Both the position numbers and the translations under genes were made by a program. Source: Lepidodermella squamata (lineage: Eukaryota; Animalia; Gastrotricha). Taken from it: DNA of 64,000 nt. Each line of letters begins with the position of its first letter. Within the stretch, counting starts at the first letter, position 1. Below, one piece after another: positions 1 through 64,000 of the stretch. The stretch spans positions 992,001 through 1,056,000 of the forward strand of contig JBLDXI010000029.1 in the NCBI GenBank assembly GCA_047495785.1, in the 5' to 3' direction. The notes under the pieces were generated by a model. It was given only the letters and a program-made list of their open reading frames with translations, had not been told where the DNA came from and ran no database searches.

Positions 1-2189
1 AACGTCCGGCCGATGGGCAACTGCTCAGCTTGTTCGCAGTTCCAAATTTGCTGAATTACAGCCCAAACGTTTGATTTAACGATGTCGAGAAGCCGCTTAC
101 GACGAGCGTGGTCGAGCCTAACCAGCCAATAGGTCGCAATCGGAGCTCGAAATTCTGACCAGTTTTCTGCAACTTCGAGCAAAACCGCATCAGTTTCAGC
201 CTCTGTTTTCCCAGGAAATCTGATGTGAAGCGCTCTGAGGCACTCAAGACATGCATTGGCCAGATTCTCGTCCACTTCCGTCGAGCTTTGGTTGTTGGTC
301 AATACTGGAGCTGACGTTGAAGTTATCAATGGTGCAGCGGTGTGGACGCGTGCTGACCTCGGAAGTCGTAAAGGGGGCGGAGCTTCGTTAGCTGCTCTTA
401 CGAGAGACTGGTCTCGAGTAGATTGAGTCCCATTCCGGCCTGTATGACCGGCAGTTTTGTTTGCCAGCGGAGCATTGCGTGACTTCTTTGACTTACGGCC
501 GGGTCCTTCGCTGCCGTCATCGTCATGCTCCATAATGACATCTTCCTCCAGATCCGAAAATTTTTGAGCGAGTATGTTGTACAGTTGGGCCTGTTCTGGG
601 TTATTAGCATCGTCACTACTGCCGTTGAGCTTTGAGAGACGCTCAAACACTTCCTCTTCTTTCGGAGCGCGAAGGTAAGTATGCTCTATTTCGCGCATTA
701 ACATAGCCGATCGAGTTGGTAGCAGGGCAGCGCATGCACCAAGCAGCAGCTTTCCAAAACGCTCTTTGGAGAAGATGTCTGCGGGGGGAAAGACGCGACG
801 AAAAAAACCACAGTGGCGATTTTCGTAATCTTCACGGGCGGCTTCGAGGCGAATCCTGTATAGCGACGTCTCTAGCTCTTCGACTTCACTGTGCCGTGAA
901 AACAGAGCGGATAAATCGTTCTCTGAGCGGCGACTCGGACGCAAGAGCCGACGTTGCGATTGTGTTTTATCGATTGTGGCTGAGGCGAGACGATCAGATA
1001 ATCGAATGTTGAGTAAGCTCATGGTATCTTTTAGAAGTTGCAGTTTCAACTTCTTATCGAGATCAGTATCAGTAGCGAAGCTAGGGGACCGGTTGACTTC
1101 AAGGAGCCATGGCTTGAGCTTTTCATCGAGTAATATATCGAAACCAAGTAATTCGAAACACACACTTTCCGCCAATGGAGTATGACCAGGTCTGCAGCTG
1201 CGATAGGCAAGTAGGAGATGAGGCTCCGCAGCAATAATTGTTTTGACGACCAGATCAGTAATGCGGCGCCACAAATGGGCAACATCGATATCGTGCTTTC
1301 GCAAGTATGAGGTAAGGAAACGAAGAGACCGCTTGCTACCGTTCATGCCGGCCGAGTCTCCGCGATCAAATGAGGCATTGTTTTTGTTGACTGCATAGTT
1401 TGTGAGATGCATGAATAACTTGTTGCAATTGTCGTCCGTTGGAGGACGGTAGACTTCGGTGGCAAAACGCACAAGGCCATCCGAGTACAAGAATATTCGA
1501 AGCGGATCACAACTGGTGATCAGAGCATAAATCCTCAAGTCGCATTTAAAACCGTCGATAAGGAATGGTTTATCGATGTACTCTTGAACAACATAACCAT
1601 CGAATTGCCTATCTTGACTTGTACTGCTGGATAGAATTTTATCGAGGTTTTTCGTGAGCCATATTCCGTGACCTTGAGCTCCATTAGCAGGTTTCACAAT
1701 AAAGAACTTCATTTTCTTGGCGTTCTTCAGCTCCCGATAATAGGAAATAAGAGATGACATATCAGTCGGTAGGTTCCACGTTTTGGGTACAAAGTCAAAC
1801 TCTTCTGGATGAGCCTTGGCCAGTTTCGCCATATTTCTCGCAAGAGTGTCTTTGCGGCTGATCTCACTCATTCCAGGAAAATGATTGATTTTCTGATATG
1901 GTTTGAGCTCGGCAACTCTTTCGGCACTGATAAAGGCATCGTTCCATATCAAAAACGTGTTAGTGTTCTGTTCGGTATTGGGGTAAAATCCACTGTGCTG
2001 GACGGCGTTGTATACAACATTGTACTTTGTTCCGCTGAGATCTGCCTCCAGGACAGACAGCGAAGAAGCCGATGTACGCGGCTCTTTTAAACGCTCGTCG
2101 GGATCCGCATGGCTCTCGTAATGTTGAGATCTGTGCCTGTGCTCACCATCTAATGTAAAAGATGAGCCCAAACTTGATGAATAGGCCAT
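1..2189 (-). CDS. TTLL7: Tubulin polyglutamylase, TTLL7-like (3' end runs off window)
   Basis: Open frame from ATG 2189 to the window edge (absent from ORF track because no stop in window). TTL motifs: KINHFPGMSEISRKDTL, FIVKPANGAQGHGI, VVQEYIDKPFLIDGFKCDLRIYALITSCDPLRIFLY, MHLTNYAVNK, CFELLGFDILLDEKLKPWLLEVNRSPSF. The GAQGHGI and EVNRSPSF motifs are closest to TTLL7. Confidence 0.9.
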   Translation of the reverse strand, partial: MAYSSSLGSSFTLDGEHRHRSQHYESHADPDERLKEPRTSASSLSVLEADLSGTKYNVVYNAVQHSGFYPNTEQNTNTFLIWNDAFISAERVAELKPYQKINHFPGMSEISRKDTLARNMAKLAKAHPEEFDFVPKTWNLPTDMSSLISYYRELKNAKKMKFFIVKPANGAQGHGIWLTKNLDKILSSSTSQDRQFDGYVVQEYIDKPFLIDGFKCDLRIYALITSCDPLRIFLYSDGLVRFATEVYRPPTDDNCNKLFMHLTNYAVNKNNASFDRGDSAGMNGSKRSLRFLTSYLRKHDIDVAHLWRRITDLVVKTIIAAEPHLLLAYRSCRPGHTPLAESVCFELLGFDILLDEKLKPWLLEVNRSPSFATDTDLDKKLKLQLLKDTMSLLNIRLSDRLASATIDKTQSQRRLLRPSRRSENDLSALFSRHSEVEELETSLYRIRLEAAREDYENRHCGFFRRVFPPADIFSKERFGKLLLGACAALLPTRSAMLMREIEHTYLRAPKEEEVFERLSKLNGSSDDANNPEQAQLYNILAQKFSDLEEDVIMEHDDDGSEGPGRKSKKSRNAPLANKTAGHTGRNGTQSTRDQSLVRAANEAPPPLRLPRSARVHTAAPLITSTSAPVLTNNQSSTEVDENLANACLECLRALHIRFPGKTEAETDAVLLEVAENWSEFRAPIATYWLVRLDHARRKRLLDIVKSNVWAVIQQIWNCEQAEQLPIGRT

Positions 2190-3174
2190 TATCTAAATCA
2201 AAAAGTCGTAAATGTAAAACTGGGTCACGAGATGTGACATCAAATGATGAATATTGCTTCACAGATCAGATGGTCAAGGATTGAAGCAATACTTTTTAAC
2301 ATCCCAATTCCGCAATATTACCGCTACAAACCATCATTCAGAGCTAAAGCTGTAGCGAAACGTTGTTCAAACATGTAACGTGTGCTACTTGCAATCGGTT
2401 GAAGCGCAGTCCGTGCATCATTCATCGAACCACTAAACTATAGGCCAGCCACTGCAAACAAAGACGCTTTTTCCTTAGATACAATTCTTTTTTATTAAAA
2501 TCTATTATAATATGTATTTAAAACAATTAATATATTTTGCATATAAATGTGTCACAGCGAATTTTTAAAAATTTTCGCGCGCATGCCTCGCAGTGGTTGC
2601 GCTGTTTATTCGCGCTGGCCGGCTTTTTGATTGTCTTGAAGAGGTCCATGGATGTCACGCTAATCATGCCAAGTGTTTGAGTGTTTGACTGCACGTTCAA
2701 CTCACAGTGGTGCAAACACCGCCCACTGTAGGCTTAACAGTCTGCTCAGGCTATTGAAGTGCATGTTCTTTGAAGCTTTCAACGTGCTCTTGCGTTTTGA
2801 ACTTGCCATTGAACCTGTTACCTTGAGCCTTGAGCCCGAAAACTGATCGTCTAGAATCAGTTGAGATTCAAATTAAATATGAATATCCAAGGTGGGTTCA
2901 CTTGTTTCAAATGAGAGCATGACGCTAAGTTTCTATTATTTTCTCTTCGCGCCATAAGCGGAGGCCAAGCGTGGCTGTTAGCTGTTGCTTCGTCGTTTGT
3001 TTCGAACGGATGAAGCATCAGCACCAGCTAAATTTTCTTATTTTTGAGCTCCATTCTTTTCGTGCGAAACACTCTGATGAGTAATTAATATTATACCAGT
3101 ATTTATTCTTCTTTCCAGGGTAGTCGGCTTTTAATGTTTTTGTTTTGATTGTCGAACACCAAACTAACACGCAG

Positions 3175-4626
3175 ATGCCTCGACGTCAGCTGAGCCGCAA
3201 AACCATCGAAGCGAAACCGACATCCGAAACTGACAAGTGTTTGTTTTGTGCCCGCGGCCCTGATCATGAGAACGCCGCTGTTGGCCCGATCTATTCTAAA
3301 GACGGCATATTTGCCCATAAAAACTGTCTGTACTTCGGCGCCGGTCTTGCTCAGCAGTCAGATGTCGAGACAGACTCTGAAGGTGCTGATCAGTTGTTTT
3401 TCTTCCAAATAAGTGCAATTCGGAAAGAAGAGAAACGGTCTCAGAAGCTACGCTGTAGCTTCTGCAAGCTTCCTAATGCTTCGGCCGGCTGTCTCAACAA
3501 AAAGTGCAAGAAAAAATTCCACTTTCCCTGCGGCCTCGAAAACCAAGTTCTATTCAACTTTCGCGAATTTACCTCAGCGTGTTCGGAGCACCAGGAGAAG
3601 CAGGAGCCGCACACGGCTAATGTTGATCTGATCTGCCACATCTGCCAAGACGACGTGGATTCGACTCCGTCTTACCATCAAGTTTACTGCCCATGTTGCA
3701 AGAGGTGGGTCCACAGGCGCTGCGTCCAGTTATGGGCTTACAAGGCCGGGGTTCATCATTTGAGATGCCCAATGTGCAACACTGGTGAAGAATTCAAGGA
3801 GGAACTATTCCGCCTTGGCTTCGAATTGCCTGATCGAGACGGTAAAAGCTTTTTTATTACTTATTTTTCTCTTATAATTCTTTGCAATTTAGCTGAATGG
3901 GAGCGCGAAGGCATGTATCGTGAGCAGGAAGAAGGAACTTTCCTGCGTTGTGCAGCTGAAGAATGCCAATGCCCAAAGGGTCGCGACTTTTCAGCCAGGA
4001 AAGGCATGCAAGAACTCATCGCCTGCGTTGTTTGCGGCGAATTCGCCGTTCATCGCCAATGTATCGACGATTATTCTAAAGAGCTGAACAGCCACTCGGT
4101 CGACGTTTGGTGGTGCGAACTTTGCGAGCGGGTTGAGCTGAAACTCGAATCGCAGCGGCTAATCGAGCAATTGTACCGGGAAAGAGTTGCTAGTCGAACC
4201 GGCGGCTTTTTCACGGCTGAGAATTCGTTGAAAGGGGCGGACTCGCCGAAAGCTATCACAATAAGTGACAGCGCGTCAGACTCAGTCCACTCTAGTACCT
4301 CGGCAAGTGCGATAAGTAACGAAGAAGCTCCGGCTGCGAAAAAGGCGCGAACTGTTCGTAGAATCTGAGCTTTTCTCGTCACTTGTTGACTTTGATTTCG
4401 TTTTAAATAGGTGAAAGACGAGCCGAGACCGTCGTCGAAACCCGGTAATTTTTTCGATTCTCTAAAATCGCCACCGGGTCGAGTAGTTGCTGGTTTAAAC
4501 AGCGAGAAGAAGCTATTTCCGCTGTTTGACAAGTTGAAGCGAACACCGGGCGACGATTCTTCTAATCGGCTAACCCCGCCCCTGGTTCCAATCCCTGTCT
4601 CAGTTCATTCACTTGTTGTCGAGTAG
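3175..4626 (+). CDS. PHF7: PHF7/G2E3-like PHD/RING zinc-finger protein (no HECT domain)
   Basis: Extended PHD (CLFC...HKNCLYF...CSFC...GC...C...FHFPCG...CSEH), RING/PHD (CHIC...CPCC...HRRC...CPMC) and third finger (CAAEECQCPKGR...CVVCG...HRQC...WWCELC). Exons 3175-3841, 3893-4353, 4411-4626. The first intron (51 nt) is in frame and read through by the ORF track. The last exon is inferred; an unspliced form would stop at 4368. Confidence 0.82.
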
Positions 4627-4836
4627 GAATTTGAATCTCTGAATTTTACTCGTGATGAGAAACCGTGATACTTATTGATTCTTGTTTCTCGGTTTTTATC
4701 CTATTCGTTCTTTTTCCGTGTTTCTTTTTTCTTTCTGAATTATAATGTAATTTCGATTTTTGCCTGCTCGAAAAAAATGCGTGTAAAATCAAATACATGT
4801 TCTTATTATTTGTGTTTTTTGATAGAATAAATAATA

Positions 4837-7800
4837 ATGACTAGTAAAGCGAATCGTTCGATTTTAAAAATCACCCTAGACCAATCGCGGCTAGGTGATA
4901 CGGCTAATATCGATGAATTAATGCCGCGGATGAATCGAAGGCGGAACCGCGTTTCATTCAGCGAATCGATTGCTGTTAAAGAAATCGCGACTCGGCTTGA
5001 AGAGAAGGAAAAAGCGGCTGCCGAGGCGATGAAGCAACAGCAGCAGCAGCAGCATCAATTCAACGATAGCCCTCAAGTTTTACAGCAAGAAAATCGACCG
5101 CCTGGTATCACTCCAGTTGCCCAGAAACAAATATTGAAATCGTACCAAAATTGGTCGTTGAATGACCAAATTCGTCGGTTAAGTTCTGAATCGAACTACG
5201 ACGATGAAGAGCCGAGTCAGGGCGGTCCTCTGCAGCCGAAGTTGACCGCTAATAACCGCCACTTGTCGTTTTTCATCGACCCTGATGATGAAGAGGAGCG
5301 TCTGGCCGACGAACAGGCGTTTCAAAATGCTGAAATGACGATTTTAAATGCAACTGTTGCGCCTAGTATCATGGAACGCTCGCAGAACTTCTCGCCTAAT
5401 GATGATTTTTCGCGATTTCTGGCTGGCGAGGATATAATTGAGCCGTACGATATGGATATCTCCGAGGCGTGTGTTGAAGAGGAAGAGCCGATGCTGAATT
5501 TGCCGCCGAGTTTGTCAGACTTGCAAGACAGTGAATCTGAGCCTCAGGCACCTCTGACGAGAATTCACGATGACATTATGGACTTGGACAGTGAAGTTAT
5601 GAGGTGAGGATGTTAGCATTAAAATAATTTTCAAAATAATTATATTCAGATTCGGTTATTCATCAGCTCGCGAAACCGACTGCCCTTTAGATAGAGTCAA
5701 ATTAAAATTGCAGCGAATCGAAATTTAGTGATTACCTTGTTTTTCCCGATACTGCTATCCGAAATCAACCCGAATACCTGTTAGCTAATTATTAATGATT
5801 GCGAAATCCGATTTTATTTGTAATATAAGGCTCATTGAAATTTCAACCGGTGAAAATTCTGATTTTGTGACTAATTTTGACGTTGAATGAGAATTTTAAA
5901 TAAAAAAATATTTAGCGAAACCAAATTTCAAAGCTTCGCACCAAACGCATACTTGAGTATTTGTATTTGAATATTATAATGATAAGAATATATTATAACC
6001 CGAAAAATAGCGCTACGGTGGCCAATTTTCGTTTCTTCATTCAGTTGCGACTTTTTTTTATAATATTTCTAGTTATCATCCTCAGGCAATTGGAAAGTAG
6101 GCCAAATATCGTTGGCATACTATTTTTTTGGGCTTCTAGCAATTGACCTCGAAATTCCCAAAAATTAAAATAATCGTTTTGGGCAAGTAAATTTTTAAAT
6201 TCGGTTACGCCAAGATATTTACCCATTGAAAATATCGGACTATTTTTGTCGAGTAATTTTTCATGTTTTAACTTCAATTTTCGAGTGTAAATTTCACAAC
6301 GAAATGCCAGTTTTTCAGGATATGTTTTGCTTCTCAACTTGATTTTTAATGAATTGATGAATTTATTCATTTTCAATTTAGAGAGAAAGACCTCTCGTTT
6401 GAAGAGGCGTTTGGTTTGCAACAAGGACCTCGTAAATCCCTCGTTTCAAATGCCTCCATTTCATCGCTACCGCCCACCGGTCAAGCCTATGCCGCCAGTC
6501 AAGAGCAAGAATCAATCACAGAAGTCTCAATGGCCTGCCCCAATACATACACCATCATCAACAATACCATCGACGAGCCGCGAAATGGGCGGCTTTCGAC
6601 GTCAATCAATAGCTCGTGGAACCAACCGAGTGGTATGAGCAATGTCCTGGATTTCAGCGCACACGCTGATGGCAACAAGAGCCAGCACAACTTATCGGCG
6701 ATTTCAACTGGTTCGAAGCAGCTTTTGATGCCGCAACCGCCTGTTCCGTGTGAGAATTTCAACTCGCCACTGCGGAAAGATAGGCGCAGGACTTTTGTCG
6801 TTGTGCATCGGTCGCAGGATCGCGAGCAACGGCGCGAGAAAATGTTGCGGGAACGCGCCAGTTTTGAGCCGACCAATTTTATGAACTGCTCCCAGTCGAA
6901 TGTGAGCTTGCTCGAGCCGAAGTTGACGAATAAACAAAAGCAACAGGCCGCCGAACAAGCTGAACAAGAGCAAGTTGCGGAAAGTCAAGGTTTGAAAGTA
7001 CTATTTACCCGTTAACAAGAGAAAAGTGGGGTTTGGCGAAATTGTTGACATCATGAGATTTTATGCCGCTTTCAAGAAAGATATCAAAAACAGGTTGATA
7101 GTCATCAGAGTTGCTGAGGAGATGGGCTTCAAAGTTTAAAGCTAAAAATGGCTAATTTCGTAAAATGCGCGCTTAAAATATTCAGTTTTTATTGCATCAA
7201 TTGATAATTCTTCGCGCAATTAATTCGGATGTCTTCTCTAATGCGCAGTCGAGATTTTTTTGGGTAACCTGAGGTGAGGAATCTAACTACAGTGAAAGTT
7301 GTTTAAACCGGAGCGGTCTAAACCGGACGATTTCGGGTGGCTCGATCCGAAAGTGTGGATTTTACATTATAGTTTATTGTCTAAACCGGACTGGTGGTAT
7401 AAACCGGACGGATTTCGGGGTCGAAGTCCGGTTTATGCAATAAAAAGGCCAATTTTCTATATAATTATGAAGAAAGTGCCAGCCCCTGCATGACAAGAGT
7501 AGCCTCAAAATTTCGAAAAAAATTAACTTCCAAATTATTGTGAATATAGCTGAACATGTTGATTATTTATATTAAAATTGTCGATTCCGTACTCAAAAAC
7601 TATTACTTAGCTTGTAAAACTTGAAAATTCTATGAATTTCACGCGGTATTTCCTATACCGGACTCAGTCCGGTTAAAAATAATTCGGACTTTCTCTAAAC
7701 CGGACGATTTTGCCTGGCACGACCTTAGTCCGGTTTAGACAACTTTCACTGTAGATAATCAAATATTTTGATTGAATCAAGCCAGTGCTTCTACGTCAAC

Positions 7801-10800
7801 CTGATCAATAAGCCTTTTCGGCGACACTTTTGGGGTCTACCGTGTTTTGAGGTGGTGAGAGCTTCCTAGAGGTTTGAATTTTAAAAATTCAAAAGCCTCA
7901 AGAAAAACTGAGTAGAAACATCTAGGATCCCAAGAATCGCCTCTCTTCAAGTCAGCACGCATTTTGCCATTTGCTGGAAAATAGAGGAAATACGCCAAAC
8001 CCCCTTTTTCACTTGTTAATGGTCGTTTATTATGCTATTTTAATTCATTAATTTGAATATAATTTCACAACAATTAACGTTCACGGGAAATGAAGAGCAT
8101 GTAGTCTAAATTAACCGAAGATTAGAGCTGAATTGTACATTAGGAACAATATGATTGCCCTTACAATAAGGTTGCTGGTTGCTGGTTCACACTAAAAGCT
8201 AATCTACAAGGCTACCAGTGATTGTACGAGGAATTTTAAAGCCTTCCCAGACGAGCGCAATAAAGGTGTAAAGGCAAATTTACCGCATCAAAATGTAGAG
8301 TTGCACAAGCTCGCTACAGCCAGAGGTACCAATCTCAACTCCGAAGGTATTCGATCAATCAATCTTCATGACAGCTACGGCGTGAATACAAGGCACCTTC
8401 ACCCCAATTCGGCAAGAACACGTTGCCTCTCAATTGGGCCTTGCTTCGAGGAACCAACCTTGCTCAGCGCTTCCTTGAAGTAGTCGAGCGATTTTAATTG
8501 GGAGTAATTGATGGCTCTTATTAGTTCGGGGTCGATCTCACCGACGGGGATAACGTAGCAGTAAATCTGACCGCTTGCTGGTTAAATTCTCTGATGATCC
8601 GACGCCAAAAATGGCCACGCCTTCATCACCTCGATCCGATTCTGAAAAGGCTAAGGATTCCTACCATGAAACTAAGTTCAGCGGCTGTTGTGCCAGGCCG
8701 ACGGCAAAGACCAAGAGTAGTCGATTTGAAGACATTTCTCAAATAATATTGTACGCTTTTTTACTCATTCCTCATAAACGTTCACTCGCTTTCAAGGCCT
8801 AGCACTGCCATGCACCTGACTCGTGTAGGGTGTTTTCAGTCACATTTAAGGTTGCCGGAGGAAATGAGACATATTCCCACATATCAGATCGATATTTGAT
8901 TGGCATCGAACTAGATATCATCACGAAATTCCGACTATTTGGGAGTCGCAATTTATTGTTCTGACTTTATATTTTCATTTCAGACGCCCAGACCATGTCT
9001 CAGCAGTCTCAGCCGTCATCTCAAGTTTCCAAAACATCGAATTACAAGTACACTCTGCCCGAAACGCGAATCCATGCCAATGCTATGGAGCTACTTCAGT
9101 TTTTCTTCGACAATGAACAACTCGAATTCGGCTCGTTGCGAGACACCATCAAAGCTGTAGTCGATGATTTCGACGCCAACCCTCAGCACAGCCCTACGCC
9201 AATCTGGCAGGAAGTTGCGAAACAGCTTGAGAGTGGCACTTTGCCTATGCCGAGTCCAAGTCGGCCTAATGCGCTGCTTGGCGCGTCTTTTTCGTGGACG
9301 CCTAGCATCAACGATATAACGGCAGCTTCGATCGTGTCACCCATTGCGACAACGCCGGTTAGCGTTGAATCGGCGCCAGTTTTAGCTGCGTTCAACGAGA
9401 AATCCGAGCGGGTTAAGAAGTTGGTAGACGAAGTTTCGATTGGCATCGAAAAGCTGAAGGTTACATCGCGATTGGTCCTGCCGACTGCGACAGCGAATTC
9501 GGCTGACAACAAATCGGAACTCATCAGGTTGGTCAACATTTCAATTTACCAATGTTGATAATTGAAACAAGATATCATTTTGGTAATGGGAAAATGCTTT
9601 CTACCATCAAATTTGAGCTTTTACCAACGAAACCAATATCGCCATCAATTTGGATACTTTTGCCATCAAATTGGTTTTTCTTGCCAACAATTGAAATTCT
9701 TTGATTTTAAACAAAATCATCATCTGAGTCAGAATTCGATGATTCGTCATTTTCGACGTCTTCATCATCCCCTTCGCGACTTCCTGGCTTATAAGACAGG
9801 GCCGCAACGGCTTCAGTGGGACGGCCACGCTTGCTTTGCCCTTCAAGTATTACCGAACGGTATTTCTTTGCGATTTTGTGGGTTTTCTTCTTGTGTGCCA
9901 TCTTGTGCGCTTGCAAATAAAATTCGCCGACGTTTCGATGTAAAGACATCATCATCAGGGCTAAAATCAACAAAAACAATAAGGTCGGTAACAATTAAAA
10001 GACACAACAAGAAGACGTCATCGTAAGTTCAAAACAACAGGTAACAAGAATTAGCAAAGCTATTTTTCTACTTGTTGAGACTTATCTTTAATTAATTTAG
10101 CTAGTTTGCGCTCATTTTCCAACCATTCATCATTATATTTATTGAGGGGACTTCTTTTTGAGTGAAGACAGCTTCTGCTGATTTAGTTTCCATAGCATGG
10201 CGACAGGGCCAGATGACGCGACCTGTGAACTTTGGTTGCTGTCTTACAAGAGTAAAGAATTTCCCCTTATTTTTACCTGGGTCCGATGATGCAGCGACAT
10301 TCGGTTCGGTTCCGCTTTCAGGCGCTGGTACCGGTTCCGGGGCATGTACGGGTTCGCCTTTTAGAGCCAGTAACGGATTGAGGTTGTCTTCAGATTCAGG
10401 TGCCGGGCTCTGATCGCCTACAGATGCCGGTGCCAAGATAAGAGCCGGGCCAGTAAGATTGCCTCCAGGTGCCGGCTTAGGATTGCTTTCAGGTGCCGGA
10501 TTAGGATTGCCTTCAGGTGCCAGACTGAGATTACTTTCAGGTGCAGATACCGGGTTTAGATTAGCTCCAGACGAGGGTGCCGAGGGTGACTGCAGAGCAC
10601 CCAGATCTTCGTCGGAGATCTCCGAAAGGCCATCAAATGTCCCAATATTGTCCACCTCCGCCAGTGTTCCGATGACAATGTGCTTCGAAATAATGTCAAA
10701 TTTCTGAAATCATGGCAATTATTGATAATTGATTTGAAAAAATTTCTTCTTGCCTCATCCAAATATGTTTTAATTCTGTCGAAGCCAGCATCGACGTATC

Positions 10801-12617
10801 CTTTAATCGCAGTCATCATCATGCAATAATGATTATGTTGAAGTATTTTCCGAAATCAGAAGTTAAACTCACGGAATATTGAAAACGATGAAAAAGGTGA
10901 GAGCAACTTGCATAAGCTGTTGACAATTTTATTGACAAGCATTTTACACAACAAACAACAAAAATGGCAGGAAAAAAACATAAAATTTTCCAAAGAGGCG
11001 AAACTAATACAAATCACTGACGACACGCCACACTATTGCCCTATAGCCATTATTGGGTATAAGTCTTTGTTGAGTGAGATCACGAAAGTCTATAAGTCTT
11101 GCGTCGTCGCCAACTTTGATAGCTGGATAATTGGAAATGGTGTAACTACGTAAAAGTAACATAAAAAATCCATATTCTAAAATTGGCCTGATGGTAGAAG
11201 CCATGTTTAGTACCATGTCAGATTGATCAGGAGAAGATCGATATACGCGAGCTAAAACAGAGTTTTCACGAAATTTCTGCAGGTAATTCTACGTCATCCA
11301 ACCTAATGATTACCGAATAGCAGGCTGCGTTGCAGTCCTGCCATTGCGAGCCATTATCTCCCCACGAGGAACAACTCCAATCATGCGTAATATCGTATAT
11401 ATAAGATCTATTGACGGGTGAATGGATGGATTGAAGAGCACGCTCGCTAGTCACGAAATTATGAATTCAAAGACGAAAATGGGAGTTCTTCTTCCTATTG
11501 TAGCAATTTCTTTTTGAAAATTTGAATATTTCGTCGCGGAAAACGATTCTTTTATTTTTCCAGTCGCCTCTTAATCGTGTCGCAAGTCACAAATACCCTT
11601 TAAATTTGCAGTACAATATCATTTCGTAGATTCCAACGAATCCGCAAATAAATTTCGAAATTCTATCTTATCCATAACCATTGCCGAAGGGCTACGAAAA
11701 GGTTAACGTGAATAAGAAGAGTAGATGAGAAGAACCTGTTACTGTCAATTAGAAGTCTCGCAGAATTGGAACTAAGAATGAGATCCGTCGTGGAGAACTT
11801 AAATTAGTCTATCAATTTGCTCTCTCCCTTTTAGCCGATTAGCTGGTCCCGATGTCAAGTACAAATTCATCGCTGAAACTGGTGTCGGAATTTGGACGTT
11901 CCGCTGCACGCCTGGAACTTGTGATGTTGAAGTCTACGTTCAAGAAACGCCCTCCCATCCATCCGAAGTGCGCGTCTACATCACAAAAAGCCCCTATGGT
12001 GGACAATGGCTGAGCAAATTCGGAGATATCGCTATTGAAATCATCACTTGTCGCACGGGTAAGTCTCTATCTTGCAGTTGAAACCCAAGTTTCATGTCGA
12101 ATTATTTTGGCTTTCAGGCATACCAAGAGGAAAAATGACGATGAGCCGAAACTTCTCTTCCGAGCAAGCTTTCGAGGAGTTCATGATTACATTGAGAAAC
12201 GCGGTTCGGGCATCGCGATCTTTCATGAGCGAGCTAATTTCTTCCGTGTCTAAACACTTATTCTACGACCCGGAGGAGAATTTCAAGTTCATTTACGAGG
12301 ACGAGGAAGGCCACCAAACCTCGCGGCTTCTCATCGAAATGACATCATTCCCTATCTTGGCAATCCTCTCCGGTGTGCTGGATATTTGCACGCGGGCCAC
12401 GGTGATTTTGGATGTTGATCTAGCGACTTATCCCGCGGTTGGTTCGTTATCAATGGCTGATGCGACAATTCTAGGCGGGGTTGAAACCTCGTCGCAAGTG
12501 TCTGATATTATCGAAAAATTCGATTGTGGCGTCAAGGCTTTGATGGCTGAAACTCAGTCGCCTCTTACTATCAGCCGATTGGCTGATTTGCTTTCTTCTT
12601 TAAAACAAGTGGATTGA
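4837..12617 (+). CDS. KNL1: Divergent KNL1/Spc105-like kinetochore scaffold protein (~880 aa, 5 exons)
   Basis: N-terminal RSILK and RRRNRVSF PP1-docking motifs in KNL1 order; acidic disordered region with MELT-like motifs (YDMDISE, DIMDLDS, AEMTILN); KI-like DDFSRFLA; short coiled segment, then a globular C-terminus (possible RWD). Exons 4837-5603, 6382-6989, 8984-9527, 11835-12058, 12118-12617 join in frame at GT-AG sites. Confidence 0.72.
7009..8022. mobile_element. Non-autonomous TIR element in KNL1 intron 2 (host of the nested MITE)
   Basis: Imperfect ~30-bp inverted repeats: ccgttaacaagagaaaagtggggtttggcg (7009-7038) vs cgccaaaccccctttttcacttgttaatgg (7993-8022). Confidence 0.6.
7290..7751. 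mobile_element. Tc1/mariner-superfamily MITE (TA target duplication)
   Basis: TA|cagtgaaagttgtttaaaccgga ... tccggtttagacaactttcactg|TA; internal repeated (t)aaaccggac motifs. Confidence 0.85.
9707..9900 (-). pseudogene. Probable DNA-transposase (MULE/SWIM-type) C-terminal remnant in KNL1 intron 3
   Basis: KIAKKYRSVILEGQSKRGRPTEAVAAL followed by an acidic tail resembles the KRGRP-x-A-xx-AL ends of SWIM/MULE-type proteins; no catalytic domain seen. Confidence 0.3.
10461..10560 (-). repeat. 24-bp tandem repeat encoding APE(S/G)NPxP within intronic ORF 10101-10655
   Basis: Units gcctccaggtgccggcttaggatt / gctttcaggtgccggattaggatt / gccttcaggtgccagactgagatt / actttcaggtgcagat. Confidence 0.7.
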
Positions 12618-12809
12618 GAATTTTAACCTTTTGATCTTACCTAAGAATTTCTGTTTCGCTTTCTTTGAAAACGCATGCAATTTTAGTCATGAATTTTTCT
12701 TTTTATTGACCGGGCTCAAGTTCTGAATTTCATTGAGTAGCATTTTTTCTTACTAATAAATTGAAATTTTTCAAATATTTAGTTCTTTTTTCTTTCAATT
12801 ACTCCGATA

Positions 12810-14198
12810 ATGAAACGGTATTACGAGTATCCAGAAGCATCGAGTGACCAGCAACAAACGGGCGAAAATGAAGACTTGTCACAGGCTAAAGATGACGATA
12901 GAACAGGTGTAATTTCCGAACCTGAGGCGAAAATCTCGAATGTTGGCTCGTCCCTCATAACGGGCGACTCGTCCGATCGATCTCTATCGGTGTCGTCAAA
13001 TTTATCCGGATCTTCGTCGGGTGTTGCATCCGCGCAATCAGGCCAGCAGGCCGGGGGGTCAGATCCGAACGGCAGAACTACGCTGTTCATCAGCGGTCTT
13101 CCCCAGGACGTGAAACCTCGCGAGCTCTACCTCTTGTGCCGGCTTATGTCGGGCTATGAACGCTCAGTTCTTCAGGTATTAATTGGCCACTATTGATCAT
13201 GAAGATTGATTGCTAAACAAGTTCACGTAACAATTGAGAATAACATTATTGAATCCGCAAAATTGTTTTTTTTTAATTTAATTAACCTGTAAACCTTAGA
13301 GGTCAATTTTTCAATTTTTTCAGCTTTCGAATAGCTATGTTTATTTTGACTAGGTTAAATCGGTTAAGCATTCTCCAGTTGGTTTCGTAACTTTCGCAAC
13401 TCGGCATCAAGCGACCTTGGCAAAACAAGCTTTGAATGGTGAATTTGATATCTTTTTTTATAGTTTCAGCTTCTGCCGAAGAGCCCTGAGAAAGCAAAAT
13501 AAGCCAGGACTTTGAGAAATAGTTGTTTCCATTTAGCGGGTTAAGAATTATTTATTTTCTTCGTTTTTGTCCGCGAAATTGACGCAGATTTACTCCATAA
13601 CAGAAAAGATTAGCAGTTAATAGCTCACCCAGTTTGAATCATGATTATTATCGCCGATTTCATGCAGGCTTAGTTGAAATCTTAATGGAATTTTAAAGGT
13701 GTGCGCTTTGACCCTAACGACTCGCGCCTCATGCGGGTAGAATTCGCCCGTAAACCAACGATCGATATCAGCAATAACAGTACCACAGCAATCTCAACCG
13801 GATCACCTCTCAACACTGGCCACAACGCTTTTCTGGCCAACAATCCATTGCTATCGAATATCGCCCTGCTGCCAACGCCTAGCAGCTTGCGGTCCTACGT
13901 TCCAGCGGGGGCGAATCAAAATAACAACCCGGTGACTTACTTGAATCTCGCTTCTTTATTACAGCAGCAAAATCAGGCGAATCAACAGAATATTGCAGCG
14001 CTGTTATCTGGCCACCCTGCGTTGCAATATCAACAGCATCAGAATTTGAGCCAGGGCGGCATTTTGTCATTTAATGGACTGCCTCTTCCGTCGCCAATCG
14101 CCTCGATGCCGAATAATAACTGCCCGGGCCAGATGGCAGGCGATGTGAATAACAATGGGGCGCAGAACGGCGCGTTTTCGTTTTTTCCGTTTCAGTAA
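12810..14198 (+). CDS. RBPMS: RBPMS/couch potato-like single-RRM RNA-binding protein
   Basis: Spliced [23 protein letters not shown]...[27 protein letters not shown]...MRVEFARK matches the RBPMS/cpo/MEC-8 consensus. Exons 12810-13175, 13354-13438, 13699-14198; N/Q/P-rich tail. Confidence 0.9.
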
Positions 14199-15236
14199 AC
14201 TTCCATGTTGTCTTTGTTCCATGTTTGTTCAATGTGCAGTATTGCGTACAAAGAATTTCTAGTTTTGCGTCTATTTTCCCTCGTTTTTGTGTTGAGGTCT
14301 TTCAAAGCCTTATGAAGGTGTAATTTGACGAATATTATTCGAGCAATAATCGATAAAGCGGCTCAATTTGGTACGTATATATTTCAGGAATGATGCTACC
14401 CTTAATGACTGGTCAGTAAATAACTTTGAATGACTTCCTATGAAACCAAGCTCAAATCCTATATGACGAATTCTAGAATAAAGCAAACGAATCTATATAT
14501 GTGTTTTTGTTGGAAATGTTGCAATTTTTTCGTGCTGCAAGTTGCGTCGTGAGTCGCCTGCTTGTGGGATTTTATTGATAATAAAAAGTTTGATAACGTC
14601 TTTATAATTTCACGGGCAATCCGATGGTATCGACAAATCGAACATTGAAGATGCGGAACTTGGTAAAAAAAACGGTTTGTCTGACAAGAGGACAAACTGA
14701 TCCTTGGACAGAAGTGGATCACCGAAATACGATAAAATACTCATTTTCGAGAGAAATCGGATACAGGTGTCTGGGCGGGACATTTTTGAATTCTTCAGAT
14801 TAAGTGTGCCAATAGGTAAATAAAGGGATAGAAACTTCGAACCGTACTCTGCCGTACTTTTCCAGCATCTTACTAGTGGTTTGAACCTCCTCGAGAAGAT
14901 CCTGAGCCGAAGGCCTGCCCTTACTTCGAAATGCCTCTTGCGATCCATTTTTCTAGTGCAGCAGATTGGCTGACATGCTGAATGTACAACATTATAGCCT
15001 ACAATTCAACACAAGGGGCAATAGTCTTGCCACTATAACCCGGGACATTCGTGGCATCCTTGAGCCATTTTTCCATTAACTTGGTTATCCCACTTAAACA
15101 GAACTTAGTCTTCTGAGGAGTGAAATTCGATTTTTATTTTATTGATGAACATCATATTTTCGCATAATTGTATATAAAAATCTGCAATGATTCGAAGTCT
15201 TTATTGGCTTCATTAAAGAATGCTGCAATGTTTTCA

Positions 15237-15797
15237 TTAGTAGGGAGCGGCGCCAGTCTCGACGGCGACGCTGTACGAGAAGTTGTTGGAGGCGGAGTAG
15301 CTGCCGCTCTTGTGGCCCTTGCGACCCTTGTTGCGCTTGCCGCCGAACTTCTTGTGGCCAGCCTTCTTGTTGAACTTGCCGTGACGCTTGTTTTTGCGGC
15401 CGCCGAACGAGCCCGATCGCGAATACGAGCCAGACTTGGACATGCGCTGGTGCACGCGCTTGAACTTCTTGGTGGACACCTTGCGGGTGTGCTTGTTGGT
15501 GCGAGCGGACACCGACGCGGACACCGACTTGGAGTACGAGCCGCGGCGCTTGTTGCGCTTCGAGACGAACTTCTTGCCGAAGTTCTTCACCGGCCGCTTG
15601 TTCTTCTGGTACGATGAGCCGCTCTTCGAGACACTGTACGAGTAGCTTCGGGAAACTTCCTTGTTTGGCCTGCCACGACCGGCTTCGGTCTCGGTGAAGG
15701 CTGAAAAAGAAGAAACAATGAATATTTGCCGAAAGCACTTGAATGCTTTACCAAGAGCCATGAGGATGGCAACAGCAATGGCACAAGCGAAACGCAT
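15237..15797 (-). CDS. Secreted cationic (Ser-X)n block protein, paralog A (~169 aa)
   Basis: Signal peptide MRFACAIAVAILMALA; phase-1 intron 15701-15751; mature chain K/R/S/G/F/Y-rich with SYSYSVSKS, GSYSKSVSASVS blocks; strong C/G-ending codon bias; TATA box upstream; paralog at 48317-48793. Confidence 0.85.
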   Translation of the reverse strand: MRFACAIAVAILMALGKAFKCFRQIFIVSSFSAFTETEAGRGRPNKEVSRSYSYSVSKSGSSYQKNKRPVKNFGKKFVSKRNKRRGSYSKSVSASVSARTNKHTRKVSTKKFKRVHQRMSKSGSYSRSGSFGGRKNKRHGKFNKKAGHKKFGGKRNKGRKGHKSGSYSASNNFSYSVAVETGAAPY

Positions 15798-15875
15798 TTT
15801 TGAAATGTTATTCAAGGTTTAAGCGAATATCAATTGGAAATCGAATATTGATGGTGATCGCGGGATGGGGCAGGA

Positions 15876-15882
15876 TTTTATA
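15876..15882 (-). promoter_or_regulatory. TATA box of cationic protein gene A
   Basis: Minus strand reads ccTATAAAAtcc about 80 nt upstream of ATG 15797. Confidence 0.6.
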
Positions 15883-16067
15883 GGGATGGCTAATTGGTTA
15901 GGCGACTTATAGCGTAATTGATATTTTTTGTTGTTAATTGAATTGAAATAAAAGGGAATCATTGGCTAACGATGGAATGGCGTAACAACGGAACCTCCCT
16001 CTTCTAATCCAAACCGAATGCCTAAAGTTCAAAGAAAACTAAATAATGAAATCAACGAATAAAAATG

Positions 16068-16139
16068 TTCCCTGACCGGGAATCGAACCCGGGCCGCCGC
16101 GGTGAAAGCGCGGAATCCTAACCACTAGACCATCAGGGA
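16068..16139 (-). tRNA. tRNA-Glu (TTC)
   Basis: TCCCTGATGGTCTAGTGGTTAGGATTCCGCGCTTTCACCGCGGCGGCCCGGGTTCGATTCCCGGTCAGGGAA; cloverleaf with anticodon arm CCGCG-CTTTCAC-CGCGG; T-run downstream. Confidence 0.97.
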
Positions 16140-16211
16140 GTGCATGTTTAGCATTGACGCTGTTTGACTGTAGAATAATGCGATCGAAAATAAAGCGATG
16201 AAAAAATGATG

Positions 16212-16284
16212 CGCCCTCCGGGGGACTCGAACCCCCGACCCTGTGATTAAAAGTCACATGCTCTACCGACTGAGCTAGGAAGGC
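16212..16284 (-). tRNA. tRNA-Lys (TTT)
   Basis: GCCTTCCTAGCTCAGTCGGTAGAGCATGTGACTTTTAATCACAGGGTCGGGGGTTCGAGTCCCCCGGAGGGCG; anticodon arm TGTGA-CTTTTAA-TCACA; T-run terminator. Confidence 0.97.
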
Positions 16285-16618
16285 CCTTGCAAATTAATGT
16301 AGCTAAGAATACATTGGGTGTGCATTATGTAAAACATGTAAAACATTAATTTTAATTTCTTAGGGCCAAAGCATGCTTCATCTGAAATTTGAATATGCAC
16401 ACTTTCATCGCGTTATTCTGAGCGTTTAATTGCACCCGCATAGATTGATTTGTCCATAATAATGTCATTCACCGTTATGACTCAGTCTCAAGATGTTGCA
16501 TTACCATGTTAAGGTAACTAATTCAATAAAAAAAACGTACACATTTGCTAATTTGTCGTGTTGTGAGCATCTAACTTGGTGTTGGGTTCATAAGTCGGAA
16601 TGCGCTAGTGAGCATTGT

Positions 16619-16995
16619 GGAGGCGGACAACGCGTGAGTACCCTTTCAAGATTAGCTGCGAGTTGATCGCTGTCTCCTCCGACCGGCCGATCCCCCAGCC
16701 TTTGTGTGTCTTGTCGTTGTAGGTCTCTTCGCGCTGTCGCTCAATCGAGTAGCGGTGCCGCAGCACGTCGCGCGACGATCCACCGATCGATCGAACGACC
16801 GAACGCTCGGCGACCAGTAAGCTTTGGCTCTAACTCATGGGTGTATGCTGTGTCTTCTAGGCTACCAACCAGTGCGCCACCAGTGCCTAGCGGTAGTTTA
16901 GCTCCAGACCTCCTCTCTCTCCCTTCCATATCGCCTCCACCAGCGGTGCCGTGGGCCTTGGCTACCAGGAGCTTTGAGGCCGGCGCCCTTCTTTT
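16619..16995 (+). ncRNA. RN7SK: 7SK small nuclear RNA homolog (~377 nt)
   Basis: 5' GGAGGCG (16619) pairs with CGCCTCC (16932-16938), forming the basal closing stem. Paired GAUC motifs TTGATCGCTG...CGGCCGATC (16663-16692) resemble the 7SK HEXIM-binding stem. The 3' hairpin GGTGCC..GGCCT..GGCT/AGCT..AGGCC GGCGCC is followed by CTTCTTTT (Pol III end). TATA-like cataag at about -30. Confidence 0.8.
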
Positions 16996-17740
16996 GCGAT
17001 TTTTTCCAATTATTCAAAACGCTGGAATGATTCGCTCCGGTCCGAGAGCAACTTAAAGTTGGAGGCATGTTAAACAATAAATCCTGGAAATTGCTAATCC
17101 AAATTTTGGCATTCCTAGCGCATTTCAGTAAATGAGGGACATGCAGCATAAGAAACATTTCCCAATCGGGATTCGATGGGTGCGGAAATGAGCGTTGACC
17201 TTTGAATGAATCTTTTATAAGCCTGAAATAGCCGACGATTTTTTAGCCGCGTCACGAGCTTCACCATTTACTGAACAATTTCTTCGCGCGTCGAATAGTG
17301 CCCTTTAAACCGAGAGTTCTGGCCCCGAAATTTCAATTCTGAATTACCTATGAGCTTTATAGCGCGGCTTCAGCGCGATCAACTCGATCTTGCAGCAGCT
17401 GCATTCTGGCTATCAAAACAGATACTTCATTTCGATGAGCAGCTGAAGAGTTGACTGGAGGGCTGACCTCTGAAACAGCGCACTTTCTGATGTTGATACC
17501 AGTTTCGCTAAGAGGTTTCTGAATCGCAGGCAGCGGCGTTCGCTTACTTCTAGCGAATTCGAAGTTGCAAAATTTGCTAAAAGATCAAGCAGCGTTGGCA
17601 CGGGAGTAGACCAAGGTACGGAATTAATACCGGGAAAGTCGTAGAGGACGGCTTCAAAAAAGGTGACGCAAAATTCTCAGATGAATTTCAAAGTATTCAA
17701 GAACAATCGGAGAAATCGGTGATAATATTAAGATGCTTAA

Positions 17741-17838
17741 TCGCGTCGAAACTTCAGACGGCTGCCTTCGGGTAGTATTGTCGCGTTTCGGTGGTGACTT
17801 TTTGGCGTGCCAATATCATCGACGGTGATGCGGCATGC
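17741..17838 (+). ncRNA. Unnamed structured small RNA with Sm-like site (SL RNA / SmY-like candidate)
   Basis: Hairpin capped by a C(UUCG)G tetraloop (GCTGCC-TTCG-GGTAGT) inside a long imperfect stem 17741-17797; ACTTTTTGG Sm-like site 17797-17805; second hairpin GCGTGCC..ATCATC-GAC-GGTGAT..GGCATGC. Many G-U pairs favour the + strand. The 5' end is uncertain. Confidence 0.5.
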
Positions 17839-17901
17839 GGCCCGGCAAAGGCAAAAGCAGGTTTTTATTCGTTTCTCTTCCCAGCTTTGATGCAAAAATG
17901 T

Positions 17902-17983
17902 CGCTGCCAGTAGGATTTGAACCTACGCGCGGAGACCGCATCTGATTTCAAGTCAGACCCCTTAACCACTCGGGCATAGCAGC
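17902..17983 (-). tRNA. tRNA-Ser (TGA)
   Basis: GCTGCTATGCCCGAGTGGTTAAGGGGTCTGACTTGAAATCAGATGCGGTCTCCGCGCGTAGGTTCAAATCCTACTGGCAGCG; long variable arm, G discriminator, anticodon arm TCTGA-CTTGAAA-TCAGA. Confidence 0.96.
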
Positions 17984-18126
17984 TTGGTTGGATTAATGAT
18001 GTGGAGTTCATATCCCTATATAAAATGAGGCATAAACCAAACATTTAACACAGCTGCAAGCTCTTTATTGAAAATAATGACACAACAAACACCTTCTTTA
18101 TTGAGAAACATCACATAATTGCATCT

Positions 18127-19380
18127 TCAAGAGGCAGGTGAAGTCTTTTTCAGCTTCTTTCGAAGAGTGGCAGTGAATTGCGAAAGAGATTTGTTCTTCT
18201 CGAGGGCGATTCTAAACCTCGACCCGAGAATCTGACAGAGATTAGCCAGCACCATAGCTGCAGCAAGCACAACAACCCTACCCAACTCATCTTTGGGCGC
18301 CCACATCACCCTCATCAATTTAGTTTGAAAATCGTCGTAGTAATCAGGCGGCAACCTGTTGCGAAATATGAAAGACGTCGCTAGACCTTCGGATGGATCT
18401 GTGATCGTGGCAAAAGCAATAAGCAGATTCGCTGTATTTCTACAATCAGCCAAAAGCGGTGAAATGGGCTCAAGAATCCTCGTGACGCAAATGAATGTCA
18501 AATTGCTGATATCAGGTGAATCCTTCAATTTGACCCTGTCAGCCGGTGATGCCGCGGCTTTTGCCAAAGCAAGCGCAATCACTCGGATGACATTGTTATT
18601 AGCCTCTTGAACAGGTGGATATGTCTTTTCCAGCAGAGTCACCTCTGTCATTAGGCTTATCATGTGCGTGAAATCGTGGCGACCCATAAAATTGATGAAT
18701 CTACGCACTGGCATTATTGCAATGTCAAATTCTTTGCGAGAGTTATCCGCACACAAGTTGCAAGCCGTCATTATCACCGGCTTTGCTTGAACGCTATTTG
18801 TCTCTTCGTCGCACAGAAGATGGCAAATCAGCGTTGTAAGCGGCTCGGCGCATCGCGCTGCAGACAGCAGATTGTCGTAGTGCCTGCCGTATTCCGGCCA
18901 TTTAACGCCAAGAGATTTGAAGACAATAAACGACATGTAACCTGCACGTCTATGCAAATCGGTTTTCTGAGGCGATTTGAACACTAACATCGCCAGTTTC
19001 GGTATGTAGTGCTGGTAGAACTCTGGAACCGCGATGAAATACTTGCCAACCAATTCCCAACGTTCATCGTCGACAAGTTTCGCTAGGCAAGAATGAATCA
19101 CCAGCTTGTCAATTGCACTTGGAATTTCGTTATCAACAGCCTCGATGTCCATTGTTTTACTGGGTTTAAAAATGCTTTTCACAGCGGGATTCGGTGAAAA
19201 TCGGTCGATGAGAATCATCGAACCTATGCATTCGGTCCATTCATCCATGCTCAGCCTGCCGTTTAGAATAGAATCGGGGTTGAATCTAGCTAAACATGCG
19301 TGAGACATTCTCAGCAGCTCGGCATCCACGGTAAAATCTGGGACAGGTTCGAGCGCAGGATCAAAATTCCGGAACGCCAT
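18127..19380 (-). CDS. Uncharacterised ~417-aa protein, probably alpha-helical solenoid
   Basis: Long uninterrupted ORF with normal composition and amphipathic helical segments; acceptor-like tttag 12 nt upstream of the ATG; AATAAA signals downstream. No family recognised. Confidence 0.7.
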   Translation of the reverse strand: MAFRNFDPALEPVPDFTVDAELLRMSHACLARFNPDSILNGRLSMDEWTECIGSMILIDRFSPNPAVKSIFKPSKTMDIEAVDNEIPSAIDKLVIHSCLAKLVDDERWELVGKYFIAVPEFYQHYIPKLAMLVFKSPQKTDLHRRAGYMSFIVFKSLGVKWPEYGRHYDNLLSAARCAEPLTTLICHLLCDEETNSVQAKPVIMTACNLCADNSRKEFDIAIMPVRRFINFMGRHDFTHMISLMTEVTLLEKTYPPVQEANNNVIRVIALALAKAAASPADRVKLKDSPDISNLTFICVTRILEPISPLLADCRNTANLLIAFATITDPSEGLATSFIFRNRLPPDYYDDFQTKLMRVMWAPKDELGRVVVLAAAMVLANLCQILGSRFRIALEKNKSLSQFTATLRKKLKKTSPAS

Positions 19381-20672
19381 TAGTGGCACTTGCTAAAGCT
19401 ACAATAAGAAATCTAGTACTTACAGGAAAATTACAATACAAAATGTGAGCATTAATGCGAAATAGTTTACATGCATTTCAGAAAAGCAAGCCAGATACAA
19501 ATATATTGCCGGAATGTGGTTATTCCTACTGAAAACAAGCTTCAAGTTGGCTTCAAGTTGGGTTGCGTTAAACCGCATGCTAGCTCAAATTTCATGAGTA
19601 TCTCATAAATAATGAAACACGTTTAAAACGCGGTCATGAACTTCTGCGTATACATTAATCATGTTAATACTCGACATCTGGGCTTGACCCAACGAAATAC
19701 TTTGTGGGTGCATATGCGGTTCACGCGTTTAGGTGTTAGATAGCATGGGGGCCTATAGGCTAATGTGCGCATATTAAAATGAGCGCTTACATAGAACGAG
19801 AACACAGCTTAATTTCTATAGTAAGACGCAATATTTAGACGCCGAATCCCATTACGAGAAATTCCATAAGTCTTCGATCTCTAAGCGATCCTTGTCGTGA
19901 TTTTACGGTTAAACTTTCCTGAAGTGCTACATGCGGTATTTCCGTGCCACATTTTTTGAGCCAATGATATTTCTGAGTCCAAAGTCTGAAGATCCTAGGG
20001 AGAAAATCATTGGAAAATTCGACGATTTGTGGCACCATTATATGGTCTGTGTGACTGCTTTCGCTCCAGAGCGTTTTTGCGATTTATGTCAAATTATTCT
20101 AAAATTCAAATTCCCGAATTCCCCTATTAAAAACAAAACACATTCTGATATCACTCGTTTTTATTCAACTCAATCTCCTCATCCAATCATATTCAAAGTC
20201 GAGAAACACCTTTTCCTCAAATATTGGCAGCATCACCCACAAACGTACAACGAAACATCTCATCAACCCGGGAAAGGAACGACGCTGAGAAAAGATATAT
20301 ATTAAGCTCTTCAAAAGTGAAAAAGATAGAATTCAGATTTCTCTTCGACTAAATAAATCTATAATAATGACTGGTTTTCGGAAAAAATGGCACGATAAAA
20401 TTCATTATTTTTCATTCGACATACAAAATAGAGTTAAATAGCCTTCATTCGCGAGAGATATGGCACAGGCCGTAGTAGAAAAGCGGAAAATCTGTACGAC
20501 AAATACTTTTGCTTATAAATCAATAAAGCGAGGAAGCAGGAAAATCAGCCCGTTCATTCAAGATTTATATACCTATATATATATCAGAGGATAAATTTGC
20601 GCAATTTTTTCAATCAAGATCACAATAAATATTCGTAAAAAAAGAAGAATGTTACTTGGACGATTGCTTTGA

Positions 20673-23600
20673 TCACTCTTCGACGAAATCAGACCGACGA
20701 ACACCGGCCAGGTCAGGAATTAACGGGATAGCTGTCGCGAGGTTCGGCGGACTAGGCATCAGCTCGATGTCAGTGTACAACAGGAATGAGCTCAACTCAT
20801 TCGGCAGGCCCAGCTTTTCAACCGCAGCTTCGTACCGCCTAGGGTCCGGCGTTAAAATCGCCCGTCTCACCGCCAAACGCGCCAAGTGTTGCAAATTCGG
20901 CGGCGAATTGAAGCCCTCGGCTATCAGGGTGGAAATTCGATTGGACCTGGGTCTTCGCGACCTTGGCATACAGGCGGCTTGTGTCAACCTCGCAGCGACA
21001 TCGAACCGCCGCATTGTGAAGGCCATGTCGAACAAACCGGCTGGGGGTGACACGGACTGCGCGAAGTAGCAGCAGGACGGGTCGGGCAGGCAGAGAAGGA
21101 GGTGCCGCAGAATGAAAGGGTTGTTCGCTGTGATAACAGCGGTTAATACCCGCTCGATGAATACTTGGGGAATGACACCGAAAGCAGCACCGTGTGACAG
21201 TAAGATGGACGCAGATTCAACTTCGTCCTTCATCAACGCCCTATGCAACACATTCAGCCCGCTGTTGTCCCGGGCGGTTAACGCAAAGTCGAGGTTGGGC
21301 TGGTTTTTCGCTAAATATTCGCAGATAAACGCGGTTTTTCTCGCAGATCGAACGGCTAGATGAACGGGGGTTGCGCCGTTGTGGTCGCGTAAATCGAGCC
21401 TCGCGCCTGATTTCAGCAGCTGGTCGACGAATTGAACGGAGGCGGGCGAGCGGCATTTGCACGCGTGATGAAGCGCCGTCATGCCGAGAACATCTGCCCG
21501 GTTGAGTTCGATTTTTGGGTGTTCGAGAAGGACAGTCACTGCGAACGGCCGGTTTACGATGATCGCATATGTCAGCGGCGTGACACCTAAAAAAATATTT
21601 AAAAAATTGTATAATGTAAGTTAGGATAAGAATAGGATGCACTGGATAAATAACCGCTCAGTAGTTTCTGGGTCAAGCTAATTATAACTCATTATTTTGC
21701 ACTGTGTTCGAAGAGCAATAACAATGCGAACAGCAATTATGAGATCCCCGAAGCTGCTGTACGTAAGGAAGAAATGTCCCAAGCTGATTGACAGTCTTTT
21801 CTGTAACGACAACCAAGGCAGCGTATGGGGCCAGTCTCATGGGGCGATGAGCCACGCTTGGCCGCAATTGTTTATCTTATTGCAACTTTCTCAACATTTT
21901 ACAATTTAAATTGTGTTACGCTGAGTCACATAATTTTGAAGATTTGTATTGAAAAATAGCAAAGGCCCAGAGAGAAAATTGGCAAATGGCATCTTGGTTA
22001 AGCTGTAGTTTCTAGAGTAAACTTTTTTAGCCTGTTTCCGCGTTATACTGGGCCTCGAAAGGGAACAATCGAGTGTGCGACGATGGAGCGCAATGTAATT
22101 AATAGACCCCGCCAATTAGGTCTGGATAAAAAGACAGGAAACAAGGAGGATATTTGAAGGCGGTAATGACAAAAAACGTGGAAAATTTGCTCCCGAAGCG
22201 TCTCATCTTCAAATCACGGGGTATATTCTAGCTACAATGTTCTGACAGTAACCATCACGAAATCTGGTCTGAAGTGGAATCAACTTGCTGACATTATGAA
22301 ACTAAACTTGGCTGTCTTGTTACTGACAGTGGCTTTTCTTGTAATGACGCCCGCGGTTTGGCTTTTCATCACCGGAAAATAACCGGTCTTATTAAGGAGC
22401 GGGTAAATGAACTGAAAGCTCAGCAGGTTCTTGAACCTTTTCCACCTTTTTGCATTCAACTTTTAAAAGGAAGAGTCGAGCAGTAGAAATTAGAGAAATT
22501 GGAAAGAGTAGTCGTGACGATGGGACCCACTGCTGCACCCTGCACTTGAACAGGTACGTTAGCGGTTCTTCCTTGTCTGAATCCTCTGCCGAGGAAGATA
22601 CTGTGCAAACGGCCACGTCCGCAAAGGTCCCCCACTACGCTGGAAATATACTTTTCTCCGCAGAAAATTTCTCTTTCCGCAGAAGCACTTTGGCGACGAG
22701 GCATTGACAGCAATTGCCTTCTCAAAATGCATCAATCTTAACATCCTTCTAACAAACCATCTATTATTCTACGCTAGCCACTACATGACATTAGGCAAAT
22801 GAGCAGTTTTGTTTTTATTGTTACTTTTGTTATACTGAATCATGAATAGCTGAACAATAAACAACAATAAAGCAGTCAAGTACCTATAGGATGAATCGAC
22901 TTAGTATCGCGCGCCGATTCAGAAAATAATTTTTTCATTCATTTTTTAAGAAACCGCAAAATCTCTGCCAAAAAGTGTTTTTACTGCTCAAAGAAGTGTG
23001 ATTCTGCTAAACAAAGTGCTTTTTGCGGATAAAGAAGCGTGGTCCCTACGCTGTGGTCAAGTTTTCTCTAAAATCTACTCTTTTTCATCTATACATTCAT
23101 CATGAATAAGCCTCAGATCTCACTATTATGCGTATTTTGCGCTATGAGCGGTCATTTTTACGGGTTATACGGGTTATTTACGGGTATTAAAAATCAGTGA
23201 TTTCCGATATTCCGAAATTGAGGTAGCCAGCATCAAAATTATTCACGAAACTGATGGTACCAGGTAGCTAAACCGAAAAATTCCCAACAGATGCACCATT
23301 AGTCATTATCGATCGAGCTTTCAGTGGTGCAAATTTGCAGACCCTTTTAATATTTCGCATATTTTTTGAAAAATACTCACCATCATCGGACGACAAATTA
23401 GGATCGCTATCGTATTGCATAAGTGCGTTGAAAATCTCCTCGTTATTGACAATAATCGCCCGGGTCAGCGCAGACAGTGCGCTCTTCATTGTTCGATCCG
23501 GATTAGCACCCAGCTGCAGCAGCAGTTCAACAACATCGACCCGCTGGTACTTTACCGCAAGTTGTATCAGCGTCTCATCGCCGTACATGCGGTTTAATTT

Positions 23601-23765
23601 CAGCGACGAGGCGGCTTGCGCCGAATTCGACGAATCTCGAGCTGCAACCAGCGCGCTTTTCAACGCGTCAAAATCGCTACGTGCCAGCGCCGCTTCAACG
23701 GCTGATTTCGGCAGCAACGAGGCTAAATGCGGCGCCGACATTATACAACTTGTCTGCGCGCCCAT
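20673..23765 (-). CDS. Ankyrin repeat and SOCS-box protein (ASB-like) 1, N-myristoylation motif
   Basis: Exons 23765-23381 and 21586-20673 join in phase 1 (DDG|VTPLTYA). Ankyrin repeats GMTALHHAC, GATPVHLAV, GLNVLHRAL; SOCS box PPNLQHLARLAVRRAI...LGLPNELSSFLLY; N-terminus MGAQTSC. Confidence 0.88.
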
Positions 23766-24210
23766 TTTTTAATAAAAAAATAAATAAAATTTCTAAAATT
23801 AGGAAAAAATTGCAGAAATAAATGAGCGGAAAATTGTAAATTCTTTTCTTCGATTTTGAGAAAATGAGAAAAAGCATGAAAATTGATACAAAGATCAAAC
23901 ACATGTGTAAAACCAGGTGGGAGCCATTTCGCGAAAATTTCAGTTTTCACGAAACATCTCCGAATTTTCCCTAAAAAGCCGACTAGGATATTAAAATTTT
24001 GCAAGTCGCTTTGCTAGCAGCTACATTTTTCTCTCCAGGTGGTACTAGGTAAAAATAAACATCACAAAGCAGCAAAAAGGTGCTAAATTTGAACACGGCA
24101 CACACACATACACACAAGTAAATAATCGATAAAAATCCGCAATAATTATACAGAAATACTTCAGGGTAGTGAAAAAGGATATTGAACATTTTCCGGGCCA
24201 TAATTTGTTT

Positions 24211-25779
24211 TCAGTCGAATAAACAGCCGCACTGCCCACTTCTCAGCGTTTGGTCAAAGTCCGAAAATTCCAAGTATTGTTTCACAGGGTCAGGTAGGTA
24301 CTGCTCGAGGCCGATGTGGATCGCCTTGTGCCGCACGTTATAGCCGATTGGTAATCGGTTCAAAATCGCCCGCCGACATAACGATTGCAACGAGACTGTC
24401 GGCGATCGCAGTTCGGCGACCAATCGCGTACAAGCCTTGCGAAATTTTTTCACGACGCTGTTCGATTTATTCGTCTGCTGCGGCGGCCTGAAAGCGGCTG
24501 GTAGTTGAATACCATATCGAACTAAAATAGAATAAATAATTCATGAAATAATTTTTGAAATCGAAAAATAATTGAAAATATCGATTTTTGGTGCTGTTCA
24601 AATACATCCGATTATTGATGCTTATTTCAGGCAATACGATTTTAAGCGAGTGTGAGCCGATTGAGCAGACGCCTTTCAATCCCCGACATGTTGGCCAAAG
24701 GCCAAAGCGGAATCGAAGACCTCAAAATTGCAACAAGTATCAGCCCTGAAATCTTCGTACGCAGAGAGACCCCATCCGTCTAACGCGCATGGCAACTACA
24801 ACCAACAACTGGCAAACTGCGACTATCAGAGCCCCAGAGGCAACTAAGGCTTCAACGGCAAGGGCAAGCAACAAGGCCAAAACGGAAAACATCGGGACCC
24901 AGGGTACACCTCACAAGATCCGCGATACTTCGAATTTGCCGAATTTATTGTAGCTTTCGATGATAAATTTGGAAATTCTGGATATTTCTGTAATGAAACT
25001 TTCGGGCGAATTAATTACCGTTAATCTTGAAATATGAAGCAGCAGTTTGGAAGGTATGACAAGGCCCGTAAATTATGGCTATTTCGAGATTGCATTTTTG
25101 AGATTTTTAGGCATTGAAAATTTATGAGCCCGGGCTGCTATTTCAAAATTTATGGCAGTCATAATCGGTTTCAAGTAAGAAGTAAGCACGGTTTGAAATC
25201 AATGGAGACGAATTCGAAAAATTACGAAATTCGAAAAACCAAGTTTTCACGATATTTCAAGCTGATCTCACCTAATTTTAGGACGATATGGAAATTGTAG
25301 CCAAGCGCAGCAGCGTTGAACAGCGATTGCTGGCGATTTGAGCCGAAAAATATTTGCGGAGGCAATACAGGCAGCAGTGTATCAAACGGCAAACAGTGCG
25401 ATTCTGAGCAAGCGAGCCAAAAACTGAACTTCATGCGCTGCGTCGAGTGGAAGAATTGCTCGGTTTGCCGGGCGAATATCAACTTGAAAATCTCCTTGCC
25501 CACCGGTTCATTTCGACCAGACTCAACAATGGCGATGTCTAACGCGTGAAATTGCAGAAAATTCGCGGCCACATCGCAGGAAGCACCGTTTTCGAGCAAG
25601 ATTTGCACCACATCGACGAAGCCGTTGCGGATCGAGTCATGCAAGGCTGTTCCGTTTGACAGGCGAAAGTTAGGCGACGCCCCGGCTAGTAATAATTGGC
25701 GACACTGCTCTGCATCGCCACGCCTCGCTGCGTCTATTAGTGCGTGGTCGACGGAAAATTCAGAACTGCTCTCATCCAT
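24211..25779 (-). CDS. Ankyrin repeat and SOCS-box protein (ASB-like) 2
   Basis: Exons 25779-25272 and 24521-24211 in phase 1. Ankyrin repeats LIDAARRGDAEQCRQLLLAGASPN, GTALHDSIRNGFVDVVQILLENGA; SOCS box VSLQSLCRRAILNRL...LPDPVKQYL. Confidence 0.85.
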
Positions 25780-26845
25780 CTGCCAACTAGCGCTTTTAAT
25801 CACGCTTTAATGCGTCTAAATTGGAAAAATATTGATCAATAACGGTTATAAAATTTGGGAAGTACATGTAAGAATGGTTTCATTCATAGTCTACAAAAAC
25901 AAAAGCGCAAAAATTCGTTGCTTATTGTGAATGCTATTGTAATTCAAGGTAGAAAATATTTAAAAACTAGCGGAAATATTAATCGTTGGCTTTGATACTA
26001 TACAAATCATCTTGAACGTTAAATGCAATAGTCTTGCGATAACTAAACCGAAAATAAATAAATAAGACTGAAATAAAATGGTAGAAACTAAAAATTCGCC
26101 ATACCCTTACTGCGCTTTTACTGCGATTTTCCCAAATTCATAGCTTAGCCAGGGTTCCACAAAAAACCAACACCCGCGGCTCATTTTCATTCCCGTCGAT
26201 TAGCTATTTGAAACTGTCCCATATGACGCAATTAATTGAATAACGTACAAACCATTCAAAGGAGTCTTGAGAAGCTTGAGAATTTCAACGATTTAAAAAT
26301 AAACATAGCTGAGAAGAAAAATTTCGCGTATCGAATGTCCGCTGATGATTTAATCGCTAATTTAAATGAACTGCGAACAAACAACACGCGGCTGATTTAA
26401 ATAGAGCTACAATTATTCAACAATAATCCATATTCAAGCTAAATACCTTTTTCAACTCCAGACCATTTCGCAGTATCTTCATCATTTTACCATCCGGCTT
26501 AACGGACTAGAGGGCTCGAAAAATACCGCCTGAATAAATGATCAGAATCTATAGAAGGGCAGCGTCTTATATTTGCCAGTATATCTAAAAGCTGCTCCCG
26601 AAAGTTTCACGCGTCATTTTTAGCCATATTTGGTCAGGCGTGTTTCTCATTTTTGCATCACCCTTATTTGTCATGCGAATTATACTAACGTAAGTGTAAG
26701 TAAGCAAACATGATTCAGCCACGGCAAAAAACTGCATTAGGTATAAATTATACTGTCTTTATCACTTTCTCAATTTTTATCGTTATATAACGCGATGATT
26801 AATCACAATACAATTGCACCATAAATTATTAGAAGCCTGAGTTAT

Positions 26846-28416
26846 TTAGCGAGGTCGAAAAGGCGCGGTCGGGGGTTGGAGAGGGCCTGGTAGTGGCGGC
26901 GCGGCTGATGCCGATGGCTGGCTAGAGACCACAGGCGGTGGTGGGGCTAAATTCGGCGTGTGTTCCGTTACCGGCGCAACTGGGCTCAGCTTGAGACACC
27001 CTATATCGAACCCATCCCCGCAGTGCTGCGCGACAAGGTCCAGCAGCTTCATTTTCCGTACATCAGCCGTATTTGACTGGTGAAGTTCGTACATGGTCGA
27101 TAGATTGATGAGCAGTGCCTCTGTTGCGTAGACGGCTGGTTCGGCGAATAGCGCAGCTTCGAGCCGGTCGATGGCGGCTTGCAACCGACCGGAATACATG
27201 ATTGAAACTGCGACGCAAGTAACAGCCTGAACTTTTAAGGCGGATTCTGGGGCTTTGTTGTAGGCCTGCTCGAAATGATCCGTCGCATCGTGAAACTGCC
27301 CACCAGCCATGGACATATAACCTAAAAGGCATATATCACTGTCATTTGATAACCAAAATATTTAAGAGTCCACTCACCGGAATGAAGACTAGACAAAAAA
27401 TCGCCGAATTGTGTATTTGTCTCGGCTCGTTTGAAATACATCTCCGCAAATGGGAGACAACCAGATTGTAGAAACGCCCTTCCCGCTAAAGCAGCAACCC
27501 TGCATCGCCTCGCGTCAATCTCCTCCTTAGCAGGCAGTAATTTTACGAAAACATCATGTGATTCTCGGTAATTTTTATGAGCAATCAAAACGTTAGCAAT
27601 CGCGAATAGAATATCCTCCCGACGCCGCTGCCAGACCTGCCGAATCTCCGCGTTTTTCTCGTCCAATTTCGACAAAATCCGGTCGACTGATCGTAATAAA
27701 TATGACAACCGATCTAAAGCTTCGGAATTGCGCTGCAAAAATTGAGGCAATTGCGCGTGTAATAATCGAGTTGAAAACGGCACTAGACTAGTGAAAGATT
27801 GCGGGATCAACTGCGTAAAATTCGACGCGCCATTCAACTCGCCGTGAAATTCCTGGTACAAATCCGGGTTATCGAAATTGTTAAACGCCTGCATTTCAAT
27901 CTCAGCAACGCCGGCTAGATTAAGGCGGACTAGTAACGAAAATCGGCATGACCAAATCGCGTGGTCTTGATCTGATAGCCACGACATAGAACGAGGCGCT
28001 AGAAGTTCCGAGGTCAAATTTAAAGCGGATCTGAAGCATCTAGCGGCTATCAATTGCTTCAAGCCCGCTGTATCTTTCGAAACTTGAGTAGCGTTTGGAA
28101 AATTTCGATTCGAGATGGCTTCTGATCGATTTCTAAGCAATAACTGATCTCGAATAGGATCGCCCTGTTTCTCGGCGTAAACAACCGGGACAGTTCGACT
28201 TGACGCCACGTCTGGTTCGTCGCGGCATGACGGCGATTTTCGAACACGTTCGATCAAACTGGCGGTTTCTAGGCTTGGAAACCAAAGTTTTTCGGCGGGA
28301 TTCGGTGAAATTTCGGTGTTTTGTTGAGCGGCCAAGTCGACATTTGAACTGCTCTGGGCGATTTGCGAGAAAATATCGTCGCCAGAATCGGCGAAATAAC
28401 TCGTTATATCGGACAT
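26846..28416 (-). CDS. TRAPPC12: Trafficking protein particle complex subunit 12 (TTC15)
   Basis: GLKQLIAARCFRSALNLT, AEIEMQAFNNFDNPDLYQEF, SLVPFSTRLLHAQLPQFL, TPR region and LLINLSTMYEL...GDGFDIGCLKL. Exons 28416-27378 and 27321-26846. Confidence 0.93.
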
Positions 28417-28791
28417 TTAAAATCCCTACGAAGAGAATAATAATTTTAAATAGTGAATAAATTAAAAAAATGTCACCTGAGTAAACTTATCTAAGACGTC
28501 AAAAATTTCCAAACCAATTAAGAATTAAGAATGTTTGCCCTCGAAAATTATTTTCTAATCGTTTTTCCCGCTATTGAATTATTCTATTTACGCCAACCGT
28601 TCACACTTAACTTGACTTTTTATAAAAAAAAAACTCGAGATTAATCAAGTTGAGACAGCCCATTATTATTATTCCACTTAGTTTCACTTCATTTTTGAAA
28701 ACACATGCTACGCGCCACTGTATTTTAGATTTTTTCACAACTTTTTTCAGCATCATGGAATTTTTCATTTTTATCAATTGTGTGGAAGAGT

Positions 28792-30942
28792 TTAGTAGCC
28801 GCCGAAACCGGAAGCGGCGACCATGTGCATGGTCTGCTGGTTCAGCGCGCTGTCCAAACTAGCGCCGGGCGTGCTGACTGCCGCGGCAACGGTCGACAGG
28901 GCTTGCGGCGTCGTGATTCCCATCAGCTGCAGGCGTTTTTGAATTTGGCCCACCAGCGACTGCGCCTGTTGGCAGATGCCCTTCGTCAGATCGACGAGTT
29001 GGTTATCAGGCGATGGCAGCTCGGTATTGATGATGACCAGCCCGTTTTGCGAGTCGATTTTCGCGTCCTGGAAATCCGGGTCCGACGTGATGAGCTTGAC
29101 AATCCACCGCTCGGCCTCATCCGGCGTCAAATTCAACTTGGCCGCCATGTTGCGAATACTGATCGTCTTGTGCATGCGGCAGAAGCTTTCGAAAACGAGC
29201 AGACGCGCGTTGTCCATGAACTGCTCCTGCAGACCGCACAGGAAAAAGTCATTCGCCAGGACCTGTTCGCAATCGCGCAGCTTCAGTTGAGCCTTGTCAA
29301 AGTCGAAATTGACGTAGAGGCACTCGACGAACTCGGTCACCGGGTCGTGGTAGTTGTATGCCTCGGCCTGGATCAGCTTGATCAGCTGCTTCAGAACGTC
29401 TTTCCTACGATCGCTGGTGATGATCGCGGCGGTGATGTAACGCAGCACGTGTGGGCACATCGTTTGAACAGCGTCGCAGTACGGCGTGTTCGGCTGTTCA
29501 CGACGGTCTCTGAAAAAATCACAAGATAGAAATAGAAAAAATAAATCAGAAAAATGAGAAAAATCGTTAATTTTAAGGAGGATTTTGACAGGAAAATTTG
29601 CTAATTGCTTTATGCAACCAACTCAAATTCAGTATATGGCCAAATAATCAACGTATTTGTTTCCTATAGCCGCCCGGGCCACTAAAACTTCAAACTCGAA
29701 ATTTTGAAAAATTCAAAAATTAGTTTTGGCGAATAGTTCATTTTTTATTATTTCGATCCGACTTGACCCCTCAACCCTGGGCTACCATTATGACGATTAT
29801 TGGCGACTGGGCTACTATTGGAACAAACATTACATATGAGGTGTTATGCATGCACGCCTGGCACCCCTGATATAAATGTTAAAACTCAGGAAATGTGAAG
29901 AAAAATCAGGAAATTATATTTCCCATCTTTGCTCCTAATTTCAGAATTTTTCAAGGGAATCATTCGAAAAAAGTTATCCTTCGTTACGGTCATGAGTCAG
30001 AATAACGCTAATTTCAAATTCCCAACATCTGGTTTCTCAATTTGCGAACAATAGCTATTTCAAATGCTTCAAATTTTTTATTCAATCGACCATGGCTTTT
30101 TAATACTTACCCAGAAGACCTGAAGAACATTTCAATGATGAGCTCTGGGCCACGGCGGTGGTTGAAGTAGACGAAGAGGCTCCAGTGAATGAGCCAGGTG
30201 CGGTAGTGCATTTGCAATGCCTGAGAAGCACGTGGCATGTTTTCAATTTGATCGCGCAACCGGTTAAGATTGTCAAGAGCACCGTCCCAGTTTTGGCGCA
30301 GAATTTCAGCGGCCAAGTTGCCCCAAAGAGCGGGAATCGCGCGTTTATCGTCGCTCGACACCAAGTTGCGGAAAATAGCCAACTGCTGAACGGCAGCGTC
30401 GTAGTTACCGCATTCAAATGAGAACTTGGCGTACTGGTAGATTTCAGATAAAACATAATCCAGCTTGAACTTGTATTGGGTTTCCAGGAAATCAATCACA
30501 ACGCGCGGGTCGCGCTGTTGCATTTTGGAACGGCCTTCTTCACTGATGATAACATTAATAATGGGTTCACAGCGAGTTTTCAGCCCTTCGAGCTGCTCCA
30601 AGATCTCAGCGCGCTTTTTGGCAAAAGCTGTTGAAAATTAATCATAAATTAGAGAATCACAATGTTAAATAGCTATATTACAATCAGGCGGTGGTTGGTC
30701 AGGGTAGATAGTTTGGAACACCTCGACGGCGTGGTCAACCATGTTGGTTTTCTCTGCGAGCTTCAATCTCGCGATGAGAATGTCTCTTTCGTCGTAGATC
30801 TAAAACATCAACAAGTCAAGTTTCGGCAAAACATAATATGCTTAAAGCTCACCTCTCGAGCGGAGAGAAATTCGAAAAGAGGAAAGACCATGTGAGGGTC
30901 CAAGTATCGAGCGATTTTTTGGGTAAGATCGTAATCCACCAT
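28792..30942 (-). CDS. EIF3E: Eukaryotic translation initiation factor 3 subunit E (INT6)
   Basis: [83 protein letters not shown] domain. Exons 30942-30853, 30799-30682, 30627-30111, 29509-28792. Confidence 0.97.
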
Positions 30943-32189
30943 TTTTAAATGCTCTAAAATGTATTGAAATCAATAAAATTCATGATTCACTGGTTGTAGC
31001 TGACGCTACCAGCGCCACTCCGCGGATCGAAATGTTTTTTTCTATCTAACTTGGATGCGTTGTACAATTTCATTACTGACTTACTCCTCCCCTCGGTGGA
31101 AAATATATCTGGATTGTTTGCCCGCCGATGCATAAGTGCAAACTTTGCAACGTACCAACACTACTCGCTGGGCTGACAAACAGAAAGCTGTTGACAAGCT
31201 CTCGGAAATCTTGCCTCACGTTCACACTGCGCTGATCTAGATCACCAAGTAAAATAGATATGACGCCGCTAAAGCACAAGGCCTTACTACTAGCACATCC
31301 ACTTGGTCATGCTACTTCATTTCTGGCAGTTGGTCTTGTCGCTTGTCAAACTAATCTCCGTCAGCTAGCAGAATCCTAAGTTTGACATTCAACAAGCTGC
31401 TAGCCTGATATAATCGCTGTGTCAAGCTTTGACTACAGAAAGAGACATTCTTTAAGACTGTGCCATGTTTTCGTGATTTTAGGGGCAAGAAAATCATTCG
31501 CGTTTTATGGCGGAGAGGCGGATTCCGCCGCTATCATTCAACCGACCCCTGCCTCGCGAAAATGTCTAACGACTGGCATTAAGCTATCGATAACGGCTTA
31601 AATGTAGCAGTTAGCTCAACCCCGCCGGAATAATATCATCCTTAAGAAGCGCAGAATTCGACGAACACTCACTTGACCTTATGTCAAGCTACTTCTTAGG
31701 GCAAAACAAATAACCAAAATCAAATTAACCATCCCGGCATTTCATTTATCCGCCGCTGAGAAAAGGAGGTTCGCAATCGTCAGCTTTACAACAGGGCAAA
31801 AGGCGTACAATGGAATGCTGATACGGAAGCACTTGGTGGTTCATAATGCGGTATTACCCTTCAATTAAATCGTTTGCATTTATCGGTAATCAGAAAAGCA
31901 GTTGAGCGTCGCCCTCAACTCGGATGCAACGCTCCTTTAAGGTTTGAGCTGTTGAAGCTGAGACATCATGCCGCCATCGATGTTCGCCGGAATACTACGC
32001 ATTCTACTGGCCATAAAAATCTGTATGACGTTGCTTCACAACTGCACCACAGTGACGAATTGATCGCTACTAAGGAGCCGCTGTTTAAATCAAGTTTTCT
32101 TTGATAAGCTTTATTTGGTTTGGAAACATTTGTTTAATATTTAGATGTGACTTGCTTCAATACCGCAATCAATAAATAGCGCCGAAGAC

Positions 32190-32273
32190 GTCCCTCTCCT
32201 GAAAGATGCTGCTGCAGATCGCGAACGTTGGAAAGCTGTAGTGAAACTCGCGGCCTCCTCTATGCAGCGAAAT
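32190..32273 (+). mobile_element. 3'-terminal remnant of an RTE-type non-LTR retrotransposon ORF
   Basis: Translates LLKDAAADRERWKAVV, resembling the A-x-DR-xx-W-R/K motif that ends RTE-clade ORFs. Confidence 0.45.
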
Positions 32274-34021
32274 ATTTTAACTAACATGAACACTAATAAT
32301 ATAACTACTTAGATGCGAGCGTAGCTGTCATTGTGACGGCGAATATAGAATGGGCTCGCGAATGTGGCCTGGACGCGGGCGACCGGCGATTCACGCTAAC
32401 ATATACAGCCTGACAGCTCGTTTCCAAAAGAGAAATGAATGCGATAGAAGATTTGACAAATTGACTCGGACGAAATTCTTCAATGTTTAAGCCCAGATCT
32501 CACAGCCACCACGGAGCTTATTAACCGTGAATTTTGCAGGAAAACCTCAACGTTCGGCGACTGAAACAACGCGCAACGCGTTCGGAAGAATGCTTCAACT
32601 TCTGACAACTGACAACCTCTCCAGAGACGTTGAAAACAACTAGCGTAAACCGGCTTGGATACAGATACAGATAGACCGGCTTGGAAGAAAAATACTTGCG
32701 ACAGAAAAAAATGCGCGCCCGAGTCAGCATCAGACGACCTACACAATATTAAAATACAAAATTCTGTATCTATCAAGTAATTATTGTTTTTAAAAAGTAG
32801 CGAAGCTCTGTAGTATTATTTTTGGAAAATATTTGAAAGGCAGTGATAAGGGGTCATGCAAGGGGTCTGTTTTTGTGATTTTGTTCGATTTCGGGCTTCC
32901 CAACCCCGGCTTTCTGGTTGAAGTAGTCGGGTAGTCGGGATGCCTGGCATCAAGTCATCCATGTTCCATGTTGATGGGGTGCATTGGAGTGGCGGGGATC
33001 AAGAGCCATCGACACCGATTTAATTGCAACGGGTGCTCTGTGCTATTATTATAACGAATATGCTATCATTATACAGTATTTTTGCGATCTGCCTTCGTCA
33101 ACACCAAGTCCTGCAAGTCGTCAACATCCACTACCGTTGCTGTAGTCTGTACTGGATTCGGCGGAACTAGAACGTTCTCCAGCTGAATTCGTTTACCAAT
33201 ATTCCCAGACTCGTGGGCTCCATCGCGGAACGTAGCAATTATATCCTCCAGTATAGCAGTACAGGCATATTTCTTAGAATCTTTTGGGGAATAGAAAAAC
33301 TCTTTGCCAATCCGCCGCGCCCGCCAAAATGTCAATACTAATATCAGCCATTCTTAGACCTAAATATAATTCGCCGATTTTTCGATTTTTTTCGAAACCA
33401 CCTGATAAGCAGTAGCGATTTTGCACATTCCAGTAGAAGATGAAGGAAATTGGTCGCAGCCGAGTCGACAGGGCGATCAAAACTAAATAACGGGTGAGAC
33501 GAGCCGTAGTACTCACTTACTTCGCGCTATTATTATATCTGTGCTACTATAGCATTTCAAAGTCGGCCCGCCGAATCACCCTCATTGGTGGCTCGGGACG
33601 ACCTTCAAAGCTCTTTTTACTACACAGAGTGTGACTTCTGGACTGTTTGCAGCAAATAGAGGTAAGCAGCTCCAAGTTCTAAGACCTTGGAACCTGCAAA
33701 AGTTTGATCCAACCATGCTTAACAATTGAAACAACATGTTTCCTTGGTGGGAATTCCGGGATTAAATGGGTACTTGATTGATCGAAGAAGTGCTGATGAG
33801 GTTCCATAAGCAGCGAGGTTATACGGTCTGTTTCGTTCATGTTTTTCATGCCACTGACTTGCGTCACTAGGCGCTCTGCAATCATATGAGAGATTCAAGT
33901 GTTGAAATAGGATTCGATAGGCTTCTGCCCACTGTCTTACTACTGTTTTTGTATCTTGTATCTGCTTCTTGCTATTCATGTCTATGATGCCATCTTTTTA
34001 GGCATTTGAAGTTGAAAGAAA

Positions 34022-37000
34022 ATGTCGGAGCAGGTGACTCTGGAGGACGCAATTAGAAATGCGTCTCTCCTGGAGCTTTTTTCTAGACCTGACCACCAAC
34101 CATCAATAGAAGCGTGCCATCAACCGATTCGATATGTTGAAAACTTTCACACGGCGTTCAAAGATCGAGTTTACTTTGTCGGACCCCTGCAGAAATTCCT
34201 GCCAGACGCTGTAGACATAGCAGAGATCGACGAGTTTATCGACGTGGGCGAAAAATTCGCGGCCGAGCTTTACACTTGGCGAGCTGTTTCTCGCGGTATT
34301 CCACAGGTGGGTCTGGCATTATTACAGTATAATCATTCTTGTAATTGATTTTTTTAGGTTAAGTCAAACGATGATCCGAACAGGAACGAAAATTACGAAT
34401 TGACGGTTGAGGTTCTTGCTCCTGAAGTTGACAAGTTGCTGAAATTCATGGATTTCTGCGACCTCGCTGTTTCTAAATTTGTCGAAATTTTGCGACGATG
34501 TGTTGGTCAAACGGAGCAAAAGTCTTCAAAGAGCTCGTCATCTAACCAGTCTCGGCGAGAATTCGTTTCCGAAACGCTGCTGATCCGTCTAGCTAAAATG
34601 CTAGACATGTTTTGCATTCTAGACGAATTGAAACGTATCAAGTCATCGATTAAAAACGATCACGCTGCTTACCGTCGCGTTGCTCAATTCAAGAGAATTA
34701 TGAATGATCGCGAGTCAGTTGAGAAGTCTCAAATGCTTGCGATGTTTTTGGCGACCAATTACGAGATTTCAAATCGATTGAAAAATTGGCTGTACATCAA
34801 AAGCAACGATTTTGATTTCACTGAGATTCTGTGCGAAATAGCCAACATGTGTGCGACTCAATTTGAAAACGAATGCTTCATCTTTCCGAGTGAAAAGTTC
34901 ATGCTAGTTCGTGTTATTGGGTACACCTTATACATTTTAAACGGATCTGGAGATCCGAGTCTTGCGTATAAGCTTGATTCAAAGAAGAAGCTGCTTCAAC
35001 TCAACCGTTTCGACAAAATTTTCAAGCAAATGGAGGTCGTCTCATTGTACGGCGATATGCAACTCGACCCGTTCCAAAACTACGTTGAACACTCGCCTGA
35101 ATTTGACGCCTCGTTTTGGCCGCTGAGAAAAAGTTCATCTCAATCACCCCAAAGCCAACGCCTTGCGTTGAAAATCCAAGAAGTCAGGGTCGAATTTAGC
35201 AATTTACTCAACGATTTGGCCCGCTTGAAGAACGAATACGTTGTTTGCAATGTCGGTGATAATGTACTACAATGGCCTGATGAATACTGCCACAGAATTG
35301 CTAATTTAGCTATTCAAATCATTCGTTCAATCGGAGCTTGGAATTGCTTAGTAATGGAGACTTTTTCGTGGAAATTGGGCTACCCAACTGACCATCGGTC
35401 TAACCCAGCGTGCCCTCCGGATGACAACTGCGAGCAGTATGAAAGAGCTACGAAATACAACTTTTCGCCCGAGGAAAAGTTGAATATGATTGAGTTGATT
35501 TCGATGATTAAATCACTGCAGAGTGCCACTCATGGAGTTCGTCGGCTGTTTTCAGACGGAATTCGTCGATTTTTGTATTTATCGATGCAAAACTTTTCGC
35601 AACTTGTCCTCCGCGAGCCATTGCGGCAATGCGTTAAGAAAAAGCGAGATTTACCCCGGGCGTTGATACAAGCTGTTCGTCTAGCTTGTTCCGACTGGCT
35701 GGGAGGCTGTGAACCGGCGAATGACCCAGCTTTACGCGGCAAAAAGGACGAACCCGAGCGCCGATTTGAGATTAAAATCGCGAAAAGAGCGGTTTATCCA
35801 AGCGTTACCCAAAGTTACCTACTCAGAACTGCCGTTGAATATCTCGCTTACGAAAAATCGATTGGGAAGGCGAAAACCTTGCGTAAAGAATGGGACCCAC
35901 AGGTTTTGCAACTCCTCGAAACGTTTCAGAAGCAGTCAATCTACTGGCCGTATTTGGTTCAATTAGACCAGAGTTTAATTGATTGCGCTGATTTGAGCCC
36001 GCTTTGGTTCCGCGAGTACTTTTTGGAGCTGACCCTCGGAAAATCGATCCAATTCCCAGCCGATTGCTCGCTGCCATGGATTTTAGCCGATCATATCGTT
36101 CACACGCGGCATCCGACTCATTTGGAAAATCTGCTCTACATTTTGGACTTGTACAACGATTCAGCCATGTTTGCTCTCAGCAAATTGCGAAAACAGTATC
36201 TCTACGACGAAATCGAGGCTGAGGTTAACCTGGTCTTCTCACTGCTGTTGTACAAATTGGGCGAGCAGATTTATTCGTACTTCAAATACCTCGCTGGTTG
36301 CATTTTGTTGGACAAACGTTTTCGAAATGAATGCGCCCAAAAATCGGCCTATCTGCCCTACCCACCTGTCGTGCGATACAAGAGCCTAGTCGCCCAACAC
36401 CATGTCCATTTACTCGGGCGGTATATTGATTTGAAAATGCTGCTGTCTCAACGAATCAATATCGCTATGTTGAAGTCGTTAGATACTGCGATTTCGTTGT
36501 TTGAAGCCTCCGATCTACCGAATATTGTTGAATTAGAGGCGCTGATCGAACTGAATCGATGCGCTCATCAATTGTCGAGTGAGTTGTTCTCGATCATTGA
36601 TTTCGACGATTTGTTAGCCGAGGCTGATGATGCGGTTAATAAACCGATCGGGCGGATTGGCCGTCGAATTATCGGAGTTACAGTCGATTCGTTAATCAAA
36701 AGTTACTGCTACAACGGGTCGACTGAGCGATTTGTGAAAAGTGCCTTCAATCTATCGAATTTAACGTCGAATTCCGCCGCGTTTATGGAGGGAAATCGAT
36801 CGAGGCTTCTCGAATCTACCCCGCCTCATCACCTGTGGGGCTCAAAGGCGTTGAATAAGGCGTTTTCTGAGATTTTCTCGCGGTATTCCGGCTTTGTTGG
36901 ATCGACGCATTTTCGCTTGATGGCGCGATTTTTGGGCTACAACGGCATCGCGACGTTATTCACGCATTTCCTCGAGCATGTTCAAAACGATTTATCACCG

Positions 37001-38667
37001 TCATACACGCAAGGTGAAGCGACTTTGTTGGACCATTTGCGAAATTTGAAGTCAGTCCTGCCGCAGTCTTGCCGGTTGCCTCGGCTCGATTTCGGCGGTC
37101 AGGCGTTGATAACTCGTTATGAAGCCGCCTTGAAAGATTTGATCGCCTGCCCGCAACATTTGGCAGTTTTCGGGTATCTTCGGGAGTTTGGTAATACCCT
37201 GATTGTCTGCATTCATCTCGAGCGTGCCATGAATTTCGAGGAGGTATTCGATTTGAAACAAGCCGGTTGCTTCAATAATATCCTACCCCGGCCGTTTGTT
37301 CCGGTTAAGGACGGCGAGTCGCGGAAGGACCACGATCTAGCTGTGAAAGCCGCGATGAGGCAACAGGAGTTGAAATATCGACCATGGCATGTTTTGGGCG
37401 TTGTAAAAGCGCATTGTTCGAAGGTAGAGGCGGATTTGGCTGAGCAGGCTGATGTCTTAACCCGAGAGCGGCTATGTTGTGGTCTATCGCTGTTCGACAC
37501 GGTGTTAGTCCGGGTCAGAAATTGCCTTCAAGACCCGTTCTTCCGCGGAAACGGCGCGCCTGGTTCGATTCTGCCGAGTGATGACATGTCGGAATTTCAC
37601 CGATTTTGGTCGTCGTTGGTTTTCGTCATGTGTATCCCGGCGCCGGGGTCGCAAGAAACTGTCGAGTCGCTGTTTGGTGACGGGCTAATTTGGGCGGGTT
37701 GTTCGATTATTTCTCTGCTAAACCAGCAGCGGCGGTTCAAGGCGTTGGATTTTTGCACGCGTATCCTGGCGGCAAATCGCTTGAATCCGCACTCGTCGAC
37801 GGGCGATGACGAGCCGGGCGTGAATAAATCGACGAAAACACTGACAGCTGGTATCAAGTTGGAGAAAATGATCGAAAGGTAAATGGAAATTCCATATTCC
37901 ATTATTTTTCATTTTATTTTCATCTACCTAATTGAATTAATTTGAGATTTTTTAACTTCGGAGGCTGAGATATTTCACATTTTCGGTTTCATTTAGCGAT
38001 GATAGAACGACGGATATAAAATGATATTTCATGGGGGAAATGTAGAAAATTAACCAATAATTTTGCTATTTACGTTGTAATTCACTAATTTATATCCGTC
38101 GAAAAAAACGAGTTGATCAAGTTTCTGAAGCCTGTCTATCTTAAAATCTGTGGTAATGTAATCCAGCGCTCCAAATTCTTAGCAATGACTGATTTTTCGC
38201 TAGGTTTAGTTTTACATTTTCATAATTTTCGAAAGTTGGTAGCATAATAGCATCGTCTTTATTTGGATTGAGATGAGATTTGAAGATGGATACAAGATTA
38301 GGATAGGCACATAGATTTTGCGAATTTTGACTTATAAATCTAAGTCTGAAGGGGGCTCACAGTTTTTGCAATTAATAAATCGAATTTTGTGATATTTCCC
38401 CTTATTTTTTAATTCGTAGGTAGGATTTTAGGGATATTTTAAATTTTAAATTCACAGAGCTATTCAATATTTATTAAGTTAACTGTAATTTTCTTGTATT
38501 TCAGAATCCGATCCTATCTGCGAATTCACGACGAAGTTTTCTCTGTGTTCGACACGCATTTGACGCGGCTAAACGGCGGCGGCCCAACCGGCGGACCCGA
38601 GTCATCGATCGCCCAGGTCGAGTTCATCCCGCCTCCAGTATGGAACCCGCAGTCGCAAGATTTCTGA
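34022..38667 (+). CDS. CYFIP: Cytoplasmic FMR1-interacting protein (Sra-1/PIR121; WAVE complex)
   Basis: MSEQVTLEDA, LYTWRAVSRGIPQ|VKSNDDPNR, LDELKRIKSSIKNDHAAYRR, YERATKYNFS, LWFREYFLELT, QYLYDEIEAEVNL, LTRERLCCGLSLF, EFHRFWS. Exons 34022-34306, 34358-37878, 38505-38667. Confidence 0.97.
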
Positions 38668-39101
38668 TCATCAAAAGAATAAACGAAATCGCGATTTTTG
38701 TTAATAATTTTGTTCGTGTTCGCTTTGTGACGTCGCAGCTTTTGTAACACAAGACAAATTATATCAGCTTTTCAAGTCGCTTCATTACTTCTCATTAGTA
38801 TTACCGCTATTACGTTTCCGGTAAATTCCACTCGTCCAGTGCTTTGTATAACTCGAAAATCGGCTCAAAATCTACGCATTGAAATTTCCAATTACGTGCT
38901 TGATGCTTGCAATTTTTTCGTCTTCCGTCTCTTTTTTTCATCTCATATTGTAATTTTGCTGTCTCGAAGACACCAAATAACGTTTATGTAGTAAAAATTA
39001 TTGCCAATTTATACGATAAATAAATTGACATTTTATTAATACATTTTTCAATTTTTCAATTAGAAAATATTTAACCCCAATTTTGTTGTGTGCTCGCGTG
39101 A

Positions 39102-40585
39102 ATGAACTGCCAACCCGGCGGTTCCTGCCCCATGCCGGGTCCCTCATCCGGACCCGGCCAAGCCAGCCCGGCCGTCCCACCTCGACCTAACAATAATAGC
39201 AACGCATATCGAACTTCCTACCCTCCAATGGGCTACGGAGCTAACTCGTATTACGGCTCAGTTATGTCGCCATATTCGTCTGGCTACGGCGGGTATGGCG
39301 CCATGGGTGGCTATGGCGGCTATGGGACCGGTGCAACAGGTGGTTCTGACATCGAGGCGTCGTGGCGGCAGACGTTCGGCTCGTTGGAATCGGTGATTCG
39401 AACGTGTTCGTCCATCACTATGATGCTGGACTCGACGTACTTCGCGGTTTATAACTGCTTTCGAACGGTTGTTGGCCTCGGTGAACATTTCAGTGACGTT
39501 AAGGTACGTACGCTTTGCTTCCCTAAAATTCACTATTTTCGTTAAAGTTGATGATCTAAGGTTGAGAAATTGATATAAAAATAGCTAAAAATTAGCAAGA
39601 GTTGATTCAACCATTTGAATTATTAAGCCCAAATTTCTTCTCGGAAAGTTTACACAAGAGATCAATGAGCCGGAAAGAATCGATAATTGTCGAAGATTGC
39701 GATATCGATCGATTGAACTCTTGGCCCGCCTATTCTCCGGATCCAAACTCGCTTGAAAAAGTTTGGGCCACTGTAAAGCGACGATCGAACGATCGTTTTT
39801 CTGCCCCGAGTTATAATTGACCATTGACCGATATGATTTTTATAGCTCGAATGAAAATTTAGAAAGCCATAGATATTCTGATGTTACGAATTTAAAGCTA
39901 ATTATTTTGTCTACAAAATTGCCATAATATTTCGTTTGTTTAGGCTCAATTCGCTCGCATTCTAAACATGTTCCCGTTCGTGCGGTGGGCGCTTCGCCTC
40001 ATCCGTTTCCTTCTCCGAATTGTTGGATTGAGCCATTTGATGCCGGCTCACATCGCCTCGCTGGAGCACATGGACCCGAGCAACGAACCAACACAATCCG
40101 CCTTCCTCGAAGCCTGGGCATCGACCGGTTCATCCGCCCCAGCGCCACCCATCGCTGAGCCCAACTCGCCTAGCGGCATTTGGTCTCTCGCGTATTTTTG
40201 CATAGTCTTCGGTTTGCCGTGGGTGCTGTGGCGGCTCATGTCGATGACGGTGCAGCGCAGTGTGGCGCAACGCCAGTGGTTTCAAGCGCCGCACCCCGTC
40301 GCGCTCGCCCAGTTCGACTTCCAGTCGGACCGGTCCGATGAATTGTCATTCCTGCGCGGCGCCAAGGTGCACCTGGCGCCGTTGGAACAGCAGCCGCAGC
40401 CGCGGTCTGGCTGGTTGTTGGCCACCGTTGACGGCAAACGGTTTGGCATGGTGCCGAAAAATTACCTAGCGCCGCCGACGCTGAGTGGCAATCAACAGGT
40501 GGCTGCGGCGGCGGCTGCTTTGAACAAAGATTCCAGTAGTGTACCGTCGGGGCCGTCTCTCGGCGATTTCACCAACGATGCATGA
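39102..40585 (+). CDS. PEX13: Peroxisomal membrane protein PEX13
   Basis: PPRP and YG-rich N-terminus; TFGSLESVIRTCSSITMMLDSTYFAVYNCFRTVVGLGEHF; TM segment; C-terminal SH3 (ALAQFDF...ELSFLRG...GWLLA...GMVPKNY). Exons 39102-39503 and 39944-40585. Confidence 0.95.
39690..39790 (+). mobile_element. Tc1-like transposase fragment in PEX13 intron
   Basis: WPAYSPDPNSLEKVWATVKRR matches the Tc1 DD34E motif WPxxSPDLNPIENxW. Confidence 0.75.
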
Positions 40586-41269
40586 AATTTTAGGCTGTTA
40601 TTTTAAGACTCGTCTTGAACTTTGATTCGTTGCTCTTAACTCAATAAAATATGATAATTTTTGACGTATTTCGTGTGGTGTTGAGAATCCCGTGAGAAAT
40701 CATTGGTGGGGGAACCTTTAAAATGGCGAACCAATACCTATGTTGAAAATGCACACGGATAACGGATAGATCCTGCTGCGCCTCCGCGAGAATTCGGGAC
40801 TGTAAAATCCGGAAGTGAGCTGTTTCCATCATGGCCTTGCGTTATACCATAAAATGTACAAAGGTTGTGTTTATGCTTTATGCCATCTTTTCGACTTTCT
40901 TCGAAATATGGACAAATCCTCTTAGTTACTGCTCAATTCGTTTTTTTTTGTTTTTCAAAGTTTTTTTCGTTTATTATTCGAGGGAGGCAATTATTGAGCT
41001 GGAACGTCACATCAACACTTTAATCAAGCCCTGAGTGATATAATCAACATCCAGGCTGGCCTGGAAGGCTTTCCAGGTTGGCCTACCTCCTAAAGCTTTC
41101 AAGCAGTAGTCATTCCGCAGTCGGAAAAGCTATCCCTGGTCATTTCAGGCCACTAGAAAATTCTAAAATTCGGTTCCGTTAACAGCATATTTAGTTCCGA
41201 TACAGCAAATTTGGTTCCGGTAACAGGAAGACCCTTTTCCAGGCTTCAACCTGTTTTTTCCGCCGTAAG

Positions 41270-41387
41270 GCTACTATTCAAGGCGGGCTATTATTAACCT
41301 TCGGACCCAATATTTAAGTGCATTTTTGGGGCTATTATTCGAGGGGGTTATTATTGGAGATAGGATACTATTCGAAGAAATACGGTA
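41270..41387. mobile_element. Right end of a TcMar-like non-autonomous element
   Basis: Repeated ggg-ctattattcga motifs ending in tattcgaagaaatacgg|TA; matching left TIR not found. Confidence 0.45.
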
Positions 41388-42000
41388 ATGCCAAGTAGTA
41401 TCTCCATCCAAAATCGAAATTGAGATTTCAGAAATTCCTAGCTCTGTTTTTCCATACAGGTCTGACGAAAACCGCATCTGAAAATTCGCCAGGGATCAGA
41501 AGTAATATATACACTTGGAATTTTCTCGAGTTTTCCACAACATAGAAAAGTAATATCTGCATGGCACAAGTACGAACAGAGCCTCAAAAGTAATAGGGTA
41601 ATGTGCCCTAATGTGTCATAATTTCGCTTACTTTTTTTCGCGGCCCGATATCTACTCACCGGATGGGTGCCGGTCCGATTTTTTTTTGACAGGGACCTCA
41701 CTTCAGGTCTTCAGATGTCTTCCAGCACTCATCCAGCACCATCCTGTCCACAATCATTCCCGAGTGCTGGACCGAAAGAATATCAGTCTTTACGGCATAA
41801 TATCATTTATAGCTATCGTATGCGCATATTATCTCAACGGGAAACGAGAAGAACGAGGTGAATTCTCTCCTTCTCGCATTTTCGTTATCTCTTCGCCCCT
41901 GCAGAGTTGCTTCAGCAATTTGATGCCAGCTCCACCCGCGACACGGCATATAAATAAAAAGCCAACTCGTATCACCCCGTCAGTTTTCTGTCTTGAACGC

Positions 42001-45000
42001 ATGGCGCATGAGTACAGGCTATCAGGTAACAAGTTCAAATCAGCCCGCGAGTTCAGTGCGTGGAAGGTGCTAGGCCGTGGTGCCTTTGGCACGGTTTACT
42101 TGTGCAGAAGGGAATCAACTTATGAAAACTATGTTGTCAAAGAGGTTAACCTGACTCGATTGGAAGAAGTCTTCGGAGAAGATGATCGAGCTAGAAAGAT
42201 AGTCAAAAGCAGCGCCGACGAGGTAAGATGTCCAGTAATTCTTGAGGAGTGAAAACAGATTATTCGCGCTGTGAAGCACTCCAAGTTGGAAAAACTACGG
42301 CATCCTAACATTGTGTTGTTGTATGGGGCCTTTCGGGGTAAATAAACCAGTTTGGCGCTGGTACTATAATCTAAAATTTGTGTGTATAATTTAGAGCAAT
42401 ACTGTGGAGAAGAGAGCGCGAAGCAGGGTTGCCAGATGTACTACCTGGCCATGGAACACTGCGAGGGCGGGGATTTAGACAGTCGAATTGGAGTTGGTTA
42501 CGAAAAGATCCGCGAAGTCCAGCTGCAATCCTGGGCCCGACAGCTAGCATCTGCGCTCAAGTTACTGCACGAAAACGGCATCGTTCACCGAGACATCAAA
42601 CCGACAAACATATTTTTGAGTCGTGATGGGCAAACGGTCAAACTCGGAGACTTTGGAATCGCCAAAGACTTGAATGAGTAAATAATTGAATGAATCTACA
42701 CTTGCATTCTATGATCTATTAACAGGACTGTGACGACAAAAAGGTCACTGGCTGTTGCAACTTGGGATTATGCAGCACCAGATTACATCAATACTAATAA
42801 TTATCTGCCGCCGTGTGATGTGTGGTCGTTCGGCGTAACTCTGTATGAACTGGCGAATTTCGTGAGACCGGTAAGAGCGATTGAAAAGTGACATTCTATC
42901 GTCATCTACTTGATTTCAATTCAGTTCATCGGAGGAAATCACGGCGTTGTTTGTGCTAACATTCTCATGTAAGTCAAGGGCCCAAGCCTCCCAGTTTATT
43001 TATCTGACTGCGTAATAATATTTGAACGCGCATCTTTTAACCATAAACATAGTCCGAACCCCTATAAGTCATCTCGCAAAATTATGCAATATGCAAATGT
43101 ATGGCACGATTGAGAGGAATTTGTGAGCTTACTTACAGGGGTTCGGACTCTTTATGGTTTAAAGATGAGCCCGGGGAATCTTATGGTCAAGGAATAACAT
43201 TTGTCGAACATTTTTATGCACATTTAGGTAACCTTACCTTATGTTTGACGTGGAATAAGATGTTGTCATACATTTATAATACATTTATGATCCGATCAAG
43301 CCAACTCTTCGTTATGGCATTTCAAAGCCATGTTTCAAGGCGATAAAAATTTTGCGCGACAGGTTTCATGATGGCGGCTGCCCATAGCGGAATCGCATAT
43401 AAGTATTTGTATGGTATAATATGAGTAAAGAGTTCATTTCTGAACGGAGCCGACCGAGATTTACGAATCGAAACGAGCCGGAGGCGAGTTGAGATGAGTA
43501 AATCGAGTGCGGCGAGTTCAGATATAAACGATTTAGGTACGAATGTTATACCGTAAAATATCGAATTGGCCAAGCTACTCGACCTATATTTTTGAGGACA
43601 ATTCTATATTTGCCTGATATAGCACGAGTAAAGAGTCTATATCTGAACGGAGCCGGCCGAGATTTACGAATCGGAACGAGTCGAAGACGAGAGGAGATGA
43701 GTAAATCGAGTACGGCGAGTTCAGATATCGACGATTTACGAGTGCTGTATCAAAAAATATTGCATGAGCACATCTACAAACACTATATTTTTGAAACGAA
43801 TGCTATATTTAAAATTTAAAACCTGCTTGAGATTATGTAAAAATTTCAGAGTCTCAGAAATAATTGCGGCTTCAATAACTGGGTGAAAATGTTTCATTTG
43901 AACTATGAATTTGTCGTCGATCGATTTCGGACGCTATTCGTAAAGCAGCCATTTCCTCATTTTCCTCACGTTACCCCGCTTTTGCCTCCCAGAAAACCAC
44001 CGCGTCCATTCGACGATTCTCGAGGCTACTCAGCTGAATGCCGCGACTTCATCATGTCGCTGTTGGAAAAGGATAGCAGTGGCCGGCCGACCATCAATCA
44101 AGCGCTGAATCACTCATTTTTACGCCGTGATATTGCTGACGTAAGCCCACAACAAGCCAACCCGCCAATCAGTCCTCGATCAATAAAGCCCAATAGATGG
44201 ACAGCGGATTTTTCGAGGCCCAAATCGCAAGAGAACGTTAGACAGCAGTCTGCGAGCCCGGTAGATATTTCAAAGGCTGTCAAGTTCTTCATTTTATGAT
44301 TTATTCCGAATTCAGGTTGTCGATCTCCCCAAAACCAAAGAGAACGCTATCAAGGTTGCTATCTTCATAAATAAGCATCATTTATATATTTCAGGTTTTC
44401 GATGTGATGATTTAAACAGGAATTCATGAGATGCGCAATTGAAAATGATGCAGCGAGAATGTCACAACTGCTGCTATACAAGGACCTATTGGGGCTGGAT
44501 GTTAACGGCAAATATTGGGACAATGAAGGAACTGCACTTCACGCTACAGCAAGAGAAGGCCATGTTGAAATGATTGAACTGCTGGCGGGCAAGTTCACAG
44601 CCAACGTCAACGCGGCAGATAAGTATGGCGTGACGCCATTGCACATGGCCACCTGTAATGGCTATGTTGAAGTCGTGGAACTCCTTGCGGGCAAGTTCAA
44701 AGCCAACGTCAACGCGGCAAATAAGTATGGCGTGACGCCATTGCATTGGGCCGCCGAAAATTGCGAAGCTGACATCGCGGAACTGCTGGCGGGCAAGTTC
44801 AAAGCCGACGTCAACGCGGCAGATCAGTTTGGCGATACACCACTGATGAGAGCTGCATATCGGACCCACACGTCTATTGTTGATATTCTTGTCAACAAAT
44901 GCAAAGCCAAGGCAAGCTTGAAGAACACGGACGGACAAACTGCACTGGATTTGGCTAAAACCCCCTTTTCGAAATCCAAGAACAATTCTAGCGAACAACG

Positions 45001-45028
45001 ACTAATTATCCAAATGCTCACTGTTTAG
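42001..45028 (+). CDS. NEK-like Ser/Thr kinase fused to C-terminal ankyrin repeats
   Basis: [87 protein letters not shown], then ~4-5 ankyrin repeats. Exons 42001(or 41923)-42222, 42259-42337, 42395-42677, 42726-42870, 42925-42968, 43993-44260, 44316-44354, 44420-45028. Confidence 0.85.
43039..43160. mobile_element. ~120-bp MITE in kinase intron
   Basis: Inverted repeats aaccataaacatagtccgaacccctataagt vs acttacaggggttcggactctttatggtt. Confidence 0.75.
43423..43738 (+). repeat. Two ~113-bp diverged direct repeats (period ~203 bp) in kinase intron
   Basis: gagtaaagag...ctgaacggagccg.ccgagatttacgaatcg.aacgag.cg.ag.cgag..gagatgagtaaatcgagt.cggcgagttcagatat..acgattta at 43423-43535 and 43626-43738. 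Confidence 0.85.
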
Positions 45029-45292
45029 TATATCGCTTGTGTTACCTACAACCTGGATAACTTGATACGTTAAATATCTGCGTATCGATTCTAGAATTAG
45101 TTTAGCCCTGATGATGATGCTCTTGCATCTTAAACGTCGGCGATCATTTTCAATCAATAAAAATTCAGCGTGGTGATCCCAAACGGACTTCTATCACATA
45201 GATGTGTCTTGACTGAAGGTATTGGATTTTTCTAGACCATGAGGCTTTCGATGGCTTGCAAATAGTCTTCTATACCTTACTATACCGACGTA

Positions 45293-45535
45293 CTGGCTGG
45301 TTGTTGGCCACCGTTGACGGCAAACGGTTTGGCATGGTGCCGAAAAATTACCTAGCGCCGCCGACGCTGAGTGGCAATCAACAGGTGGCTGTGGCGGCGG
45401 CTGCGTTGAACAAAGATTCCAGTAGTGTACCGTCGGGGCCGTCTCTCGGCGATTTCACCAACGATGCATGACATTTTTGGCTGTTATTTTAAGAACTCAA
45501 TAAAATATGATAATTTTTGAATCCCGTGATAAATC
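45293..45535 (+). pseudogene. Duplicated 3' fragment of PEX13 (half SH3, stop, 3'UTR)
   Basis: Near-identical to 40407-40701: 2 substitutions in the coding part and two short deletions in the UTR; no upstream exons. Confidence 0.93.
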
Positions 45536-45645
45536 CGACTTCAGACTTTTTATTGAGCTGCCATCTTTCTGGGTTCGGGGCTTCGAGATTTGAAAATTGG
45601 TTCATCTTGATAGCAGTGGCGGATTTCCATTAGGCAAACAATGCA

Positions 45646-45674
45646 ATTTATTTATTTATTTATTTATTTATTTA
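45646..45674 (+). repeat. (ATTT)n microsatellite
   Basis: atttatttatttatttatttattatttaa. Confidence 0.85.
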
Positions 45675-48226
45675 AAATTGTCTTGCTGGCACCGCAGTAG
45701 CGATTACAGCAAATGGTAATACAAAGCAAAATTGATAGTTGGATAGTATTAAAATATATCAACGGCGCCTCACTGACGAGGTGTGATCCGAAGAGGTGGG
45801 TAGTGTAGTAGAATCGGATTGTTCCAAAAAAACAGGATGAAGAAGAACCACACATTTGCCATTATCATAGGACAGGCAGAAACCGCACAAAGGAATTTTG
45901 CTGCCGTAGGATATTTTTATGGGAGAAAAGTAAGGATTCACACCCGAATTCGATGAAATTTTTAGGGTGAATATTTTTCATGAAATGATCGAGGCAAAGA
46001 AGAGCAGAAAAATTACTTCTACAAGAACAGGCTGCGAATACTGTTTTACCACAGTAGCATTCTGATTTCTCGAACGACAGGTTTTTTGAGGATCCACAGG
46101 AAGCGCATAACCCGCCAGCCAGCCCAGGCTTGCCACAACATTCACATGGGAGAGAAGACGTGAGCGATGACCTGCGTCCTCCAAGCAATTAGAGCTTTCC
46201 GATCGACCTGCGACGAGATCGGCTCGAAATTCCTTTCCGATTGCCTTTGAGCCCCGCGATTTTTGGAAAATCAGATAAAAATCTGAAGGGGGGCGCCACA
46301 TTTTCTGACTCTCGTGGAGGAATTCCCCCGTGTGACGCTTTTGATTTGTGAAACCACCTTTATGGATTCATTTTTCTGCCTTCGTTGACGCTTTTGAACC
46401 GAAATTTCAATTGTAACAAACAATTATAGAGGCCCTTCGAAAATGGAGATTGCCGAGGGCTGAAAGTGAGACGTAGCCATTCTGATCAAGTGGGTGTTTA
46501 TGCTTAACTTCATGAAATACCGACAAATCCTCGTATCTTGGCTCACGTTGTTGTGATGAAGCCATTTGAAGAACCGAGGGGCTCTCAAGCAATTTTCACA
46601 CTTTCGCCAGTTTTTTTGTGAGATGACGAAGTTGAAAAACGACGAAAAAAACACTTTAAACCTAGCTATTCATGCCCCGTGACCATGCGGACTTTGATCC
46701 TGAAATACGGAAGCATAATGCCCGCTTGTTGCACGGATCTGCGAGTATAAAGTTGAACAACCTACGTCAGATGCGAAGAACAATATCGGCCATAACACGT
46801 TATGTTGTTTACCCCCTATAGCGCGACACGAATTGCCGGTGGTTTAGCATCTACGGGAGTCACGAATGGTCTCTGGTGTAGCTTTCAAGAGCCTAGAACT
46901 CCATAACATGTATTGACGCCAAGACTAAGTAATCGCTGTACTGTTTCTTCAAACTTTCCTAATATATTTCATTCTCCTGCAAGACCAGCAATGGAGCCTG
47001 CCAGTTCGAAAGAACGTAATTTGAACTCTGAACCATGAAAATTACTGCATAATTGTAGCTTTGCAGGCCTGTACACCCTGGAAGAAGCACAGAAAGTCTT
47101 TGAGCAAAAGCAAAATTCGACGGTGAAAAGATCAATTTCTACTAGCCAGCCGCGTGACAACGCCGGCCGTTTTTCTTCCACCAGTGGAAGCCCACGCAAG
47201 CACGAGCCATGTTATCGCTTGCAATGTAAGCTGTGCTTGGAAACGTTTAGTCAACGCGGCCACCTAGAGAAGCACCTGATGAAAGTTTGCAAGAAAAGGA
47301 CTGACAAACAACTGTCTTCGGACGATATTAACAAACTTATTCTATGGGCTAAAGATAATGTCGCGGATTTGAAGAATTTGAAGAGACACCAGATAAATAG
47401 CCATGTGATCAGTAGAATTGAAAGCATAATGCCACGCCGGTATCCCATCCAGGAGCCATCATATCCACTCGTCATGGACCTCCGCTCGCCAGAAAAGAAA
47501 GGGACGAGTTCTGATGATACGAGAAAGTGAATAAAAGCTTGAAAGCTTATGTGCTAAAGGTGCATAACATCATCTTGGGTCGATATATTCGTTTCGGTTC
47601 CAGCAATCGAAAATTGTTTGCTCAAAATATCTTACGTTTGAAACTGAGTAATGCTCATACTTCACCTGATTGGAAAAACGATCTGGCCTTATCTTATATG
47701 TGCTGTGAAAAAGAAAAAGCTTATTTTTGTGTCATTGAAAACGCTGATTCAAGTGTAATTCTTGAGGTTCCTGACCTTTCTGAAAGGTTCCACTGACTTC
47801 ATCACCTAAAAATACACCCACTTATTGAATCGTTTTCAACAACCAGCCTTACTCAGTTTCAAAGTTTGATTATTTTGAGCACAAAATGTTCGTCTATCCG
47901 CTACTGGAGCCAAGACTGGAACCCCTTCCGATTAGGTACGAGTCGACAAAAACGCGTACTTATTTAAGAAAGAATATCCTCTCCGCATAATTTTTGTATA
48001 AACTTTCAAATTAACTGCTGTTTTATCGCGACTCTTGGCGAGCAATTTGATGGATAATATCTCAAATGAACAGCGCATGATTTATTATCCTTAACTCGTC
48101 TAAATTGTAATGCTGAAGTGAGATTTTTCGCATATCGCCTCCTAATTATTGTCTGATGATGGAATATCATTAATTTGGTACCAACAAGAATTAATTGAAC
48201 TGCGCGATATGAAATGAATCTTCGGG

Positions 48227-48234
48227 TATATAAA
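48227..48234 (+). promoter_or_regulatory. TATA box of cationic protein gene B
   Basis: gggTATATAAAttg about 85 nt upstream of ATG 48317. Confidence 0.6.
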
Positions 48235-48316
48235 TTGTTGGTATTCAGTCGATGAAATCATCAAGTTTCATTTCTTCTTCATTTTTCCTAACTCGGCAAT
48301 CGATCTATTCACCAAA

Positions 48317-48793
48317 ATGCGCGCTATTCTCGCCATCGCTGCTGTTGTCCTGCTTGGACTTGGTAATTGCTAAACGCCTTTCAGTTTTTTCTCATTTTTT
48401 TTAATCTTATTCTCATTCTCCCCAGCCTATTCCGAGGCTAAGGTGTGGAATGTCGAGTCGAAGGAGATGCACCGCAACTACCACAAGAGCGTCAGTACTT
48501 CAGCGAGCCGCTCGTTTGAGAATAAGAAGGCTTTCCGCAAAGGACGTGCCTTCCCGATGAAGAAGCGCCACGGCAAGAAGTTCGGCCGCAAGATGAACAA
48601 ACGCCGCGGCTCCTACTCGAAATCGGTCTCCGTTTCTGTCTCGTTCTCTGGCAACAAGCGCAACTACGGCGGCCGCAAGTTCGGCCGTCATGGCAAGAAT
48701 TTCGGCAAGAAGTTCGGCTACAACTTCGGAAAGGGCAAGGGCAACAAGAAGGGCTCCTACTCCTACAGCAAGTCGGTCAGCGCTTCAAATTAA
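48317..48793 (+). CDS. Secreted cationic (Ser-X)n block protein, paralog B (137 aa)
   Basis: Signal peptide MRAILAIAAVVLLGLAYSEA; phase-1 intron 48363-48425 at the same position as in paralog A; shares NKRRGSYSKSVS(V/A)SVS; AATAAA downstream. Confidence 0.87.
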
Positions 48794-49391
48794 ATGACGC
48801 AAAATAATTATTCCTGATAAATATTTATTTTTCGAATAATTTATGGTAAATAAATGGCACGAGATGTATTATCGATGGTTCCTTTTTTCACGGTCAATTT
48901 TTTTGAAATCTAGGTGGCGATGAATCGATAATTCAAAGTGCTACGAGCGGATGTTTTAGCCGCCTTTTTCATTTGACCTCGCCCAGTATCGACAGGTGCC
49001 ACTCAGAAAAAAAACTCGTCCAGGCACGCGACAACATTTCAATCAACCTTTTTATTTATTTCCGATGCCTTTTCAATGGACATTTCAGCAAAAAATCGTG
49101 ATGATAAATTTAAATATGCGTAATAACTATCGATTTGAATAGCTCAACAAATTCTATCACTCGCGATACAAAGCCGGTAATAAATAACACGAAAGAACAC
49201 CACTACATCTGATCATATACATGGAACAATAACACAGACAGCAAGTTTTGAAAGGAAAAAATCGCAACAAATTTTTTCGACAATTTTTCTATGATTTTCG
49301 AGCAAATAATTTTGTTGTTTGCACGTATCAAAATTGTGAATGACGTTATATTCGACAAATTGGACCGTATTTTTCTATAATTTGTTGATTT

Positions 49392-52300
49392 TTAGCATGA
49401 AGAAGAATCTACGCCGCCTATGTGTTGAATCATGTCGAGAAGCAGGCGGTCTTGCATGAACCGCAACCGGGACGTATTTTCAACGGCTCGACCGGCTTCT
49501 TCGCGCGCTTCCCGTACGTATTTAACGACAAATTCGCGAACTTTGACGCCGACGTTCTGCTGAGAAGGCGGCGAAACCGGGATGAGGCCGAATATTTGCT
49601 CCATTTTAGTCAACTCGGGCTCAGAAACCTGATAATAAGGAAATCAAATTAAATTTAAATGACTTTTTAGCCATTTTCAAAATTTTCAAATGATCAAATT
49701 TTATAAAATAAAAAAATGCCAGCGATTTTATGCATAATTTTGAAGAGTCGAAAAAATTTCAAACTGATTTTTCAAACTGACCTGTTCGCCGTTAATTGAT
49801 GAAACACCTGTTTTCCAGGATAAAAATGGGCGCCAATAGGTGAGCGATGTCACAGGGTTGCCGACGAAGCCGACGACTATTTGTTGGACGCGCTTCACCG
49901 CCGTCATCAGCGACAACTGCACCAGAGTTTCGATATTGCACTCGTTAAAACAAATAACCTGAAAAAAATTGAAAATTAAATGAAATTCTCAGATCAATGG
50001 ATGAGTTTTGTGATTTTCATATATTTACAAAAATTGTTCGAATTTTCAATTTCATTCCCAATCCCAGATAGTTGTTCAAATTTTCAAATTTGTGAGGATG
50101 AATTTGAGACTTACACTAAGGGTGGGATAGTAAGACTTGAGTTTGCCAAAGTGAGGCGCTATTTCGTTGTAATTAATGCGATTGAAAGAAATTGTCGTGA
50201 TATTGGCAGGGCTTTGAACACCAGGATGCGTAGCTTTGAACAGCGATTCAACATCGTAAACGTCCAATTGTTGCCTGAAAATAGCGAACAATAATTATTT
50301 TTGAATATTCTCGAAAAATTTTCCAACTCACGATATTGAAACGCCACCAGGAATTTTAATTTTGAAAGTAGTCGGTTTGCTAAGAGATTGCTGGCCGTTG
50401 CTGCTGGCCGTCGTGGTTCCAGTCGACATGGCGGTACCAGTGGCGGCTGCTGATTGTAAATTGCCAGTTGGAGGAGGCTGCCGAACCGGTTGCTCACTAC
50501 TGACCTGTTCACGCGAAGCTGGGGCGGAAGCACTAGTCGAATCGTTAGCATGCCATGTTTTACCAGAATTCTAAAATAAATCACACAAGGCGTTGAAAAA
50601 ATTTGGAATTTCCATAAAAAAATAATGGCAATTTCGGAGTTTGAAAAAAACTACTAACATTCAGATCGGCATGAGCAGATAAAGCAACAGGGCCAGGCGC
50701 TGGAGTTCCAATTTTGAATGCATTCGCGATTTGCCGTTCATCATCCTAAAATGATAAGAAAAATATATTAGATTCAAAAATTGAAAAAATCAAACAAGAC
50801 AAAAAGCGGATCAATAACAAGCCACAAATAATGAAAACCCGGCAAAATTACAGCTCGATCATGCAGGGATAACAGACGAATAATTGAAAAAGCTCCGAAA
50901 ATCTGAGAAAATATTGGATTTTTTTACAAGAACAGGGTCACATTCAGCTAATACAAGATAAAACAGGTTTCATGATTTACTTCAGGCTTTGAGGACATCC
51001 TCGACTAAAAATTGGTTAAATAAATAAAAATACCTTCATTAGTCACGCGAAAATTAGGTATTAAATTAATCTCTCTCGGGTTTCAAAAATTAATTCAACT
51101 CAATTTAAAATCTCAACCGCATTTCAACGACACGCAAATAAAATTTCGCCCGTACTCCTCGTCCGGATAATTCCTTTGTCGTAGGTGGGACAATGCGGGC
51201 CACGGCTAGTGAATTGATATCGCTTGCCACGCCCGGCATGAAAAGTGCCCTTCTTTGGCTTATATTGCTCGATAGGCCAACTACCTGAGCAGGATCTGGC
51301 CGGCATGTGTGGACTATGGATGTAGTTGATTCCCAGTGATGAGGCATTAAAGCAGAGTACATTCCGGCGGCTATTGATAGCTCACGGGGCGCTGAGTTGG
51401 GCCGGTCGCTCGACATTGATGTTTGAAAGGCGGAACTTATATTGTGCTGAAGCAAGCAGCCGATGCATACATAGGCTGATAGCAGCGTTCTCAATGACGC
51501 AGCCTTTCATTTATCATCAGCAAAGCGTGAATCATCCCATGGTCATTTGTGAATTTCAATAAGCAACGAGTAAAATTAGCTACTAACCGAATCAGAATCT
51601 GATGTGTCTAAACTTGGCTAATGTATCGCAGAAATTAGTTTCTAACTAGCTGCTAAAGGCTGGATTTGTCAAACTCTATAGCGACTTACCGTTATACGCT
51701 TGAGATCCAACTGCTTTATTTGAGGCATTTGTTTGATAGTAGCGATTCGATAGCACGGACCTTGGCACAGAGGGTTGCCATCTAAGGCTATTTCGACGAG
51801 AGATCGGCATAATGCAATATTTGCGATATCTTCGAATCGGCCGATCATATTATAGCTTAGGTATAGCTGCTTCAGATTCCCCAAAAATTCGCAGTCTTTC
51901 TGTAAAGCATCGAAGTTTTAACAAATATAGGAGGATGAAAAAATGATTACTAACCACTGTCTCAATTAAATTTCTCCTAAGGTTGAGTTCAGTCAACGAG
52001 TGTAAACCTCGCAGATTTTCGACTTTTCTTATTTGATTTCCGGCCAAATTCAGCACACGAAGTTCTTGAAGCTGCTCGAGGTTTTCTATTTTTACGATTT
52101 GGTTGTTGTGAAGGTCTAGAACGTCTAGTTTTCTCAGCCCGGCTAGATTTTCAATGCGCTTGATCTTGTTTTTGCCCAGCATTAGGACACGAAGAGATTT
52201 GAGCACGTCCAAGCCGGATATAGCGGTAATTTGGTTATCGTAGAGGTCGAGGAAGATCAGCTTAGTCAGGTTGCTTAGATTCTCAATACGAGTGATCAAG

Positions 52301-52723
52301 TTGTGTTGATAGTTCAGCAGCCGCAAATGAGCTTCACCTTCCAAAATCGGACATAGAGCAAGCCGTTGCCTGTTAGTTTTCAAATTTAAATATATTCAGC
52401 TACAATTAAAAAGTTATACTTGTCCAAGTTGAGACGATCAGGACACTGAGCTTTTGCGGATGGAGTTCTCGTTATAACAGGAAAGCCACTCGGACTCCAT
52501 GAGATTACAAAATCGCCACCTTTTTATGGGATAATTTTCGGGTGACGAGGTTAATCTTCCAAATTAACTTACTTGGAAGTTTTATCGTCTCCTCTTCAAC
52601 GACACCGGGCTTCCTGAGTCCATCCAGTAGAAATGCCGAGCCTGGCTCTCTGTCAGCATTCGAAATTTGAATGCCTTCTATTTGAAAGCTCTGGCGTGAG
52701 AATCCGACAGGCGTCTTCTTCAT
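49392..52723 (-). CDS. LRRC49: Leucine-rich repeat-containing protein 49
   Basis: CPDRLNLD|KQRLALCPILEGEAHLRLLNYQHNLITRIENLSNLTKLIFLDLYDNQI...LRVLMLGKNKI, LRRcap GNPLC...YR...QLDLKRIT, and later GNPVTSLTYWRPF. About 9 exons joined in frame at GT-AG sites; start codon tentative. Confidence 0.92.
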
Positions 52724-55700
52724 TCCTGGATTGAGCTCAGCAAACAAAACTCTCCATCTTCAAGTAGAGAAGCGTTTCGTCTCCGCGACTTCAGCTTAGA
52801 AAAGACCATTAAAACCCATCACAAAATTTCCATGTGCTCCAAACGCATCTAAAAATGCAGTGAGATGAAACTTTTCAGGCTATTTTAAACAAACAACGAG
52901 AATGAAATTACTACCGAATCGCGAATCCCTATAATTATCTTTTGAACATCCCGTGAGTAATTATAGGCATGCTAAGCAATCACGGCGATTCATTCTTAGT
53001 CGAAAACGGCATGACAGCCTCTGGTCTTGGATGATAAATGTGCAAGGTGAATACGGCTATTTTTGTATACAGTTCAAGAATGACCATCTTTTAATCTGTG
53101 GGCGTTCATTTGAGCGGCACTTAAAGCATAAAAAGAGCATCGAAGAGGGGTAGAAATGAGGGCGTTTGATACGCGTCTCCAATAGAAACCAAACATTAAA
53201 ATATTCCGATCATATGATATACGTTTCATATTAAAAAATAAATTTTTGTTGTATATTCATGTGAACTATATATTTTGGCGGGCGCCAAATTTTTCTTGTT
53301 TCGAGTTGATTCCTTGCGATTTTTTTTACCTTGCCAGGTTGTATCGGCTTCGCAAGGCCGCCCACCTCCTACGCGTTCTCACGGTTTATTTGCCATTTTT
53401 CTATTTGCCGTTATATTGTTCTTGAAATAACCACATATGGAAATCGCTCACGCCCTTACTATCAGCTCAAGTTTATGGCGAGCTTAATCTCAAATCTCAA
53501 CGTTTCTGTTCGCAAATAATGGAGTCATTTTACTAGTAGCGTGAGACAAGGCAGCATGAAGTCTCCAATCTGCAAACCTGGTTCGGATAGAGCTGAAATA
53601 ACAGTAGAGAATTGAAAATACAGCTATATGACGGATTATTCTCTCTTTTATGACCGTTTTCGTCGGCTGACCGACGTGACTGGTGTTTGGGGAGTAATAA
53701 TTTCGAGTCACAATACATTTTCTGCTCCTCGAATAAGAGCTTGGACAATACTTATTGCCTTTTTTGAAACTGCCGTTTCGCGTTGCGCGTGTACACAGTA
53801 TATTACTTATCAAAAATGAAAAACTTTGATGTTAACAAACTTATCTGAGCGAATGCTAGATTATCAAGTAGTTGAAATTGAATTCGCGGTACTCACCTCG
53901 AACGCCTGGTTCAAGCTCGACATTGTTTTTCGTCATCTTTCATCATCTTTATTTGATTTCGTCATATTGGAGCAAAATACAGTAATTAATCATCATTGGT
54001 CGAATAATAGTTGAAATACGGATTCATCGATTTTTAAAATAGACTGCAACTTGCCGTAGGCTGAGGGGTCTTTTTAGTCTCATGTTGAGGATCACTCAGT
54101 CTGGAAATATCAAGTTAATTATGCCAAGCGCTAAGCGCTAAATCACTCAACATTCTTCATTCTCCCTTTAGCCGTTCATTTCATGGGCAAAACTTTGCCT
54201 TGCTCCATCTTAATGAACTAGTTTATTATTTACACTTGGATACATTTTTCATAAAGTAGTTTTGATTTAGTTTTAGCGCTTGTACAAGTTACATCTCGCA
54301 GCTCGGTACTTCTATTTTGTTCTCTTTAATTGCGTTTATTGAGCAAAGGCTCGTCATTCATCGCGCCATTCGCATTCATTTCTGCTTAGCGGGTCAGTTC
54401 ATTTGTTTTTTTTCTAGCATTCGATTATTTTTCGCTGTTGCAGACTGTTGATAGAATACTGTGCAGTTTGTGCTGTTTGATTGCCAGTATTTCAGAATCT
54501 TATTAGATCGAGACGATTATAACTAGTATCAAATGAAAAACAGCTTGCCTACTAATAAATTCAAGCCACCACAGGAAGCTAAGCCAAGTAATAATTTTAA
54601 TATATTCGCATTAAAACCGCAGCGCATGTGTCGCCGGGTGCATTTATAATATTGCTGAGCAATCGTCTTGCTCGCATCCCCTCAAGACATCCGGCGCTTC
54701 TATTCTAGCACTACACGATAGCATCATGTCTCGGGGTGACACATACATACACATTCAAGTTATTTGCATTCGGCTTTTTTCAGCTGTCTTGGCGTCTTTT
54801 ATCACCATCATCAGTATGCAAACTAGCATTACCGCACTTCCGCTTGGCGTAATAAAACTCGTGATAGAAAATTCGATCCTCTTTTGGTTTTTTCTCTCCT
54901 CGTTGCCTAACGTCATGCGGCTGGTGATAACAATAAAAAGCGATAGCAGTAATAATATTCATAAACATTCCGAGGGATATCTTGGCCGAGTTTCTACGTT
55001 ATTATTGTGTCTAGGTGCCTTTTTTGACGCGCGCGCGCCGAATTTTACGATACATAATAAAATCTCTAGATGATAGTAATAATAATAATAATAGGGTGGC
55101 TGTGCAAAATAGCCAGGTATTTGTGTGACTTGTTTACGCGCCACGATGACAATGAGGCGCTCGCGTGGCTAATTTCAAGTGGCCACTAGCACAAACACAG
55201 CATTTTGTATTCATCATCATCCTTTTTTCAGGCATCACCGACCAGTAATAATGGACCGAACTAAGTTATTTACTTGTCACTTTTCATCATCACCCGCGCT
55301 TTCGTTCGTTAGTTCGACTTATTTGTCATGTATATAGCTAGCTGACACATGCATGGGCATTAGCGAAATGATGACGGCTAAATGTGATATCTATCTGCTA
55401 CAAAAAGCGTGCACTTAATCTACACGTTGATTTCGCGCTCGTGTCATGTAGCTTCGTGGTTAGTGTCATTTTTGAGCTAAATGATCTTGAACTCCGCTTT
55501 TAGGTGTCAAATTTGCACGTGGCCGAGTGCTTAATTTGCTTTCATTTTTGTATTAATTTTTGTTGAATTACGATCTTTACCGCGAATTAATCTAATAATC
55601 TCGTGCCACAAGTCAACACCGCTTGAAAACAATTCATTTTAAAACTTATTCCGAAATCTAGGCTCAGCTTTATGAAATTCTTGGATTAGTAACATTTAAT

Positions 55701-58700
55701 AATTTTTGCAATTTATTCGGTGCGAAGTATTGATGGCTGAAGTATCTCGGGTCTCAGGAATTGATGTTCTCTTTTCATTTCCTGATCGGAAATCCGTATG
55801 ATAAACCGGACTCGATGTTGTATACGGCTGAATTTTCGGTGTGGCTTAATTTTCGTTATTGGAGATTTCGGGTTTTGGGCCAGTAATTTTTTTTTCGTTA
55901 TTTAACTTCGAAAATTGGGTCGCAGGTCGCACCGAAAAAAGCCGAATACAGTATTATTTTTTCAACCCAGACAGCATTTTGCGATTTTTGTCCGATTTTG
56001 TCACCTTTTTCCGATTTATCATTGATTTTTTTTCTGAATTATTGAAATCCAAATATTGCCTTGTTTTAATCTTAGACATTTTCAAGGTTGTCATTTTTAC
56101 GTTGGATGCAACTTTGAACAGATTTTTTACCTTTTTACTCGATTTTTTCAGTGAATTTCCGAGTTAGTCGTATAGTTTTGGAAATTTTCAAGGCATAATT
56201 TTTGCATAAATGCTTTGCCAGAATTATTAGTCAAAAAAATCGTTTAAATTCGTGTTATAGATTATAGGATATTTCTTAATTCTTTATAACTGTTTTGCAA
56301 CTCTTAGAAAATCTTGATAATTCATTGCAATTTTAGGAAGTGCAACGTTAATGAGGACTGGCTTCTCACGTTTTAAATTATCTCTTACTCGTTAAGTATT
56401 TCATCGAAAGACGGCATAAAATTAGAGATAATTTTTAACAGCTTTGTCTTGCCTAAATTAGCGTCTCATTTCTGCGAGACCAAGTGCACACATGAGCACA
56501 AAGGTAGTAGTAGTCCTCGAACGCAGCCAGGTGCTAAATAAAACTGCGTCGGATGCTCGTTTTGTTGACAGCAAGAGAAAACTTGAGAGACACGGAGAGA
56601 TACTATCATGTAGAGATCGTCTAGCAGCAACAGCTTGGGCCTGTTTATATATACATATATAAAGCAGGATTCCAGCAACAACAACAACTGCTCATTTGGC
56701 TAACGCAAAATAAGAAGAAGAAGCCAGGCAAGTGTTCCTTTTCAACGATGTTTAATGATCTCGAGCCGCGAACGCTGTTTACCCCCTATCCTGGCTTGTT
56801 TTGACAGGCCCGCCCACGAATATAGCATACAGTATTATTATTATTAGAGATCGCAACTTCCAGCCGCATCAACAATAACAACAATAGCCGGCACGTGTTC
56901 AGAGGCGGCCGGCAGTTCCGCTTCATCGCGTTTTATCTGCGATTAATTCCATCGAACGGGCGGGGTAATTTATCTATCGAGTGCAATTTTTTACTACTAC
57001 ATGCATCTTACTACCAGGTATTAACAAGCAGGGCGTTATTGCCGCAAAAATGCGGGTTATTTTTTGCCCGGCCGTTGTTATCTATTGCCAATCGATCTTC
57101 GAGCGGCCGAATTTTTGCCGCCATGTTCGCAAATAATTGCGATACCATCTACTACGATTAGAAGCGTTAGAGCGTGGTTAGTTATCTAGCAACGGCCTGA
57201 TCGGGTAATTTAGAGTGCGGTTCCTGAGCAAAAAAGCTCTATATGCGGAATAACTTATGCTGCTTAGGGTAATAACTATGAGTAGTAGTTGTATGAATTT
57301 GATTTTGCACTCTTTGATACGTGCCTGCGTTCGCTGGCGCTGCTTTTTGCCGTGTTGCAAACTTGCCTTGGCCCGTGCTGAGCGCTTGCACTCGCCGAAT
57401 TCCACCCTTGACGGGTTGCTCTACAAAATACTCGCCTTTTTACCTTGTCTCCAGGCGATGATACCTTCCTATTTATCTGCTAAATGCTCCCACATTGGCT
57501 TTTCGATTTTTGCCTAATTTTCGTACATTTCTTCTCATGCATTGTTCGTTAATTCTGGCTCAATTTATTTTCATAAAAATACAATTTTTTGTCGGTCGTG
57601 ATTTCAGGAAGGGGCCAATAAAATTTTCCAATTAATTCTGTTAAAATAATTTGAAAATTCTTAATTGAAACTTGAATATCTAGCAACTTATTGCGATAGA
57701 AGTAATTTTTCGTTAATTTGATTTTTTAATTTTTGGAAAAATTCTTCTGGGTCAGATCTTGTTTATCTTGTTTCCTAGTTATTTTTGAGATTCAAGCTTC
57801 GATAGAGTTACTATATATTTTCTAATGATTTTTCTATTGCGGCTACCGGAATATTTTTACTTTCAGAAAAATTGCAATGAGAACTAGACATGTTTCTTGA
57901 GTTTTTCTCTTGATCGGTGTTTTTCTTCTATATTGATATATTTCTCTATTCATTGTCTATAGATATTTCATTGATTTTTTTATTCAGGCAATTACCCTCT
58001 TGGAAAACCTACCTAATTACTTTATAATCTGGAACCTAGACATATCAAAAGGATCTTCGATCAATTTAATGTCCATTCTGCTTCAGTCAAGAGCGCTTGA
58101 AATGCGGAATGTGCATTAATATTTTTCTTGGAAAAAGTGGAAAGCTGATGTTTGTAATAATGTGTAGAAAAATTTGACTCTTGATTAGATATCCGAGCTG
58201 TAATTTTCACGTACAATTCCATATTTAATTTTTTTCAAATTTATCGATTCGTAACGGAGGCAATTTCAGTCATTTTTCTTCTCATTTTAGCGAAAAGTGG
58301 ATTTATTTTCTTGGAGAATCGCTGGTCTTGAGAAATTTGAGATGATTGTCTTATTTCCATAGAAATATGACGCTTGTTTGGCTCGGTTTCTTGTATTCAT
58401 TCAGAAAATTTTGCATGCTTGAGTAATTTTTATTTCTCCCCTGGCTCTATTATCAAAAACGATTTTTTTCTTGGAATAATGCGATTTAAACTGAAAAAAC
58501 TCATCGATTTCTTCATCAAGCGGGTTCTATTTTTTCGCCGCGGTTAAGAGGCCAATAACATGCGCTGATATCAGTATTTTGTACACTGCATAACTAACAT
58601 GGTGCAATCGATTTTGCGCTATCGTATTTCGAGTAGTTTTTTCTCCACTCTCTCTATCAATCCATTACGCGGAGCACAGCGCTAAAAAAATCATTATTTT

Positions 58701-58882
58701 ATTACACGAGCGCTTGACGTTTTGTTTTATTAATATTATTCTGATTCCCAAATGATAGGTGCCTTTTTTAATTTAATAACATAGTTTGTACCGGCGTATT
58801 ATGTAATACGGGCCGCGTCTTCAGCACATAGACAAGACAACAGCAATCGCATAAGACAGCAACTTTTTGGTACAATCTTTTA

Positions 58883-61658
58883 ATGGCGGCGCAAGTTATG
58901 ACAAATCACCACCAGCATCACCACGTGACCTTCAGCGGGTCCTCGCAGGCCCTGCGGCACTCGTCGCCCGGGCCGACCACTTCGATGTCAACGAATGGCC
59001 TCATGAACGGGTCGTATCAGAACGGCCACGCGAGTTTGACCATCGTCGAGCATGACAACCCGTTTCGGCCCGGCTCCGAGTTGATCGAGGAGGCCGAGTC
59101 GATTCTCAAGAGTGTGACAATCGTCGGCAGCCAGGTTATGATCAGCGGCCAGAATAACGACAGCGGCATTGTCGCGGCATCGCCTTCTCGTCAAAATGGT
59201 AAATTTCTTGAGAACTTTTCGAGATTTTCCAGGCTATTTAAATTATTTCAAAAATTGAAATCATTTGTTCAAATTTTTTCGATTTACGGATTTGTTCCGT
59301 ATTTTTTTCAAATTTTTAAGCTTTAAATTTTGTGTTTTCGGCACTATCTGGGATATTTTATTTTAGCTATCTGGTACAACCGGTGATTCTTAAAATCGAT
59401 ATTTGGAATCGATATTAGCTCTGTAGGCTGAAATATATCTCGTAAAATTACCTTTCATAGCCCAAAGTATACCAAAAACTATCCGTTAGGCCTTATGATA
59501 AAAACTTCCATAAATCTTTATTTTGCAAAAATTTGTTATTAAATTTTTTTTTCAAATATTTTCTGCATTTTTTCTAAATTTGCTCGATTTTTTGCTCGTT
59601 TCCAGGTTATTTTTTTGCAGCCTCATTTCGAGCCATTTGCGATAGGAGATTATTGAGTGTTTCGGGTTGAAAGCAGCCTAGTGGAAAATTTGAATTTCCG
59701 GATGATTTGTATCGAGCTGAATGCGTTTTTTGTTTGGATTGCAAAAATGAAGAAATTAGAACGCTCATGTTATGCCTCGATGATTTAACATGGCTGGCCG
59801 GTAATTCGAGATGATAGATTTTTTTTGCAATCAATGAAGTCAGAAATTTCTTGCGTTATCTGCCTATTTTTAGAGATTTTGCATATTGCAGAACGAGCGT
59901 GGGAATAGAATTGATAAATACATAGGCGGGAGGGGGTAGGGGATTATCGCGAGCTGGGATAAAATCTTCCGAAGGAGGCGAATATTCGGAATATAAAGCC
60001 AGATGCTATGCAAACGGTTGACTAATAGACTAGTCGAATTTAGTTTGAATTCCAAGTTCCAATTCAAGTTAATTGGAGAGAAGCTCCAAAATTGTTCATA
60101 AAAGCCTCAGCGTATACATTCCATTCCATATGAATAGCATTCCACCCGAGCTGAGGTCAAAGCTATCAATAACATCATCATCACTTCCGTCATTATGAAA
60201 TATAATATTGTCACGAAAAGGCGAAAGATGGCATTCGACGATTTGCGATTCGAAGAGTTCGGGTAGCTGTTCGAGTATTTCTTGAATTTTCAAAAAAGTT
60301 GATTTTTCGCTCGGCCTTTTCTGATTACGGCCTTTCCAAAAGCATTCATAGCCAAGGTAGGGATCTTTGAGACCAAGATTAGCTTGGAATTGACGGAATT
60401 TTCAATGTTCATGAATTTTCATGATCGAACAATTTCATCGATTTAGTTGATTTCCGCCGGAACCGGGAAGAACAAATGCGCAAGAAAGGCAAAGAATTCA
60501 CAGTAACGAACTCGTGTAGGCATGACAAAGTGAGCTTCGATCGAAGCAATCTGGGGTGGCGTGCTAAACCAATTCCGATCCAGAACATATTTTTTAGTTT
60601 CGATACGCCAGTTCGCGTAGCTCTTCGAGTATTTCTTGAATTTTCAAAATATCCGGTGTTTAGCTCGAGATAATTTCCACCCGAAAGCGGGAAGAACAAG
60701 GTGCAAGGAAGGCCAAGAACGGGATTCACTGCATTGGCAATGGCATTATATCCCGGGCATATTTTTCCATTGAATCGGCTGTTGAAATCGGTACAAAAAT
60801 TAGAAAATTAGGACAATTGATTAAATTTCATCGATGGCTTTGATAGTATCGGATCGAAACTTGGTCATTTTGTTAACATATTTCAAAATTAAAGTTTCGA
60901 GGCAAAAGACTCCATATCAACATCATTCATTTCCAGCAACGCATAGACTTCGGCAGCAGGCGAGCGCCTGACGATGAAGAAGAGGATGATAAATGTCGCA
61001 ACTGTTGAGGTGCTCATATCCAGTGCCATGGTAATGAACACTTATCCATGGCAACGGGGAAAAACCCCGAGAAATGTAGTCCAAGTAGGGAAAAATTAAC
61101 GGATTTTATCGGTTTTTTTCTCCGGTAAATTGGAAGCCCGAATTGAGCATGGGAAGTCCTCTTAGTAGGTTGAAGTAAAAAAATACGATAATTATCTGGG
61201 GATTTATGCGAATCCATGTATTTCAATAATATTTCTTTATTAATATTTATCCTTTTTTTCTAATTCTAGTCGGATCTCCCGCGGCAGCGAACGGCTCGGC
61301 GTTGCAGGCGAACGAAACGAACCTGCAAGTGTCGACCATCCTATCGACGAGCTCGAGCACGCCGGCCGGCCACGGCCAGCTGCGCGTCGACGTCGACCAG
61401 TTCACAGTGCAGCGCGCCTCGCCCGAGTCCCTGCGCCCCGACTCGCCGCCCCTGCGCGCCGAACACGTCGTCGTGACAACAACCGGCGACGTGAAAGCGA
61501 CGCCGGTCAAGCAGGCGCCCGAAGGCCCCTCGAACCCGTTCAAAGACCAAAAACTGATCGAAGAAGCGAACGTCGCCGTCGCGGCGTCGCAGCAACACGC
61601 GACGCCGGAGGACGGCAAAAAGTCGAAGAAGAAGAAGAAAAAGTGCACGATTTTGTAG
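58883..61658 (+). CDS. Uncharacterised disordered membrane-anchored protein with NPF motifs and polybasic-CaaX end
   Basis: Exons 58883-59198 and 61270-61658 join in phase 1; strong GC3 bias; DNPFRPGSELIEEAESIL, SNPFKD, C-terminus KKSKKKKKKCTIL*. Confidence 0.85.
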
Positions 61659-63346
61659 GCGCGCTTAGGGTCTTGGCGGGCGTCAGCTGTGATTATTCAT
61701 CAAAAAATTACTTCGGAAGAAAATTTTGTAAATGCCGCTTCGTTTTTTCCGCCGCCGCTACTCTTGCTTTCTATAGTGGCTAGGAAAAAAAATTCAATAA
61801 AAATAATACGAAAAATTGTTGTTGATTGCGCGTGGAAAAAATGCCGCAACCCGGTTACAACAACAATAATTTAAGGTGGATGTACTTTTTTTTCTCTCGC
61901 CCCAATTTTTTCTCACCTTTATTTATTTCGTGTTAATTTTCTCTCGTTTCAAATTTTTTGATTTCGTTGATGGTTATCATAAGTAGGTACAAATTGAAGG
62001 AAGTTGGCAGTTGAGCTTATCAGCCTTCGAAAAATTGTTGCTTGTTGTTGGCTCGGAAGAAATTGATCTGGAAACAAATATTTAGGAAATTAATTCACTG
62101 AGAAATACTTGCAAGGATTACAACACAAAATACTGTTTTTTGCCTGACCTCCTCTCCTCTGTATTTTGTACAGGCTCGTCTTGAAATTATCGCCGAATAA
62201 AATGAGATGATAATATGAGAAAATTTTCAAATCGGTGGCTATCTAGTTTTTCGGCGCCGATTTTGCACGTGGATTTCTGATTTTTCTGATTGCGCCGCCG
62301 TGGTCTTATTATTGCGATGAATTGTTGTAAAAAACGAACCATCATCATCACGTTTAGTTTGTCTGTTTTTTCTCTTTTTTTCGCTCGCTCGCTCGCTCGC
62401 TCTCATGACTTCGACGACAAGAGGCCGGATGGAAATATGGCCGGCCTTGTTATCTGTGTGTTTATTGTTTTCGCTCTTTGACTGACTCGACTGTTCGGTT
62501 TTTTCGCGCTGTACATACTGTCGGTCGTTATTCTACGATATATTATTATTAATTAATATTATTATTACTATTGCTATTATGATACCTTGTCTCGCAACGC
62601 TGCGTTGGAGAAATCACGATGAACGTGAACGATACTGGCAGAGAAAAATAAAAAAACGCGTTTCTCATTTTGGTCGAGTTTTTATCCGATTTGGGGTTTC
62701 GAGCTGAACTGGTTCCCGATTTAAGAGGAAGCTGAATCGAGCAAGCTGAATCGATTAATATTCATCCGAGTGCCTAAAAGCAATGTTTTTGACTTCGGGG
62801 TTTTGACCGAAGGAAAAAGTATAAATTTGGCATTTTTTTACGCAATTCAAAGAACCTGATAAGAGCCAAATTTTACCTGGCGTTAGCCATGCCTAAGAGC
62901 TGCCTGTGGTAGAAAAATTAGCCCTCCAGGGTTACCCATTCATGTGTTTTCAAAACTCAAAGCTTGCACTTAAATATTGCGCTACAAGTACCTAGGTAAT
63001 CAGCCAGATCTCTCAGAATACGACAAATGTAAAGCAGATGAAGTTATTCTTCTGAACTTCTGAACTTCAATTCGTTGAACATAAGAATGAAACAGCACCA
63101 AGATGAATGTTAATGTTCCAAAAACATCGTCCTGCTCGCTTCAAGTGTAGAGCTCAATTCGAGCTACTAGGGTTCGATTTCGATATTACTATCGGTGTCG
63201 GTGTAATATAAGTTTATTTGCAATTTCGAAGTTATTTGTGGCAGATTATACGGGGTTATATTGCTCTGAAAATGTCGAGAAAAATAAATTTATCGTGTTC
63301 ACCTATTGCGCCGCTTTCTGGAACCGCCGATATTTTGTCATACAGT

Positions 63347-63472
63347 TCACGGGAAGAACAATCTCAGCACGCCGACCGATGTTACCTCGCATACCTCGAA
63401 GCGTTAAGCAAGCTTTTTGATGAAAACAAAGCTAAATACGGCTAAGAACAGTTTCCGTTGATATTTTGTTGA
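63347..63472 (+). pseudogene. Isolated C-terminal fragment of a DGAT2/MOGAT-family acyltransferase
   Basis: AYLEALSKLFDENKAKYG*EQFPLIFC* resembles the DAGAT-family end (Y..AL..LF..HK.KYG....L.F); has an internal stop and no upstream exons. Confidence 0.55.
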
Positions 63473-63659
63473 ACTAAGCTTTTCGAGTCATACAGAGAAT
63501 TTGCTGATTTTCTTGGAAACAAAATTAAAACAAAATGAAAGCAATCATTTGCGTTATTCAAGATTAATTATAAATTCAGCTCGGAATTCCTTTGTTAGTT
63601 TCAGTTCAGTTTCAGCATAGTTCAGTTCGTAAGAAGTTCCTGATTTAGTCTGCTCGTCC

Positions 63660-64000
63660 TCATCGGCGGCTCTCCGCAGATGGAGGAGGGCGGAACATTC
63701 CTCCCGTCAACTGATTACTAGCTCGCGAGTTTGTCGAAGCAGCAGACATTGCCCACGCAGGCGGTCTTGATTGTTGCTGTGACGTAGCACTCGCAACAGC
63801 CTCTGGGCCCCGAATAGCAGAAGGAGGCATTTCCTGACCCGCGTTACTGATCACAGACATGGGGCGGAACATCATGCTCGGCGCGTCGTGATGACTGCTC
63901 GGCAACCGCACCTGCTGATCATTTGACTGAAGAAGTGATGTGTTACTGGTGGGCAATGGGGTTGCAGCGACCATGACCGGGCGCGAAAAGTTATTATGGG
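63660..64000 (-). CDS. 3' end of an unidentified gene (Ser/Pro/Gln/Met-rich tail), 5' part outside window
   Basis: Frame is open from the window edge (HNNFSRPVMVAATP...) to stop 63660; low-complexity coding-like composition. Confidence 0.55.
   Translation of the reverse strand, partial: HNNFSRPVMVAATPLPTSNTSLLQSNDQQVRLPSSHHDAPSMMFRPMSVISNAGQEMPPSAIRGPEAVASATSQQQSRPPAWAMSAASTNSRASNQLTGGMFRPPPSAESRR

Follow-up and report, generated by a model that had tools for sequence, protein, structure and literature searches.

A candidate family of secreted, serine-striped polycationic structural proteins in the gastrotrich Lepidodermella squamata

We read a short gene of the gastrotrich Lepidodermella squamata (gene A) and its paralog B as belonging to a family that is restricted to this lineage, has been amplified for gene dosage and encodes secreted structural proteins. 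The material that they build would be extracellular and made in bulk, with egg shell and cuticle as the likeliest candidates; we give this reading about an even chance of being correct. Both genes lie in the stretch of 64,000 nucleotides that was analysed (contig JBLDXI010000029.1, positions 992,001 to 1,056,000; GC content 43%), called the window in the following, and all positions refer to it. Our search of the literature brought up no protein from the cuticle, the egg shell or the adhesive tubes of any gastrotrich. The gene A family thus offers specific probes for a phylum that is unstudied and has the flatworms among its close relatives. As the protein is short, Cys-free and easily made, the idea of its self-assembly is directly testable; if it holds, alternating-serine blocks would have been reached independently once more among aquatic secretions.

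Gene A consists of two exons on the minus strand and extends from the ATG at 15797 to the stop codon TAA at 15237. The intron (GT..AG, 15751-15701) is in frame, stop-free and in phase 1, and the spliced product comprises 169 amino acids. An unspliced open reading frame of 192 amino acids was set aside and the spliced form preferred. A preliminary description of this DNA had placed the gene at the same coordinates and had reported a clear TATA box, which is present as TATAAAA at 15882-15876. We infer that the CATCAA element downstream of it is likely to be the start-site region. Table 1 gives an overview of the features of both genes.

Table 1. Positions of gene A and paralog B features within the window
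Feature	Position	Strand	Basis or remark
Gene A			
TATA box TATAAAA	15876..15882	-	sequence; 85 nt before the ATG; matching position in paralog B
CATCAA element	15848..15853	-	~29 nt downstream of TATA start; common to paralog B
Coding exon 1 (46 nt)	15752..15797	-	first 15 residues of signal peptide; run X1 shows a related exon joined to exon 2
GT-AG phase-1 intron (51 nt)	15701..15751	-	X1 contig departs from genome at 15701
Coding exon 2	15237..15700	-	signal-peptide end (to 15681), 147-aa polycationic mature chain and TAA; X1 contigs 97-99% identity
Ser-X block 1	15615..15653	-	residues 32-44
Basic cluster NKRR and Ser-X block 2	15507..15554	-	residues 65-80; best-conserved part between paralogs
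Ser-X block 3	15408..15440	-	residues 103-113
Ser-X block 4 and alternating continuation	15261..15308	-	block 4 = residues 147-153
Putative polyadenylation signal AATAAA	15200..15205	-	sequence; 32 nt past stop
Paralog B			
TATA box	48227..48234	+	sequence
Signal-peptide exon	48317..48362	+	
Intron, 63 nt, phase 1	48363..48425	+	intron position same as in gene A
Exon 2	48426..48793	+	three Ser-X blocks, one ending Ser-Phe-Glu

Judged by hydropathy, the N-terminal 22 residues resemble a signal peptide, with a hydropathy peak of 3.1 followed by the small-residue pattern T-E-A at positions 20-22. The mature chain of 147 amino acids is rich in Ser (19%), Lys (18%), Gly (12%) and Arg (11%), followed by Asn and Val (7% each) and Tyr and Phe (5% each). 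It contains two Glu and no Asp, Cys, Leu, Ile or Trp, has a pI of 11.7 and carries a net charge of +41; Pro accounts for 2% of the protein. The preliminary claims of a signal peptide and of a Cys-free, almost non-acidic mature chain agree with these data, and all four of the (Ser-X)n blocks that had been quoted are found in the protein. Within these blocks 23 of the 28 serines keep a strict alternate register. S-x-S occurs 20 times compared to 5.1 ± 1.8 times in shuffled sequences (maximum 14 in 100,000 shuffles), while adjacent serines are depleted (1 vs. 5.1 expected, p 0.016). Segregation between Ser/Tyr/Val/Ala stripes and Lys/Arg/Gly/Asn/Phe spacers is strict: Tyr is concentrated in the blocks, Phe is confined to the spacers (0/7 in blocks), and Lys plus Arg make up 12% of the blocks and 36% of the spacers. 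AlphaFold models of the two paralogs showed no fold (pLDDT 49 and 58); with near-zero alignment depth behind the models, this absence of a monomer fold is weak evidence for a disordered chain.

Paralog B (48317-48793, plus strand) shares the layout of gene A as well as the phase and position of the intron, with TATA and CATCAA elements at matching distances. The two proteins show 42% local identity over 142 columns, the best-conserved stretch being the basic cluster followed by block 2, and S-x-S is again in excess in paralog B (15 vs. 2.9 in shuffles). Outside the coding region no alignable flanks were found between the two loci. Within the window, a 202-bp direct repeat (98% identical) occurs at 40407-40608 and 45293-45494, 4.9 kb apart, and an imperfect palindrome of 143 bp (43028-43170) is followed by two tandem copies of a ~203-bp unit (43404-43810). 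A MITE-like inverted repeat of ~48 bp (84%; 47608-47655 and 47845-47892) bounds a 285-bp segment upstream of paralog B.

Two sequencing runs were used for analysing transcription and copy number, one from 2015 that is probably RNA (X1) and one from 2024 that behaves as DNA (X2). X1 contigs on exon 2 are 97-99% like the gene A locus, more distant types being present as well, and none covers the gene A intron or promoter. One of them, contig 8, tracks exon 2 to exactly 15701 and then continues in signal-exon sequence: the continuation reads ALAVAVLVAL and matches exon 1 at 22 of 30 positions and the intron at 5 of 30. This contig is a spliced transcript of a close relative of gene A, perhaps from another locus. 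Of the spliced transcript asked for in the preliminary description, the splice at the predicted acceptor (15701) is thus seen for the relative in a probable RNA run.

In a partial list of coding differences among the copies, 14 of 23 are synonymous compared to 23% of sites (p 1e-4, dN/dS ~0.19), including all four of the listed differences at block serines. Judging from these differences, the gene A family is under purifying selection. Furthermore, the strong codon bias noted before was confirmed: C or G ends 0.94 of the two-fold codons in gene A, the strongest bias among the 18 ORFs compared and the highest in the window, while 16 further ORFs there reached 0.39-0.71 and the translation factor eIF3e 0.61-0.71. 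The depth of the probable RNA run over gene A was modest. Since contig depth cannot rank genes, it is codon bias, and codon bias only, that suggests high expression of gene A. In run X2 two haplotypes of the gene A 3′ flank were found at depths of 45 and 42, and single contigs over exon 2 at 669 and 3152, which is ~15x and ~72x the depth of one haplotype. These values suggest tens of gene copies, amplification bias and contig collapse making depth a rough hint.

The regions next to gene A were also inspected. Adjoining upstream are tRNA-Glu(TTC), tRNA-Lys(TTT) and tRNA-Ser(TGA), within 16067-16284 and 17902-17983; beyond these tRNAs there is no Rfam match at E 0.1 in 13500-18500. A link of gene A to the neighbouring tRNA-Lys(TTT) was dismissed, as 26 of the 27 lysines of gene A are encoded by AAG. 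The 3′ flank (14608-15092) has diverged copies elsewhere, and a 476-nt contig of the probable RNA run matches 14924-15092 at ~88%, the same variant being present in the DNA run. On the plus strand this flank contains short, stop-interrupted frames that gave no Pfam match; the flank may have arisen by decay from one copy of a repeat or multi-copy gene. At a greater distance, an ENA metagenome contig from a related organism (L001) aligns to 25276-39490 with ~70% nucleotide identity and keeps the order of CYFIP, eIF3e and ankyrin-SOCS. It ends ~9.5 kb short of the gene A position. CYFIP (34400-37882) is mostly one open frame of 1160 codons. eIF3e is 94% identical between this contig and the window over the matched part. 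Among named animal proteins the best are ~56% identical to it, and just two environmental sequences are closer.

For database searches exon 2 was used as the query, the 15-residue exon 1 being too short to search. Gene A had no match in Pfam or among PDB sequences and one match at noise level in NCBIfam (E 0.059). A search of 5.8 billion proteins with exon 2 and with the alignment of both paralogs, which sees lengths of 0.55-1.75x the query, gave none either. The same applied to the ESM Atlas (both paralogs), to JGI metagenome contigs searched by protein and by DNA pattern, and to a literature search for four core octapeptides. The sole match of an exhaustive HMM search (P0121, E 4e-14) was rejected as compositional: it is a read-through of a long tandem repeat, contains Cys, Leu and Ile, and lacks a signal peptide and serine stripes. 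Its source (L003) is a 98-kb contig composed of long ORFs that lie back to back along the repeat and read through it. A full-length match to a known family with another function, against which the preliminary description had set its own reading, was thus not found in the libraries searched. The gene A protein appears to be an orphan, although in these collections a missing match is weak evidence of absence when the gene is from an animal, contains introns and is of low complexity. Invertebrate genomes commonly encode secreted basic proteins of low complexity that are orphans. As a class, secreted cationic block-copolymer structural proteins are already known; it is the sequence that is orphan.

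The many near-identical copies together with purifying selection indicate a product that is needed in bulk. The animal is parthenogenetic, lays large shelled eggs and has a scaled, protein-based cuticle. For such an animal the gene dosage is more easily reconciled with shell or cuticle than with a few adhesive gland cells. We therefore place the gene A product somewhat more readily in egg shell or cuticle than in glue, although sequence does not separate the three. The preliminary description had proposed an adhesive, silk or mucus protein. Its picture of a real, spliced, secreted, conserved and orphan protein, probably made in bulk and with the design of a self-assembling material, holds; its choice of material and its assignment to a gland are less secure, because the many near-identical copies fit shell or cuticle at least as well.

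According to the mechanism that we propose, the protein would be stored as a soluble, self-repelling coil, its spacers repelling each other. On release its charge would be cancelled, either by phosphates attached to the serines of the chain itself or by a polyanion, for which a sulfated glycan and an acidic or phosphorylated partner protein are the candidates. The neutralised chain would condense, helped by cation-pi contacts between Lys/Arg and Phe. Stripes of 7-13 residues could then stack into intermolecular beta-sheets with one face all serine; subsequent tanning between Tyr and Lys or His is speculative. As 9 of the 19 X positions in gene A blocks are Lys, Arg or Gly, the second sheet face would be only weakly hydrophobic, so that self-assembly is predicted with caution. 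With all serines phosphorylated at -1.5 each, the calculated net charges of the two paralogs are close to zero (-1 and +2.5). Canonical priming by FAM20C uses S-x-E. Gene A has no such site, so that canonical priming would be absent there; paralog B has a single one, where a block ends. In a bolder version, which we consider less likely than not, the family provides the main structural protein of an undescribed gastrotrich material (scale cuticle, egg shell or glue). This material would be built from short charge-frustrated chains with serine stripes like a natural K2(SL)6K2 peptide, turn cross-beta on neutralisation or phosphorylation, and need neither cysteine nor collagen nor chitin-binding domains. 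If so, it would be, as far as we found, the first structural material of the phylum to be defined molecularly.

Another explanation, which we consider rather unlikely, starts from the adhesive tubes that gastrotrichs possess: gene A would encode a cohesive component of their glue, or of mucus. Its product would act as a polycation like the Gly/Arg/Lys-rich flatworm proteins Mlig-ap1 and ap3, attaching to a glycosylated partner until a polyanion releases it. The spacers of the GRK type keep such a flatworm-like glue in play. In flatworm glue, ap3 consists of a signal peptide and a low-complexity GRKHS chain (88%), and the KR regions of ap1 give cohesion that is blocked by heparin (PMC9229212, PMC6410801, PMC6745481), which supplies the precedent. 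Tmed-ap3, Mile-ap3 and the KR regions of Mlig-ap1 combine a signal peptide with a domain-free, extremely basic G/R/K/H/S chain, a design that gene A resembles in part; these five residues make up 63% of the gene A mature chain (88% in Tmed-ap3). The kinship of gastrotrichs to flatworms (PMC6468455) points in the same direction as the adhesive tubes. Nevertheless, flatworm glue proteins are thousands of residues long, and gene A with 169 amino acids is ~25 times shorter and shows no sequence match to them. Serine stripes, which the available parts of these reports do not describe for flatworm glue proteins, Phe and the multi-copy state further distinguish gene A from ap3 and ap1, and tens of gene copies would probably be more than a handful of gland cells require.

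An antimicrobial or surface-defence function, in which the polycation or fragments released at basic sites bind bacterial envelopes or trap bacteria in fibres, appears quite unlikely. The net charge of +41, the multi-copy state and the layout of two exons with a signal peptide, as is typical for families of defence peptides, are in line with it. The helical moment of some 11-mers is high (0.80 in A and 0.86 in B), but compared to shuffles this is not exceptional in A (p 0.10) and marginal in B (p 0.035). Hydrophobic residues amount to 17-21% with no Leu or Ile, selection is purifying and not diversifying, and the conserved part is the serine stripe instead of the helix-like spacers.

It is very unlikely that the chain acts as a phosphorylated polyampholyte for metal binding or mineral templating, like caddisfly fibroin or silaffin, or as an egg store of phosphate and nitrogen. 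The charge would balance if all serines were phosphorylated. We know of no mineralised structure in this animal. Caddisfly H-fibroin has (SX)nE blocks of alternating serines with Val, Ala or Tyr at X and Arg-rich bounds (PMC13267644), and alternating serines flanked by Arg clusters occur in gene A as well. Hydrophobic residues (A, V, L, I, Y) occupy 10 of 19 X positions in A and 10 of 15 in B. However, no block of A (0/4) and one block of B (1/3) ends in Glu. Without S-x-E, the unit that defines caddisfly blocks, the phospho-serine mechanism previously borrowed from caddisflies is not supported for gene A; paralog B has one such unit. Moreover, H-fibroin is a giant repeat chain with G/P/L spacers, whereas gene A has 169 amino acids, K/R/G/N/F spacers and no Leu. 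The hexamer KSGSYS is common to the diatom silaffin-1 R5 peptide and gene A, both Ser/Lys-rich (PMC3806462). Shuffles that preserve the blocks remove the significance of this match (p 0.39 for the shared word, 0.67 for the alignment score), which composition and pattern explain, and identity as a silaffin was rejected; the RRIL-type motif is absent from the mature chain, which has no Leu or Ile.

A precursor of short amidated signalling peptides is highly improbable: Gly followed by a dibasic pair occurs four times in each paralog (p 0.04 in A, 0.02 in B) and one furin-type site R-N-K-R-R precedes block 2, but cleavage would yield mostly non-repeating scraps of 1-6 residues, acidic spacers are absent, and many gene copies with extreme codon bias are atypical of neuropeptide precursors. 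The FG-KK, KR and RR sites on which the propeptide alternative had been based do exist, yet dibasic pairs stay at the level expected from composition (14 vs. 12.3, p 0.32 in A; p 0.19 in B), which weakens this alternative. Limited furin cleavage that frees single stripes is compatible with the structural-protein reading.

Among known material proteins, the precursors of flatworm egg shells (Schistosoma p14/p48, Fasciola vitelline proteins) are small, secreted, low-complexity, Gly/Lys/His/Tyr-containing and made in bulk, and in these respects resemble gene A. They are much richer in Tyr (DOPA), have no serine stripes and show no Pfam or sequence match to it. The cement proteins Pc1-Pc5 of the sandcastle worm carry poly-serine runs with Tyr, or Tyr-rich Gly/Lys repeats. 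The earlier comparison with them is not sustained, as the serines of gene A alternate instead of forming runs, S-S is depleted and Tyr reaches 5%. As defining features also failed for fibroin, ap3, silaffin and neuropeptide precursors, gene A belongs to none of these. Closer in layout is barnacle cp19k, in which four STGA blocks alternate with charged blocks and which forms amyloid fibres (PMC10410215). It likewise is a small secreted block protein with four simple Ser/Thr/Gly/Ala blocks between charged ones and a proposed beta-sheet self-assembly, and the alternation of simple Ser-rich with charged blocks is found in gene A. This likeness was set by block layout, database searches giving no match that would indicate homology; gene A differs by strict Ser-X alternation, purely basic spacers with Phe, lack of Leu and Ile, and tens of copies. 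Designed K2(SL)6K2 peptides, which form antiparallel beta-sheet nanofibres (10.1101/2024.03.07.583938), share the alternating-serine core flanked by lysines and are the closest physical model for each stripe unit. They are synthetic, whereas the X face of gene A is mixed (Y, V, A, K, R, G) and each chain carries four units. By its sequence gene A would thus be a member of none of the families compared, and by analogy its product would work most like cp19k and the designed K2(SL)6K2 peptides.

Follow-up and report, generated by a model that had tools for sequence, protein, structure and literature searches.

Gene B, a small two-exon gene at positions 48317–48793 on the forward strand, was identified in a 64,000-nucleotide window of the Lepidodermella squamata genome (contig JBLDXI010000029.1, positions 992,001–1,056,000). 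It belongs to a multigene family under purifying selection, here called the Ser-X family, with about 95 intact copies. The products are predicted to be small, secreted, cysteine-free polycations with conserved stripes of alternating serine and a second residue. We lean towards a role as a bulk structural or adhesive secretion whose output is raised by gene dosage.

Gene B and its transcription signals

Gene B and its first exon were read from the sequence. The coding part of exon 1 (46 nt, 48317–48362) starts with the ATG at 48317 and encodes Met-Arg followed by 13 hydrophobic residues, the n- and h-regions of a signal peptide. Its last base is base 1 of codon 16. The intron (63 nt, 48363–48425) is in phase 1, has GT..AG borders, and is AT-rich with a pyrimidine tract. 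The coding part of exon 2 (48426–48793) opens with the end of the signal peptide and closes with a TAA stop at 48791–48793.

All signals of gene B are on the forward strand. A TATA box, TATATAAA, is found at 48227–48234, 90 nt 5′ of the ATG, and an initiator-like motif, ATCATCA, at 48257–48263, 30 nt 3′ of the TATA box. Transcription probably starts at this motif, which would give a 5′ UTR of about 55–60 nt. The sequence TAATTG at 48192–48197, about 120 nt 5′ of the ATG, is a putative homeodomain-type site (CAATTA/TAATTG) and may function as one. The poly(A) signal AATAAA lies at 48849–48854, 56 nt past the stop. Judged from the sequence, the locus is best explained as a functional, independently transcribed two-exon gene.

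The window also encodes CYFIP (34400–37882, forward strand; FragX_IP domain, E = 5e-249) in one unbroken 1160-codon frame, intron-free across nearly its whole length. Other genes in the window include an ankyrin-SOCS-box gene and SH3, kinase, ankyrin and LRR genes.

Comparison with paralog A

Paralog A, a member of subfamily A1, lies on the reverse strand at 15797–15237, 32.5 kb from gene B. Its exon 1 (15797–15752) has the same length of 46 nt, its phase-1 intron (51 nt, 15751–15701) interrupts the same codon as in gene B, and its exon 2 (15700–15237) was read from the sequence. A TATA box, TATAAAA, is found at 15876–15882 on the same strand, 85 nt 5′ of the ATG and preceded by CCAATTAG. The initial annotation had described two genes on opposite strands with a shared phase-1 intron and a TATA box, and each of these features was confirmed, the TATA boxes standing at −90 in gene B and −85 in paralog A. 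The common start context that it gave, caaaATGCG, is nearly the same in the two genes, the exact forms being ccaaaATGCG in gene B and caaaaATGCG in paralog A.

The two proteins have a 16-residue identical core in common, and their shared core motif is GKKF-x4-NKRRGSYSKSVS(V/A)SVS. A shared core had been proposed with three residues after KKF; it is present in both genes, and the spacer is four residues. The motif KNFGKKF likewise occurs in both genes as annotated, but it is upstream of the core in paralog A and downstream in gene B, so the two copies are not positional homologues. The shared GSYSxS motifs also hold up, with two occurrences in gene B and three in paralog A.

Similarity between the two proteins is well above that expected from composition. 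The Smith-Waterman score of 183 compares with 65 ± 10 for residue shuffles (z = 11.9; 0/2000 reach 183) and with 96 ± 13 for shuffles of 6-residue blocks, a control that preserves local low complexity (z = 6.8; 0/2000). The composition-shuffle control proposed in the initial annotation was thereby run, and the similarity beats all 2000 shuffles of either kind. A tblastn search of the window with gene B exon 2 returned paralog A at E = 8e-19.

Family size, gene models and relationships

The 121.2-Mb assembly (151 contigs) was searched with exon-2 translations. Searches, alignments, dN/dS estimates and fold prediction all used exon 2, and exon 1 was analyzed apart. Gene B exon 2 gave 62 matches. 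Among them are about 40 copies with 80–93% identity across 2.2 Mb of contig C3 and four on C9. Paralog A exon 2 gave 81 matches, including nine A1 copies on C29 with 95–98% identity and about 47 A2 copies with roughly 70–75% identity on C12, C29, C33, C3, C9 and C32. A family profile built from an alignment (A1) of 25 members gave 107 matches at E ≤ 1e-5, a census that comes from the genome search alone. About 95 of these are intact full-length exon-2 frames, and about 8 are decayed by stops or truncations. The genome-wide count that had been suggested as a check therefore returns a real multigene family.

DNA-level statistics cover 70 loci and 68 gene models, with 20 further A2 copies left out. 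A common model of ATG, 46-nt exon 1, GT..AG phase-1 intron and open exon 2 applies in 67 of the 70 loci, in which introns are 41–71 nt and exon 2 has 119–235 codons. Exon 1 is lost in the other three (L009, L012 and L047), one of which also has a premature stop. Subfamilies B, A1 and A2 and their intermediates have one exon-intron plan and one promoter plan, and copies are scattered 5–70 kb apart among unrelated genes.

A quick maximum-likelihood tree places gene B with C3 copies at 1.09–1.87 Mb. The intact gene L070 (L070:1360–1827, reverse strand; C29:1208609), about 152 kb past the end of the window, is an A/B intermediate or mosaic with a B-like N-terminal part, an A-type insert (SARTNKH...) and an ETGAA C-terminus. 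The same tree places it as sister to the whole B-like group (SH-aLRT 97), with A1 and A2 coming next, and as an intermediate it links paralogs A and B.

Several variants of the gene plan were observed. Four long B-type forms (L064, L065, L066 and L068; C3:2.48 and 2.89–2.98 Mb) have 189–235 codons in exon 2 and carry 6–10 tandem GHNFGN-x-Y/W units between stripes, which indicates repeat expansion within the spacer. Genes for small secreted basic proteins lie 0.9–1.3 kb 3′ of some B genes (L010:2835–3390, forward strand; L018 from 2778, forward strand; L019 from 2766 in gene orientation, reverse strand). They too have a 46-nt exon 1 and a phase-1 intron, which shows that families of greater divergence follow this gene plan as well. 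One of them encodes SxSxS..E stripes and the same ...SASN end, and two encode SASASAG and GKHGKH repeats. The L010 neighbor, used as a query against the genome, found itself alone and is a singleton.

Three pairs of loci have identical exon-2 products: L003/L004 (C3:1128116 and 1133393), L022/L023 (C29:918k and 939k), and L051/L052 (C3:3265741, forward strand, and 3276907, reverse strand), the last inverted and 11 kb apart. Such identity points to very recent duplication or else to artefacts of amplification-assembly or haplotype duplication. The genome was assembled from amplified DNA and has about 3% heterozygosity (PMC11660948).

Promoter plan and codon usage

The signals found in gene B recur across the family. 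The sequence TATA[AT]A occurs at −112 to −71 from the ATG in 65 of 68 genes, compared with 0–3 of 68 in equal-sized control windows. Downstream, ATCA[TG][CT] is found 20–45 nt 3′ of the TATA box in 45 of the 65 genes, with a median spacing of 29 nt, and is absent (0) from the mirror-image control window. The sites CAATTA/TAATTG are present at −180 to −96 in 49 of 68 genes versus 3–5 of 68 in controls and are common to A1, A2 and B. AATAAA or ATTAAA occurs no more than 130 nt past the stop in 65 of 68 genes. Signals are kept at fixed positions despite flanks that are unalignable, which argues that the copies are independent, co-regulated transcription units.

Codon usage in the family is strongly biased, with a GC3 of 0.86 and an ENC of 34 (31.7 in gene B). 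Neighboring genes have ENC values of 51–56 and GC3 values of 0.45–0.65. The preferred codons (AAG, AAC, TTC, TAC, GTC and TCC/TCG) are those of cytoplasmic actin (ENC 38) in the same genome. Mean GC content is 0.59 in exon 2 versus 0.32 in introns and 0.36 in flanks, so the bias is specific to exons. Translational selection in very highly expressed genes would best explain it. Codon bias is no more than a proxy for expression.

With about 95 intact genes and such extreme codon bias, these proteins likely rank among those that the animal makes in the largest amounts. The genome paper states that more than one locus was matched by 37% of the filtered RNA reads (PMC11660948), which would agree with high expression of multi-copy families like the present one. 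Genes of this type could escape notice through low-complexity masking and multi-mapping reads, and annotation should proceed with that in mind.

Selection on exon 2

Selection was estimated on exon 2 by the Nei-Gojobori method. Within subfamilies, the median dN/dS is 0.29 for B (463 pairs), 0.16 for A1 and 0.23 for A2, with no pair reaching 1. Gene B and its closest copy differ by a dN of 0.036 and a dS of 0.398. Divergence between A and B is saturated by this method.

DNA similarity between gene B and its paralogs sets in no more than a few bases from the ATG and breaks off at the stop codon, and the flanks are unalignable. Third positions of exon 2 are 75–92% identical, and identity in introns and flanks is near random. 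Within A1, third positions of exon 2 are 92% identical, introns 66% (random is about 50%) and flanks 60–66%; as introns and flanks have diverged, the copies are old. Selection and codon-usage constraint, and possibly gene conversion as well, preserve exon 2. Across the 68 gene models, conservation of exon 2, third positions included, far exceeds that of exon 1, of the intron and of the flanks. This suggests gene conversion limited to exon 2, strong synonymous constraint, or both.

Conserved positions fall mainly in the stripes. Of 17 invariant columns, 13 are in Ser-X stripes, which make up 30% of the protein (Fisher p = 2e-5). In 7 of 14 conserved serine columns, some copies have TCN and others AGY codons. 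A switch between these classes takes two substitutions, which shows that selection acts on serine itself and not on a DNA repeat. Purifying selection, as the initial annotation had proposed, is supported by the dN/dS values of 0.16–0.29 and by the concentration of invariant columns in stripes. Its further statement that the similarity is not low-complexity noise is borne out by the shuffle controls and by the serines kept across codon-class switches.

The encoded protein

The N-terminus of gene B consists of Met-Arg, a 14-residue hydrophobic run and Tyr-Ser-Glu-Ala, followed by Lys, and has the properties of a signal peptide. The product is probably secreted by means of a 20-residue signal peptide, with cleavage after Ser-Glu-Ala by the −3/−1 rule. 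The predicted mature protein has 117 aa, a mass of 13.3 kDa, a pI of 11.4, a net charge of +31 and no Cys. Its (Ser-X)n stripes are at residues 21–30, 62–75 and 110–121 of the exon-2 translation, separated by K/R/G/N/F spacers. The mature protein of paralog A has about 147 aa, a net charge of +41 and four stripes.

Across the family, mature proteins have 115–230 aa (13–25 kDa) and three or four stripes, each of 4–10 alternating Ser-X units. Residues at X are Val (22%), Tyr (16%), Lys (14%), Phe (11%), Ala (11%) and Gly (10%). Spacers contain 22% Lys, 17% Gly and 12% Arg, with 3.5% Ser. AlphaFold2, run on the exon-2 translation with the family alignment, gave a pLDDT of 49 without any secondary structure, an indication that the monomer is disordered.

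Stripe 1 in the B subfamily is an exact (SX)5E. Just 35 of 232 stripes end in S-x-E, the motif of Fam20C-type kinases, so phosphorylation is not predicted for most stripes. Three tandem genes with Fam20C secretory-pathway kinase domains (best E = 5e-59) are present at C7:2760273–2780864 on the reverse strand. Their presence would be permissive for stripe phosphorylation.

Searches for relatives

Searches outside the genome returned no relatives. A Pfam scan of both paralogs gave no match even at E = 10, B exon 2 had no match in a word index of 5.8 billion proteins, and a feature search of the ESM Atlas gave no usable match. A profile HMM of 25 members gave one match (E = 4e-4) among 1.84 billion representatives. 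It was rejected as a low-complexity chance match, being an 807-aa acidic repeat protein with RRSSVSSSV strings. The family alignment gave 402 pattern matches in JGI metagenome contigs, of which 0 were confirmed. The initial description of the family as lineage-specific is supported within the databases searched, in which other gastrotrichs are barely sampled and the animal's own proteins are evidently absent (no self match).

Proposed function and alternatives

From sequence features, we lean towards a secreted structural or adhesive polycation, amplified in dosage and made in bulk for glue, cuticle or scales, or an egg coat. The product of gene B would be released as a 13-kDa, cysteine-free, intrinsically disordered polycation with the layout of a block copolymer, in which three strictly alternating Ser-X stripes are set apart by nearly serine-free Lys/Arg/Gly/Asn/Phe spacers. 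Many near-identical copies and biased codons would give very high output from few nuclei, and part of the homogeneity of exon 2 may come from gene conversion rather than from selection alone. The protein could then make up much of a secreted material, for instance the glue of the posterior adhesive tubes, the cuticle with its scales or the coat of the egg, although any choice of tissue and material is a guess. Ser-X stripes could act as amphipathic beta-strand zippers. They may also be phosphorylated by a secretory-pathway kinase and pair with cationic spacers or Ca2+, a mechanism proposed for caddisfly silk (pSX)n blocks, and Tyr and Lys residues could provide cation-pi contacts and cross-linking.

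Two other roles for a secreted polycation were considered, and no homologue of known function was found that would anchor any of the readings. The family could be an arsenal for host defense or food killing, with cationic antimicrobial or bacteriolytic proteins on the body surface or in the pharynx or gut of a bacterivore that bind and disrupt anionic bacterial envelopes. We regard this as possible though unlikely. A net charge of +31 to +41, a secreted, disordered, cysteine-free chain rich in Gly, Lys and aromatics, and a large lineage-specific family would all suit such a role, and finding no relatives elsewhere is common for effector-type immune genes. However, mature proteins of 115–230 aa are far above typical cationic peptides in size, and no amphipathic helix or disulphide fold is predicted (pLDDT 49; no Cys). 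The copies are moreover kept similar and not diversified (dN/dS 0.16–0.29, with many 95–100% identical within a subfamily), and the most conserved parts are the uncharged Ser-X stripes and not the cationic regions. A non-structural binder of polyanions, which we consider distinctly improbable, would package or neutralize an acidic partner (a sulphated or phosphorylated glycoprotein, mucus or extracellular nucleic acid, for example) or serve as a releasing or priming component of the duo-gland adhesive system. It would account for the extreme positive charge and the disorder, and the basic secreted families with the same 46-nt exon 1 that adjoin some copies hint at multi-component secretion. 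No acidic partner was identified, though, and charge neutralization alone leaves the conserved stripes unexplained.

Two further explanations were rejected. Precursors of prohormones or neuropeptides, cut at dibasic sites and with Gly-Lys/Arg as amidation signals, would have the signal peptide, the many KR, RR and KK sites and the F-G-K/R strings seen here. At 28% Lys plus Arg, however, dibasic sites are expected from composition; no repeated conserved peptides lie between them, and the basic spacers vary in length and sequence among subfamilies. About 95 gene copies with an ENC of 34 are unlike signaling peptides, and conservation centers on the serine stripes, all of which makes this origin very improbable. 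We give practically no credence to a non-gene origin, whether a dispersed low-complexity repeat, a transposon fragment or an amplification-assembly artefact with open frames. The low-complexity composition, the few identical pairs (L003/L004, L022/L023 and L051/L052) and assembly from amplified DNA (PMC11660948) would be compatible with it. Against it, similarity is limited to the ATG-to-stop region with unalignable flanks, and splice sites are conserved along with the TATA box, the initiator-like motif and the poly(A) signal. In addition, dN/dS is well under 1, serine codon classes switch, shuffle controls are exceeded, and most copies differ through substitutions.

The structural or adhesive role preferred here makes the Ser-X family a concrete candidate for a gastrotrich secreted material, and a clean case of how a tiny animal may scale output via copy number. 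We know of no molecular-level account of gastrotrich secreted materials, and a literature search on gastrotrich adhesive tubes, scale-bearing cuticle and egg shell returned taxonomic papers alone. A more specific proposal, which we put forward tentatively and think rather doubtful, is that a gastrotrich has arrived, by convergence, at the caddisfly and sandcastle-worm answer to making materials under water. The product would be a self-complementary block copolymer, a single small chain in which (Ser-X)n beta-stripes open to phosphorylation are joined to polycationic spacers, with about 100 co-regulated mini-genes encoding it. The use of about 100 mini-genes, and not one giant repetitive gene, would then provide bulk output from very few nuclei. 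If true, gastrotrich glue, scales or egg coat would thereby gain a first component defined at the molecular level.

Comparison with known systems

The family was compared with four known systems. Cationic antimicrobial and glycine-rich defense proteins are similar in their signal peptide, strong positive charge, Gly-rich composition and lineage-specific expansion. Ser-X proteins are much longer than cationic antimicrobial peptides, with no amphipathic helix or disulphide scaffold predicted, and the family is conserved, not diversifying, around a core that is a neutral Ser-X stripe.

Insect chorion and cuticular families consist of scores to more than 100 small secreted structural genes that are clustered and kept similar. 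As in those families, each Ser-X gene has its own TATA promoter, a short signal-peptide exon 1 and a single intron, and copy number would serve output. Unlike them, the Ser-X family has no chorion central domain, chitin-binding R&R consensus or Cys, and the sequences are unrelated. It is also far more cationic, with copies dispersed at 5–70 kb and no tight arrays.

Sandcastle-worm and mussel adhesives combine polycationic Gly/Lys/Tyr proteins with polyphosphoserine proteins, and DOPA is central to them. Probable shared features are secretion, disorder, few cysteines, a composition rich in Lys, Gly and aromatics, and small similar proteins made in bulk; the Ser-rich blocks could also carry phosphate. 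The cationic and phosphoserine parts are separate proteins in those adhesives, whereas they would be in one chain here, and there is no homology.

The nearest functional analogue would be caddisfly H-fibroin, which is non-homologous, so that the likeness would be convergent. H-fibroin consists of [(SX)nE]m blocks and G-rich spacers (PMC13267644), in which X is aliphatic or Arg and phosphoserines form Ca2+-bridged beta-domains (PMC4929942). H-fibroin is a single giant, repetitive chain (>300 kDa) whose termini are conserved, whereas about 95 genes here encode proteins of 13–25 kDa, and no homology was found in Pfam or in the profile search of 1.84 billion proteins. Most stripes of the Ser-X family are without a terminal Glu, and Tyr and Phe are frequent at X. 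The likeness may lie in secretion by a freshwater animal, in stretches of 4–6 or more strictly alternating Ser-X units (X aliphatic or basic) placed among Gly-rich and basic spacers, and in a block-copolymer logic with no globular fold. If the stripes act like caddisfly (pSX)n, the convergence would be striking, and the 13-kDa protein would offer a compact template for bio-inspired wet adhesives.
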